Source: Schmidtea polychroa
Lineage: Eukaryota
NCBI GenBank assembly: GCA_044892525.1
Contig: CM097886.1
Span: 158,968,001 to 159,032,000, forward strand
Direction: 5' to 3'
Length of the DNA: 64,000 nucleotides
The notes beneath the pieces are model-generated. The model worked only from the letters and a program-made list of their open reading frames with translations. It was not told the DNA's origin and searched no databases. This document shows positions 1 to 64,000 of this stretch, in pieces; positions within the stretch are counted from its first letter, which is position 1, and every line of letters begins with the position of its first letter. A program made the translations under genes and the position numbers.

Positions 1-477
1 AAGGTAGCAAATTTAGCATACCGACCAAGATATATCTTGATTGGATTCAAAGAAGTAGATTCATCTTTCCAAAAAAATAACAACTTGTTTATTCAAAAGA
101 TTGGAGTTGATAATTTAAAAACAATCCAAATTCAATTAAATAGTTCTTATTATCCAATAAATAGAATGGAATTTAATATTGAAAATAATGAAAACATATT
201 CCCATATCTAAACTATATTGAAACATGTTATGATTTCAAAGTTGAACCGCAATTAAGTTTAGAAGATTTCAAAAATTTATATTCTATATTTTGTATAAAT
301 GTTTCAGACCAAGATGATCGCCTAGCCATAAATAATGTTGATGTTACACTTCATGTAACAAAGGATTCTAATTTTAAAGCTAAAGTATATACATTAATAT
401 TAGAAGAAAAGAAAATAGAAATGAAATTATATGGTGGAAAGATTTCAATAATCGAAAATGTTAGGGAAGATTCTTGA
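1..477 (+). CDS. Major capsid protein (Polinton PY / hexon-like double jelly-roll), C-terminal part; frame is open from base 1
   Basis: Frame +1 reads KVANLAYRPRYILIGFKE...IQLNSSYYP...LSLEDFKNLYSIFCINVSDQD...KVYTLILEEK, matching the Polinton MCP C-terminal pattern (P.Y.I..F; LN...YP; LS..EF...Y.LF..DLS.Q; Y.LI..E). Confidence 0.8.
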   Translation, partial: KVANLAYRPRYILIGFKEVDSSFQKNNNLFIQKIGVDNLKTIQIQLNSSYYPINRMEFNIENNENIFPYLNYIETCYDFKVEPQLSLEDFKNLYSIFCINVSDQDDRLAINNVDVTLHVTKDSNFKAKVYTLILEEKKIEMKLYGGKISIIENVREDS

Positions 478-506
478 TATAATCCCTGATATTTTAACAT
501 TTTAAA

Positions 507-1916
507 ATGTCTCTAAATAAATATTGGAGATGTGAAAGTTGTAATTGTCAAGTTACAAGACATCATAAAGCAAGTCATTTAAAAACTAAAAAACATACAG
601 GAGGTGATCTAATTCCACGAGCTGGAGGCGATTTGCAATCTTCAAAAACAACATCTTCAATATTAAAACCTTTTACTACAGAAAAATATCCAGGTGAAAG
701 ACATTTATTTAAACACAACTATACTGGACCAGGAACACGTCTAGATATTAGATTAGATGAAAATAATAATCCCAAACAAGGAGAAGAACCAATAAATAGA
801 ATTGATCAAGCAGCTTTAAAACATGACATTGCATACAATTCAACAAATCTTAGAGATAGACATGTTGCAGATGTGAATTTAATACATGATTTAAATAGTA
901 TCCAAAATCCATCAACCCAAGAAAAGATTCAAAGAGCTCTAGTTAAATTAGCAATGAAAGGTAAGATTTTCATAGGCTTAGGACACAGTCCGATCACCAT
1001 GGGTGCAAGACTTCCTAGGAAAGCAAAAGATGTTGCTTATAAAAAGATTATCGAACAAGCAGAGATTGAAAGATCCCTCGAGAGTACAGCCAAGACTAGT
1101 TTACAAACCCCAACAGAATCAGAAATAAAATATGCAAAGGAATTACACCATGAATTTAGAAAAAATAAAAAATATTTAAAAGTTCAAGTACATGAAAAAG
1201 ATCAAACATGGTCTGCAGATTTAGTCTTTATGCCCAAATCATCAGACCCTGAAAAATATAAAATAATTTTAACTGTAATAGATTTATATACAAGATTTGC
1301 TTTTGCAAGATGTTTAGAAAATAAAACAGGATATTCTATTACAGAAGCAATTGAAAATATATTTGAAGAAAATCAAAGAATCCCAAAATATTTATGGTGT
1401 GATAAAGGAACAGAATTTTATAACAAAGTTTTTACAAAGTTTTTAAATGAAAATGATATTAAATTATATTCAACAGAAAACGAAGGAAAAGCAGTCGTAG
1501 TTGAAAGATTAAATAGAACATTAAAAAATAAAATGTGGAAATATTTTACTGCTTTTGGAAAACAAAAATGGAACAATGAATTGTTACAAAAGATTGTAAA
1601 TGAATATAATAATGATGTACATAGTTCTATAAAATTAACACCTTTAAATGCTTCCATGAAGCCTGAAACCATTAAAGTGGTAAATATTGAAAATGATGTT
1701 ATTGAAAAACCAAAGTTTAAAATTGGTGACCGAGTAAGAATATTTAAATATAAAAATAAATTTGAAAAAGGATTCACAGCAAAATGGACAAATGAAATTT
1801 TTATTATAAATAAAATACATTATACAACTCCAATAACATATAGCATCTTTGATTTAAATAATGAAAAAATATTAGGTAGATTTTATAATAATGAACTACA
1901 GAAAACAGATTTTTAA
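507..1916 (+). CDS. Zn-finger + parvovirus-type phospholipase A2 + retroviral-like (rve) integrase fusion
   Basis: N-terminal CxxC..H..H; PLA2 Ca-loop HNYTGPGT and catalytic KHDIAY; integrase DDE in WSADL (codon 1218), WCDKGTEF (1401) and VVERLNRT (1503); C-terminal KFKIGDRVRI...FY..ELQK SH3-like region; no chromodomain. Confidence 0.93.
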   Translation: MSLNKYWRCESCNCQVTRHHKASHLKTKKHTGGDLIPRAGGDLQSSKTTSSILKPFTTEKYPGERHLFKHNYTGPGTRLDIRLDENNNPKQGEEPINRIDQAALKHDIAYNSTNLRDRHVADVNLIHDLNSIQNPSTQEKIQRALVKLAMKGKIFIGLGHSPITMGARLPRKAKDVAYKKIIEQAEIERSLESTAKTSLQTPTESEIKYAKELHHEFRKNKKYLKVQVHEKDQTWSADLVFMPKSSDPEKYKIILTVIDLYTRFAFARCLENKTGYSITEAIENIFEENQRIPKYLWCDKGTEFYNKVFTKFLNENDIKLYSTENEGKAVVVERLNRTLKNKMWKYFTAFGKQKWNNELLQKIVNEYNNDVHSSIKLTPLNASMKPETIKVVNIENDVIEKPKFKIGDRVRIFKYKNKFEKGFTAKWTNEIFIINKIHYTTPITYSIFDLNNEKILGRFYNNELQKTDF

Positions 1917-1927
1917 GTCGACAAGCC

Positions 1928-2734
1928 CTAAAACAAACTTTTCCATATTTCAGCTTCTTCTCTATCCAAATAAATATAATTATATTTTTCTTTCCAATGA
2001 TTATCAACAAACATATCAAACATATTCATATCAGGTTCAACATTTGAAAATAAATCATTATAAATCATATTCTTATCACGGCGATCTAATTTAAAAAATA
2101 TAAAACAATTGGAATTATTTCTTATTGAATTTTTATCTAAAGCATAATATGTTTGAGATATATAAATAACATTACAATTATTATGTCGACCTCGTGTAAA
2201 GTAACTCTTTTGAATCTCTTGATTTTTCATATTAACAACATCATCAAATATAACTAGATTCTTTTTATCTTTAGGAAGTAAATCACAATGTAAAACATCT
2301 TCAGGTTTATTAGAGAATAAAACTTGAATTGACTCCTGCCCTTCTTCACAAATATAATCATTTTTATTACTAATATCTGATTCTAAAATCTTTTCCTTAT
2401 ACCAATCAACCATATCACAAGGTTGAAAAACTTCTTCAGGACACCTATGTTGATTTTTAAAAATATCAATTATTGCTTTTTTAGTTAATTTATTTTCAAA
2501 TCCACATTTCAAAAGTTGTAATTCTGGTTGATTTATGGTTGTAGAATAAAAGATTAAATTATTATAATCTAAAAAATCATCTTCAAGTAACATTCTCAAA
2601 ACAAGTACATTCTTTCCACATCCAGAAGAACCAACAATTAATAATCTAAAATTATCAGGAAATACTTTATTATTAAATTTACTCTTATGTCTATTTAAAA
2701 TTGGTTTCCAAATTATTGGACTTCGTACATCCAT
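1928..2734 (-). CDS. A32/FtsK-like DNA packaging ATPase (likely start at 2734; ORF is open to 2773)
   Basis: Walker A GSSGCGKN, Walker B VIFDD, and the A32-type FTRGRHNNCNVIYISQ motif. Confidence 0.92.
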   Translation of the reverse strand: MDVRSPIIWKPILNRHKSKFNNKVFPDNFRLLIVGSSGCGKNVLVLRMLLEDDFLDYNNLIFYSTTINQPELQLLKCGFENKLTKKAIIDIFKNQHRCPEEVFQPCDMVDWYKEKILESDISNKNDYICEEGQESIQVLFSNKPEDVLHCDLLPKDKKNLVIFDDVVNMKNQEIQKSYFTRGRHNNCNVIYISQTYYALDKNSIRNNSNCFIFFKLDRRDKNMIYNDLFSNVEPDMNMFDMFVDNHWKEKYNYIYLDREEAEIWKSLF

Positions 2735-2749
2735 TTTATTTATTATAAA

Positions 2750-3343
2750 ATGACAACTGAAGAATCTTTGCAAGAATTAATAAATTCAAATAAAAATAAA
2801 TCAGTAGTAATTGATGGTAAAAAATATTTTATTGGAAAACATGTAAAAGAACAAGTTAGAGCGAAGCTCCACGAAGCTAAAGAAGGTGGCATTCTTCCAT
2901 TAGCAGCTTTAATACCTGCAATCATTGCTGGTTTATCAGGTGCTGCTGGAATAGCTGGAGGAATTGCAACTACAGTTCAAAAAGCTAAAGAATCTCAAAA
3001 GACAGACCTAGAAAAAGAAAAACTACAAACTGAAATCGATTCAATGAAGAAGGTAGGGCAAGCTAAAGGGGGAGTGTCCGTTGGAAAGGGTCTCTATCTT
3101 AATCCATATGAGGCGAGTCGGCAAAAGTCTCAGGGGACTCTGTCCAAGGGAAAGGGTCTCTATCTTGATCCTTATAAAGGTAGAGGTTTAAATGATTTTT
3201 TAAAAAATCAAATTTCTACATCTGAATCTTTATCTTCAAAAGATAAAGAAGATTTAAAAAAAATATGTAAATCTTTAAAGAATGGATGCCTTTGTAAAAC
3301 TGAAAATGGTAAAGGATTAAACTTGAAGCCCTTCGAACTATGA
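2750..3343 (+). CDS. Putative virion core / membrane-active precursor protein
   Basis: Hydrophobic GGILPLAALIPAIIAGLSGAAGIAGGIA segment followed by repeated GKGLYLxPY / GxGL motifs, as seen in Polinton small structural proteins. The function is inferred. Confidence 0.6.
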   Translation: MTTEESLQELINSNKNKSVVIDGKKYFIGKHVKEQVRAKLHEAKEGGILPLAALIPAIIAGLSGAAGIAGGIATTVQKAKESQKTDLEKEKLQTEIDSMKKVGQAKGGVSVGKGLYLNPYEASRQKSQGTLSKGKGLYLDPYKGRGLNDFLKNQISTSESLSSKDKEDLKKICKSLKNGCLCKTENGKGLNLKPFEL

Positions 3344-3365
3344 TACCATTTTTGATACCATTAAA

Positions 3366-4247
3366 ATGGTATATGAAGAAAGATTAGCACTTTTAAAAAA
3401 ATTACAATCAGAACAAGATAAATATAATAAAAAAGATACAACTCAACATGCTGAATCTATAATATTAAATGAGGTAATAACACAACAACAGGGGCCAACA
3501 ATTAAAGCTATAAAAGAGTTGGAAGATTTCAATGAGCAAGCAAAATTTAAAGAGTTAGAAGATAAAAAACAAAAAATAAAAGAACTAGAGTGGCAGGATA
3601 AAGAAAAAGAATCCAGTGAAAACCATCCTGAAAGAAATCAAAGAAAACGCAGAAGAATTTCTAATGTGGAAGAAGAAGAAATGTTTTTAAAAACAAAAGC
3701 TCTTAAAGTTGATCCTAAAATTAGAGATGATTTACCTCCTTCAATTAGACCCACATTTAATACTAATACTGAAGGATATCAAATAATAACAATTAATAAA
3801 CAAAACTTTACTTTATATTCAAATTCAGAAAATAAATCACGTATTCATTCACAAAATGTTTATAATAATGAATATTTAGACTTTGAATTTACAGATGATT
3901 TTTATAGATTACTTTGTGGATATTCTTCAGATGATGTTGAAGAAATTAAAAAATATTTAAATTTAATAAAATTAATAAGAGCTAGTTCTAAAGCAAAATA
4001 TATTCAAGATTTAAAGAATTATTTAAATAAAAATGAAAAGGGTTATGTTGTTACAGAGGGAGAGGGATTAATTAGTGAAGGTGGTAAACCAAATCCCATC
4101 AATCTTTTTATTGAATTAAGAAAACTATTAGCTGTAAGGAAAGCAGGACATAATAATTTAGATTCTGATATTTTAAAGATATCTAAAGATTTGTTAAAAC
4201 AAGGAATAATTTCAAAAGATAAATTTAATAAGTATACGAAGTTATAA
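3366..4247 (+). CDS. Polinton uncharacterised protein (coiled-coil N-terminus, basic NLS-like stretch)
   Basis: Intact 293-aa ORF with repeated IKELE, RKRRR, and a C-terminal L..L.A.RKAGHNN...I.KDLLKQGIIS motif recognised from Polinton ORFs. Confidence 0.6.
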   Translation: MVYEERLALLKKLQSEQDKYNKKDTTQHAESIILNEVITQQQGPTIKAIKELEDFNEQAKFKELEDKKQKIKELEWQDKEKESSENHPERNQRKRRRISNVEEEEMFLKTKALKVDPKIRDDLPPSIRPTFNTNTEGYQIITINKQNFTLYSNSENKSRIHSQNVYNNEYLDFEFTDDFYRLLCGYSSDDVEEIKKYLNLIKLIRASSKAKYIQDLKNYLNKNEKGYVVTEGEGLISEGGKPNPINLFIELRKLLAVRKAGHNNLDSDILKISKDLLKQGIISKDKFNKYTKL

Positions 4248-4269
4248 ATACGAAGTTTTAAAATACAAA

Positions 4270-4734
4270 ATGACTCCTTCAATATTAGATTTTTTAAAAA
4301 CATTTGGAATAAATGCAAAATCAAATTTTGATTTAAAAGATTATGCAAATTATTTAAATTTAAAAATTAAAATATTAATGAATGATGAATTATCAAGTCT
4401 GGAGAGTCCCCTGAATATAATAATCAATTATCAAAATTCAAATGAAAAAGGATCTCATTGGGTTTGTATATATAAGAAATCTATCTACTTTGATTCTTTT
4501 GGGATTAAACCTACTAAAGAAGTTGAAGATTATCTCTTGAGGGGTTCTCCGATTGATTCCCCAAATGGTTATACTTTTAACTCTTTACAAGTTCAACCTT
4601 TGAATACTAAAATATGTGGTATTTTAAGTTTATATGTTTTGTATAGATTGAATAAGGGAGAGGGAAAGGGGCATACGCAGGATTTTGAATCCATAATTCA
4701 AGAAATTTATAATGATCTAGAATCTCTACTATAA
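4270..4734 (+). CDS. Adenain-like (C5) cysteine protease
   Basis: GSHWVC (His), YFDSFG (Asp), QVQP (oxyanion Gln) and ICG (Cys) in the adenain order. Confidence 0.92.
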   Translation: MTPSILDFLKTFGINAKSNFDLKDYANYLNLKIKILMNDELSSLESPLNIIINYQNSNEKGSHWVCIYKKSIYFDSFGIKPTKEVEDYLLRGSPIDSPNGYTFNSLQVQPLNTKICGILSLYVLYRLNKGEGKGHTQDFESIIQEIYNDLESLL

Positions 4735-4782
4735 GGATTTTTACTATAAGGATTTTTACTATATGAATTTACTACTAAAGAA

Positions 4783-5547
4783 ATGGAGCTTCACAACCCT
4801 CCGGAAGATAATTTAAAAAAAATGGTAAACATAATGTCAGATAAATATTCAAGAACTTTATCTATAAATTCAAAAGAATCAGAGTTTACTATAAACTTTC
4901 AAGATTCAATTAAATTAGATCAAAATTTAAATTATGAATTGGGGCTATTATGGTTTTGTGCTTATAATACTATTTTTAATATAACTAAAGATAATAATAA
5001 ATTTACTATTCAAACTCGTGATGGGCATAAACCAGAAATTATAACAATAGAACCTGGGGCATATGAGATAAAAGATTTAAATGATATACTTTCTAAAAAA
5101 ACAAATGAAGGTATTAAAATTAAAATGGATATACCAACTTCAAAATCTGTAATGACTTTGAAGAATATAAAAATTAGTTTTTTAGATAATTGTTTCTTTC
5201 ACACAGTTTTAGGATTTAAACCCATGGATATAACAATAAAAGAAGATAAAATAATAACATCAGAACATATTATAAAAATAATAAATACAAACACAATAAA
5301 TATTCATTGCGATTGTATAACAGGTTCTTATAATAATGGTAAACAAACAAATGTTTTATATTCCTTTCCCTCAAACACAGTTCCTATGGGATATAAAATA
5401 GTTGAAAGAATGAATCCTCCAAATTATTTACCTTTATGTAGAAAATATATAATGGATATTAATTTTAAAATTCTTAATCAAGAAGGAGAATTGATTGATT
5501 TTAATGGAGAAGAGATTTCAATGTATTTACATTTGAAACAGGTTTGA
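4783..5547 (+). CDS. Minor capsid protein (penton, single jelly-roll)
   Basis: NTIFNI..NNKF, I.IEPGAYEIKDLN, VLGF, INIHCDCITGSY.NG....VLYSFP, Y.PL, I.NQEG.LIDF.GE motifs typical of Polinton minor capsid proteins. Confidence 0.85.
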   Translation: MELHNPPEDNLKKMVNIMSDKYSRTLSINSKESEFTINFQDSIKLDQNLNYELGLLWFCAYNTIFNITKDNNKFTIQTRDGHKPEIITIEPGAYEIKDLNDILSKKTNEGIKIKMDIPTSKSVMTLKNIKISFLDNCFFHTVLGFKPMDITIKEDKIITSEHIIKIINTNTINIHCDCITGSYNNGKQTNVLYSFPSNTVPMGYKIVERMNPPNYLPLCRKYIMDINFKILNQEGELIDFNGEEISMYLHLKQV

Positions 5548-5571
5548 AGATTCATTTTAAATTATTAATAA

Positions 5572-6582
5572 ATGAGTTCTTATATTCCATGTAATAGAGG
5601 TGGTGGAACAATAAAAACAGGGTTTAATACAGAAGAAATATTAACTTTAACAGAAAATAAATATATTAATGAAAGAGGTGATTCAATGAAGGGAGATTTA
5701 AATTTAAATGGACACAAGATAAAAGAATTATCTTTTCCAACTGATGAAGCTGATGCAGTTAATAAGAAATATGTAGATGGTGTTAAAAAATATACTGATT
5801 TAACAACAACAAGAATTGAAAGTTCATTAACAACAAAAATTGATTCAATGGAATCAAAGCTTAATAATATCGAACAACGATTTAATGATAAATTTGACAA
5901 GTTACAAAGTCTGTTAACTGAACAAGTTGTAAAGTTAAATACTGCTATATTAAATTCTAAAGATAAACAAATTATGAATACTAAATTTAATACAATATAT
6001 AAAATAATAAATGAGATGATTACATCATTTAATAAAAGAATTTCAAATTTAGAGTCTCATGAAACACACATTAACACCACACATAGTATTAGAAAAAGAG
6101 CTGCTGAATTAGAACAGAATAAAACATTATTACCCCATACATATAAACATTTTATAGAACCAAGTTTAATAACAACAAACAGTAAAGAATGGGGTGTTTT
6201 TATGGTTGTAAAAATTATTGATCCTTATTTCTTTTTGTTTGATGATGATAATGAAAGAATGAAATGGTTTGTGAAATGTGATTATAATAGTAAGCTTGAA
6301 AAGGGTGATGTTATAATGACTAGTTATGATTTACCACACGGAGATTGGTATGTTAATACTCATTCACATGGACTACATAAAGTTAAAAGTAAGAATATTC
6401 ATTTTTCTAGTTCACTTGTACAATATATAGATTTAATATTTTATGAAAAAAAGGTTGATGTTGATGAAGTTCGTAAAGCATTGAGAGAATTGTATAAAGA
6501 TATCCTCTCAACAAGAGTTTCTTTTGATATCCGAGTATTGGTGCCAGATGGTGCTCAGAAGAATAAAGTCTTATTTTTTTAA
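5572..6582 (+). CDS. Putative fibre/spike-like structural protein
   Basis: MKGDLNLNGHKIKELSFPTDEADAVNKKYVD motif, of the kind seen in phage tail-fibre and Polinton proteins, then a heptad-like coiled-coil region and a globular C-terminus. Confidence 0.55.
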   Translation: MSSYIPCNRGGGTIKTGFNTEEILTLTENKYINERGDSMKGDLNLNGHKIKELSFPTDEADAVNKKYVDGVKKYTDLTTTRIESSLTTKIDSMESKLNNIEQRFNDKFDKLQSLLTEQVVKLNTAILNSKDKQIMNTKFNTIYKIINEMITSFNKRISNLESHETHINTTHSIRKRAAELEQNKTLLPHTYKHFIEPSLITTNSKEWGVFMVVKIIDPYFFLFDDDNERMKWFVKCDYNSKLEKGDVIMTSYDLPHGDWYVNTHSHGLHKVKSKNIHFSSSLVQYIDLIFYEKKVDVDEVRKALRELYKDILSTRVSFDIRVLVPDGAQKNKVLFF

Positions 6583-6590
6583 TTATTAAA

Positions 6591-7187
6591 ATGGAAGAAG
6601 TAAGAGAAGAAAAAATTTACCCAGAATTGAGATCATCAGGATATTATTCTTCCAAGGCCTCGGCTCCCACAGAACTTGAAATTATGAGAGTAAAAGAATT
6701 TAAATCAGAAACCTTACATTTACAAGATTTATTAAAGCATTATAAAAAAATTAAAAATAGATGGAATAAAGGGAATACAGTTTTAAAGGTTATAGGTTAT
6801 TCTTTAGGATTTGCATCTGCAATATTAACAGTTATTTTACCCATAACTTTACCAGTTGTTACTCTTGCACCTGTAATACTTGGAAGTATTTCTGTGGCTG
6901 ATGGTTTCTTAACTGAAATAGTTTCATTATCTTATACTTCTAAAAAGAAAAGTTTATATAGAGAAGTTTGTTTATCAATAGAATTAGGAATCTCTAAATT
7001 ATTTTTATTTCAATTAAAAGCTTTGGAAGATGGAATCCTGACAGACGAAGAAATAATGAAATCAAATCAAATAATACAAGATATAAAGAATGAGGTTATA
7101 AGATTAAAAAGGGAGGGCATGGTGGCTAATGTTATAAGTAATAAAAAAACATCTCGAGAAAAATGGTTAAAGAATTCTTACTTATAA
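6591..7187 (+). CDS. Polinton putative membrane protein with paired hydrophobic helices
   Basis: IYPEL...ASAP N-terminus, basic KHYKKIK stretch and a long hydrophobic segment VIGYSLGFASAILTVILPITLPVVTLAPVILGSISV. Confidence 0.6.
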   Translation: MEEVREEKIYPELRSSGYYSSKASAPTELEIMRVKEFKSETLHLQDLLKHYKKIKNRWNKGNTVLKVIGYSLGFASAILTVILPITLPVVTLAPVILGSISVADGFLTEIVSLSYTSKKKSLYREVCLSIELGISKLFLFQLKALEDGILTDEEIMKSNQIIQDIKNEVIRLKREGMVANVISNKKTSREKWLKNSYL

Positions 7188-7281
7188 AATGGGTGTATTT
7201 TTAAAAACGTAGATCAGGTTGCTATAGTTGCTTAAATTAATTGTCGACATTTTATTATTAAAAAATTAAATATCGTTGGTT

Positions 7282-10200
7282 TCAGTTATGGTTGAAAGCC
7301 AACCTATGAATCATTAATTTATGATCTTTAAATTCTTTATCACTTAGACCTTTTATATATTCAGGATCAGTATTAAAATATTTAAGTTCTAAACATATAG
7401 GATTAAAAACTTGAGAATATAAAGGTTTCTCGATTTCTCTCTCGGGATAAATGATTTCAACATTATAAATATCAAGATCAGTAATCTTTGTATCATATAA
7501 CTTATTCAACTTTTCTAGATTTTTTATTATAGGGATTAAATTATTTCCAATAGGTAGAGTTGTCTTTAAATCACTTAGTATGAATCTCTTATCATCATAA
7601 TTTGATAATGATACTTTTTGAGATTCTATCAAGTGAATATCATGGTTTTCACTTTTAAGTTGATGTATTTCATCAATTTTATCTTTATGATTTGGATTCA
7701 ATGTATCTATATAATCTTGATGAGAAAGATTCTTTGCCACCACTCTCTGTATTCCTTTACATCTGTTATCCTTTACAGGTTTTTCTTCTTTAGGAAATAT
7801 AGGATATCTATGTGTAATGGTTTCTTCTGTTTCTGGAGTTTTAAATATAAATGATCTAGTTATAAATTCAGGGTTTCTAAATGTTTCGTATGAATATTGT
7901 TTAGCACGAATAAATATTCCATTTTCTATAGGAGTAAAAGGTTTTTCATCTTTAAACGAAAATAGTTCTCCAGATGAATTTATTAAATTTGAAAGTATAG
8001 GATTTTCTTTCATATCTTTTTGTAAATCATGAGTTCTTATTGTTAAAAACATTGAATCTGTATCCATTGCATGCATTGATATATTTGCTCCGTATATAGG
8101 TTGTAAGATGTTATAATATGTTTCATACATTTGTAATTTTGAAAGTTCTAAAATTGTAAACCCTATAAATATTGGTTTGTTATATGTTTTCTCATAATTT
8201 TTTAATTCTACTGCAGTAAGATTTTCAGAAAATACTTGTGCGTTTTTAAATGTAGGCTTTCCTAGCATGCGATTATAACGCTTAATATCTTTGGTAGTAT
8301 TTGTTAGGAGTTCAATATGAGTATATTTATCAACATTCTCCATTGTTTTCCCAAAGACTGAATTGTTTAAAATTTTATAATTATTATCTTTAAAAAGATT
8401 ACCTTCTCTTTTTGCAATGTTTCGGCACCTAATGTTCTCCTCGATAAAAGCTTTCATGAATGGAGCTTGTTTAAATCTTATGACACTATGAACTTTTTTT
8501 AATATCATTCCTCGTGAGAGATAAAATTGGAGGAGTCTATAGTGACAAAGATAAAACCTTCGATCTGTTTGATCACAAAGAAGTTTCATTGTTGGAGGTT
8601 TATCTTGTGAGATTTGCCATTCAGAAAGTTCGTTGATATCAATCTTTCTTCTTATGGGAGCTAAAGGAAAATATCTTGTTCCTGATTTTATATCATCTGG
8701 ATAGTCGAGGTCGCATTCTATAAAGTAACCTATTGGAGAATCTTTCGATGTTGAAAGTATTTCTTTCATAAGGTCATCTGTTGGGTTCTCTATTTCAGTG
8801 AAATCACCCATTGGTAAAAATTGAGTCATAATTCCTGAATATAAAGCTGTTGCATCTATATAAAGTATAAATATAGGATTTTTCATTGTTTCTAATAATT
8901 CTTTTAATTCCTCATTGTTAATTTTCATATATGGATCATCAGGGTGTTTAGATAGTCTTCGGCTAGTAGTTATTGCATTTCTAGCTTTTATTTCTCTATT
9001 CCCCATTACTGAAGAGACTCCTCCTCTAATGTTTGTTTTAATTTGGTTAAACATATCGAGGTTAGTTAAATGATCTATAATTTTATCACCTTCTTCTATA
9101 TTTGAAGTCCAAATGGTATATAACATAGTATCCCAAGCTAAAGAGGGTGCAGTTATATAATTATAAGGTTTAAGAACAAAAGATTTTGTAAATTCTTCAA
9201 AGCAATCTGCTAGAATATAAACATCCAAGGATAAATACATACTTGTATATTCTCCTAAAGTTTTACACTTGAATAATTCCCACATTTTATTTGCTCGAGA
9301 ATATTCTTGATTTGTAATATGATTTTTTTGAAGTTGTGAATAGAAATCTTCTTGGCTAGGAAGACTTGTTTCATTATATCTTTCAAACGAGTCAACATAG
9401 TCATAAGGATATATTCCTTTTGCTAAACATGTAGGATATTCTTCTAGAGGAATATTATTTTTTTCCAAGAATTCTCGAGTGATTTTAAAATTTTCTGGTT
9501 TCATTGTTTTTGCTACTGCATCTAAAGACATTTGGAGAAAGTTTAACGAGTCTATAAATTTTAATTTTCCATATTCAATTGATTTATATTTTTCCTTTGT
9601 TAAGCCGATAACTTTGAAAGAGTTTTTAGCATTTGCTGCGAGGTGTTTAATAAATAGATGTATGTCATATCCAAAAAGATTATGAAATATAACAGGTATA
9701 AATTTAGGAGTATGGCAATTAAGATTGCAATTTTTATGAGCTGCTCCTCGATAATTATTTTCCTTTTTTAAATGATCATGATCTATAACTTTTTCATCAG
9801 GAAGAATATTCTGTTTACACATCCAACAGTTGGAAGTATTTTCATATTCTTGTTGTTGTTGATTAGAAATATTTTGAGGATACTTTGTTTTTAATATTTT
9901 AAATATTTCATGTTCTAGATCATTTATATTTTTAGTAAAATGATTCAAGACTTCTTCAGGGGTACCTCCTAGAATTGAATATTCTCTAGATTCTATGAGT
10001 TCAGGATAATTACTTTTAAATAATAATTTATAAGCAGATGGTAATTGTTTAGTTTTTTTAACACTATTAGGTTTATTTCTTTTTCTTAGAAAGGCTTTCA
10101 TCCTCTCTGGTTTCATCTTCTCTCCTGAGGAGTTCCAGGAATCCATGAGTTTATTTTTTTCTATTATTTTTAAATATTGATAAACCAAATCTTGTTTATG

Positions 10201-11602
10201 GTTTATAGATTCAAAGTCACCATAAAGAACTCCAACTGTTTGTAGTAAATTTGAAAAGTTTTTAAAATACATCTTGGGATTATTAGGCATTTTAATTAAA
10301 GCTGGATCATCTTTTTCACAAAATCTTGTATGTTTAATCATAGAGTTTTTAGTTGTTGAATAATGAAGACATCTTTTACATGTTCCTCCTCCACTAGTTG
10401 GATTCTCTGGAGATGTAAAAGCTTGAAAGTTTTTTTATTAAAACATAATGTTGATTATTTTGTTGTTCCAAGATTAAAAGATATATCTCGTTGTCCTGTG
10501 CTCCGTTATCCTTGGTTCCACTATCTGAAATATAAATTGGAATAATTTCTTTCCCTATAACATGTTCATAAATATTAAGTTTAAGATTATTTAATTTTTC
10601 AAATTCTGGAATGTCTTCTAGTTTCATTGGGTGTTTGAATCCTTTGGGAAATATTAATTCATTTTCATATTGTTTGTATTTTGAAACTCTTTGGGGATTT
10701 GTTGCTTGAGGATGTAAATGTGCAAGTATTGACCAGATGAAACATTTGTTATCATTATTCTGTACATTTATAACATTTTTAGATTTAAAGGGTGTAGGAA
10801 TATAAGATTTAGGATTGGGTGGTAATCCTCTCCAATAATCAATCACTAAAGTTTGGAAAGAGTTGAATACTAAGTTTGAATCTCCTAATTCATTTTCTAC
10901 TTCCTCTTGTTTTGCTTCTGCTGCTTTAATTATTTCTTTGATGGTTTTATCAAATCCTTTAATTGAAAATAAATATTTAAAAGGTATTCCAATTTCAACA
11001 TCTAAGGGTGTTGTCTTTTCTTCTGCTCCTCGCCAGTATTTTGCTTTGATTATAATTTTATATTTTATAACATTATACCTTGTCGGTTTATAATTTTTTA
11101 AAGCTTCAGTGAAAGAATTTTTAATATTTTTTTTATTTTTATTTATATATTCTCCAGGAGTTGCAGGCCCATTAATTTTTAATTGAAATTCATCTATATG
11201 ATTAAAATTATCCCAGTTATATTTTTCTCTTTCAACATGATCAGGCTCTCCTTCTGAATGACATTCCTCATCGTCAGAATTTTGTTTTTTATTTTTACAT
11301 TCTTTTATATGTTCTAAATAATAGAAATTTAGTTTTGTTGAAAAGTTACAATGAGGACATGTAAATATTTCTCTATTTTTCCCGATACAATTTTCAAAAT
11401 GTTTATTATATCCAGAATGTAGAAATCTTCCTTTACATTTAAGACAAAGTTTTGAATTTGTATCATTAAGATTATTTTCTTTTAATAAATGAGCTTTCGA
11501 TTTTAAGTGAGAAATTAATCCAGTTTTATTTTTAAAAACTTTATTGCAAATATTACAATTCATTTTTAGAAAAAAATTTTTTATTGGATACCCTGTTTTC
11601 AT
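7282..11602 (-). CDS. Protein-primed DNA polymerase B (pPolB), split by a single +1 frameshift near 10417-10436
   Basis: Exo I GDFES, Exo II FHNLFGYD, Exo III YLSLDV; polymerase motifs YIDATALY, KILNNSVFGK, MDTDS. ORF 10394-11602 carries the pPolB N-terminal SYIPTP...INVQNNDNKCFIWSILAHLHP...HYVLIK block. The downstream frame continues ...GTCKRCLHYSTTKNSMIKHTRFC. Confidence 0.93.
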
Positions 11603-11669
11603 TTTATTTTTTAAGATTTATATTATTCATTTTTTATAATAAAAATTTAAAAAATGACAAAAAACCCAA

Positions 11670-11752
11670 ACCTTGATGGCGCAGTGGGCTAGACTGACAC
11701 AGTGGTTCAAAATGCTAGCGGTTCAAATCACATCTGAGGTTAGTTTTTTTTT
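11670..11752 (+). ncRNA. tRNA-like (tRNA-Trp-resembling) Pol III small RNA gene, copy 1
   Basis: A-box TGGCGCAGTGG 11677-11687, B-box GGTTCAAATC 11720-11729, 72-nt body with acceptor-like stem ACCTTG/TGAGGT, T9 terminator 11744-11752. D- and T-stems do not pair, so it is not a canonical tRNA. Confidence 0.7.
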
Positions 11753-11904
11753 CAACATAAAAAATAATATTAAAAATTTGAAAATAATATTGAAAATAGT
11801 GTGGGTATCTTATATTTATAAAGTACTTGTATATTTTATTTTATTTATTTTATTTTATTTTATTTTTTTATAAATTAAAAATTTAAAAAATGACAAAAAT
11901 TCAA

Positions 11905-11987
11905 ACCTTGATGGCGCAGTGGGAATAGACCGGCACCGTGGTTCAAATGGATAGCGGTTCAAATCACATCTGAGGTTATTTTTTTTT
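11905..11987 (+). ncRNA. tRNA-like (tRNA-Trp-resembling) Pol III small RNA gene, copy 2
   Basis: A-box 11912-11922, B-box 11956-11965, 73-nt body, T9 terminator 11979-11987. Confidence 0.7.
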
Positions 11988-12151
11988 CAACATAAAATAA
12001 TATTAAAAATTTGAAAATAATATTGAAAATAGTGTGGGTATCTTATATTTATAAAGTACTTGTATATTTTATTTTATTTATTTTATTTTATTTTATTTTT
12101 TTATTAATTTAATTATTTTTTAAACATAAATATGAAAAAAAAAATATTGAA

Positions 12152-12523
12152 ACGGGTGATGGTGGCGAACCGGTAATTATCGCCACCTGTCTTTCGAACA
12201 CCCCCGGATCGATTCTTTAATGTGCACATTTATTTCTCAGTTGTTTTCGGACCTCTTTCGAATTCGCTTTCGAATTCATTTGTACTTTCGAGCAGCACAC
12301 TTAAAACGCCGATGAAATCGTATTCGAGCGAGAAGCGAATAATAAGGTGTGCTGCTATTATCGGATTGATTCTGATGTATGAGTCTGGCCAGCTTGTATA
12401 TTGGAAGAGATTCGATAAACGAAAGAGGTTGATAAATAAAAAAAATGATCCGGATCAAAAAAAACTGTTGAGGGGACAGTGAAAAAAAAAAAAAAAATAC
12501 CACTGTCCCCTCAGAGCAGTTTT
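12152..12523. other. GC-rich nested inverted-repeat (hairpin-forming) region, probably within the Polinton TIR
   Basis: Perfect complementary pairs: 12161-12168/12180-12187, 12204-12210/12447-12453, 12251-12260/12420-12429, 12291-12300/12347-12356, 12321-12326/12336-12341 and 12469-12481/12501-12513. Also a 12-bp palindrome at 12219-12230. Confidence 0.85.
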
Positions 12524-12807
12524 ACTATTTTTCATTTATTTTTTAATTTATATAATTTAAAATCAATAATCTGATAAAGATCAAATAGCCCTCTAACTTT
12601 TTCATAATGCCATTTTCTTTTCTATTCTCTTTTTAGTTTGAAGCTTTTGAGTTTGAGGCTTTAAAGATTAAAACAGTTAGAGTCATTAAGGGTGGTTGTT
12701 TTCAAAATATAGGGTTAAAATACTATAAAAGTATAAGTTTTAGGTTGTTTTTCTAATAGCTTAAGTGATTTGGAGGCATGTTTTTGTTGGGGGGCTGTTT
12801 TGGTTGG

Positions 12808-12831
12808 GTATATAACCACACTACTTTCGTG
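12808..12831. repeat. Polinton right terminus (...GTATATAACCACACTACT, ends 12825) and probable 6-bp TSD TTCGTG (12826-12831)
   Basis: AGTAGT terminus on the minus strand; flanking sequence matches the uninterrupted repeat GCC(G/A)AAAATTCGTGAGTATC seen at 39.8 kb and 50.65 kb. The left TSD copy cannot be seen in this window. Confidence 0.8.
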
Positions 12832-12945
12832 AGTATCAACAAATATCGATAAATTACTGATTTATAGTCTTCAAACTTTTTTTTTAATAAATTGAATGGA
12901 AAAAATAGTCAGTAGTGAAATTCAAAGAAATAAAATATAATTTTA
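12826..12945 (+). repeat. Penelope-like element pLTR/3' fragment interrupted by the Polinton
   Basis: TTCGTGAGTATCAAC...ACTGATTTATAGTCTTCAAAC...CAGTAGTGAAATT aligns with 50658-50765 (+) and 39712-39783 (-). Confidence 0.8.
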
Positions 12946-15900
12946 AAGTACGACAAAAATTATAAACATCTTTAAAATTAGAAATTAATTTAAGACAGTA
13001 GTAATTTTGAAAATTTTCATATAAATAATTCTTAAAATTTATTGCTTTAAACACGATCATAAGTTTTTGATACCCTCTTATCAGTTGTACCTCGTTTAAT
13101 TGTGCATCACAATAAATAATAAAAATTGAATATACGTCAATATTGAAAAATATCATAAAATTGGTGGGTAAATAAGATCCTTAATTGTGTAGAACAAACA
13201 TTTCAGAAGACCTAATTTAAAAGTGTGCTTCTTAATTTGTGAAATATTTACTTTTATTTTTGTGCTCTTCTAATGACATTTGTTTTCATTGTCAAAACAC
13301 AAATTTGTTTATCCGATTAAAATGATTTATAACCATAACAATTATAATTTTTTCATTTATTTGTCTTTTAATATTACAGGAGCTTCCTTTAAATAAAAAT
13401 TGTTTGTCATTTACTTATTTTATTAATCACTCATTTAATTCGAGCGTTTAACCTCGAAATTTATTAATTATTTTATTTATTTTAACTAATTAATTTTTAA
13501 TTAAATTTTATGCAAACTTATTTAAATATAATTTCAAGTTTAAATAAAGATTATATTATTTTCTTTCTACTTTTTAGGAAAATTGACAGAATTTTTGTTT
13601 GTTTGTAAAATTACTGAAAATTTGTTTATTAATTTAAAATAAAAATGTATAATAAAATTAATTTTTTGTTATAAGATAAGGTTGTCATTACTTTTACATA
13701 ATTCTTTTCAAACACCCGTATAAATTATCCAATGGTTTGCAAGAACGTCCTTTAGTTAAAATAAATAACTTCCTCAGCAAATTGCATTATCTGAAACTCG
13801 ATCTAACTTTCTGGATTTAATCCTTTAGATCAGTGTTTCACACGGTGAGGTATCACGCTTCAGAGGTGGGACACATCAGCAATTATCAACTATTCCACAT
13901 ATATATTTTTTAATATAAGCTGCTCATTCACGACTAAATATAGCAGCGTGCATACAGCAATTTCATCTACAGTTATTGTTGCATACTGACAATACTGATT
14001 ATCGAAGTTGAATTATTAACAAATACCCAGGGACAAAATATCTNNNNNNNNNNNNNNNNNNNNNNNNNNNNNNNNNNNNNNNNNNNNNNNNNNNNNNNNN
14101 NNNNNNNNNNNNNNNNNNNNNNNNNNNNNNNNNNNNNNNNNNNNNNNNNNNNNNNNNNNNNNNNNNNNNNNNNNNNNNNNNNNNNNNNNNNNNTATTTAT
14201 ATGTTTTTTGTATATTTTAATTGTTAAATTAATAAATATTTTTATTATCTACAACAGTTAACCAAACTAAAAAATATATTAAGTTTTATTGATACCACAT
14301 AATGGCAATTAAAATTAACAAATACCAAAAATAAATAATCTTTTATATTTACATCACTTACAGTGAAATCTGTTCTACACGAATGTATTTTCTCATGTCA
14401 CAGCCTAACATTAGTATATTAAATACTGTATATTAAAATCCGTTTAACACAAACTCGGTTAACGTGAATATGTTTTGTAGGGCCCTTGGATTTTGTATTA
14501 AGCAAGTTTCAATATTGACAAAATTTGGTAAAAAATCACTTTTGTCTGTAATTTGAGAATTTGTATTTATAATATTAATAGCGTCAACAATGTTAACAAT
14601 AATAAATAATAACTCCTAAACATACAAATCATGTTGATAGCAACAATGCCACCTTCCAGGTGTAAACCATTCCATTAACAATCACAAAAATATTACCAAT
14701 AGCAATTGACCACAAAAATAATAAAATTTCATATACAAAATTTTACTTTATTATCAGATTTTTTAAATATTCATTGTTGTATAAAGTGAAAATATTTTAT
14801 ACTAAGAATAGATAAAAAGGCGAAAAATAACAGTCGGTTTCAATTTTATATAAAATAATTCATCAAGTTTCCAATCGTCACTTCATTCCTCTTTTCACTG
14901 ATTCAATTTCTGAGTTTATATTATGAAATCATTTTTTGTTTATTTCCCCCTTTTGTGTACTAATTGGTTTTTCCTTCAAGAATTAGTATACCTATAGATG
15001 TTACATTTGAAAATTAATATAATTGTAAATATACATTTGTGTAGATTTAGGTATTGAAATACTTTATTGTCATAACCAATTTGTTTGAATCATACATTGA
15101 GTGATGGACAGTACCATATTGTGGATTTAATAAAAAAATATTTTGATTTCACAAACAATTAATTTTAAATTTTATGTTAACAAAATATTATAAATTTTTA
15201 TTTTTAATATTCTGATTTCTGATTTCTTTTTTTTTGATATTTTTATTTATTTAATACGAATTTTTGATATTGTCTTTTTCATGTGTTACAAAATGTTTTG
15301 AAAATTTGTGTCAAATAAATAAAAATTTTAATCTATTATTCTAAAAGAAATGCGGGTAAAAAAACGTTAAAATATGTGATCATTAATAAAATAAAATTAT
15401 AAACTTTTTATAATTTATTTACTTGCACTGGTAATTAACTGATATGAGTGCTTGACAAATCCTTGTTGATAAAACTACCAATTTAGCAAATAACGCATAA
15501 CGTGCATAAAACATCACACTTGCAAGTGGTTAAAGAAAAAGCCTTTTACACAAAAGAATTTTTACAAGTTCTAATTTTTCATTAAATAAAATATTTTTTA
15601 GCTAAATTTTGTATTCTTAAATATAATAAATGATCAAATTTAATATAAATATTATATAATTTTATTTGAGTCTTATTATTGTGTAATGCAATTAGAAAAT
15701 CTGAAATTCTAATTCAATAAAACATCAACTTTTGATTGAAAATAAACATTAATCAAGAATAAAAAATATGAATAATAATTCCCAAAGACATGTGGCTATC
15801 ACTTAGAAAACTAAAAACATTTTTTATTTTCCGAATCACAATAAAACTGAAAATAACTTTTAATTCAACTCCAAATGGCAGAACAGTAAAATCATTATTA

Positions 15901-18299
15901 TTCATAAAATTATGGTAGAAAACACAAGTAGAAATGTCAATCACTCTTAAATATCCATTAAAATATTTTATTTTTATAGTTTTCTTTAATGTAATTTTAT
16001 AATTTTTATTTTTAATAATTTTGAATTTAAATTCAATATTTTAAAAAATATAAATTTTTTCAAAATAAAAGCTATAATAATCTATAATAATAAATGGAAT
16101 ATTAAAAAGATTACATAAATGTTATCCTTAGTCGTAATTATAATTAAAGACAAATGACATTTTAATTGAATAAAAACATATTTTTAATTGTAGTTTTCAA
16201 ATAATTTCAGAAATTTGTTTTCTTAATATATATTAAAATAGGAAATAAAATACATACGTATGATATATTAATTTAAATTTTTTTAATTTAGATATTTTTT
16301 AATTTTTTAAAGAATTTGTGTTAAAAAATGTATATTTAAATTATGATAAATTTTCCAAAAATCAGTTTGCATTTATAATTATATTTTTATTGAAATTATT
16401 TAGAAAATTTTAATTTTATCAAATCCAACTCAAATTAAAAAAAACTTGTTAAAATTTTATTGCTTAAAATTATTTTATTTAAAATTCAAAATGATATCCC
16501 ACAACGATGATTACGAAAATTCCAGTCGTGTCACGAAATAAAAGGAAAATTTGGTCTACTTCAAAAAACTTTAGTTCATATAGTAAGATGTATTTTTATA
16601 AAAAATATTTGATACTAAATGATAAAATATAATACTTCAGCCAAATTGGCATAAATTTTACTCGTTCTGTTGTATGACTTGAAGTCGTCTTTCTTTATTG
16701 TAGTACTATTTGATAGATTCAGAGAGAGAGAGAGATAAGAAATTATGACAAATAGCCCAATCTCACATAATGAAAAAAGTGAAAAGGGTTTCCTTCCTTT
16801 AATTATTTGAAAAAACGTTTTTAAATGTAACAAAATTAATTTTATTTATTTATTTAATTCATCAAAGAACAAAGGCAAAGTTTTAATAATTGGAAATCAC
16901 CAACTAAGTATATCAAAATATAACATTGCCACAATTTTCTTCATGCTAGAAATCGTATGAATAACAACTAAATGAAAATAAGAATATTCAAAAAAATTAA
17001 CAAATAATAATCGTAATCAAATGGTATCAATGTCGTTTCAATTCTTATTTTTTATTTTATTGCTTATTTTCTAAAGTTTTTCCTGCTCTTTGATAATTGT
17101 TTTAATTTTAAATAATTTCTCAACAGTTAGTGTCTAAACTAATCGAAAAATACCCCCAGGGTCCGTCGATCTTGTACAAAATGTAAATAAATAATCTAAA
17201 TCTGTAATTGTCAAAATGTTGAGTTTTATAAACTAGCTTCATTTGCGTTCTATAAAATCAAACTAGGTGGCCATTTTTTCGATATTTTTAGTAAACTGAA
17301 TTTGTTTTCTGTGAAGAACAATCACTTTTTAAAAGATATTTCGGAAGCAATGAAAACACTTTTCAATTCAAAATTCAAAACGCCTTCAATTCGCAGAAAA
17401 TTGTCTTTCCTTGCTCCATAATATACAAAAACGAATCAAATTTACATTAATATTAATTATTATGATTTTAAATATTTTCCAAATATGTCAAATTTGGGAT
17501 AAAAATTTAATTAAATTAAAATAAAGTTGAAGAATTAATTTTTTACATATTTATCAACAATCAGATTTAACTCATTTTTGCAAAAATCTGGATTAGGCTC
17601 CCGATTTTCATTTCATCTAAAACTAAAGAAGGACATGATTATACAAAGTCTTCAGTTTAAAGAATATTTGGAGACAAATTTGACAACTTGTTTTGAAAAT
17701 TCTATATTTTAAATAAATATTTGACGTCTTTTCCATATTATCAAAGAGAATTTGTCACGAATCTTCTGTGATAAAAAAAGAAAAAAGATCAAATAATAAT
17801 TGAAAGAGTTGGAGAATAATTAGTAATATTTTCAAAGGGGAATTTTATCGTTTTAAATCTTGGCCATTTTTTTGATTTTAAAATGGGAAAAGTAAAACTC
17901 AATTTGACTAAATTTTGTTTTAACTATCAATTAGCTTACTATTTTTGATAGATGAATTTAATTTTTTTTTCTTAGTGGTGAAAAATTAATGGCTATAATT
18001 TGCAGCTTTCTTAAATTTATGTAAAATAAAAATGAAAATTTAAGCAGAAAATATTAATTTTTTTATTAAAATTAATTTAATAATACATATTTTTAGAACT
18101 CAATAAAATTTATAATATATATAATATTTTAATAAAATTGAATTTTAGAAAATAATTTTTTTACAGTAATTATTTAATATTAAACTGTTTTTTAAGCAGT
18201 CTGAAAATTTATTTAAAAGATATCCTTGAGACAATTGTGGAAAAATTTAAGCTATTTCTGTGATAAAAATGTTGAATACTGAAAAGAAATTTCCTCATT

Positions 18300-18780
18300 A
18301 TTAATTAAAAGAGTGAATTAATAAATTTTTATTTTATACAAATCAAAAGCAAAAATAAAAACAAATTTTATATGAACTTAGCCCAAATGTTTTGTTTTAA
18401 TACATTCACACGTATCTTGAATGTACAATACTTGGTCATTTTCCAAAGTTCTTGAGGTGTATTAGGGTAGAAATGGTAGATTGCTAAGGAAATTTAAATG
18501 ATCTAAAGATTTTAATAAAATCAACTCTAGAAAATTCAAGTAAATGGAAATTTTCAAAAAAATATTTTAAGAAAAAGGTTATTTTTATTTCAAGGAAAGT
18601 ATAACCCCATTTATACGACAACATTTTATAAGAAGAATTCAGAGATCCAGAAGGTGAAGATATGTTGATTTCAGCTAGACAAATTGAAATTGTGCAGGAA
18701 TGAGCTCACTGAGAAAATCAAAGTTCTCTACTAAATAATGTCACGCGATTAGATTTTCCATAATTAGTTAATTGACATAG
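18300..18780 (-). pseudogene. Degenerate pogo/Tigger-like transposase remnant
   Basis: Minus strand gives FLP*YTSRTLENDQV, resembling FLPPNTTS..QP.DQG, and SYKMLSYK, resembling LFYKMLP.K; many stops. Confidence 0.35.
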
Positions 18781-18878
18781 AAGGTATCAGGAAAAAAGGT
18801 CTTAAATATCATAAAAATTAATGTATTTAATGATTAATTTTTTTTTAAATAGATTATAATTAAAAAAAAATATATATA

Positions 18879-21491
18879 TAGGGTTGTCAAGTGTTAATCA
18901 TAAAAAAAGAGAACATTATAAAAATTATTTTATTCATATTAATTTTTTTTTAAATTGTAATATATACTAAAACAAATTGCACTTCCAATTCATTTGCAAA
19001 TAAAAAAATAAGTCAATATAATTTAATCATCTTCATCCTCTTCTTCAGCATCTTTTTCATTATATTTATCTACACTGCTAATTTGGTTTAAATGTTTTCC
19101 ATTTTCTTTGATTTCTTGATAAAATTTAGTGCATGTAATATCTTTATAATTATACACGACGCTCAAAATACCTCGAACAGTTGAAATTTTCAATTTATTT
19201 CTTTCCTTAGTCCACTGTCCGCTGATCATTGAAAATATTCTTTCGACATTGGAATTTTGACCAGGTATTGCAAAAAAAATTCGCAAATTTTCAAAAATTC
19301 GGAATGATATTCGACAGTATTTTCTTTAAAATATTCTTTCCATTTCAAGCAGGAAATCAAATTTTTAAAATTTTAAACATTAAGATTTTTTTCAACAAAT
19401 ATTTTTAAATTACAAAACTGATCAAAACATTTTGCATCATCTACAATAATATTTTTGGTGGCAAGAAATATTATTGATTTTTCAACTTCATCCCATGTTG
19501 GAAGCCTATCCAATTTCATCCAAACAAAGTTATTTAGATTTGATAATTGATTAGTCCACAATTGTAAATATTCTAATGATTTTTTATAGCAATTCATGCA
19601 ATTTAAATTGAATTTATTTATTTCACTGTGCAATTCCTTTTCTTCAATTTCAGATAAAATAGATTTCACTTTGATTGGTAAAAATGATTCGCTATATCTA
19701 TGTCTCAATGTTTCTGTCAATGAGTTTATTGTAGCCATTACTTCAAGCACAGAATTTTGCTCAGCTTCAATTTCTAAAGTTTTTCCATGAAACACATGCA
19801 TTAGTGAACTTGCAAATTCTAAATAAGCTTTGCTAAAATCGTTTTCAAAAAACAATTTTAAAATATGTGGAGAGTTGTCGAGTGATAAAAAATATGCTTT
19901 TAAAGCAGAATAAACTTCCAGAACCCTCTTAACAGCAGGATAAAGTGATAACCAACGCGTTTTTGAGTGTTTTAATAACGATTTATACTGAATGTCTACA
20001 AATTCGCAGAAACTTTTCAACGATTTAGTCCTTATGGTGTAAATAGAAAAATAGTTATACAGTTTTACAATTATTGATTCTAAGTCTATTGTCATTAAAT
20101 CAAATCCATGCTGCGCGGAATTATGAACAATATGAGATGGACAACCAATGCCTATCAAATCCTTTTGAAATTTAATTTTTAAATGGCTGTAAACATTATT
20201 CTTCCCAGTTCGTCTCAATCCTCCAAAATTGGTATTGCAGTTATCTGCAGAAAATGCAATACATTTGTCTACAATATTGTATTTTTTTAAACATGTATGT
20301 AAATGTTCACTTATTGTTTCTGATGTTTCGTTTGGCAAAGAATATAAATCGATCATTTTTGTTAATATGCCACTATTTTTTTCAAAAAACTGAATTACGA
20401 CTGGAAACATTTTAATTGCACCATGATTACTACCATCAGTTGAAACTGATAAGAATGATATTTGTGATAATGAATGCATTATATTTTCTATACAATATGG
20501 AGCAATGACGTTATTGGCGATTCATTTTGTTTTTGTCTTTCCAGATGAAATCCGTTTAGCTACTTCTGAATCATCAAACATTTTTGCCAGCAGTTTGTTT
20601 GTACAAACGGTGGAGTTATAACTATAATGATGCTTTAATGTGTGAAAAGCTAAAGTTCCTTCAACAGCTGATACTTTGTGATCCAGAGCTGAAATTTATT
20701 TTGTAAAAATATCACATACGGATTTAGAACTAGCTCCTATACGAATGGTCTGTGTATGTTTATTTGAAGCTACATGCTGTTCCAAATCGTATTTTCCTTC
20801 GTTTGCGACCGAAACGGTTGTGTTGCACACCGTGCAAATTGCCTCCGACTTCGAATTCGGTGTTGGTTTAAAACATTTAAATTTAGCTCATAGTTCTTCA
20901 CTAAATAAGCACTTTCGCTTACTCATTTTGGAGCTAAGAATTAAAAAATCAAATAATATATCACTATCATGTAATTGTAAGTAATAGCTTTTTTACTTAC
21001 ATGTTTATTTTCACAGAAAATTAATAAAGTCAATTGCTATTGCAACTGAAAATATAGTCAGAAATTCCGAATACGACTGATAAAAGTTTTTTGTTTATTT
21101 TATTAAATAAATTACCAATTAAACGCGATGTCTGAAACAGAATAATTTATCGATATGTAACATATTGTTTTGTCAGGGTGAAAAGTGATAAATTATTCAT
21201 GGATTGCTAAGCTTTCTTTTGTGCACGTATTTAAATTTAGGACATAAAACTGCATGTGTGCAAAGTATTTATGTGAAACAAATTTTTAGGCGCTCAAAGG
21301 TTTTATGCGCCTAAAAATATGCTAAAAATTCATATACCAAAAAAATTACTAGTTAATTAAGCAAATATTATAATTAAAATTTGGCGAAATAAAAAAAGAG
21401 AACAATTTTGAATATATGTAAAAAAGATAGAGAACAAAAGAATTATGTTTAAAAAGAGAACATGTTCTCTTTAAAAGAGACCTGTTGGCAA

Positions 21492-21496
<5 letters not shown>
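18879..21496 (-). mobile_element. hAT-superfamily DNA transposon, about 2.6 kb
   Basis: Imperfect 12-bp TIRs TAGGGTTGTCAA / TTGGCAACCATA, subterminal GAGAACA repeats, TATATATA on both flanks (compatible with an 8-bp TSD), and an internal transposase. Confidence 0.85.
19023..20926 (-). pseudogene. hAT transposase, disrupted
   Basis: BED-like N-terminus (CTVC...H) with an in-frame TGA at codon 13; STDGS (D), SADN (D), CPSHIVHN, TRWLS, SNVERIFS (E, dimerisation domain); split across several ORFs. Confidence 0.85.

Positions 21497-21538
<42 letters not shown>
21494..21538. repeat. (TA)n microsatellite
   Basis: Uninterrupted TA run. Confidence 0.95.
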
Positions 21539-21539
<1 letters not shown>

Positions 21540-22552
21540 CTCATTAAATCGAAATTAATCCAAAATTTAATGCATAAATTCCTAAAAATGCTGAAAAAAT
21601 TAATTAAAAATAACTTATAATTGAAATGTAGTAAAGAATAATATTTAAAAGCTGAATAGTATACTCATATCTATACTGTACCTATTTTAATAGCCAACTG
21701 GGGAAGTTGAAATTATAGGATAAGTGCAAACAACGCGAGTTCAACTGTACAAGTTCAAAGGTTAGATAAGTAAAAGGGACTTACTCATTTGATTAGTTTG
21801 CGAAAAGAAGATTGAAATATTATGACGTTTAAAGAATGACTGGGGTTCTTATTGTATGGTAAAAAAATGTTTTCTATGTCTGACAATATGGAAGTGGGCT
21901 TGACAGGATAGCCAGAAAAAATGTACGTGAAAAAAATTAGAAATTATTTTTTATAATATTTTTTTAATTTAATTTAATTTAATATTTTCATTGGTTATTC
22001 CATCTTACATATTTTTCACTACTATTTTGTCCGTGACATTTTATACTAGCACATTTGATAATAATTAATGATTGATCGGGTTTTCTGTTCTACCCGAGTT
22101 CTCAAACATTGCAATGATTCAAGTAGTTGAAGAAGAAAAACTAGTGATTAGATCAAAATCTATACTGATGGTGGTAGTCGACGAACTAGACTGAGAATTG
22201 CCGAGTGCATATGAAATTTGTTAATATCATTCTCGCATTTATTGTATTCTCCTGAAACTTTAGTTTGGGTATATGCTTGGTGACATTTTATTACATGACA
22301 ACGTCAAACTATCAGTGACTCTCAATTCTCCGAATTTGTACCTATTATTATTTTTTATTTTATTTAATCTCGTTACCGTTTGAGATTGTTATCAATAGTT
22401 TGTAATTGTAACCATTCCTTTGTTGTTAATAACTGGCTGACCGTATCAATCTCAACTGAAAATTCCACACACTTTGCATGAAGAACCATATTGCTTATTT
22501 TATGCTATGCTATTTGATGAAATAAATGTTAAGCGAAGTGTTGAAAAAAGTA

Positions 22553-22846
22553 CAGTAACTATTCTCTTATCCGCCATTTTCTGAAATCCGCCAATTTATT
22601 TTTGCAAAAGTGAATATAAATAAGTGTAATTTGGTTTTATAATATATTTTATTAACTACTGTTGTTTATAATTTGTGCTATTTTTGTATTAAATATGACT
22701 TTGGATAACTGGATAATAAAGAAAGGAATTTTTACTAGATTTTTTTTATAAATTTTAATATTTTTTACTTTAAAAGCCGCCATTTTCTAAAGAAACCTTT
22801 ACTTTTTATCATAGTCCCGTTTTAGCGGATAAGAGAGTAGTTTTTG
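22553..22846. mobile_element. Tc1/pogo-type MITE, degenerate
   Basis: 22-bp imperfect TIR CAGTAACTATTCTCTTATCCGC / GCGGATAAGAGAGTAGTTTTTG; TA on the left flank only. Confidence 0.6.
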
Positions 22847-25379
22847 CATTTCATTTCACACTATTTATCAATATTTTGTTTTATATTATCAAATTTTCAT
22901 TACAGCCTTTTTTACGTGTTTGTCGTACTAAAGACTTATAAAATTCAGTTAACTTCTTTTGTTTATATTACAACTATAGGTCCAGTATAAAAATAAATAA
23001 AATAAAATTCCCAATGTAATGATAGTTTTCAATTTGATAAAATGATGATAATATGCAAAATGTGCTGCAATGTAATTTTTATAATTTTTAAAAATCTCCA
23101 TAAATACACATTTGATAGAGTTAATAAGTAATAATTGTATAACTTATGAAAAACAAGGTTGTTAATATAAACGGATTTGAATTAAAACAATGAAGTAGAC
23201 TAAAGGTAACCATAATATTTTAACAATAATAATAATTTTCCACGACAAAATATTTATCAAGGCTGTAAGAAAAATATTAAATTACTGTGTGTAATTATTG
23301 TAATGGTAATTTGAAAATTCTGTAAAAAAAATACTTCACAAATATATGCAAAAAGTAATTATTGTCTTTCATTTATTCACTATTATATTTTAGACATAAG
23401 ACATATTACAGAGTCTCAACATAATTTTTAAGAGACATCATGAAACTAATTTAATCTGAGAAGAATATTTAGAAAAATTTGATCTTTTTTGCTAGAACTA
23501 AATTAGATAACAGTTATAATTTTTATCATTTATTATAAAAAATATATATATATTATACTTAGCATTTTCATTAAGGAGAGGCGTTCGAAAAAAATTTTGA
23601 TTCACTCTTTTTTTGAAACAAATCGTTACTAAGTTTGTCTTTATTAATAACAGTTAAAAGGGAAAAATTCAGGACTTCAAGAAAGTGGATAAATGAATTA
23701 AAGTTATCTTAGGCTCTTAATTAACAAATAATTTTAATCAGTTCACTATTGAATTCTCGTGCTCTTTAAATTTAAAATATTATATAAAAATGTAAAAAAA
23801 TTAAATTGATTTAAATATTTTAAAAATTAACAATAACAATATGTTAACATGTACAATTTCATTATAACGACTATTAAAAAGAATACACAGTTCCTTTCAT
23901 TCATACTCTTGGGACAAAATAATTTCCATCATGTTGCTTCTCGTTATATTTGATTCGTTTACAAGCATCAAAGTCGGAATATTAATCTTATATTGAATTT
24001 CTACAAATTCCTATTTCTAATTTTATATCAATTATGAACTTTTCTTAACTCTCTTTCAATTAAATTTTTCTTTCACATTTATTTTCCATTCAACTTTATT
24101 TTAAAATGATTTTCATTTTATAACCTTACATTATTATAAAACTATTAATTTTCATTTTCGAATAATTCTGTAATATAATTATGAAATGTAATTATAAATA
24201 TCACTCGTTATGTAATTTAGTAATAAGTCACTAATACTCACCTTTTTGATAATACCTCTTTAAATTCTCACCAGGGCATGTATAAAATTAATGGATCTAC
24301 GTGTCACCAGTTATTCTTTGGGTTAAATTTGAATGAAAACAGGTATTATTAACGCCTTTTAGCCTTGTAATTAATTAGGGACAAAAAATAATTGAAAAAT
24401 TTACTTGATTACTTTGATAGAATATATATTTTCTTTCGTGAATTTTTAATTTCTTTTCAATATTGGAAATTTAATTCCATACTAAATTATTGAAGCGGAA
24501 CCATCGATAAGGACACAGACAACGCAAAATTTTATGCTAATATAATAAAAATCCTGGTGTCTTATGATTAAATCTTAAAATTCATTCTCAGTTTTCAAGA
24601 GTTTTAGGAATATATAAAATGAGTTAGGCTTTTTAAAAAAATAGTGAAATCACCATTAAATTTTGAGGTTCAGAAATTTTTGTAGTTATAAAATTTTTCT
24701 ATTAATTATTATGAAAAATAAATAACAAAAATTTGACAATAATTATCTTTGTTTATTTATTTCAATTCAAAGTTCTCAATGGCGCTTAGTATATCACGCG
24801 AGTTATAATTAAGATTATATATTATTTTATGTTATATTAAAAAATAAGTAAGTAATTATTTTTGTCAAAAGTGATTTATTACTCTTTCAATAACATTATT
24901 TGTGATATGATTATTCTCTTGGAATAATTAAATAATATTTAAGACGCTTTTGATGTGTAAATAATATACTTACTATTTATAAAATTATTATAAAACTCAT
25001 GATATTTAAAATGTAAATAATTTCATTTCATATTAAATGTTTAACTATGATTAAAAATTAAATTAAAATATCTAGAAATATTGTTAATGAATAAAATTAA
25101 TCAATTTACAAAAAATTTTAAAATTGTAATTATTATTAAGTAAAGGTGAATGATGATTACAGAATTTGAATATAAAATCTAATCACATTTGGAAAATGTA
25201 AAATATTGGATAAAGATAACTTTATTTGGTTCATCAGTTCTTAATTAGAAATATGTTTATAGGCAATAAATTAATTTATACTGATTTAAACCAACAATAA
25301 TTTTAGTACCATATTTTGAAATCTTTTTATTCAAAGTTAGTTTTTGACGCCAATTATTATAAATTCTGTATTTATTCTT

Positions 25380-26000
25380 GGATTATCGTCATTCAACTTA
25401 TATTTTATCCACGATTGAGCAGTAGATATTCATTGAAAATGATGCCCAGGGTATTATTTATATAGTAGTGTCAGACAACCATTTTTGAATCGACACACTA
25501 GAAACATTTTCCGTGATTCCCTCAACATTATATGCATAATTTATATCATTTTGGTCAAACTTTTCTTTAATTTTTAATATGAAAAACATTTCATCAATTA
25601 TTTGCCATCGTTCACGTTTATTTGAGAAATATAATTTTATTGTTTTTCTGCTCAATTTTGGATATTCAGTGTTCAGATGTATAAAAAAATTCTAAATGTT
25701 ATTTTTCATTATTTGCCATCGTTCACGTTTATTTGAGAAATATAATTTTTATTTGACATAAACAGCTTCCAAATAGCAAATGTAACTTTATTGTTTTTCT
25801 GCTCAATTTTGGATATTTAGTTTTTAGATGTATAAAAAATTCTAAAAGTTATTTATCATTAAATTCGTTTGTATACTTGGTCATTTCTCAAATCGACAGG
25901 ATGTTTAATTTAGAGGGGTAGTTTCATAAGGTTCATTCGCTTTGTGAAATATTGAGGTTGGTTCAACAATTTCCCTTAGAAGAAATTAAAATTATCAGTT
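25380..26000 (-). pseudogene. Degenerate pogo/Tigger-like transposase remnant containing a local tandem duplication
   Basis: Minus strand LP...P.D..NDQV motif resembles the 18.4 kb remnant; ORF 25458-25655 resembles the region before the first catalytic D. Confidence 0.3.
25598..25855. repeat. Tandem duplication of about 105 bp; second copy has an insertion of about 40 bp
   Basis: ATTATTTGCCATCGTTCACG...CTGCTCAATTTTGGATAT...TTCTAAA occurs twice. Confidence 0.85.
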
Positions 26001-27747
26001 TTTATTTTTTGTCTCGATACATCAAACTAATTATAGAAAATTTTATCACCACAGTAATTGTAATAAGGCTTTCTTGTTCTCTTTGTAAACTCAGATTAAC
26101 AGCGTTAATTGTATCGAAGAGATCACTTAAAAAGATTTATTTTCCTAAATGTTATTGTATAGAAATTCAAATATGACATTTGGTGTATATATTAAGATAA
26201 TGATTATGACTGGCTAATATATGAAGCAATTAATACATTTGCTTTTGAAAGTGAACGAATTAAAGTATAATATAACAAGTTTTTGTAAAAAATTCGCAAA
26301 ACTCAGTAAAGTTTATATCTCAAAGAATTTGCTTTAATCTAATTTACCCATTGATCATTTCTTTCAGAGTATTAGCAAATTCATTTAGAAATGAGTACTT
26401 CTCAATTTATTATACAGTGAATAATATTTTTTATTTCGGTTAAATTCAATACGAAACAAACTATTTTCCTTTTATCATACGCTCTTCATAAATAGAAACA
26501 TTGACAAAATTTTCCTATTTGAATTTGAATTTTTCAACATCTGCATTTATCAAATGCAAAACATTTGCACCATTAATTGTTTGCTGTCATTTTTCTCGAA
26601 CATCTTAGAAATGACAATAATTAAGGTTTACCAATGATGGCTTTACTTTCATCAAACAGTTTCTTTAACTCAGATTCTATATTACTAGACATCTTGTACT
26701 CTTGTAAAAGTACAAACCATTAAAGTCATACAATTACTTTCGGTGAAGTGTGAACTTTTATGGATACCATTACAATCACCAACATACATCATATCGATTT
26801 ACCTAACAATATGAATAAGTATTCTGGTATTTAATTAACTAAAAGTATTCTGGAAGTTCGTGTTCACTGAAAAGAATAAATGAATTAATGAAACAAAATC
26901 AAAAGTCTGTATCAAATCAAACTAAAGCTTCTATTATTCAATCTAAATACTTTTAAAAACTACCCAGTGAGAAATAATTATTGGAAACTATATGCATTAC
27001 AATTGATAGATTATTATTTTATATTAGTGTGAATATGTAAAGATAAGAATATAATATAAATTTTAATTTTACCTTTCTCTACACTTTAAATAGTTTCATT
27101 TTTTTAAAAATACGTAAAATTATAATTAATACATAATAAATAGTTAAACATACATGGCAATGATTTAATTATAAGATAACGCCAATCAAACATTCTTTTC
27201 ACAATTAATTTCGACAGTTTTCCTGTCATCAGGTGGGATATAATAACTCATTAAATTAAGGATTTTAAACAAATTTATTAATTATATATAAAAATTTTTT
27301 TTTTATTTTATAAGAAAAATATATTTTTTTAAAATTTAAAATTTAATTTAATAATTTAAAAAAATTTTTATTAATTATTTAATTTAATACAACAATCAAT
27401 ACATACAATATAAAAAACCTATTTAAAAACACTCAAAACACAAGTATTTACTGCATTCTGTACATTAATTTTCGGATTCAATGATTTTATCAACAACGCC
27501 TTACAAATCACACGTTCCCAATAATTATCGAAATTTTTTAATAAAATTTTAAAATCAGACATAAAAATTATTAAATNNNNNNNNNNNNNNNNNNNNNNNN
27601 NNNNNNNNNNNNNNNNNNNNNNNNNNNNNNNNNNNNNNNNNNNNNNNNNNNNNNNNNNNNNNNNNNNNNNNNNNNNNNNNNNNNNNNNNNNNNNNNNNNN
27701 NNNNNNNNNNNNNNNNNNNNNNNNNNNNNNNNNNNNNNNNNNNNNNN

Positions 27748-30700
27748 ATAGCAAAAAAATAAAAGTTTTAAACTTCACCTTCTCACCCTTCCAACTTGTT
27801 CCAATGTTGAAAAGAAAATTTTCTGTGAAATATTTTCTGAAATTTCTCGACATTTAGAGGTGGCCCAACAATCTAGAAGTTTGAAGTACAAATATTTTAA
27901 AGTGGTTTTTATACGTTTTTGCTACTTGTACTGTGTTTGACGAAATTATGAGCAGCAAAATTATCTCATTTTTATTACAACATTAACTGTAGTGAAAACA
28001 GAGACATATTTGACAATAAACACACCTAACAACCGAAGCAGTTTACTAGTTTAGTTTATCACTCGGCCTATAGTCACTAGCCAGTCAAAGTCGACAAACT
28101 CAAAAGTCGAACATTACTATCAGTCACACAGTCAGTACACATTAGGGTAAAATAACAACAGTGCATGGAACATGGAAACTGAAAACATGGTGATTGAACA
28201 CAGTTTTTAGTCGTAACTACTAATTAAGATCAGTCCGAGTTTGATAGTTAAGGTGTCGTTGGCGTAGTTGACATGGCCATCATGAGACCGAATTTGCTGC
28301 AGTCTGGAAACAGCCGGCGATGTTCGCTAACGACATGCAACATGAATTGAAGCTTTTCCTCATCCTTGGTTAGCTTTTTATTGTAGTCCTGAATGAGGGC
28401 TACCCCTCTCTCAGCTCTGTCATTCACAACAGCCAATCCTTTAACAGTTCTCAGTGCACATTGGTATGTTTCATCCTCATCCCATTCTGATGGATCTTTT
28501 GACATAAATGACGTCTGTAACTGCAGAAGACGAAACATGGTCATTGAATTGGCTGTGCAGAACTGTTCGAGACCCTTGCTGTTTGTGAAGGCTGATGTTT
28601 CCACTCTGGGACGTTTAGGTGGATGCTCAGGTGCAGCATTCTCCATGGCTGCAAGAATCAGCTTCTTGGTTTCAGCTGGAACTCTGGAGTTAAACAGAGC
28701 GAGTGTTACCAGCTCTTCTGAAATATACCACAGATGCAGTCCCAGCTTTTTGCTGGTTACAGATGAAATGTTTACATCGGGGTATTCAAGGAGCTGTCTC
28801 ATCAACAGGAAATCATTCAATGGTGCATTTATTGCCAGAGGTGCTGTTATCCATACTCTGAGATAGACAAGCACACCAAATGCAGCAACAGCAGTGATTC
28901 CCTTCAGCTCACTCTGTGTCATCTTGAATTGTGCTCTGAAAAGCCACATCTTGATACTGTACAGCACTTTAGCCAACCACCTTGCTCGATGCATTGCACC
29001 TGGAGACTGAAAGTGAATCCCCCTGGAAGGAGCCTGGCCAAGGTAAATCATAGACAGTTCCAGGAACTCCCGGTAATCATCTCGTGGCTGCTGCACTTCA
29101 AGTTGCATGCGAGCAAATTCCAATAATTCATTTCGACTATTAGCAATGAGATTGTCGATGAATGGATCCGTTTCTGCCGGCTGGTAGTTGTCACGATCTA
29201 TGAATTTCCAGTGCTCCTTGAATCTTTTGAAGATTGATATGTCAGGGCTTGATGAACCTCGTAGCATTTGGTCAAATGCTGCACCGACAATAAGTTCCAT
29301 GATGTGATGACGACAGGCCAAGTATAGGAGATCTTTGGCCAACATCTGTTGAATTAAGACACAAGCACCTTGCTTATCACCAGTGTTTGAACTTGTTGTG
29401 TCAAAACACAAAGCCACAACCTGCTTTTCGATGCCCCATTGCTTTATCTCGTTGACCACGGCAGTAGCTTGGGATTCACCAGTTCCAGATGACAGTTTTG
29501 GAACTGCAAGCAGCTGTTCACAACCAACACCTGAGATGAGAATTGGTAACCTGTCGACGTGTTCTCTAGTTGTCAAATCTTCCAATAACTTTCCATCCCA
29601 GTGGACAGTCAGATGGTTTACAGATAGAAATTCTGATTTCAGCTGTGATGCTGCAATTGTTCTAGCTTTACACCTGGCTCGGTGGATTGAGTTCCTGCTG
29701 ATGTTGAGGGAATCAACATTGTGACCAAGGCTGGATGCTGTTTCACACAACACATAAACAGTATTTCTGGAGGATGTTTGTGTTCTGTCCAGAGCTGCCA
29801 TTAGCCCAGGAGTCAATACATCAGTCTTAGCTTTTTTGGCACTGGCTTTGTGATACAGTCAGCAGGATCTGTTGATGAGGATGCAACAGGTTTATAATCA
29901 TCACACAAGACAATCTGCTCTTGGTCATGGTCACTGTCTTCACCAGATGATGATTCGAGAGTTGTCAAACAAGCACTGATATTCATTTCATCTACTGACC
30001 TTTGCCGCCGCCTTGCTTCAGCTTGTTTGCGTTCACCAGCTGCTCTAGCTTTACGTTCAGTAACTTTATCCCGGACACCAATGGATCCTGGACGCCCTTT
30101 TTCTCTCTGGCGTAACAGGAATGCCCTGTCTTCTGGGTTGCTAATGATAGTTAGTGCATCCTGATGGGCTATGTCGAACAGATCTTCAAGATGAGAAACA
30201 AATTCATGCTCCTGTTTTTTGTGAGCTTCACCAGACCTCGACTTGTGTTTTTGGAGACCCTTCCATTCATAAAAGACTGATTCAAGCTTCTGAATGCAGT
30301 GCTGTTCTGCTCTTATTGGATTGCTTGATTTTTTCCAGAACTCCATTATCACGTTGATTGTCAGTTTACTGGCTTCGCGAAGAGTCATTTTTTCTACTTT
30401 ATGTAGGTGTAGAAAGTACCCAAATGTCTGATAATACGATGGCAGCTTTGCACCAAGAATTTCAGGAACATATGATTTAATCAAGTAAACATTATCATTA
30501 GATCTTGTTTCCATTCTGTTAAATCTGAAACACAATAACATGGAGAGTGGAGACGATTAGGTTAAGCAAAACACTAGGCATAATTGAATGAACAACTGAA
30601 AAATTTTAAATTTGCTGTATAGTACAAGAGTACATTTAACATTGTAAAATGCATTCAACAACGATGTGTTTTTGCATGTAATTCAGCAAAGTAAAATACT

Positions 30701-31080
30701 GACTATTAATACATGAAGAGAACAAAGATTGCATAATTACATCTCGACTGGTGAGTAATAGCTGACTTTTTGTCTCAAAAATGAAAAACAAATATAAACA
30801 TAAACAGAAGAGAATTAGCAAAGAATGTCTAATAAATTCAATAAAATACCAATAAATAAGTAACACTTAAATAGGTTAATCATCCATACTCTCTCAGTCA
30901 CTGCTATATAACAAACCAATAACTCGCCCTGAATTACCGGCAAAAGAAACACCATGTCAAAACTTCATCACCAGTGGGCCACCTTTAAATATTGTCAAAT
31001 TGCAGAAATATTTTGCACTAATTATTTTTATAGCAATTGGAACAACTTGGAAGGGTGAGAGTTGACAGTTTTTAACTTTC
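27748..31080 (-). mobile_element. hAT (hATm-type) DNA transposon with long imperfect TIRs; outer termini hidden in N gaps
   Basis: 27761-27866 and 30976-31080 are imperfect inverted repeats (shared TCTCACCCTTCCAA, TTGTTCCAAT, GGTGGCCC); the transposase lies between them. Confidence 0.85.
28248..30514 (-). CDS. hATm-type transposase of about 750 aa, split by one frameshift at a T6 run (29832-29837)
   Basis: HWDGKLL, FDTTSSNTG, LACRHHIME, HRARW and VNDRAERGV motifs. One extra A restores ...PVPKKAKTDVLTPGL between ORFs 29813-30541 and 28248-29816. Confidence 0.85.
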
Positions 31081-31449
31081 NNNNNNNNNNNNNNNNNNNN
31101 NNNNNNNNNNNNNNNNNNNNNNNNNNNNNNNNNNNNNNNNNNNNNNNNNNNNNNNNNNNNNNNNNNNNNNNNNNNNNNNNNNNNNNNNNNNNNNNNNNNN
31201 NNNNNNNNNNNNNNNNNNNNNNNNNNNCATTTTATCTTGTATTGTTAATTGTAAAATGCTTTGTTGAATTTTATTTATCTATGTTTATTTAATATTCGTT
31301 TTGTTATTGAATTGAATGAATAAGATTTTTAATCTATTTTTCAGTAGGCTAAGCACCTACTCAAGAATATTTTTTTAACATAAGTTAAAACTTTGCAAAT
31401 TATCTGTAAAAATAATTTTTTTTTATTTTCTAAATGTCGTAGGATCGCG

Positions 31450-31613
31450 CAATGGTCTAAAACAAATAAATCTTTGTCATAACACTTAGTAATTTATTTT
31501 AAAATATATCAATGAACCATATACAAGAGAACAATGGTCTAAAACAAATAAATCTTTATTATAACACTTATTAATTTAATTTAAGATGTATCAATGAGCC
31601 ATATACAAGAGAA
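31450..31613. repeat. 82-bp tandem duplication
   Basis: CAATGGTCTAAAACAAATAAATC...ATACAAGAGAA twice. Confidence 0.9.
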
Positions 31614-32154
31614 TATAAAATTTATTTATTTATTTATTAGTTTAATGTACTACTCATTTATTATAGGGCATATCTATCATCAAGCTATTTCAATCTTAAA
31701 ACTTTAATCAAGCAAATTTGCAGATATCGAATATCTCATTAAAATTATATCTCATCTAGAATAATAATTAACTATTGTTGATAATTTTTTCGTAATAATT
31801 CTTTTGAGAAATTTTGTCAGTGATGAGTAGAAAAATATTTAACAAACGGCTTGCTTAAGGTTATCTTTTCTTCTAAGAAAGTCCACAAAACTAAAGTTAC
31901 ACATAGTAAACTTATTTTAAAAAATCCCAAATTCATAAAATAATTAACCACTTGCTTGTGCAAGCTGAACCGAGCCACCTTCAGCTCATCACTGATGTGG
32001 TGATTTCCTTCATTTCTCTGTTATGACTATATGAAAATATATTTTTATTTTTCAAATATTAATAGTTGATTTTATAGTAAAAGTTAATTTTTAAAGACAA
32101 AACACTGTTAAAGCAGCCAAGATGTAATTCCATGTTAATTTTAGAAAAAAAAAT

Positions 32155-32461
32155 ATGATTGATTCAGAAGTCTGTATTGCTGTTGATGACATGCTCAACG
32201 TTCATTCAGAGTCTTTATTTGAAAAGCATGAATGTAAAAATTCCGGCGAAAGTGTAATAGATAATCTTTTATTTGAAATCTATGACAAGTGGGCTTACAA
32301 ATGTCGTCACGATAGTAGTTGGGATAGTGATACAATTACATCAGCATCTGACGCAGTGAGTGGATTTGCGTGGCGAAGATCGATAGGAGTATCTGTAAAT
32401 GGATCAGAAAATGAACTTAAACACTATACAACAATATCAGAATCAACTTTAAATCAAAAAT
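32155..32461 (+). CDS. TBC1D30: TBC1D30 coding exon 1 (long isoform, DUF4682-like N-terminus)
   Basis: SVIDNLLFEIYD...DSSWDSDT resembles the TBC1D30 N-terminal region; phase-1 GT donor at 32462 joins the exon at 46526 in frame (LNQK-S-IEELEK). An AG acceptor just upstream suggests an earlier exon. Confidence 0.7.
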
Positions 32462-34621
32462 GTAATTTATATTTTTTAAATATAGTTTAAAATCTATAAC
32501 TAAAACTTTGGTAATTTCAACTCAAAATTAAAATAACCCTAAATAAAAGACTTCTAAAATTTCTTCACATTAAAGAACTTTAGTACAAGTTGATTTTAGA
32601 TTGTTTTCAGGTTACTATTTATGTTATTTTGAAGCTAATGTATTCTGTACTTATAAGTTCATAGTTGAAATATTCTGAACAAATTTTGTTGTAGTTATTT
32701 GTCAAAATACTTTAAATATCGCAATATCCAATTGTCCCATCCTTATATGAATCCACAGTATTTATATTTAAGTCATTAAATCATTTCTATTTATCTATAT
32801 CCATATTTTTCCAAGTTTCTGTGTGCATATGTCCCCTCGTATACACGACCTTAATTTACATCCAAATTTCACCAAATTTAGCAGGCAAACTTCTAATACA
32901 AAACCTAGGTCAACTGATAAAAAATTTCGAAATTGGATCAATATTTGTTTAAAAGAATTCGCAATTTCTGATAAATCAGGTTTATGGACACCAAGTGGGC
33001 ACAACGAAATAAATGTATGATGTGTATTAAATATTCGTGTCGTAATCGCCTTTAAATCGGAGTTAATTGGACAAAATTGAAATCGAACATAATGCTGCTG
33101 CCATTCATAAATACGAGGTCATCTTTAATCTTTAAAAGCAGGTTATCGTTATGTGCATCCATTTAAAAATCAAAAGTTCCAGTTTTTCAACTAAAGGTTT
33201 AACCAAAAGGTTGTGCAGTATTTAACGTATTTATTTAATAAAGAGTTTAAAGCCCCGACTTATTTTTGTTATGGTGGGTTCGTTTTAGGATCGAGAACTG
33301 TTTAAAAACCCATTTTTTGTTTCTGGATTTTATTTAATTTCGAAATAAAGTGGAAACCTTCAATGGTCCAAGCGCAAACGAATCTTGATAGAAATTTGAC
33401 TAGAAACTCAATACAAATTCAAAAATAAATTTGAGAAAACTAAAGTTCCTAAAATTAATTACGAACTAAATTTCAATTGATAGACATCTTGAGCAAATCA
33501 GCGCAGACGGAAAGGCGCATTCCAATTGATTTTTTTGTAAATAAGGTATTTACTCAGGTTTCAAACTACTATCGAATCTTTAATAAATGTGGAAAACTCT
33601 TTCCAATCATTAGAATCCCAGTAATGTTTTCCTTTGCACTACATGAAATGAATTTAATCAATTTTGTAAATAAAGTATCCATAAAATGACAGTTTGCGCA
33701 TTCCGAGTTTTGCAGAGAAACGTAATATTATTGAGTAGTTAATTCAAACTACTCTGTGTGTATGTGTGCGCACAATGATTTTACACACGCTTAGTATTTT
33801 GATGTTTGTAATTGTGATTGTTTTTTACTTTTCTGGAGTTAATAGAAATTAGAAAGTATCAACAACAAGGATTAAATAGTTAAATACATGGCAGCGATTT
33901 AATTTTAAGCGCAACTCAAGCATTTGTTTTACAATATATTTCGACATTTTCCCTGTTATCATCAGGTAGAATACAATCTGATAGTCATACCCGATGATGA
34001 CAGGAAAACAGTTGAAATATATCGTAAAATAAATATTTAATTGGTGCTTTCTTAAAAGAAGAATTAAATGAGAAATTTTATTCGTGACAATGTAAAAATA
34101 AAAATCATTAACTAAATGTTTTCTTATCTCGAGAAAATGAATGGTGGGCAAGATATTGTTTAACATAATAGACAATGTTCGTTTTACCATCGATTTCATT
34201 ATAATATAATTACTATAAAATGTTATTCATTTCATTTATTCATTGGAAAGCTTTCAATGGTATATGGTTTTTGAGGGATCATTTATTTACATAATTGATT
34301 TATTTTTGATCTTTATGGTAATGGTACAGAATATCAAAAGATATTTTGTTCAGAAATTCACCATTATAGCAGTTTCAATACATTCAAATTCCCGTTTGAT
34401 ATACTCTAGTTTTGTCACAATTGGATTTAGCATCACACAAACCTTCGATAAATACATCGTTATTATCGTTTTCTATTTCCAATAATCTTTGTCTTCATTT
34501 CTAAAATTTGATCAGGTTTCATTCATGTCCATTCACTGTCAACAAAATAACTTCATCGAAAATTAAGTACATGATTATCCATATTATTTCTTTCAATAAA
34601 TATTTTTATATATCTGATACC

Positions 34622-34987
34622 CAGTGGCGTAGCGAGGGGGGGCGAGAGGTGACAGTTGCCCCGGGCGCCAAAATTTTTGGGGCACCGGATTGAACGCAAT
34701 ATATATAAAATATATAAATATAGCCAAGCATTGAAAATTTTTTAAAATAAACGATGAAAAAGGGATTTTATTTTTCTGTTTTCCAGTTTTTTTCTAGTTT
34801 TGTTATATTTTTATATTTTATATTTTATATTTTTTTTAAATATTATTTTAGAATTTATTAATATGCATTTTATATTTGACGTTTTTACATATGTATATTT
34901 TAATATCACAAAAAATGTTTTATAGTAAGTCCAGGGCGCCAAAAATATCCCTGCCCCCGAGCGCCAAGTACTCTAGCTACGCCACTG
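34622..34987. mobile_element. Non-autonomous hAT MITE (366 bp)
   Basis: Perfect 12-bp TIR CAGTGGCGTAGC/GCTACGCCACTG and perfect 8-bp TSD CTGATACC (34614-34621 and 34988-34995). Confidence 0.93.
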
Positions 34988-35830
34988 CTGATACCTCTCA
35001 AATAGTTCAAAACACAAATTATAAAGAATTATATTTATTTCAAAATTTAAACTTTACTCACAACTTCAACTTCCCATTACACATTTAAAATAAAACATTC
35101 ATAAATAAAAAAAAATCAATTCAACTCACAAAAATAACCAATTTTAAAAAATTGCTAATCCAAAAATTTATTTATTTTTCAGTCACGATTGACCGCATAA
35201 TTTATTTACTATTATTCTATCCACAGGGATTATGCTAAAAATATAGTTTTTAAAAGCCATTTTTTAAAGATTTCAATAAATCACTAAATATAAAAATAGC
35301 CATTGTCTGTTTTTGAAGTATTTTGTAAGCGAATAAGAAATATTAATAAAATTACAGATTTTATAGTTTAAAAAAATTAATTTCGATAGATTTTTGTTGA
35401 TTGATATTATTACTAAATTTCTGAAATATTGTCATTACTAGATATGAATAAATCAGTATATTTGGTTAAAAAATTATTAAATNNNNNNNNNNNNNNNNNN
35501 NNNNNNNNNNNNNNNNNNNNNNNNNNNNNNNNNNNNNNNNNNNNNNNNNNNNNNNNNNNNNNNNNNNNNNNNNNNNNNNNNNNNNNNNNNNNNNNNNNNN
35601 NNNNNNNNNNNNNNNNNNNNNNNNNNNNNNNNNNNGTTTGATAATTTCTTATTTCACCTACGTTATTTATTTCAATTTTGTCACGCACATATCAATAAAA
35701 TGACAATTTATCTGTGATAAACTACACAACTCAGGAAAGCTAATTTAATATTATGATCCATTACGCATTCGCAGTAAATCACTTACTACGAAAATTTTGC
35801 AATATTTTACTTCGTTATTAGATGAAACTA

Positions 35831-36042
35831 CTGTATTTTCCCGCATAAAGCCCGAATAGGCAGATAACCCGCACACTCATATACCCCGCGGGTTTTTAAG
35901 TTCTGTGTCAAAATTAACCAATATAGTAAAATAACCAATACGCGTAACATGGTTTGATAAAACCCGCGCCTATATATACAACCCTCCCTGCGGAGTATGT
36001 AAAATTTGGTATAACCCGCGTGTTATATGCGGAAAAATACGG
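35831..36042. mobile_element. Tc2/pogo-type MITE (212 bp)
   Basis: TIR CTGTATTTTCCCGCATA / TATGCGGAAAAATACGG, TA TSD on both sides, internal AACCCGC repeats. Confidence 0.85.
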
Positions 36043-37179
36043 TATGTGTAATTTCCTTTACAATTTTTGGAAAACTGTTAAAATAAAATCTGTAAATAAC
36101 AAAATGATTACTTTAGTTTTTCAGAATTAGTTAGACATCTGAAATACATTTTAACTTAGAAAATGAATCTAAGAAAATCATAATTTATTACTTTGTCATT
36201 AAAACACTCCCGTGTAAGGTATCTAATCACGAAATCACAGGATTTTCATATTTTATGAAATTTTATCAATTAGTATAGTATTTTAAATTTTTGTTGACTA
36301 TGTAAGAATATTTCTGTTTGTCTTTTATATTCCAGCAATAATGTTGAAAATATTATTTTTAGTATGTTTTTGAATTTATGAATAACAAGAGATTTATTGT
36401 TATTAGTTATTTTCAATGTAATACTTTTATGAAACTAATAAAATTGGTAAATATTATATTGAAAAATTAATGCGATCTGATTATGGTTTTTTGAATTAAT
36501 ATTATTGAAGAATATAAATCCCAGGATTTCGGGATTAAAAAATAGTAGTAAAAAAAAGTAATGAAATAGTAATAATAAAACAGTTATCTTATGAAATAGT
36601 TTATTTAAAATTTTGATAACACTTATTTTATTATTACTAAAAATACATTTATTTATTAAAATACAACATTTAAACCTTAATCCTGGAATCTCGGGATTAA
36701 AAAACTGTTGGGTACCCTACCATTCATACAATGAATTCAAAATTGGTTATTTCATAAATGACATGCGGTAATTTTTTACACGTAACTAGTTTCGATACCT
36801 GGCTAAGCTCATTAAAAAAATTGGGAATTATGATATTTCGAACATCAATGTTATGCATAAATATGACATATTACTAACAAAAATGATGGAAATTTTAATT
36901 ATTATTTGCATTCTAACCAAATGTTATATTCAAGACACGTAGTTCTTTCAAAATGTATATGAAGCATCCTTTATAAAATAATTTTACTTTAGCAATATTT
37001 TAATGAAATAATAATAATTATCTATGGTTACAAAAATATAGTTTTTTTTAATATTCACCTGCATAGCAACGTGGAAGAGCCCATTTTCAATTTATTAGTA
37101 AAATCATGCTACATCCTGTCGAGTATCGAAGTATGATTTAATTCTTTGTTTTGCGTGATAATAACAGTCAGCAAATATA

Positions 37180-37640
37180 AAATTAGTTGCAGACAACCTA
37201 TGGAAATATCTGTCCCTTTCGTATCACAATCTACGACTGGATTAGTAAGTTCAAAATTTGTCGCCAGTAAGTGTTTGATGATGAAAAAGTAGGTCGTCCT
37301 TTTGGAATTTCCGACCAAAAAAAGAGGAATGTCTGCAAATTGTGAAAGAATAACGCCGAATCACTATCAAGAATATCTCGTAGTGGTTGAATGTGAGTTC
37401 AGGAGGTGTGCATACCATCCTAAATAAATCTGGCGTAAGAAAATCGACATCCAAGCTCATTTCGCGTTATCTTTCCTTTGAGATGTGTGATAACGGAAGC
37501 GAATGTTGCTACTCAAATCTTGTCATTTTTGATGAACTTGGATATCAATTCCTAAGAATTATCAATACTGTGGATGAAACCCTTTTATCCCTGTGTGTTG
37601 TAGATTTGCAACAGAATGTGGAACTTTTCTTATAGATATT
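37180..37640 (+). pseudogene. Mariner transposase remnant
   Basis: DD..GRP, LNVSSGGVHTIL...RKSTSKLISR.L, and FLRIINTVDET (first catalytic D of the I.TGDETW motif). Confidence 0.7.
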
Positions 37641-39169
37641 AATACTAAATGAGGAACTCCTCAATCTGTTCTGCAAGCATGGCGATTTAATAATAACTTT
37701 TAGATAATTTAAAAATAAAAAAATTTCCTGCCATCTAGCCTATTTTATATTAAAGGAAAAGGTGGCAAGCAAACATACAGTTATATATTTAAAATTGTGG
37801 TTTTATTAGAATTTATTTTAAAAACAATTCAAGAGAATAAACAACATAATATAATGTAATAAATATATTTCTTTACAATTTTAATATCTACAATTTTTAA
37901 TTATACAAAATTTATTTATCTTTATCAATCATTTATGTGCAAATTGAATCTTGAANNNNNNNNNNNNNNNNNNNNNNNNNNNNNNNNNNNNNNNNNNNNN
38001 NNNNNNNNNNNNNNNNNNNNNNNNNNNNNNNNNNNNNNNNNNNNNNNNNNNNNNNNNNNNNNNNNNNNNNNNNNNNNNNNNNNNNNNNNNNNNNNNNNNN
38101 NNNNNNNNNNNNNNNTTTATTTTATGATCTTTCTTCCGCATGAATAAAGATTTTATTACGTAGTTATAAACATAAAAATAAAGATAGAATCCTTAGGAAA
38201 ATCAACCAATTATTATTCATTAATTTTATATATTTCATATTCTTTTGAGATTCATATTATGCAATACAATTATTCTTTGATAAATGGAATTTATTTTTAA
38301 ATATCCTGACATATTTTTGCTGTATTCTAATTGTGTATGACAACTGGGATCTGAAGTTTTATTTCAATTTACCTATCTATTTAATTTTCCAATGTCTCAT
38401 AATAACGAAAATTTAAGTTTTCTCGGTAACTTTTATATTGTTTTATTGTTACTAAAATTTCATAATTCATTTTAATTGACATTGTTATAGTTTGGTATTA
38501 AAATATATTGAGTGTGGCTCAAAGTAACGAAAAATATCAAACATTTTCTTTAAGTTTTATTTATCAAATTTTTTGAAGAAGTTTCTATTTTTTAATGTCC
38601 ATCTTCTAGTTGAGTATACATTATTGTAAATGCTAACTTAGTTATTTTTAGAATGGTCAATTTGAAAATAAATGAACGATTTATTGTGTTTTTTAAATTA
38701 TAAACATAAATTAAAAATTTGCTGATATTTGTATTTATTATTTAAAATAGATGAACAAATGAAAATAATTGTCTAACTATTTTATATAATTATATAATTA
38801 AATTAAATTTTTAAGACGAATTTTAGAAAATTTGTGTTAAATTAGAATTTATTGACCTATTGTTTAATAAAAATGAAGACAAAGAAATAGAAATTAAAAA
38901 TAATCGAGCAATAGTGAAGATACAATTTTTGAGAAACAATATATATCTAATAATTCCTTGGTATTTCCGATAAATTATGGAGATTTTTATCATATTAAGT
39001 TCTATATGAAATCAGCTGCTGTAGAATTATTTAAAAGAAGCTTTAAAATAAGTATTTTGCGTAAGAATTATTTTCATATCCCATTTTTATTTTTAAATAT
39101 TTCAATTAAATTAAACTAGAAAATTGGTTTATTACATTATACTATTCAATTTTCAATATGCCGTGCATA

Positions 39170-39280
39170 TAGGGTTGTCAATAGGTTCTCTTTTTAAAAA
39201 TATTTTTGTTCTTTCTTTTTTATTATTTATATAAATGTCCTCTTTTTAAAATTTTGCTAATTAATAATTATTTAATAATG
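39170..39280 (+). repeat. Solitary end of the same hAT family as 18879-21496
   Basis: TAGGGTTGTCAA followed by GTTCTCTTTTT subterminal repeats resembling the 21.4 kb end. Confidence 0.6.
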
Positions 39281-39704
39281 CACAAAAGATAAATTTACTC
39301 TCTAAATTTGAAAAATAAATTAACAACACTATTATTGTGTGTAAAAGTAAAAAGCATGTGGAATTTTGATCTAGTCAATCTAGTGTTGTCCACATAGGTT
39401 AGGTGGGGTAGGGTTTGCAAAAATAACACATATATTTATTATGTGTATTTTTTTTGCAATACCTGGCCAAAACGCGATTGTCGAGAAAATATTTACATGA
39501 TCGGTGAACATGGACTTAGGAGACAAATGAACTTAAAATTGCCACTGTACGCGGAATTTTAAAAATAGTTTATAATTATAAGAACATTTCATCTATTTTT
39601 ATAATGAAATAAAAGAAAATAATAAAATACTACTCCAAATTAGTAGTGTGGATAAATACTAAAACGACGAAAGTGAGAATGATGTTTGAAAAATGACTAC
39701 ATTT

Positions 39705-40843
39705 AATTTTTATTGAATTTATTGAAAAGAGAGTTTGAAGATTATAAATCAGTAATATATCGATGTTTTTTGATACTCACGAATTTTTGGCACTGCCTTT
39801 TTCAAGTGGATTTGATCATTATCGCATTTACCAATTATTGCTGGCGAAAAATAAATTTATTTCATATTTTATAATAAATTTATTGGTTTAATTATATTTT
39901 AATTATTTAAATAATATTTCCTATTTTTTATATTTTATTTTATAAAAAATCATCTTAAATTTTATATATTTTAATTTGAATCCAAATTTAAATAAATGTC
40001 TCAGGGATTTTTTTAATTTAGTTGAATGTTGATAAACGGTTTAAGTTTTTTGATACAAAGAGTCTCTGCGGCTAATCTTTGCAATTTATTTTTGAACGCA
40101 TCATGTAATATTTTGCACTTTTTTTCGTGTATGAGTGGTGCTGATTTGTGCACTTTTTTCCAGTGTTCGTGATAATGGTTGGTTTTGTTTTTTTGTTCGT
40201 TGAGTCTTTTTTGGAACGTTCTGTGTTTCGCCTATGTACGATGCGTCACATCTTGTGCAAGTAATTTGGTATACAATGTTTTTTGAGAAGCAAAAACATT
40301 TGGTGGAGGATTGGCATATACAATCTCGATGAAATATGTCAGGTACTAGAGATTTTTGAGACTTACGAAGCTGTGATTTCAAAGGTGCAGCGGTTGTGAA
40401 AATTGGGCGAATATGAACTGGCAACTCCATATTGCGAATGTAAGCTCTGATTATATTACATGTCATATTGTTTAAAAAAGGGTATATTACTGGCTTATTG
40501 ACATGTTCCCTTTGTGTATTATGCCTATTAGAGTTATATTCACTCAAGAAATATTTTTTCTACGAACTCCTTTGGGTATCCATTTTGTAAAAACCGTGTT
40601 TTAAAGTTTTCTAGGGTTTCTTGTGTTTTCGTTTTGTCCGAACAGTTCCGTATTGCTCTTTTTCTCTCCTACTAATAGAGCGATTTTTGTTTGGAGTGGA
40701 ACGTGACTTTCCTAAGGAAGAATGTGCCCACTGTGCAGACTTTTAGTGAATAAATCTGTCTTGAACGTGAGAGTGTTTGGACCTTCAGAAGAACTTATCA
40801 TTATTATTTATTATTTAGTGGTATTTGAATTAAATCATAAAAA
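39705..40843 (-). mobile_element. Penelope-like element, 5'-truncated (RT thumb + GIY-YIG + pLTR), copy A
   Basis: FLQNGYPKEFVE thumb; NIVYQITCTRCDASYIGET GIY-YIG; frameshifted; inverted near-identical partner at 49548-50775. Confidence 0.88.
39776..39810 (-). ncRNA. Minimal hammerhead ribozyme variant in PLE pLTR (G12A, probably inactive)
   Basis: Minus strand: TCCAC TTGAAAA A GGC AGT GCC AAA AATT C GTGAG. Confidence 0.55.
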
Positions 40844-40872
40844 GTATTTTTCTACGAACTCCTTTGGGTATC

Positions 40873-41691
40873 TGTGGTGAATGTATTAAGCAAATCTGGT
40901 TTCCTTGCTTTTATAGAATTAGATGATGAAGTCATGAAGTCACAAATATTTATAGAATCACAAAATATACGAGGAAACATTTTATTATTTTTAAATTACA
41001 ACTTTCTTAAAATATAAATTCGAAAACTCCCAATTTACTTGAAAAAGTAAAACAAACATGATTTGATTTAATATCCATAAATAAAAATGATTTATTTATT
41101 ATAACTCAAAAAAATACGATATTCCTTGATTAACAAAAAAATGTATTTAATTGTTCACTACTAATCATAAAAAGTAACAATTAATTATCAAGCTTCCAAT
41201 TTATTCAGATATCCCAATCAAATTATTTGTCCGTTATTTCTTGGATCCATAATTGATTTGTGTAGTGGTTGGATAACAAATATATTCGGGTTCATATTAT
41301 TGTTAGGATTTTTTACATATTTCGCGAATTATAATGGATGAAGATGTTGGTCTATGAGAGCCAACACTAAAACTATTAGGGGCCGAATACAGTTAATCTT
41401 GATAATAATAACATGGCATCGAATTTGCTTTACTCGTCTAAGATTGATTAATAGAGCCTGTTTGATAAGTAGAAGTATTAGCTGATTGCATGAATTTTGA
41501 TCGACTCTTGGAATGAGATAGAGTAGACTGCGATGTTCCAGCTAATGTGCAATTATAGGTGATATTTGATTGGCCATAATTGTGTTCTGATTGATCCTTA
41601 TTCGCTAATGATCGCCCATTTATATATAATATAATATAATATAATATAATATAATATAATATTTATATAGATTTTGTTAAGGCTCACTACA
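40873..41691. mobile_element. 819-bp TG...CA insertion (solo LTR or Ginger-like MITE)
   Basis: TGTGGTGA...TCACTACA termini, perfect 5-bp TSD GTATC (40868-40872 and 41692-41696); it splits a short PLE fragment (40846-40872 + 41692-41755) and contains a (TATAA)n run. Confidence 0.8.
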
Positions 41692-42449
41692 GTATCCATT
41701 TTTTAAAAACCGTGTTTTAAAGTTTTCAAGCGTTTCTTTATTTTCGTTTAAAATTTAATTAAAAGATTTTACAAAAAAATAAAGTTAATTAAAGTTAAAT
41801 CACTAACACTCCATGAACGTAAAAGTTTAATCAAGAGTTCAGAACTAAGATCAGAATTTTTACAATTACTATATAAATACAAAATCTAAATTTTGCTGTT
41901 CATTCACTTTTTTTGTTGATAAAGAATAATTCATTACATTTTCTAATTATGGTTTACTATACACTGATTTTGTTATTAGAAAATATTTAGAAACTTCAAC
42001 TTTTTAAGTGGGTTACAATTTGCCATCTGTCCGTTATTTATTTCATAAAATTGAATTATTTAGCTTTTTGATGCCAACACCTGTTCTAATATATTATGGA
42101 TTATTTTTATCTTACATAAAAACGACATATATTATAAACTGAAGTTTTTCAATTAGGGTTCCACGAATGAAATAGTTATGAATAGGATAACTATAGGAAG
42201 TTATTTTGTGTGTGAATGCTGTAGTGCCTCCGACATTCCAATTAATAAATATATTAATTTATTTAAGTTACAAATCCATTATTAAATTAGGCAAATTAAA
42301 TCACGTTGTTTAACCCTTAAATTCATGATTTTTCCAAATTCAAAAATAAAAATATTTTTAAAATATCAATATCACATCTATTAAAATAATTTGAAAACAC
42401 AATGACTCGGTGTTTTGTTACACTTACTTAACACTGTGCATTTGAGTTC

Positions 42450-43620
42450 CTTTATTGCATGTATATTGATTTATAAGCACCTAAATAAAGGTTTTCATCC
42501 GACGCTGGAATGTCACATCGGATGTTCTTGGCCAAACATTCAGTCAACCTCAAGAGTTATTCCCATCTGCATTTACCACAACCTCTTCGCGTTACATGCA
42601 CAAAAATGCATTACAGGCTGTACTTTTATGATTCGTCACTCAAACAAATCACAATACGACAAAAACTACTCCAATTCCCCCCAAAAACTAACTTCGCTTT
42701 CTGTGAACCATTGACCTTCAGGCAGCGTCTTTACGATCAACAATTATTTTCGATTCCAGCTCATCAATTCACTTCCTCGTCGATTCCGGGTCATCATTTT
42801 CGATCCTTCAAAATTTAACTCCCTCCTCTGTCTTGGCTGCCAATGGTACACAGATTCAATTTCTGGGAACAAAAAAAATGCCATTCACGATACCGGCACT
42901 GAAATCAACTTTCACTCACACCTTCCACATAGCAGGCACGATTCATCCAATACTAGACTCAGACTTCCTCTGGAAACAATCCCTCGTGGTAAACTGTAAA
43001 AATCGATGACTATTCACTATAAATCTGCACCTCCATCCTACACCTACAAATATATCATCAACGCAAACATTTCTAGCGACAAAATTCAGCTCTATCCAAT
43101 CTACTTTCACGATGGAACACAATTAACACATGTTGAATGTTGAGCATTCAGCTAATCCGGAGCCAATGCACGACATGATCAAAATAATCTCAACAACATA
43201 ATCAAACCCTCTTACAAAATCCGTTACCATACCACCTACAACCCTGTTGACAAATTATATCCTTCACCATGAACGTAACCAATATACGTAGCCACGCGGC
43301 GACTTCCGTCAACTCAATCAAGTGACTATTCGCAACACATACCCAACTTATCAAAGATCTAATAACATGCTTTTCACAATCCACCATATTCTCAACTATA
43401 GACATCTCGAAAGCATATCACCAGTTTCCCATCTACATCTATGATGTTCCCAAAACCTTTGGCACCACATCATTTAGAAATTTCGAATACATGTTCATGC
43501 CTTTTGGCCTCAGAAACGTAGTTAAGTCCTTACAACGTTTTATGGATATCATTTTTCGTGACGTTCCCCAAACTTTTGTATCCCATGATGATATAATCAT
43601 AGGCCGTTACATCCACACTA
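42450..43620 (+). pseudogene. Ty3/Gypsy pol remnant (protease-RT region)
   Basis: GDFRQLNQVTIRNTYP, FSTIDISKAYHQFPI, MPFGLRN..KSLQRFMD and FVSHDDII (decayed YxDD); higher GC than flanks. Confidence 0.85.
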
Positions 43621-45439
43621 TTTGGGTATCCAAATGTGGAGGCTACCTACTACACAAAGTGAACTGACACACTAAACTCCCAATCACCATTTCCCACTGG
43701 CTCTTTTCATCGATCTCATAATTTTTGGCCGCTGCCATTGTCAGGTGTATTCAGCTGAGAATTAAATATTTCAATGATTTATTAAGATTAAATGATAAAT
43801 AATTGACTATTAAAATAACTTTTAGAAAAATTTTTAAATTGAAATTTTAAAGTTGAAAAATTAAACAAGCTTTTTAAATAAAGTTTTATTAGTAAATAAT
43901 TTTTAAATAAATATATTTTAAATATCAAAATTTTAATAAATGGCTTTGAAAATATTTTATTCAACGCTGAAAATTTATTTGAAAATTATACAATATTTCA
44001 TTAAATAAATACTTGGAATTATGACGTTAACTTTTGAACCGGATTTAAAAAATAAATTAGAAGATGAGTTAGCAGCTTCTAATAGCCATATTTCCTTAAT
44101 CTTCAGCATGTTCGATAATTTCCATTTTCCCCAGGGCCTATTGGTTAAAATAATTTTCGTTAACGGAATCTTTTCAAAAGTGAATAATATTCATGGCGAT
44201 GTTTTTTAAATTATATTCCAATTAACTCAAAAGTTTAATTGATTTTTGATTGATCATACTTGGACACACTATATCCGAATTTAGACGGAAAGTTTAAAGA
44301 AAAATTTTAAAGTTGGGGTACGGGCTATATAACTTAAAAAGAAAGATTTTAAATATATTGAATTTTAAGGGTGACGGCTATATACAGAAATTTAGGGTTA
44401 GTTTGTATTACTTAAATATTGGTATTGATGTTAAAGTTTGGAATTGTAATTAGTTAACATTTGCTTATAGATGAAGTTTTTATTTGCTTTGGAATATTTT
44501 AGAAATAAAATTGACGCATAAATTTCTAATTAAAATTTTGTTAAAATGATCNNNNNNNNNNNNNNNNNNNNNNNNNNNNNNNNNNNNNNNNNNNNNNNNN
44601 NNNNNNNNNNNNNNNNNNNNNNNNNNNNNNNNNNNNNNNNNNNNNNNNNNNNNNNNNNNNNNNNNNNNNNNNNNNNNNNNNNNNNNNNNNNNNNNNNNNN
44701 NNNNNNNNNNNNNNNNNNNNNNNNNNNNNNNNNNNNNNNNNNNNNNNNNTTGAATAAACACCTGTTGTATATAATTGCGTTTCATTGTGAAAGTGATTAT
44801 TGATTACCTTATAGTATGAGAAGAAAACACTTTTTGGGTTATAATTATTCATCTAGAAATACAATTTTTGAATTTTTTAATGATTCCAAATACATTGTAT
44901 TAAAATAACCATTTCAATATTTTGCGCCACTTGCCACGCTCCATAAGTTTGAAATTCGTCATATTTTAATAACTGAATCGCGACTAAAACTTTCACAATT
45001 GATTTTTGAACGCCCATGAAAATATAGCAATAAAAATATTCTTATAAGTCTTTGTGGTACACATTTAAGAAAAACTGAATTAAATTAAAAAATTTTCCGA
45101 TCCCCAGAAATTTGAATGTAAAAGTTTTAGCTGTAAAATACACCCATTCTTCAATTTACACGGAAGATAGGTTCCATGACAAATAGTGTAAATTAAAACT
45201 GTGTAAAAATGACACAGAATACATATAAAACAGTGAATCTTTGAACCCTGTAAATTTATTCAACGAATAAAAAGAAAATTCATAGATACGTTCATAATAA
45301 CCTTATAATACGAATCAAGTATTTAATGAAGAAAATGGACATTGGTTCTTAGTAAATTGATATAATAAAAATATAAAATAATAATATTCGATTCGAAATA
45401 AAGAAACAAATTAAAAAAAACAAATTAAAGATATACATC

Positions 45440-45900
45440 AATTAACTATATTCCGCAAATAAAATATATAAAAAGCATTATTCTTCGCAAGAGCTTTCAA
45501 AACCTGGGATTCATTTTTCCTTTGGTTGTAATATAATATCATTATCATAGTTGGTAATAAAAATTTCATTGTCTTTATTGTCTTTACGACTTCACGAGTT
45601 TGTTGCGCATCTTTTTAAATGTCTTCATATTGACTAAGAGTAATTTTTATTATTCATCGAAATTTCAAGGCTCTTTCGGTACTAAATTCTGTTTAAAAAA
45701 TCTATTTGCAATTCTTTACTTGGTCAAAGCCTTTCAGAAATTATATTTATGGTAAATCTTTCTACCACATTGCTGATGTCAGAACAGATTTTCCTAATGT
45801 CATCGGGCTCCGGATTTACCAAATGAACTACATCAGCAATTTCAGTATCCTCCAAAAACTCTTCTATGTCACGAATAACAAAAGCATTGATTCCTTTACA
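45440..45900 (-). pseudogene. Possible piggyBac transposase N-terminal remnant
   Basis: EFLEDTEIADVVHLVNPEPDD resembles the acidic ..DI...PPEPD N-terminus; no catalytic motifs seen. Confidence 0.25.
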
Positions 45901-46525
45901 TCCAGTAGAATACACTAGGTATATTACATCGGCATGTACATTTTCGGTGGACAAAACTACATTTTTTTTGAAACATACTTAAAACAAATTTTTTTTTAAT
46001 TCAAAAACCGTATAAATCGGGAGATGGATGTACTTAATTGTGGATTATTATAAATATTGACTGAAATATTGACCCATTTTCTTGTACATGATGTCCTATG
46101 GAATTTCGTTTAATGTTAAACTCGTGGTGTAAATATTTATAATATTCGCTGTATAATGATAAAAAAAATCTTTTGCTAGTCCATCTGATAATTTTAGAAT
46201 GTTATTTTTAGTTCGAATACATTACAATTTTATATGAAAACAAAATGCATTAATATTATTCGAATAATAATTCATTATTGGCCAATTGCGAACATTTGCA
46301 TTTAATAATCAACATTTTTTTCTTTATTTTCCATGACAATGAATCAAAAATTTGTATGGAAACTTTAATTTTTTACTCAGTTGTCAGCCGAAAAAAAAGA
46401 GTGTAAATCTAACATTTCTTCGATCAGAATAACGAAAAATATTTTATTAATGACTTAAATAAATATTATTTATTTATTTTGAATTAAATGAAATCACTAT
46501 GGCAATAAATTTAATGAATATTCAG

Positions 46526-46690
46526 CTATAGAAGAACTTGAGAAAGTTAAAATGAATATGAAGCAATCAGTGGCGATATTTTCCTCCAGACTTGTCAGGC
46601 AGTTAAAGCGTAGAGACCATGCATTAGCAAAAATGCAGAAGAATTGCGATATATTAACGGCAATTCTACAAGCTTCGTCCTTGAAAAGAA
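46526..46690 (+). CDS. TBC1D30: TBC1D30 coding exon 2 (165 nt, phase 1-1; missed by the ORF track)
   Basis: IEELEKVKMNMKQSVAIFSSRLVRQLKRRDHALAKMQKNCDILTAILQASSLKR matches the recalled human ..SAKLLRHLKQKDRLLHKVQRNCDIVTACLQAVSQKR; TTCAG acceptor, GTAAAT donor; splicing to 56711 gives KRREDTKLKF. Confidence 0.9.
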
Positions 46691-48149
46691 GTAAATTAAT
46701 AATTTAAATAAAAATTTTGAGCAAATTTTTTGCAAATTTTCGGTTTTAGTTGTTCGTTTTTATTCTTAAAATTATTTTTATCGATTTTTGTTTTTGCAAT
46801 TCTTTTTTTTCACTATAAGTTAAACTTTTATTATTATATTTTTAGTAAGATTTCTATGAATTTTTCGTTTTAAGTTTGTCTAAACGATTTCATGTTAATT
46901 TATTAAAATTCTTTAACTGTTGAATAAATTTTATTTCTCATTTATTTGTAATGTGAATGAACATTTGATCATTTATTATGACGACATGTAACACGTTTTA
47001 TTTGACTTTATTTTCAAATCAAATTTAGATAATTTGGAAATTCTGGAATCATAACACGGCATATTTATTTAATATTTCAATTATTGTCTTAGTCTCTTTG
47101 ACATAGGAACAATATCAGTGAAAATTTTACAATCGAAGATATTTAAAATTGAAGTCTTCTTGTTTCTTTTTATCAAATTTATAATATTATTATTCATACA
47201 TTTAATATTGTTTTATATTTTGCTATTCCAAATTTTATTTCTTTACATAATTTCAACCCTTTCACAGTAGAATACATTTGGAATTTTTGTGATCTTTGAG
47301 ATGGTCCTTTTTTTGGTATTTGCTCATGAGCATATAGAAATGTTTATCAGTAATATGGGAATGGTTTCCTCTGGTATCATGGGATGGTCTGTTTCAGCGT
47401 TGAACTGAGTTTGAGGTACTTTTAATGAAAATCTAAAGGATAAGAAAACATAAATAACAATATAATTTGTGTCATCATAAATTAAACATACCAGATAAAA
47501 TAATCAAATTAAATAATCAGCCAATCTAATTTGCAATAATTCGAGTAAATATATTATTGATTATTTATAAGTAAAGAAAAGAATATTTTTTTTTATTATC
47601 AATGAATGTTTTGGTAAATTATTATTACTTATTTGTCGATTGTTGTCTTGTTTACAAAAGTAACATTATTGGTAAAATGTATTTTGTCTGTAATATTTTG
47701 GTTAGAATTTAAAGCATATTTTGTTTATGAATTCTATTGAATTTAATATAATAGAGCAATTGTTAATAATTCACATAAATCAGGTTAGTGAAGCATAGAT
47801 TAAATGGAGCAAAACATGTCATAATATGGCTAAAACCTGAAATAAAATGTAAACATTAACTACATACGTTTGTTACATATATATATATATATATATATAT
47901 GCATTGAATGAGACATTATAAATGTCTGAAACATCAACTTTGACAATTATCACCTTAAAAATCGGACATTTTAAATTTGAATTTGCCATTCCGTGTCATT
48001 ATTGTATACTTGTCAATTTCATTAACAGTATTTTACTGGTAAACAGCCCAGCCAATGAATCTCAAAGAAAAGAAACATATGCAATATTTAATTACAAATG
48101 CTCTAATTTTAAATTTTAAAATGGAAATATTGCTTTGTTTTAAACTGTA

Positions 48150-48800
48150 GCATTGTCTATCTAGAAAAGAGTCTATGTTTGATGTAATCATCTCTCTCCT
48201 TACCTCTTGTTACAGCAAGCAGGCATATGACAGGACTCTGGTGCTTATTTCTACATCTTCGATATGATTAGTCAACTTTGTAACATTCAGAGGACTGTGT
48301 AAAATGTTGACAATTTCAGCATCGCTCATTTTAGCCAGGAAAGATATCTCTTTCAGTCCATTTATCTAGAATGTTTTGAATGCTTTGAACATGTTGACTG
48401 AACTGGACCCATTACAAACATTAATTTGCACTTTATCTTTAACCATATTGGATCACTGAATTTAATGATAATATTTCAATTTTCATCAACCATGTGATAG
48501 TTTTTTAATTGAGATATACAACTTCAAGATAGTGATTTATCTCGACATACAATGAGGACACGGCAAAAAACGGCTGCAAAATCAACATCTACTTCGCCAC
48601 TGATAATGGCTTTCTAGTGTGATAAAGGTATTTTTAATTTCAGCTTAAGTCTTGGACTAAATCCTTACATAATATGGGAAAATCTTGAAATCTGACAAGC
48701 TGAAACTCCAAAACGGACAATTTAAATAAGTATTCCTGGATTCATTTTCTTAAAAGGCCACGCTAGCGTTCTAGTTCATCGTGGTGGGTAGAAAATTGAG
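48150..48800 (-). pseudogene. Old hATm-type transposase remnant
   Basis: Minus strand QDLS*N*KYL (DLS.DQ.YL-like) and NHIEDVEISTRVLSYA (H.QAVER.VK.VTEA-like); many stops. Confidence 0.4.
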
Positions 48801-49547
48801 CTGAATAGAATATCAAATAGTTTCATAATTTATTCTTTGAATTCAGTAACTTTTTTCTTGACCTTATTTCTGTTAACTTCAAGTCTTTACTACACAACCT
48901 CTTCATACGATTTTCGACAGTTTTATGCGAAGCAATAGTACTATCAGTAAATAAATATTTAACCAATGGCAAAATGGAACTTTTACTAAACTAAATTAGT
49001 TCCTGATTAGCTGATTATTTTATGTAATTACTAATGAGCTCTTAAACGATTGGGAAAATGACTACTTTTGACTGGAAATAAAATAAATTAATTCAGTTGA
49101 ATGAAAATTATTATGAAAATCATCAATAATTAAGAACTATATTTTGCTGTTTCAATATGAGAAAACGCGTGAAATTGAAAAAAATTCAGTTTTATCTCGT
49201 TTACATTTTCTAAATTTGCATGGCGTGTTAAAAGTTTTCCCATCGTTGGATTAGATATTAGTAACGTGTTAATATTATAATTAGTTTGTCAAGATAATTG
49301 AAATTCTGAGGAAATATCAGATTCAAAAATATTGGAATATTATCTTAGTTAAAATTATCATATTTTATTATTTATTTCAATTTACGATTTAATAACATGA
49401 TGAAGATTCAATAATTTTTTGATTATTTCAAAAACAAATAAATAAGTAAATAGTTTGTGAAAAAATAAAACAGTGAATCTTGATATTCCCAAATTTCGAC
49501 AAATAGCAAAACAAATAACGACTACTATCGTAATTTAGTTTTGAAAA

Positions 49548-50775
49548 TTTTATGATTTAATTCAAATACCACTAAATAATAAATAATAATGATAAGTTCT
49601 TCTGAAGGTCCAAACACTCTCACGTTCAAGACAGATTTATTCACTAAAAGTCTGCACAGTGGGCACATTCTTCCTTAGGAAAGTCACGTTCCACTCCAAA
49701 CAAAAATCGCTCTATTAGTAGGAGAGAAAAAGAGCAATACGGAACTGTTCGGACAAAACGAAAACACAAGAAACCCTAGAAAACTTTAAAACACGGTTTT
49801 TACAAAATGGATACCCAAAGGAGTTCGTAGAAAAAATATTTCTTGAGTGAATATAACTCTAATAGGCATAATACACAAAAGGAACATGTCAATAAGCCAG
49901 TAATATACCTACGCTTCCCTTTTTTAAACAATATGACATGTAACACAATCATAGCTTACATTCGCAATATGGTGCTGCCAGTTCATATTCGCCCAATTTT
50001 TATAACTGCTGCACCTTTGAAATCACAGCTTCGTAAGTTTCAAAAATCTCTAGTACCTGACATATTTCATCGAGATTGTATATGCCAATCCTCCACCAAA
50101 TGTTTTTGCTTCTCAAAAAACATTGTATACCAAATTACTTGCACAAGATGTGACGCATCGTACATAGGCGAAACACATAGAACGTTCCAAACAAGACTCA
50201 AAGAACAAAAAACAAAACCAACCATTATCACGAACACTGGAAAAAAGTGCACAAATCAGCACCACTCTTACACGAAACAAAATACAAAATGTTACAAGAT
50301 GTGTTCAAAAACTCATTGCAGACACTCTTTACATCAAAAAACTTAAACCGTTTATCAACATTCAACTAAATTAATGCTTAAATTAATATTTAATTAGATT
50401 TAAAATTTAAAATTAAAAAAATATTTAAAATATAAAAAACGTTTTTTTTATTAAAAAATTAAAAATTTAATTAAATTACAGAATTTAAAATTTAAAAAAA
50501 ATAGGAAATAATTTTTGGGTAATTAAAATAAAATATAAATAGAATATAATTAAACCAATAAATTTATTATAAAATACGAAATAAATTTATTATCCCTCAA
50601 CAATAATTATTTAATGTAATAATGATCAAATTCACTTGAAAAAGGCAGTGCCGAAAATTCATGGGTATCAACAAACATCGATATATTACTGATTTATAAT
50701 CTTCAAACTCTCTTTTTAATTCAATGGATAAAATAATCAGTGGTGAAATTGGAAGAAATAAAAGTTCTTATAATA
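49548..50775 (+). mobile_element. Penelope-like element, 5'-truncated (RT thumb + GIY-YIG + pLTR), copy B
   Basis: RAIRNCS...FLQNGYPKEF; NIVYQITCTRCDASYIGETHRTFQTRLKE; ...LYIKKLKPFINIQ; followed by a pLTR-like region with a hammerhead motif. Confidence 0.88.
50631..50665 (+). ncRNA. Minimal type I hammerhead ribozyme variant (C3U/G8A core) in PLE pLTR
   Basis: TTCAC TTGAAAA A GGC AGT GCC GAA AATT C ATGGG: short stem II, palindromic AATT stem III, predicted cleavage after C50660. Confidence 0.6.
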
Positions 50776-51969
50776 ATAAATAATACATTAATAAATAACA
50801 CATTTTTAAAATTTTAAGAACTAATCGATAATAAATACTAATTAATTAAATTTCTTTATTTAACTTTTCAATAAGTATCTCATGTTTGATTTAAATTTTG
50901 TTAATTATTCCAAATATGATTTGTTTCCAATCATGGGCATTTACCGTTGGAAATGTTCATTAAAAGTGAATTATGAAATTTCTTTATATTTTTCTTTCAA
51001 ATTTTATTAAAACTAATAATTCCAAATATCATTGATTATAATTTTGTTTGTCAATAAACCAACTTACAAATTTACACAGAAAGGAATTGGAAAAATAGTC
51101 TCATATAAACCAAACCCATCCTGTTAAACTATTGAATTTAAGATTATAAATTAATATTTTGCTTTATATTTATCATATTGATCTATAGTTATAAAGAAGG
51201 GGGATATACTAGTTTGCATGGGATAAAACTATATCTAATATAAAAAATAATCAAAAAGCTTACATTAAAGAAACATACAAACTTACCTTTGTGCTGATTT
51301 TTAATGTTGCATGGAATAAAATCATTTATATAGAAAGTTGTAGAAAAAATAAATTGAAAACAAGCACTACACATAGTAAAAATTGCATGTTAACTTTCGA
51401 TATGTAATTGTTGCATAGAACAAAAAAAATTAATTTTATTATTTGGAAAAAATGTCAGGTAAAAATTTAGAATTTGATGCCGAACACATTGCGGAATTCA
51501 ATTTTAAAGAGTTGTCTAGAAAATAAAGATAAAATAGTAAACGATGAAAACTAATTTCATTTTGGGAGTCCTTATTAATAATAAAATTTAAGGGATAAAT
51601 TAAAAAAAAATCAATAACCTTAAAACATTATTTTATTAATATTCGTCATTTTTTTCAAAATGCATAAATAAAGTAATAATATGTGGCAAATCATAATAAA
51701 ACAGTAAATTTAAGTTAAAAATTATTTAAACTTATATTAAATCAGTGGTTCTCACACTTTTTAAGATCACAACTTCCTTATATTTTTATCATTTTAGTTA
51801 TTTTAAAGACACTCAACAACACTAATAAGTGTTATTTCGAATATTATTTTTAGAAGTTATAAGACCATTATAATATTTTCTAAATTATTACAATTTTGTG
51901 ATGTCAATACGTTTATTTAATAAATCAAATATTTTTCTGTCAACAATATAAAAATATTATAATTAAGAT

Positions 51970-52500
51970 TGTGATTAATGATTTTTGAAAATTTCTTTAA
52001 TATTTGGTTATGTTTGACAGACATACTCTCAACTTATTCTCCATTGACTTTAGTTTTTCTTTTTTTGTTTTTATATCGGCGTAAATTTCTGAATGTTTTA
52101 CAATCATTGCATATAGACTTAATTTTCTCATGCAGAGATGCTAGAAAAAGATTTCGTTTCCAGTCATAGGATTCCATGGATATTTCTGTAAAATAACTTA
52201 TTTTTTCTTCTAAAGCCCTCGAAGAAAAATCCTTACAATTCTTTTCGGCAGTTTTTTGAAACATTCATATTACCTTTACTTTTACGTTCGACAATTTTAT
52301 TTTTACATGGAAAATTGTCATTTATCTATTAAAAGACAAAATATTTTCTTTTCATGCTTCAAGTTCAACTTATTCGAATTCTCAAATGTCAACCAAATAT
52401 GACAATTCGAATGCCAACTATTGTTTTGCAATGACTTACAAAATTTTTCTTTGCCTTCTTACTGAAAAAAGTATTAGTAATAGTTCTTTTAGTTCGATAA
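51970..52500 (-). pseudogene. Possible pogo/Tigger HTH-CENPB remnant
   Basis: Weak resemblance of minus-strand fragments (..KNKKRKTK..E.VE..; RQRKIL*VIAKQ) to the Tigger N-terminus. Confidence 0.25.
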
Positions 52501-53169
52501 AAACAATTCAAGATGCGAACTTTCGAAAGCCATATTATTTATCTCATTTCTTTAGAGTTTTGTAAATATTCTGAAGTTAAACATTACTTTTGGCATTATT
52601 CGTTCAATACATGCTTTAATTTCAGTCATACAGTTTTATCACCAGTACTTCGCGATGTATAAAACTATGTATCAATATGATATTTTCATTTTGTTTTTTA
52701 CAATGACACAAATCCTCTGAGACAACCTACCATAGAAGTAGCAACATTTGTGTATATGCTTACACAAGATTTCCACGATTTACCAACATAATTATAAATA
52801 ATTTAGATTCACTGATTTTATTTATAAATAAGAACAATACCTTATCACGCCTTTAAATGAATAATAATAGAAATACAGGTACATTTACAAAATGAATATA
52901 TCCAAAAATTGACTATAACTTCTATTACCTTCCTCTTGAATAAATATATAACCTTTTTTTAGAAAAATAGTGATTTTTAATTATTGAAAAGCCTAATAAT
53001 AAGAGTACACTCATAAATATTTTTGTTAAGTAACATCTCAAAGACCAATGAGAATTCAAAGTCTTTTATCCTATTTTTTGCGCGTAATTTTGACAAAAAA
53101 ATAATATTGTATTTATTAAAAAGAAATCAGTGGTGAAAATTGAAAAAAGTTTTTAAAATTAAAAATAAT

Positions 53170-54560
53170 ATGTTACTGAAAACGACCTTTCAGCTTCGAC
53201 ACTTGTTGGCTTTATTGTGAAAGTGCATAACAGTTTCAAATTGTGGGTTTTAGAAGATTTTCTTCAATGTGTTTAAACTCAGTGTTAATGTTAAAACACT
53301 GTAAGCCTTTCTTAGGCAGCTTTAATTTTTTCAGTTTTGTCATATTAGGTCAACATCACCTTTTACAAAATTAGTATTATATTATAATTCGTTGTTTGAT
53401 GTTGCGGCCGCTAGAGTATTATTTTCTTTTTCAATATTTTGAATTTCATTTGGAAGTCTCAAAATCGTTTGTTCAGCAAATGTATTCATGTTTTGTCGAG
53501 AACTCATGGAAAGTTAATTTGACCAGGCATTTTTACCTTATGGTTCTGAATTAATTAAGTATTTCAATAATGAAAGAACTTCTTTACGCTTTCGTGATAA
53601 ATGACAGTAAATATGGAACTCATTTATGAAAACAGAATAGGATAATCTTTACTGCTAAGTTTAGTCAGCTTTAAGTAAAGTTGTGTCTTCTGAAGAAAGA
53701 AGTTTGAATGCAATTTTGAGAGGGCGAAGAGTTTTAGCTTTCTTTTTTAACAATGCATTCTTCAAAAGCATTTGGTGTTTAAGGTGTTACTTTCAAATCT
53801 CTAAAAAAACTATTCTTTCGTGTTTTACAATCTAAAGCAAGCTTGAAATTTTCGCTGTATCATTTCTTAACAAAGTTCTGTAATCTATCATTCCTTAGAG
53901 GAAATTTCCGAAACGTTCGGTCAATTTTTCTGACTTTTCCAATCGCTTCAGTCTCATTTGTTTCAGTGTCAATTCCAAACAAAGGATCAATCGCTTTGAT
54001 TTTTTTTTGGTTTCTTCATATTCTTCACAAAATTCCTCTTCATCAATATGAACATTGTGGCATTCATCGCGACTATTTTACAATAAAGAATATCATAAAC
54101 TACCAAGTAAATACAATGTATGACAATGATATGATAATATTTCTTTTCAAAATTTATCCATTAATGACGCCATCAGTCATGCATCTTACAATATGAGTCT
54201 TAAAATACAAACCAAACTTTTATAATCTTTCACCATTTCTATTATCCTGGAGTAATTTAAGATAAGAGAAACCTTGATCACTCATGTAACTAATGTTCAA
54301 TTTTTGAAATACATTGAAAACTTAATTAATCAATACTAGCAAGGCTTGAAATTTATTCTTCAAATTGATTTTCTTGGAATAAATCCAGTCAAAGATTTTG
54401 TTTCTTAGGCACAGAATCTGATTCTTCAAAAGATAGGTCATCACATCACAAAAAGGAAAATGCACTCAAAAATGAAGTAGGACCTCCATCGCACTTTTTG
54501 TTGTTTTTTTGCAAAGTGCAGTTTCTTTTGTCTGGCGAGAAAAATATTCCCCAATCTTAG
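53170..54560 (-). pseudogene. hAT transposase remnant
   Basis: IVRCMTDG, KVRKIDRTFRKFPLRNDRLQNFVK, LDCKTR.NS and TIKPTSVEAERSFS (dimerisation motif); many stops. Confidence 0.8.
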
Positions 54561-55160
54561 ATATTTTTGGTATCGTCATTATGACATTGAATTATTAATA
54601 AGAAAATTAAATACACCAAATAGCAATTCATAATGGCTTAATTGACTTTGATTTAAAGATTAAATAATGTAAATAAAACTTAACTATAATAAATGTGTTT
54701 TTAATTTCACCACCAATTCAAACAAATTTTTAATTCTGGAAGATTTCTTTCATTTTTTAAAACTGTAAATATAGAAAACCGGAGACTCGTAAATGCCTAA
54801 GAAGACAGAAATCCTAAGATTTTACTAAAGATAAGGTTCTCATTGTCTAAATATACATCATAATCATTAAATTATATATCTTTATCTTTTTATATGTTAG
54901 TTATTATTTATTAAACTTGGATGTCAGTTTTCAATTAATTCAATTAGTTTATAAATAAATTTAGGAATCGTTGGCCCAAAAATAAGTGTAAAAAATTATT
55001 ATGATTATATAAATCAGTTAAAAATTTGCCAATTAAATTTTAACATTTATTTTTTGAAAAAGTAATTAAACAATTCATAATTATTTTGATCTTAAATTAT
55101 TAATTGGATTAATTTTGGTTTTATCGTTAATTCAATTTCTTGCATTCACATTTATAATTT

Positions 55161-55671
55161 ACTAGCTGTTGTACCCGGGTTCGCCCGCATTTACATTTAT
55201 TATAATTCATTTAAATTAATTTTTTGTTTAATGATGTTATTACGTTCCAGTATTAATTTTATAACAGCTTCAATTCTATGTTTAATTCACAATATGAAAA
55301 GCTTTCAAAATAAATTTCAATTTGTAAAATTGAAAAGGCACTCCAATTTAAATCGAAAAATAACTGGAAATATTTTTCCAATTGCAAACTGGTTCACTAA
55401 TCAAATAAAATTCAAATTCTCCATGTTTGAATTCTGCTTTGAAATCCTTTGACTAAATTATATTATTTTCAACTGCAAGTAGCAAGCATATAATAAATTA
55501 TTATTTATGTCGTAAATTGCTGACCGGACAGACAAAAAAACGACTTAGGGTACCCTATGGGTGGTGACCTGGGATTGAAACATAGCCTATGACCTGTCCC
55601 AGTCAAATGAGAGCCACATGCAAAATTTCAGCACCCTAAGTCCAACAAACTTTCATCTTTATATATTAGAT
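55161..55671 (+). mobile_element. Non-autonomous Helitron-like (Lep1-like) element
   Basis: Starts ACTAGCTGTTGTACCCGGGTTCGCCCG and ends ..TAGCCTATG..CATGCAAAATTTCA..CAAACTTTCATCTTTATATATTAGAT, resembling widespread invertebrate Helitron-like short elements. Confidence 0.55.
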
Positions 55672-56435
55672 TTGTGCATTTTTAAAAATATTAATCTTTA
55701 AAATATTTTGTAAATTTTTACCCATCATTATGGCATTTTTATTCATATCAAATATATTTTTTTTGAAATAATAATCAAGTTAACGTTTAATTTATATAAA
55801 AAGTGCATTGATCATTATTTTTCATTCACTTTGAAACGATTAAATAAAATGTCTTTTTCATATTTTTCAACATAATTTAATTGAATTTGTAATCTTTTAA
55901 ACGTTTTTGTAAAAAATGCCGTATTATTTTTCAATTTACTCGAGTAAAATTTAAATTAAATCTTGAGAAAAAACAAATGTATATTTTGACTGAACTTTTA
56001 TGTGGATTGATTTTTGCGAACTATATTTTGTTGATATAGAAACGAATAAAATAATTTTCCCATTCTCATTTTTTTTCTCACTAAATTTTGCAGGGAAGCA
56101 AATCTTTATACAACTGCAATTGAATAATAATGTATGCGTTTGGGTGTGTTTCAAAGTTTTGTTTGAGAAATCTATTTTTATTCTTCCAATGACGTCATAT
56201 TTTCCTAAATTCTCAGAGGTTAATAGTAAAGGTTCTCATTGTCTAAATATGCATCATAATCATTAAATTCCTATTCTTTTATTGGATGATTGGCAAATAT
56301 ATGTAGGTGTTCAGTTAACTAATAAAAAATATCGATGATGCGAATCTCTGATTATTTTTAAAATATTTATTACAAGACAACTGTATTCGATTTATGATTT
56401 ATACGCAATTCGGAAATTTATAGAATTTATATATT

Positions 56436-56583
56436 ATGTCTAGTTTCTTGTCGGGTGGTGGGAAGCATGCTAATTTTGGACATGTTCTCCATAATTCAAG
56501 CAACCTCTATTTTAATCCTCGTGAGTTTTCCAAACGACTTGAATGTTCTCATAAAAATCGTATGACGATTCTCGTTACCACAG
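56436..56583 (+). CDS. TBC1D30: TBC1D30 putative alternative first coding exon (short isoform)
   Basis: ATG-initiated open frame ending in a phase-1 GT donor (56584), compatible with the acceptor at 56710 across a 127-nt intron. Confidence 0.55.
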
Positions 56584-56710
56584 GTATTTGGTATGCACGA
56601 TTACTGCATGTTATTAATATGATTGTTAATTTTTTTTGTTGTCCCAAAAATGTTATTGTAACTGTTTTGTGTTTTTATAATCAATAATTTTATTTGAAAT
56701 TTGATGTCAG

Positions 56711-56838
56711 GAGAAGACACTAAATTAAAATTTGTTATGGAACCTAAACCAGGAAACGAAGCTTTTCGGCAGTGGTGTGAAGCAATGAAAGGGGTTGCAC
56801 GATTACCACTTGGTTTGCCATCAGAAATTCGTAAAAAA
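56711..56838 (+). CDS. TBC1D30: TBC1D30 coding exon 3
   Basis: EDTKLKFVMEP...FRQWCEAMKGVARLPLGLPSEIRKK; TCAG acceptor, GT donor. Confidence 0.93.
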
Positions 56839-59800
56839 GTATTTTTTATATTTTATTTGACACTGTTGTTTAATATTATTTTGTTATTATTATTCCTGAT
56901 TAAATACATGTTAAACAATCAATTAATCATCTTTCGTTGTGTAAATATACCGATTGATGTCATATTTAGACCAGAAATATTGATCTGATATGAAAATTGT
57001 GTAATGAGAAAAGGTCTTGTCTTGTAATTAAATTTAAATTAAACAGTGCAAGGCAAATTTTTAAATTAGAAGAAATTTATGTTTTCTGATATATTAGCGT
57101 ATTAAGCTTTGTAAGTTTGACTTCAACCCTTCCGATTTTACGCGCTTCAGGATAATTTTAGGTTCCAAAACATTAATGGATTCATTATTTGTGACTTTCT
57201 ATATCTTTTGAGTTTCGAAATATTTTTCGTTTGACATCAGAAATGGGAATTATTGGTATTATTAAATATTTAGAATGAGCAAATTTTGACTTAAAATGAA
57301 TTTGTTACTTAAAGAGAAATCGAATAAATCAGCAAGCTCATTTATATGCTATTTTTTGCTTCGGTTTGAAATTTGCATTTTGGAAAAGTTAGAATTAGTT
57401 GTTAAGGAAATAATTTGTTTTCTATAATTATTCAAAATTATTTAGGCGGGAATATAAAATCGAGATATTAGTTGCAAATATTAAAATGTGCACTCGAAAT
57501 TAGATATCTTACTGTATTATTTATTATTTATCACCAAATTTGTATTATTATTAAATAAATGAATTTTCCCCATTATATGTAATATTTCTCACAATTCGTT
57601 ATCTTACTGAATAATTTTCAAATTCTGCATATTAAATTTTATTAAATTGATCTCATGGAATTTTTAACTACACCACATAATAACAAATTTCTATTGTAAA
57701 CCAAGAATGGAGTCAATTATTCCCAGATAATTTCAACTGTAATAACAACAATAATAAAAATGTTAAATTGATGGGAATTCCCATCTGTCAACAAATTAAT
57801 TGAAATAAACTTAAAGCCTTGAATAAACAGCAGTTGTTAATACATTTCATTAATATTTCAGCTGTCTAATAAAATTATTTTGTTACATACTGATTTCTTT
57901 CTTGGNNNNNNNNNNNNNNNNNNNNNNNNNNNNNNNNNNNNNNNNNNNNNNNNNNNNNNNNNNNNNNNNNNNNNNNNNNNNNNNNNNNNNNNNNNNNNNN
58001 NNNNNNNNNNNNNNNNNNNNNNNNNNNNNNNNNNNNNNNNNNNNNNNNNNNNNNNNNNNNNNNNNNNATTATGTAATTTAGAGTTAAACAATGACATTAT
58101 TGTCGTTGGAAATTAGTAATAGAATGTTTTTCATAGACATCTTTCAATTAGAAAATGTATCACTTATTAAGAAAGAATTATATTTTCTTGTTTGATTGCA
58201 TTATTTTTTAATTCCTAGTATATTTTAAATCATATTTTAATATTCAATCTTCTAAGAAATTAATATTTCAAGTATTTTTAATAACCCTGTATTATACCCG
58301 GTAGTATTAATGAAAAGACGAAAAATTTAGAAATCTATGGTCATAATTCAATGATTTAGATTATAACACGCATAAAAGATAGGAGCAACAACTGATTAAG
58401 ACCGTGTTTCCGAAACTTTTTTATACAATATCCCACATAAACTTTTCTGCGAGTCCCATGACCTCTATGCATAGAGTTGCATAGAGACCTCTACGATCAG
58501 TCCTCCCGGATTCTAACTCCATGACCCGCACGGATATATATGTTCCGGAATTAGAGATTCGTATATTATTAAAATTAATTTAGTTTATGTTATATTTTCT
58601 TATATAGAGATCGAATTATTTTCAGAGCCCTATATTGACAACATTGTAAACCAACATTATTTTAAACATTTTAGCGAAAATCCTATTACTTAGGGTAATT
58701 TAATAAAAATTATTGTATTTATACTCTGTTTGACTGGCAGAGAGTTTTTTTTATTATTTCAATTATTATAAATCGCAATTGAATATTGATACTTTAAATG
58801 CAGGGGTTATAACAAAGTTTAATTTTGAGTGTTATATACGTGCAAGAACTTCAAACAGCAAATAGAAAACTGTGATGAAGTGTCCTTAAAAAATTCATTC
58901 TGTAACAAAATACTCATATAACAAATTAAATTACTTATATTTTGTTATTAAATAAATTTGTATTGTGTTAGTATTAGATTCATTAAAACTATTTTTATGA
59001 AATTACCTAGTCCCGTTGACAAATGTCCCAGATTGTACTCCACCCTACCTATGTAACATACATGTTTCAATATTCCAAAATGGAGTTTAATATAAAAAAT
59101 TTGCGTACTTAATACAGTTGGTGAAAACCAAATACACATTAAAAACATATTTTTAATTCTTATAGAATATACATATAGATATGTATATAGAAATATAGAA
59201 TACAAAAATTCATAGAAAGGATTATGTAGGTATGTATTATATATGTATTATTTTTTATTTATATAGTTTTGAAATTGAAATGTTTAAAAAAAAGAAATTT
59301 TAAGTGATTATATAAAGTGTTTATATGACTCAAATTGTAGGAACATAAAAATGATAGAAACATTAAAAATATATTGATCAACGGATACAATATAGTTTTG
59401 AAGATTTTAATGGTTTCGTTTCGTATTTGTTCCATTTCCACGATTGAGATTGGCAAAAGCACACAAGTTGCCATAAATAAATGTAAAATCGGTGCATAGG
59501 GAAGATTTTCACGAATTAAACTCGATATTTTTCTTTTTCAAATTTGAAATGCGAACTGATATTTCCATTAGGTGAACTTCGAACACCGATAACACAAAGA
59601 TATGTGAAGAACAAAATGATTGATTTTGATGCAATTATACATTGTATATTGAAGGGAAGTGGTACGATGTTCGACAAATTGTTGCGATTCAAGAGTTTTG
59701 AATACATTTTAATTTTCCTTTGATTAGTTGCAAAAGTAAGGTGGACAGAATACAATAATATTTAATTACAAAAAACTTAATAAATTAAATAAAATTAAAT

Positions 59801-59997
59801 GTGCATGTTTCTTTGTATTTCAACAGTCCTTTAATTTTATTTGTAGGTCTTTTGCACATATTTTTGGAAAAAACAGGGTTAAGATTGTTTTACAAATTTT
59901 TAATATTTTATAATAAATCTGACATAACTACGTATTTATTGATATTCTTTTTTAATGAAAATGTTCTTACAATTGATGGATTAATTTAATAAAAAAG

Positions 59998-60300
59998 GTG
60001 TGGTTGTCACTTGCAAACAATCATATAACGGTTCAGAAATATGATTGGAATCGAGTCATTAAGTTTGCCTTCAATGAAAGATCAAATCCAGATGATGATT
60101 CACTTGGTTTGCAAATTGTCAAGGATCTGCATAGAACAGGCTGTGATACATTTGCTACTGAATCTGAAAGAGCAATTTTAAAACGGGTTCTTCTTGCATA
60201 TGCAAGATGGAATAAGCGTGTCGGTTATTGTCAGGGATTCAATGTTCTCGCTGCAATTATTTTAGAAGTTATGGAACGAAACGAAGAAGATTCTTTAAAA
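59998..60300 (+). CDS. TBC1D30: TBC1D30 coding exon 4 (Rab-GAP TBC domain)
   Basis: VWLSLA...FNERSNPDDDSLGLQIVKDLHRTGC...LKRVLLAYARWNKRVGYCQGFN, containing the IxxDxxR and YxQ catalytic motifs. Confidence 0.96.
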
Positions 60301-61969
60301 GTTTGATTTTTTTGAATAAAATTTGTAAATATAATGATAATAATAGTTTTATGTTACAGTAAATATATGGATATGTTTTGTATTGGGCTGTGGCGTGGTG
60401 AGCTAACTGGCTTCCGTGCATTATATAGCCCTGCCCCCTGATTACGCCGCTTGTATTGGGCATCAAATAATCCCTATACTTTGATTATAAATATTTCTTT
60501 AAAATTCATTTTAAATACTATCAAATACCTACCAGAAATTTTAATGAAAGCCTTGGGCTAAATAACACGGAGTCCAATGAGACATTTTTTAAATATTTCA
60601 TTAACTGAGTAAAAATCATAGAATATTTACATATAAAAATATCTTCTAAAATTAAATATCACAATTTTATTTTATTTTTAATGTGTTTATTAAAACAGTT
60701 GATGCTAACATGCTTATATTTAATGTTAATTTAGGAGAATTAGTGAATTATAAAAATAAATTCCTGTTTAGGGTTGTAAATTGGCAACGAAAATTTTAAA
60801 ATAATTCATACGTCTGTTAAATATGCTGACTATGAAGCGTGATAAAATCAATTTTTAATTTATATTATTGTTACATTGTAAGAATTAACATATATTTCTA
60901 GTTTTAATTTGGTAATATCTTGATTTTCAACGATTTTTTTGATTTATTTTATTTCTCATATTATTTGTTAATTTTTCATATGATGATATATTATCAAGTT
61001 TAGAGTGGAAAATAAATTGATATTTGTAAATGAGTTTTATAAGTTACCAAGAAATATATACATCTAAAATGTCACGATAAAATATAATTGTATTTTTTAA
61101 TTAATACACATTATTCTGTATTAACAATATTTTTCTTTTTTTTGATCTTTTTTGATCTGTTTTTATTTTCTTAACATTTCATTTATTTTCAATACGACTA
61201 CAGATTATAGAATTCTCCTATATAACACATATTTTTTAACACTGCCTTTTCCAAGAGTTATGAACACTTTAGTACAGGATCGATCCAAGGGGCCGATTGT
61301 ACAGACGATCGTTTGGGGTGCTAGATCTTGTGGACGCCGTAATACCAAATAAAGGTACAATATTCATTTAAAATTATCAAACAATATTTTTAAAGAATAT
61401 AATTTGGTATTATTTGTCGCACTGGTGCACTAACCTAAGCGATTAGCTGTAAAATAATAAAAACATACATTTAGATTATTTAATGTCAATCATGAAACGC
61501 TTTTCATAATCTACATATCAATGGGGATGACGACTAGAATTTCTGAGAAAATCTGAAGGACTGTTCAAACAATATCAGTAGCTATTTCATATTAGTGAGG
61601 TTCTTAGCATGTCAAAATTTTCTTTCTTTAGTAGATAGATGTGAGGCATTCAGCACATTTGATTCTGATTGCCTGACGAAGATGACTTATTCGATGCGGA
61701 ATGAATCAGAGTTCATTCTGATGTGTTATGATATTTGTTATTATTTATGGTATGACCTACACAAGGATTTGAAATTGGCATGTCAGATAAAAAGCATAAC
61801 TCATAATCTTTTTCGAAAATTTAGCTGTCCATTTAACAAAGACAGATTCATCATTGATGAGTCATACTTTTATTGAAAGTCTATTAAAATTTAATTTTGT
61901 ATATTATTTTAAATATCTGAAATAAGGCATTAAAAATTAAATGAAAAGTTAATTATTTTAATTCTATAG

Positions 61970-62135
61970 ATCATGGTTTACCTGGTTGATCACATCTTAC
62001 CCGAGAGTTATTTTGCTCAAAATCTTCAAGCTCTTTCAATAGATATGGCGGTTTTTCGTGAATTGCTCAATATTCATGTTCCCAAGTTGGCTGCACATTT
62101 AAATAATTTACAAGTGCAATCTCAACAGCAAAATG
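61970..62135 (+). CDS. TBC1D30: TBC1D30 coding exon 5
   Basis: IMVYLVDHILPESYFAQNLQALSIDMAVFRELL; phase 0 to phase 1 junctions are consistent. Confidence 0.95.
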
Positions 62136-62183
62136 GTATTATAATTTTGCTTTATGTTTTTCATTCTTGATATTTTTACACAG

Positions 62184-62370
62184 CTTCATATATAAATAAC
62201 AATCACTATGAACCTCCTTTAACTAATGTTTTCACAATGCAATGGTTTCTCACGCTTTTTGCTACTTGTCTTCCACCTGATCTTGTTTTGCATATTTGGG
62301 ATTCAATAATGCTCGAAGGATCTGAAATAATTTTTCGAACTGGACTGGCTATTTGGGAATTATTATCTGA
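62184..62370 (+). CDS. TBC1D30: TBC1D30 coding exon 6 (after a 48-nt intron); gene continues downstream
   Basis: YEPPLTNVFTMQWFLTLFATCLP...IWDSIMLEGSEIIFRTGLAIW; GT donor at 62371. Confidence 0.95.
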
Positions 62371-63279
62371 GTATGTTAATTATAGATTATATTGTTACTT
62401 TTGAATTTGTAACACTATAAAATTTAATTGAAATTTGAATGATATTAATTAAAACAAAAATATATTATCAGTGAAATCCATTTTATTTTTCACTTATCTA
62501 TATTTTTTACTTTAGAAATTCATTTATCTCTGTTTAGATTTGGATCATTAATCAATGTTTTTTCTTATTCAGCACAAAACCTCGACTCTTTCCAATAACA
62601 CGAAACAGCCAGTGTTGAGAATTTGTTTTAGTGTACTGTAAATATAAATTTGTCGTCATAATATGAAATAAATAGTGTTATGGTTTTTCTAATTTGTTTC
62701 GCAACAGTTAGGAATAAACATTGATCTTTAATCGACATTTAAAGGAAGATAAATGAAAAAGAAATGTTATATTATTGAATATTTTCAATTATTGATTGTT
62801 CTACTTATTTTATATATAAATGGTAATTATTATCAGCAAGCTATTTTCCGCTAGAATTAATACAGGGGTTTTCATCACATTTTTTTTCTTGGCGCCTCCC
62901 CATCTTTTTTTTAAATATATATAATAATATAAACACGTTTTAAACAATAATAACTTTTAGGATATATTTTTAGGATAGTCATTTTTTTTTCAGAGTTACA
63001 TAACAAAATATTTCTTTTAAGAAAACCCAAAGTTATGTTATTGATAGTATAAAGTGATGATTTCTTGGTTACAGCACAATAAAGTGATAATTTAAGCCTT
63101 TTGATGCGATAAGATGTAAGAAAAAGGAAATAAAAGAAAGATCGAGATGTATGTTCGAAAAGAAGAATGCTTAATTCCAGGAGATTGACAAGGACTATCT
63201 TATAGTCGAAAATTTTTTCATTAAATAAATTATTCGCAGCAAAAGGCTTAAATTATCACTTTATTATTTTATATTATTG

Positions 63280-63345
63280 TATTATTATAAGAACTTTTAT
63301 TTCTTCCAATTTCACCACTGATTATTTTGTCCATTGCATTAAAAA
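63280..63345 (-). repeat. Additional fragment of the PLE pLTR-associated repeat
   Basis: Minus strand ATGGACAAAATAATCAGTGGTGAAATTGGAAGAAATAAAAGTTCTTATAAT is nearly identical to 50725-50775. Confidence 0.75.
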
Positions 63346-64000
63346 GATTGTCTTCAAACCCTCTTTTTAATTTTATATTATTGATAATATTCATATTTTT
63401 ACATAAAATAAATTTAACATAAATAGAATTGTAGTTGTGTATTAATATCTGAAAGGATCTAAAATTATATATTACATCAAATTAATAACAAATTAATAAC
63501 AAACTGATATTGTCAAATTTAATTGTTGTAAGCACGGAAACTGTATTGCTAATAAAAATGTTAATGGTATTTTTTTAATAGTTTAAATTGAGAAAACACT
63601 GTAAAGACTTTATACATCCTGTTTGAGCCGCAAATAGTTAATAACCTGAAAAAATTCATGTTAGTCGTGGATTAGGCATGCCTGATTTAAGTACTCACAA
63701 GTATAAAAATTTAATTTCGGTCTTCTTCATTTGTCATCAAAAGTTCACTTGGTAAAATTTCCTTCGATGTTTGACTTTTATTTGCACAAGGTGTTTTCAC
63801 ATACAGTTGAAATCTACTGTTTCGATAATTTATAACAGCTCCCATGATGGACCAATATCATATATATGATAGATATGTATTTTCAATTGAAATTATAATT
63901 TTAAAAAATTGACTATTAATCAATAAATATATCAAAAAACATCGATATCTTTACTGATTCATAGTCAATTTTTTAATAAATATGATGTCAATTGAAAATG

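Follow-up and report, generated by a model that had tools for sequence, protein, structure and literature searches.

We analysed a stretch of 64,000 nucleotides of Schmidtea polychroa DNA (the window; positions 158,968,001 to 159,032,000 of contig CM097886.1, forward strand), which opens inside a Polinton/Maverick element (adintovirus, Polintoviricetes) that carries genes for PolB, an rve integrase, a capsid protein, an A32 ATPase and an adenain-like protease (Table 1; the arrow marks a putative cleavage point). Its right terminus is probably near 12,526, where we assume the Polinton terminus rule to apply. The polymerase gene consists of two ORFs whose frames differ (break between 10,341 and 10,394), and is a single 1294-aa ORF in a related element (L002); the copy in the window, therefore, may be non-autonomous.

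The adenain type of the protease is apparent from a profile of 12 aligned rows, which matches adenain 1avp (E 1.5e-6) and in which H63, D75, Q109 and C116 are invariant, and from the structural model, whose best fold match is adenain 1nln (E 3.4e-4); the sequence on its own gave no match in the PDB. The ORF named as a probable penton has 23-38% matches in related elements. The pX-like protein carries repeated GKGLY-type motifs, and its number of GG/GxG sites is not above that in shuffled sequence (p 0.11). ORFs of this type without PLA2 are also found in L001, L002, L015, L019, L022, L034 and L036, and a pairwise comparison with the PLA2X of L003 gave no match. Elsewhere in the window, the long ORFs at 19373-20521 and 28248-30556 look by eye like transposases of DNA transposons; the region of the latter is G+C-rich (~44%), and the surrounding scaffold is A+T-rich and gapped.

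Table 1. Features of the element, with window coordinates and the basis of each assignment
Feature	Position	Strand	Basis
Double jelly-roll capsid gene (window opens inside it)	1-477	+	PF21738, E 3.3e-9
PLA2-integrase fusion ORF, 469 aa	507-1916	+	ORF list, Pfam, AlphaFold, fold alignment
Basic N-terminal leader, aa 1-41, pI 9.8, zinc-finger-like CxxC...H...H	507-629	+	Pattern by eye
Upstream putative protease site, G40-G41↓D42	624-632	+	Conservation; second GGD copy at 600-608
PLA2 module, aa 42-158	630-980	+	PF08398; YTGPGT 720-737, H106-D107 822-827, Y110 834, D122 870
Junction K153-x-x-h-G157-L158↓G159, putative maturation-protease site	963-983	+	Column conservation; cleavage inferred
Variable linker with non-conserved ATG (999-1001)	984-1139	+	Distance counts; pLDDT <50 at aa 159-170
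Retrovirus-like DDE integrase, ELH start, C-terminal beta-barrel	1140-1913	+	Pfam, fold match; D238 1218, D299 1401, E333 1503
A32-like packaging ATPase	1928-2734	-	PF04665, E 2.9e-8
Stand-alone pX-like core protein, 7 GG/GxG sites	2750-3343	+	Adeno_PX, weak, E 0.042
293-aa ORF of no assigned family, GEG and GG near C-terminus	3366-4247	+	ORF list, Pfam
Cysteine protease of the adenain type (clan CE), with H63-D75-C116 and Q109	4270-4734	+	Alignment, profile, fold
Probable penton (minor capsid) gene	4783-5547	+	Name inferred from gene content; no Pfam match
Protein-primed DNA polymerase B, main part	7282-10341	-	PF03175, E 3.5e-13
Probable N-terminal polymerase part, different frame from main part	10394-11602	-	Matches front of L002 PolB ORF
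Right-end region, ~235-bp tandem duplication, probable terminus ...ACT	11618-12526		Polinton terminus rule

A phospholipase A2 and an integrase in one frame

An earlier note on this DNA, made from the letters and their translations, had claimed that a phospholipase A2 (PLA2) and a complete DDE integrase share a single 469-aa ORF. The ORF has no internal stops, and the Pfam scan, the catalytic residues and the fold alignments all uphold the claim. In the scan, a check that the note had proposed, both PF08398 (PLA2-like; aa 66-147, E 4.3e-9) and PF00665 (rve; aa 229-321, E 4.5e-12) scored above cut-off. The calcium loop YTGPGT begins at aa 72, and Y72-G76, H106, D107, Y110 and D122 are all present, as is the complete integrase triad D238, D299 and E333. 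Judged by its residues, the PLA2 is of the parvovirus type, and its activity is predicted to be calcium-dependent; a profile of the module matched AAV VP1 and plant PLA2, weakly (E 0.0013 for AAV VP1). The AlphaFold model of the protein (82 sequences, pLDDT 85, pTM 0.57) has two separately folded parts, with low confidence (pLDDT <50) at aa 32-43 and 159-170. Residues 56-159 of the model aligned with rice PLA2 2wg7 at a middling score (Z 7.5, rmsd 3.8, 89 residues), and residues 208-469 with the foamy-virus integrase 4bac (Z 21.5, rmsd 4.0, 248 residues); the Foldseek matches listed for the whole model were integrases and one transposase only. Of the zinc finger that the note had placed at the N-terminus, the CxxC...H...H pattern can be seen by eye, but it has no Pfam match above cut-off, and the leader that holds it is not conserved, varying among the matches listed from 1 to 184 aa with unrelated sequences.

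The fusion is a real, lineage-wide arrangement in one branch of animal Polintons/adintoviruses. A search with the full-length protein gave 569 matches; among the best 120 (37-88% identity), for which the length filter and the ranking favour fused proteins, 104 have both Pfam families and 112 have the PLA2 H-D-Y-D and the integrase D-D-E in one chain. The remaining eight lack all or part of the PLA2 core (six) or have one changed residue (two), and the individual PLA2 catalytic residues are retained in 113-115 of the same 120. Fused relatives, which the note had suggested looking for, thus exist. Those among the matches listed form 25 groups at 60% identity and 10 at 50%, and include P0089, a gene model from the coral Oculina patagonica. 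Both families are also found together in three ESM Atlas clusters (184, 111 and 72 members; scores 0.82-0.85, to be taken as leads only); one of them was automatically named 'Phospholipase A2-like/Integrase core domain-containing protein'. Annotation pipelines otherwise call the fused proteins 'transposase' or 'hypothetical', thereby hiding the PLA2. L001 (1-1403 and 3582-4643) is an element with the fused gene, and a tblastn search with the window's PolB gave no match to its polymerase; by this comparison, elements with another type of polymerase carry the fusion as well.

Sequencing-run contigs from four runs of four studies cover all 30 bins of positions 300-2300. Of the 40 differences listed, out of 117, 29 fell in the ORF, of which 15 were synonymous, 14 non-synonymous and none a stop, and the listed ORF indels add up to multiples of three. 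Loose contig ends at 958 and 976, read by eye, belong to copies with G-A-G at the junction. In run X1, 25,401 contigs of very high total depth fall on 300-2300, which suggests that copies there are numerous and diverse, depth being no measure of copy number.

Conserved glycines around the phospholipase

The PLA2 runs into the linker through IFIGLG (aa 154-159). Among the matches listed, K153 is found in 119 of 121 rows and G157 in 120, when neighbouring columns reach 35-73. By alignment column, a second glycine follows G157 at +1 or +2 in 107 of the best 120 of 569 matches (at +2 only in 92, at +1 only in 10, at both in 5, at neither in 13); as a control, each of seven conserved integrase glycines had no such row among the matches listed. 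In the same 120, the residue at P4 is Lys in 70 (Phe in the window) and P3 is hydrophobic in 118. Some relatives repeat the motif in tandem in their linkers. The GxG of the calcium loop (GPG) is also kept, in 85 of 107 rows among the matches listed.

The linker is variable: the distance from G157 to E212, 55 aa in the window, ranges among the matches listed from 6 to 76 aa, with one of 253 and a median of 18. The note had described it as relatively GC-rich, and indeed positions 960-1030 have 45% G+C against 23-32% in the two domains, which places them in the top 1% of 70-nt windows of 1-11600. The ATG at 999 that the note had pointed out is in frame, with a purine at -3 and G at +4; it is not a conserved start, because a Met is found anywhere between the junction and ELH in just 22 of 115 fused rows, and it falls in a short insertion (aa 160-165) that is gapped in 116-119 of 121 rows (both among the matches listed). 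Most of these integrases, therefore, lack an independent start, so that in most relatives the enzyme can be made only within the long protein, or truncated. In L003, the sole unfused insect-type element seen, the PLA2 is on the other strand, and the integrase has its own Met ~10 residues before ELH.

A second conserved glycine site, GG↓D, precedes the PLA2 and was absent from the earlier note's account. Among the matches listed, GG or GxG lies 15-50 aa ahead of the calcium loop in 81 of 90 testable rows, against a chance of 0.118; of the 121 rows, 25 were too short and 6 had no PLA2. The site is in the upstream low-confidence stretch of the model. When 12 parts of the element's proteins were compared with shuffled sequence, the part comprising leader, PLA2 and linker alone had an excess of GG/GxG (p 0.025, uncorrected). 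The amphipathic moment after GG↓D, an uncontrolled measure, has a median of 0.46 in 64 rows and is 0.13 in the window's protein, and we claim no amphipathic helix there.

Related loci and other partners of the phospholipase

We compared 42 related loci, of which L013-L042 had been chosen for having both domains close together. Both domains are present in 33: eight have one open frame, four one frame with a stop, 20 a frame change, and one has the domains on opposite strands. At the junction itself (33 rows including the window), 15 are in frame, 6 are at -1, 5 at +1 and 7 are not scorable; L002, one of the shifted rows, was mis-paired by the pattern. L022 and L034 are in frame at the junction yet have a stop just after the motif. 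The shifts fall in runs of 7-8 A, and the window's junction has no A-run. In four loci (L014, L017, L019 and L021) the PLA2 is free of stops, the frame after the A-run stays open for at least 300 codons, and the gene has no other break. None of the 12 tested has a hairpin downstream of the A-run (z -1.27 to +1.52), the near relatives keep the frame, and many shifted loci carry further broken genes. With shifts in both directions, in A-runs, without a hairpin and alongside other broken genes, decay is the more economical reading.

A search with the PLA2 only gave 3013 clusters, of which the best 150 were classed automatically, many of them probably fragments or decayed copies. In these, the PLA2 is followed by the integrase or its start in 36, by an end within 25 aa in 69 and by another tail in 30, and 15 stop before the junction; GG/GxG is present at the end of the PLA2 domain in 84 of the 134 that reach it. 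In P0333 a single chain holds the PLA2 and a protease of the adenain type (Peptidase_C5, E 0.0011) that is 41% identical to the window's; P0249 has, by eye, a pX-like tail, and P0299 a DUF5679. Since PLA2s that stand alone or have other partners keep the motif too, it did not evolve to release the integrase, and the downstream glycine site is, on this comparison, part of the PLA2 cassette.

On a PLA2 tree of 62 hand-picked rows, with few columns and unsure 'stand-alone' labels, the fused rows are not one clade: the label changes 13 times, with at least 7 changes forced by well-supported branches. The window's PLA2 is sister (99/91) to P0167-P0169, short proteins ending at or just past the motif. 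The integrase was probably joined behind the cassette more than once, or with repeated splits. When viral contigs were searched for stand-alone PLA2 loci with the single PLA2 sequence and with P0168, there was no match. The distances of the PLA2 are correlated with those of the integrase (r 0.70, n=107), which carries no support because the same would hold for any two genes of one element.

A putative virion precursor

We think it likely, though well short of certain, that the fusion protein is a virion precursor that the element's protease cuts into leader, PLA2 and integrase, packed together. The analysis supports the note's reading, a polyprotein that brings both enzymes into the virion and may be cleaved at GLG by the viral protease. 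The precursor would be packed into the particle and cut after G41 and between L158 and G159, giving a basic leader of 4.7 kDa, a PLA2 of 13.3 kDa and an integrase of 36.8 kDa (computed masses). The 13-kDa PLA2 would then breach the endosome, the role proposed for its parvovirus counterpart, and the integrase of 37 kDa would accompany the DNA into the nucleus. Being fused, the enzymes would be supplied 1:1, and the integrase would need no packaging signal of its own.

Known systems provide precedents for parts of this model; what follows on them is taken from the accessible text of the sources cited. The mavirus protease MVP, of clan CE, cuts GG↓X and GX↓G, including GY↓G (PMC6048507), a specificity that both G40-G41↓D42 and G157-L158↓G159 match and that cleavage at GL↓G would, thus, fit. 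Mavirus virions contain the integrase (MV02) together with cut MV13, a predicted hydrolase with a candidate site GK↓G (Born et al. 2018, PMC6048507) that has also been termed a lipase (PMC3671162). The element in the window shares the clan CE protease and, if its precursor is packaged as proposed, the pairing of integrase with hydrolase or lipase in the virion; however, MV13 is an alpha/beta hydrolase whose gene is separate from that of the integrase, and mavirus is a protist virophage. Adenain, a homologous protease, has (M/I/L)XGG↓X and (M/I/L)XGX↓G as its cleavage sites, and a cut at IVGL↓G trims a basic peptide from the C-terminus of pVI, its membrane-lytic substrate (Mangel and San Martin 2014, PMC4246237). 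As proposed for the element in the window, a membrane-disrupting precursor is cut at GL↓G in adenovirus, and we claim no homology between pVI and the PLA2; in contrast, adenovirus has no integrase, and the strict M/I/L that adenain wants at P4 is not found at the junction, which has Phe in the window.

The nearest known relatives of the PLA2 module are in adintoviruses and parvoviruses. PLA2X of the Alpha (Mayetiola-class) adintoviruses (Starrett et al. 2021, PMC8502044) and 'CAP' of Sf Mavericks (PMC5803895) have the same PF08398 PLA2, are from the same kind of element and have the same proposed role in entry. In the accessible parts of these sources, the PLA2 of PLA2X has a pX-like domain attached and the integrase has its own gene, whereas in the window there is no such C-terminal domain on the PLA2, the integrase follows instead, and the pX-like ORF is separate (2750-3343). 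More generally, Polinton PLA2 genes are described in the available text as PLA2X or CAP, apart from the integrase (PMC8502044, PMC5803895, PMC4642659, PMC3671162), and the note's statement that the two are usually separate genes agrees with the accessible text of PMC8502044 and PMC5803895. The chromodomain of adintovirus integrases, as described there, was not detected by Pfam in the window and is present in some fused relatives. The calcium loop and HDxxY align with those of AAV VP1; the parvovirus VP1-unique domain is tethered to a capsid protein (PMC4642659, accessible parts), rather than to an integrase as in the window.

The fusion is apparently common in databases and undiscussed in the literature searched, so far as the text was accessible. 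It is not mentioned in the accessible parts of PMC11161782, PMC11296320, 10.1101/2023.08.22.554363 and 10.1101/2024.03.25.586562, or in those of 10.64898/2026.06.19.733378, 10.64898/2026.07.28.741253 and 10.64898/2026.10.13.758929, and Repbase, supplements and subscription papers may mention it; the coral polintovirus paper (PMC11131425) has, in the part available, no occurrence of PLA2, phospholipase or fusion. Nor does the literature searched, in its accessible parts, hold a report on the substrates of a Polinton protease.

The widespread fusion, the glycine motifs lying on both sides of the PLA2 in low-confidence or variable stretches, and the intact adenain-type protease all point towards a cut precursor. 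Against it stand the residues at P4 (Lys or Phe, not M/I/L), the 13 of the best 120 of 569 matches without a second glycine, and the last PLA2 helix, which AlphaFold extends up to residue 158, so that a helical site would need unfolding for cutting and G157 may simply be a helix cap. The GPG of the calcium loop shows, moreover, that a GxG can persist for structural reasons, and PLA2s with no integrase behind them keep the motif. The integrase also follows the PLA2 in only 36 of the best 150 of 3013 clusters, only 8 of 33 loci have one open frame, and the polymerase gene of the window's copy is in two pieces. The modelled helix, the P4 residue unlike adenain's and the missing second glycines would equally suit a fusion that is never cut, or only at the upstream GG↓D, the integrase being tethered to an active PLA2 through entry and the downstream glycines capping the helix and beginning a flexible linker; that the motif is also kept where just a short tail follows would suit it, too. 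We nevertheless hold this unlikely, as the placing of the second glycine (+1 in 15 rows, +2 in 97) is the either/or predicted by a GG↓X / GX↓G specificity, some linkers repeat the motif in tandem, and one glycine would suffice for a cap. It is less probable again that the fusion is a tolerated by-product of adjacent genes joining and splitting, in which the existing PLA2 site renders the join harmless and co-packaging brings no gain. The scattering of the fused rows over the small tree and the fusion of the cassette to a protease, a pX-like tail and DUF5679 speak for such an origin, but the fused forms cover identities of 37-88% and in most cases have no separate start for the integrase (matches listed), the 'stand-alone' labels are unsure, and this account would itself still imply cleavage.

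Two further explanations concern the reading frame. Separate frames might be joined by ribosomal or transcriptional slippage at the A-run after GxG in part of the family, the window having the fixed in-frame form. We consider this very improbable: 11 of 26 scorable rows are indeed out of frame at the junction (the mis-paired L002 among them), and the four loci with long open frames past the A-run could be read in this way, but the shifts go both ways, the tested loci have no downstream hairpin, near relatives are in frame, many shifted loci have other broken genes, and the window has no A-run at its junction. We give hardly any credence to a one-off stop loss or assembly error, with the integrase starting at ATG 999, although the context of this ATG is favourable and no contig piece among those listed spans 975-1001. 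The one-off readthrough that the earlier note had named as the outcome fatal to its reading did not materialize, 112 of the best 120 homologues and the three ESM Atlas clusters being fused; these include P0001, which at 88% identity is fused with no Met in its linker, and the ATG itself sits in the rare insertion. As a general account readthrough is, thus, refuted by the fused homologues, and would at most add a minor leaky start in the window's copy.

The cut precursor bears on how animal Polintons form infectious particles, if they do so at all. Two predicted cut sites in a conserved precursor make for a specific, testable processing model, which, if true, would show how an entry enzyme and an integrase reach a new cell together. 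That an entry enzyme has long been kept on the integrase also argues for these elements spreading as viruses. It is possible, though we hold it somewhat doubtful, that the PLA2 precursor is more broadly a modular, protease-bracketed delivery cassette (GG↓D-PLA2-GX↓G), a counterpart of pVI and a packaging tag for whatever follows. If so, a DNA virus would have a retrovirus-like polyprotein route for loading its integrase, and the cargo would be the integrase in the window's branch and a protease or a pX-like peptide in others. Five further proteins (P0274, P0284, P0251, P0335 and P0352) carry after the PLA2 tails without a Pfam family above cut-off, and the tails of P0274 and P0284 are alike.

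Follow-up and report, generated by a model that had tools for sequence, protein, structure and literature searches.

Polintons are described by their proteins, and their long terminal inverted repeats (TIRs) are treated as replication and integration ends. [quoted passage not shown] Helenus, Ajax, and Cassandra (TRIMp3; Kojima 2024, PMC10886601) are short non-autonomous LTR retrotransposons whose promoter can drive the RNA that serves transposition. In our case, by contrast, the carrier is an autonomous DNA element with PolB, integrase, and inverted repeats, rather than a non-autonomous LTR retroelement with PBS and PPT. Since the present units face outward and have their own terminator, they cannot transcribe the element. 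The main text of the TRIMp3 paper (PMC10886601) does not contain the word "Polinton".

Two viral systems are also similar. The adenovirus VA RNAI and VA RNAII (PMC7589676) likewise belong to the type-2 Pol III genes; they combine an A box and a B box with a U-run, in a PolB/jelly-roll virus lineage, and the same source notes that a tRNA origin has been hypothesized for them too. VA RNAs are ~160 nt long, have a stable apical stem and a central domain, with a Dicer-cleaved terminal stem, and occur once or twice per genome (PMC7589676). Our units, unlike VA RNAs, are 72 to 73 nt long, unstructured, located in TIRs, and variable in number. The MHV68 TMERs (PMC4337559) comprise several uncharged tRNA-like Pol III units near the end of a viral genome, with hairpins downstream. 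Their vtRNAs are similar to each other in both sequence and structure and are transcribed together with the pre-miRNA hairpins (PMC4337559). In contrast, the cloverleaf is lost in the present units and, judging from the sequence, a T9 run after the unit and further T runs stand between it and the hairpins, unlike a leader co-transcribed with them.

In S. pombe, B boxes or tRNA genes in inverted repeats (IR-L/IR-R and cen1 tDNA) flank a 15- to 20-kb domain (PMC7474672, PMC2040200), an arrangement much like the one described here. For those boundaries, which are host loci, both TFIIIC binding and the effect have been measured, whereas our candidate boundaries belong to a mobile element. Finally, tRNA-related genes also occur in relatives of Polintons, the polinton-like viruses and virophages (PMC12220804). 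The tRNAs reported there are canonical, are found by Rfam and ARAGORN, and are read as codon compensation, whereas the present units are called by neither tool and lie in TIRs.

A literature search, with subscription journals and Repbase outside its range, found no paper that describes degenerate tRNA-like Pol III units, or structured RNAs, in the TIRs of Polintons. The adintovirus paper (PMC8502044), in its available text, does not mention VA RNA, and it names tRNA nowhere but in the legend of a figure that concerns other viruses. The degenerate Pol III units in Polinton TIRs appear to be new, against a background of Pol III modules elsewhere and canonical tRNAs in polinton-like viruses; the supplementary ncRNA tables of PMC12220804 may bear on this point. 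If TIRs carry Pol III cassettes and structured noncoding RNA, Polintons would possess a layer of regulation comparable to the one in adenoviruses and herpesviruses. It could be the means by which a large DNA element deals with insertion at random chromatin sites and with RNA silencing by the host. The question is directly testable, since natural copies run to thousands in one genome that also contains sister families, some with the cassette and others lacking it.

The window, by which we mean the whole 64,000-nt stretch analyzed, contains at positions 1 to 12825 the right part of a 15,299-bp Polinton, with the element end at 12825. Domains above Pfam cut-offs are PF03175 (protein-primed PolB), PF00665 (rve integrase), and PF04665 (packaging ATPase), which is the protein set of Polinton/Maverick (adintovirus) elements. 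The ends agree with this assignment: like other Polintons, the element has long TIRs, AG...CT termini, a 6-bp target-site duplication, and a length within 14 to 40 kb. The Polinton host proposed by the sequence-only reading is thus borne out by PolB, the rve integrase, the A32 ATPase, the TIRs, and the duplication. On the + strand lie the C-terminal part of a putative double-jelly-roll major capsid gene (1 to 477; PF21738, E = 0.003, a weak match below the Pfam cut-off to the C-terminal piece of the gene only) and an rve integrase with an N-terminal PLA2-like domain (PF08398; 507 to 1916). On the − strand, Pfam matches identify the A32-type packaging ATPase (1928 to 2734) and the PolB open reading frame (ORF; 7282 to 10341), and a zinc-finger ORF, recognized from the reading frame and a domain search, stands in front of PolB (10394 to 11602). 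These last two are separate ORFs here (with 10341 to 10394 between them), while many siblings have a single frame of 1444 to 1449 codons around the PolB match.

The TIR is ~0.94 kb long. Its right copy, delimited by pairing of the ends, occupies 11884 to 12825, the portion that pairs with the left TIR of the same copy (locus L031, 7527 to 8460). An identical 6-mer flanks the element on both sides: the target-site duplication at 12826 to 12831 (+ strand) recurs directly before the left end. A second element, with inverted arms of ~1.1 kb, lies at 39708 to 50733. The flanks of the Polinton are also inverted copies of each other, because its insertion site (12826 to 12909) is inside sequence related to the ends of that second element. 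The exact Polinton terminus has 942 matches in the genome, a count that misses variant termini. PolB is 98 to 100% identical among the best 131 matches in the genome, which indicates a young family with little time for loss of units.

Two type-A tRNA-like units lie on the + strand at this end of the element. Unit 1 (11670 to 11741) has its A box at 11677 to 11687, an inner B-box-like repeat at 11704, and its B box at 11720 to 11729; a T9 run resembling a Pol III terminator follows at 11744 to 11752. Unit 2 (11905 to 11977) has its A box at 11912 to 11922, its B box at 11956 to 11965, and a T9 terminator-like run at 11979 to 11987. The distance from T8 (11677 and 11912) to G53 (11721 and 11957) is 44 nt in unit 1 and 45 nt in unit 2, identical in all four host tRNA types measured. 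An A box and a B box spaced as in tRNA, followed by a T-run terminator, make up the layout of a type-2 Pol III gene. Our rereading of the coordinates agrees with the sequence-only reading on the unit length of 72 to 73 nt, on the A box at tRNA position 8 with the B box at tRNA spacing, and on the T9 run 1 to 2 nt past the discriminator behind both units. That reading had taken the units for a pair of tandem genes. We find instead that they belong to two tandem copies, 90% identical, of a ~235-bp repeat on the + strand (11597 to 12112; unit plus AT-rich spacer) that is present one to three times per TIR.

A generic A-box/B-box pattern matches the genome 12,100 times (host tRNA arrays included) versus 5 times for the reversed control, and the chance expectation is ~1e-4 per element. 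A chance origin of the unit signals is excluded. An A/B-box-like sequence of another sort was seen at locus L135 (745 to 830), in DNA flanking a Polinton fragment; it is possibly a host SINE head.

The units nevertheless fall short of tRNA. ARAGORN calls no tRNA gene in the window, and Rfam gives no tRNA match at E ≤ 5 for the unit region, with weak sub-threshold matches only, so that these searches, of the kind suggested by the sequence-only reading, yielded no tRNA at the units. The 73-nt units fold no better than shuffled sequences (z = +0.62 and −0.67). The claim of an acceptor stem with 6 of 7 pairs, two of them G-U, stands for unit 1, and 6 pairs form in 53 of the 80 sibling rows; the stem is down to 3 or 4 pairs in 22 of the 80. 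The T-stem is broken, as had been proposed: in 79 of the 80 rows, just 2 of its 5 pairs form. A functional tRNA gene is therefore rejected: there is no ARAGORN or Rfam call, the T-stem keeps 2 of 5 pairs, and a cloverleaf does not form.

The units are tRNA-derived in layout and have kept the Pol III signals while losing the cloverleaf. Which tRNA they came from is less clear. Unit 1 and host tRNA-Trp share 49 identical of 77 columns, with a score of 52.5 against 32 to 36.5 for the other isotypes (four compared), so the proposed resemblance to tRNA-Trp holds for that unit. The left-end type-A variant scores higher with Lys (41) than with Trp (39) among the same number of host isotypes, and for this reason a tRNA-Trp origin is not established and the ancestry stays tentative for type A as a whole. 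Because annotation of the tRNAscan, ARAGORN, or Rfam type misses such units, they may be overlooked elsewhere.

Type-A units are numerous and stay with the element. The type-A core has 2,867 exact matches in the genome, versus none for the reversed control. We inspected 60 loci. One set of 30 includes the window as L001, and the other consists of the first 30 among the 2,867 pattern matches (two of which overlap). All 60 lie in the ends of this element. At none of the 60 did we see a free copy or a SINE body, and the flanks are the same as in element ends. Dispersed free copies with a body, a tail, and their own target-site duplication, the marks of a tRNA-derived SINE, are thus missing from the inspected loci, and a SINE or host tRNA pseudogene is rejected. 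The proposal that the units have no SINE body and do not occur genome-wide independently of Polintons holds for these 60 loci, and so does the expectation that sibling elements keep the same unit in their ends. At every locus inspected, the feature is real and confined to the element.

Position and orientation are also constrained. At 28 of the first 36 exact termini, a unit lies within 1.6 kb inward of the terminus on the outward strand (opposite strand, 0), and a matching unit is absent at the other 8. Among 55 TIRs, 35 have one unit, 16 have two, and 4 have three, and the ~235-bp repeat is located at the inner edge of the TIR. The unit is thus an integral part of the TIR, variable in number, rather than a SINE or a pair like VA I/II. 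The left TIR of the window's copy, which the sequence-only reading had singled out for checking, does contain one type-A unit. Units of types B and C lie further inward at that end, outside the TIR (L031, 8858 to 9134, − strand), and all of these units face outward. Types A, B, and C at the left end have boxes, spacing, T-run, and outward orientation in common, and little else. Type B is nearest to host tRNA-Cys among four isotypes (48 of 75 columns) and has an intact, clean T-arm hairpin. Types B, C, D, and F have a common short motif 30 to 50 nt behind the terminator. Type D is ~80% identical to type B, including the flanks; it has 20 copies in all, at C1 145883 to 168328 (L132 to L134) and C1 32560, mostly in a single tandem array (~1,245 bp) close to where C1 begins. 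We read type D as an old relic of type B, rather than as part of the adjacent palindromic Polinton family.

To compare conservation within units, we used 80 unit rows; L003, L019, L040, and one truncated unit were dropped, and one locus was counted twice (L038/L134). Variants present in at least three rows occur in 1 of 11 A-box columns, none of 10 B-box columns, 19 of 53 leader and body columns, and 12 of 88 columns of the downstream spacer. Because the A box and some of the middle are set by our search patterns, A-box conservation is partly built in, and the B box provides the only fair test. Of the free body columns (those not fixed by the patterns), 15 of 37 are variable, compared with 0 of 10 in the B box (P = 0.019) and 12 of 88 in the spacer (P = 0.002), P values that are optimistic because the copies are related and recombining and neither rows nor columns are independent. 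The comparison of body with flank gives P = 0.06 when far-upstream columns are counted in; these were left out because they are a mixture of different contexts. RNAalifold on 19 of the 31 distinct variants gives a weak consensus of −5.5 kcal/mol, without a cloverleaf and with no compensatory pair. Conserved boxes around a fast-changing body are the pattern expected of a transcribed promoter without RNA-level constraint. Transcribed tRNA loci mutate at 7 to 10 times the genome average (PMC6130373), and the fast change of the body may similarly reflect transcription-associated mutagenesis.

The TIR holds a second candidate feature. A strongly folded segment of ~370 nt (12150 to 12525, + strand) begins ~160 nt behind unit 2 on the same strand and closes with a hairpin and T runs. 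An A-box match (12163 to 12173) is followed by an imperfect B-like motif lacking the first G (12192) and by a single internal T4 (12244), which could alternatively end an RNA of ~95 nt. Positions 12140 to 12535 fold at −137 kcal/mol (z = −8.6; minus strand, z = −5.8). Within the segment, on the + strand, are a long G-U-rich hairpin of about 25 pairs (12358 to 12418), resembling a pre-miRNA or dsRNA, and a terminal hairpin with an A-tract loop (12461 to 12523), in which a G-C pair has changed to A-U in 16 of 39 aligned copies. These 39 are the window and 38 of 48 distinct full-length copies, with 10 mostly near-identical ones excluded. Pairing is kept by 8 of 10 common variants versus 4 of 27 rare ones (P = 4e-4, among related copies), where the structure came from the window sequence alone and 3 of the 10 common cases fall in the poorly aligned A tract. 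Compensatory change is found at two pairs, and the remaining changes go through G-U; together these suggest an RNA on the + strand. In Rfam, no family matches the segment above threshold, with weak sub-threshold matches only.

Contigs from presumed-RNA runs (without a DNA control) cover parts of this region. X9 covers type-A units and the folded segment, and the contigs of X18 and X19, from a second organism, lie chiefly on the folded segment. No contig covers type C, and X20 contributes only AT-rich pieces of ~40 nt. The deepest bins fall at the folded segment (L032 5140 to 5499, about window 12140 to 12500). Contig depth is uninformative on parts, strand, and ends, and we therefore use it for neither reading of the units. 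Within the element, the ~370-nt segment is the strongest candidate for an RNA gene, and it is a better VA- or EBER-like candidate than the 73-nt units. It is closer in kind to VA RNA than they are, but has no Rfam match.

We tentatively favor, at somewhat less than even confidence, the reading that the units are type-2 Pol III promoter cassettes fixed in both TIRs and acting mainly as DNA, by setting a chromatin boundary or open zone. TFIIIC, TFIIIB, and Pol III would dock at the units at both element ends, and the docked complex would fix the boundary or open zone wherever the element lands. It would thereby shield the element, and the neighboring putative ~370-nt hairpin RNA gene, from the chromatin of the new insertion site, with the short RNA mostly a by-product. 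TFIIIC binding and transcription of the units are here predicted, in line with a body that varies faster than the spacer. The effect might keep the element either open or silent. In the fission-yeast IR-L/IR-R repeats, B boxes are bound by TFIIIC and silencing is favored inside the domain (PMC7474672), a precedent by which the direction of the effect could go either way. Chromatin barriers formed by tDNAs in fission yeast work in either orientation (PMC2040200). All four unit types are outward-facing and have kept their terminator, unlike those orientation-free barriers, which suggests that transcription itself matters.

Outward orientation in every unit type would also suit the alternative that the short RNAs are the functional product. 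Uncharged and tRNA-like, they would titrate La, enzymes of tRNA processing, or Argonaute/PIWI, and the fast body change would be an escape from host small RNAs. The intact terminator 1 to 2 nt past the discriminator, the tRNA-like length, an acceptor stem with 6 of 7 pairs in 53 of the 80 rows, the clean T-arm hairpin of type B, and the number of templates (at least 2,867) are consistent with this. A tRNA-like RNA can be functional, since an MHV68 vtRNA alone has an effect in vivo (PMC4337559). We nonetheless judge this alternative unlikely. The units fold like their shuffles and have no conserved structure or compensatory change, their acceptor stem decays to 3 or 4 pairs in 22 of 80 rows, T5 to T6 runs interrupt type F (described below), and the units lack a long duplex, such as the ~160-nt VA RNAs have, for binding of the Dicer or PKR type (PMC7589676). 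The more specific proposal of the sequence-only reading, VA-RNA analogues that are possibly anti-RNAi decoys, is unsupported where VA-like dsRNA decoys are meant: there is no stable or conserved duplex, the body is the fastest-changing part, copies number one to three, and T5 to T6 runs lie inside type F. With no common B-box variant, a body more variable than the spacer, and no conserved fold, the 73-nt RNAs are poor VA-like decoys. No Rfam VA match was found for them and their z scores are about 0, so that the VA analogy is misplaced for the units; it may hold for the adjacent ~370-nt segment.

Other Polinton families of the genome differ in whether they carry a unit. In a subfamily that carries TBP, and whose PolB (27 to 28% identity) and integrase (~37%) are distant from those of the window, we examined seven elements. 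Six of them have an outward unit of A box, B box, and T-run, which we call type F (L191, 1600 to 1690; further loci L209 to L212, L215, and L220). It is present in both TIRs of the single element with both ends seen. Between its boxes are T5 to T6 runs. Host tRNA-Trp and tRNA-Cys genes have no more than a T4 behind them, which makes a full-length type-F RNA improbable. The type-F TIR contains no strongly folded segment. No such unit was seen in other TBP-family elements (E2, E3, E5, the rearranged E4, and L221 to L223). A/B-box units are also missing from a palindromic Polinton family, represented by two complete copies. This last family (L183 to L188) is palindromic over nearly its whole length and has arms of ~6 kb with a PolB in each. 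The cassette is thus not a requirement for every Polinton of this genome; it is common to two distant families, yet patchy. A sister family with a 62%-identical ATPase was sought in the genome, and matches were only at the level of the window's own family. Among the viral_contigs, no relative was found by PolB, ATPase alignment, or DNA pattern. No unit was seen at 47 metagenome ATPase loci (28 to 49% identity), most of which span 1 to 5 kb without ends and are hence uninformative.

This patchy presence could mean that the units are neutral passengers, that is, tRNA or SINE heads that a TIR captured once and that were then spread to both ends by TIR homogenization, tandemly duplicated, and left to decay. 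A copy number varying from one to three, a degenerate body, and a young family with little time for loss fit such a history. Against it, the B box has no common variant while adjacent body columns vary, four unit types in two distant families keep the boxes, terminator spacing, and outward orientation, and no SINE body or free copy appears at any of the 60 loci. We regard passengers as distinctly improbable.

Least probable of all is a role as upstream promoter helpers of the ~370-nt hairpin RNA or as leaders of a TMER-like read-through transcript: the last unit does lie ~160 nt upstream on the same strand, the folded segment does have a good A box with a B-like motif missing its first G, and TMERs do join a tRNA-like leader to hairpins (PMC4337559), but T9 and several T4 to T7 runs intervene, the type-F family has the unit and no comparable folded segment in its TIR, and at one left end (E2) the folded segment occurs without type A.

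The boundary reading, in which the units act as DNA, can also be extended to both features. The TIR would then be a Pol III end cassette, in which TFIIIC units insulate every new insertion and, in the family that has expanded most, the outward-facing ~370-nt RNA serves as a decoy for Dicer or a dsRNA sensor, or as a miRNA source, aiding expansion. We consider this combination possible but somewhat doubtful. If true, the ~370-nt RNA with its G-U-rich hairpin of ~25 bp would be the Polinton counterpart of adenovirus VA RNA. The element would encode an anti-silencing system of its own, which would help explain its expansion to more than a thousand copies.

The host tRNA genes used for comparison lie in very large tandem arrays. 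The tRNA-Trp pattern has 851 matches, with a period of 284 bp in the first 100, and the tRNA-Cys array has a period of 281 bp; Lys and Arg arrays are also present.
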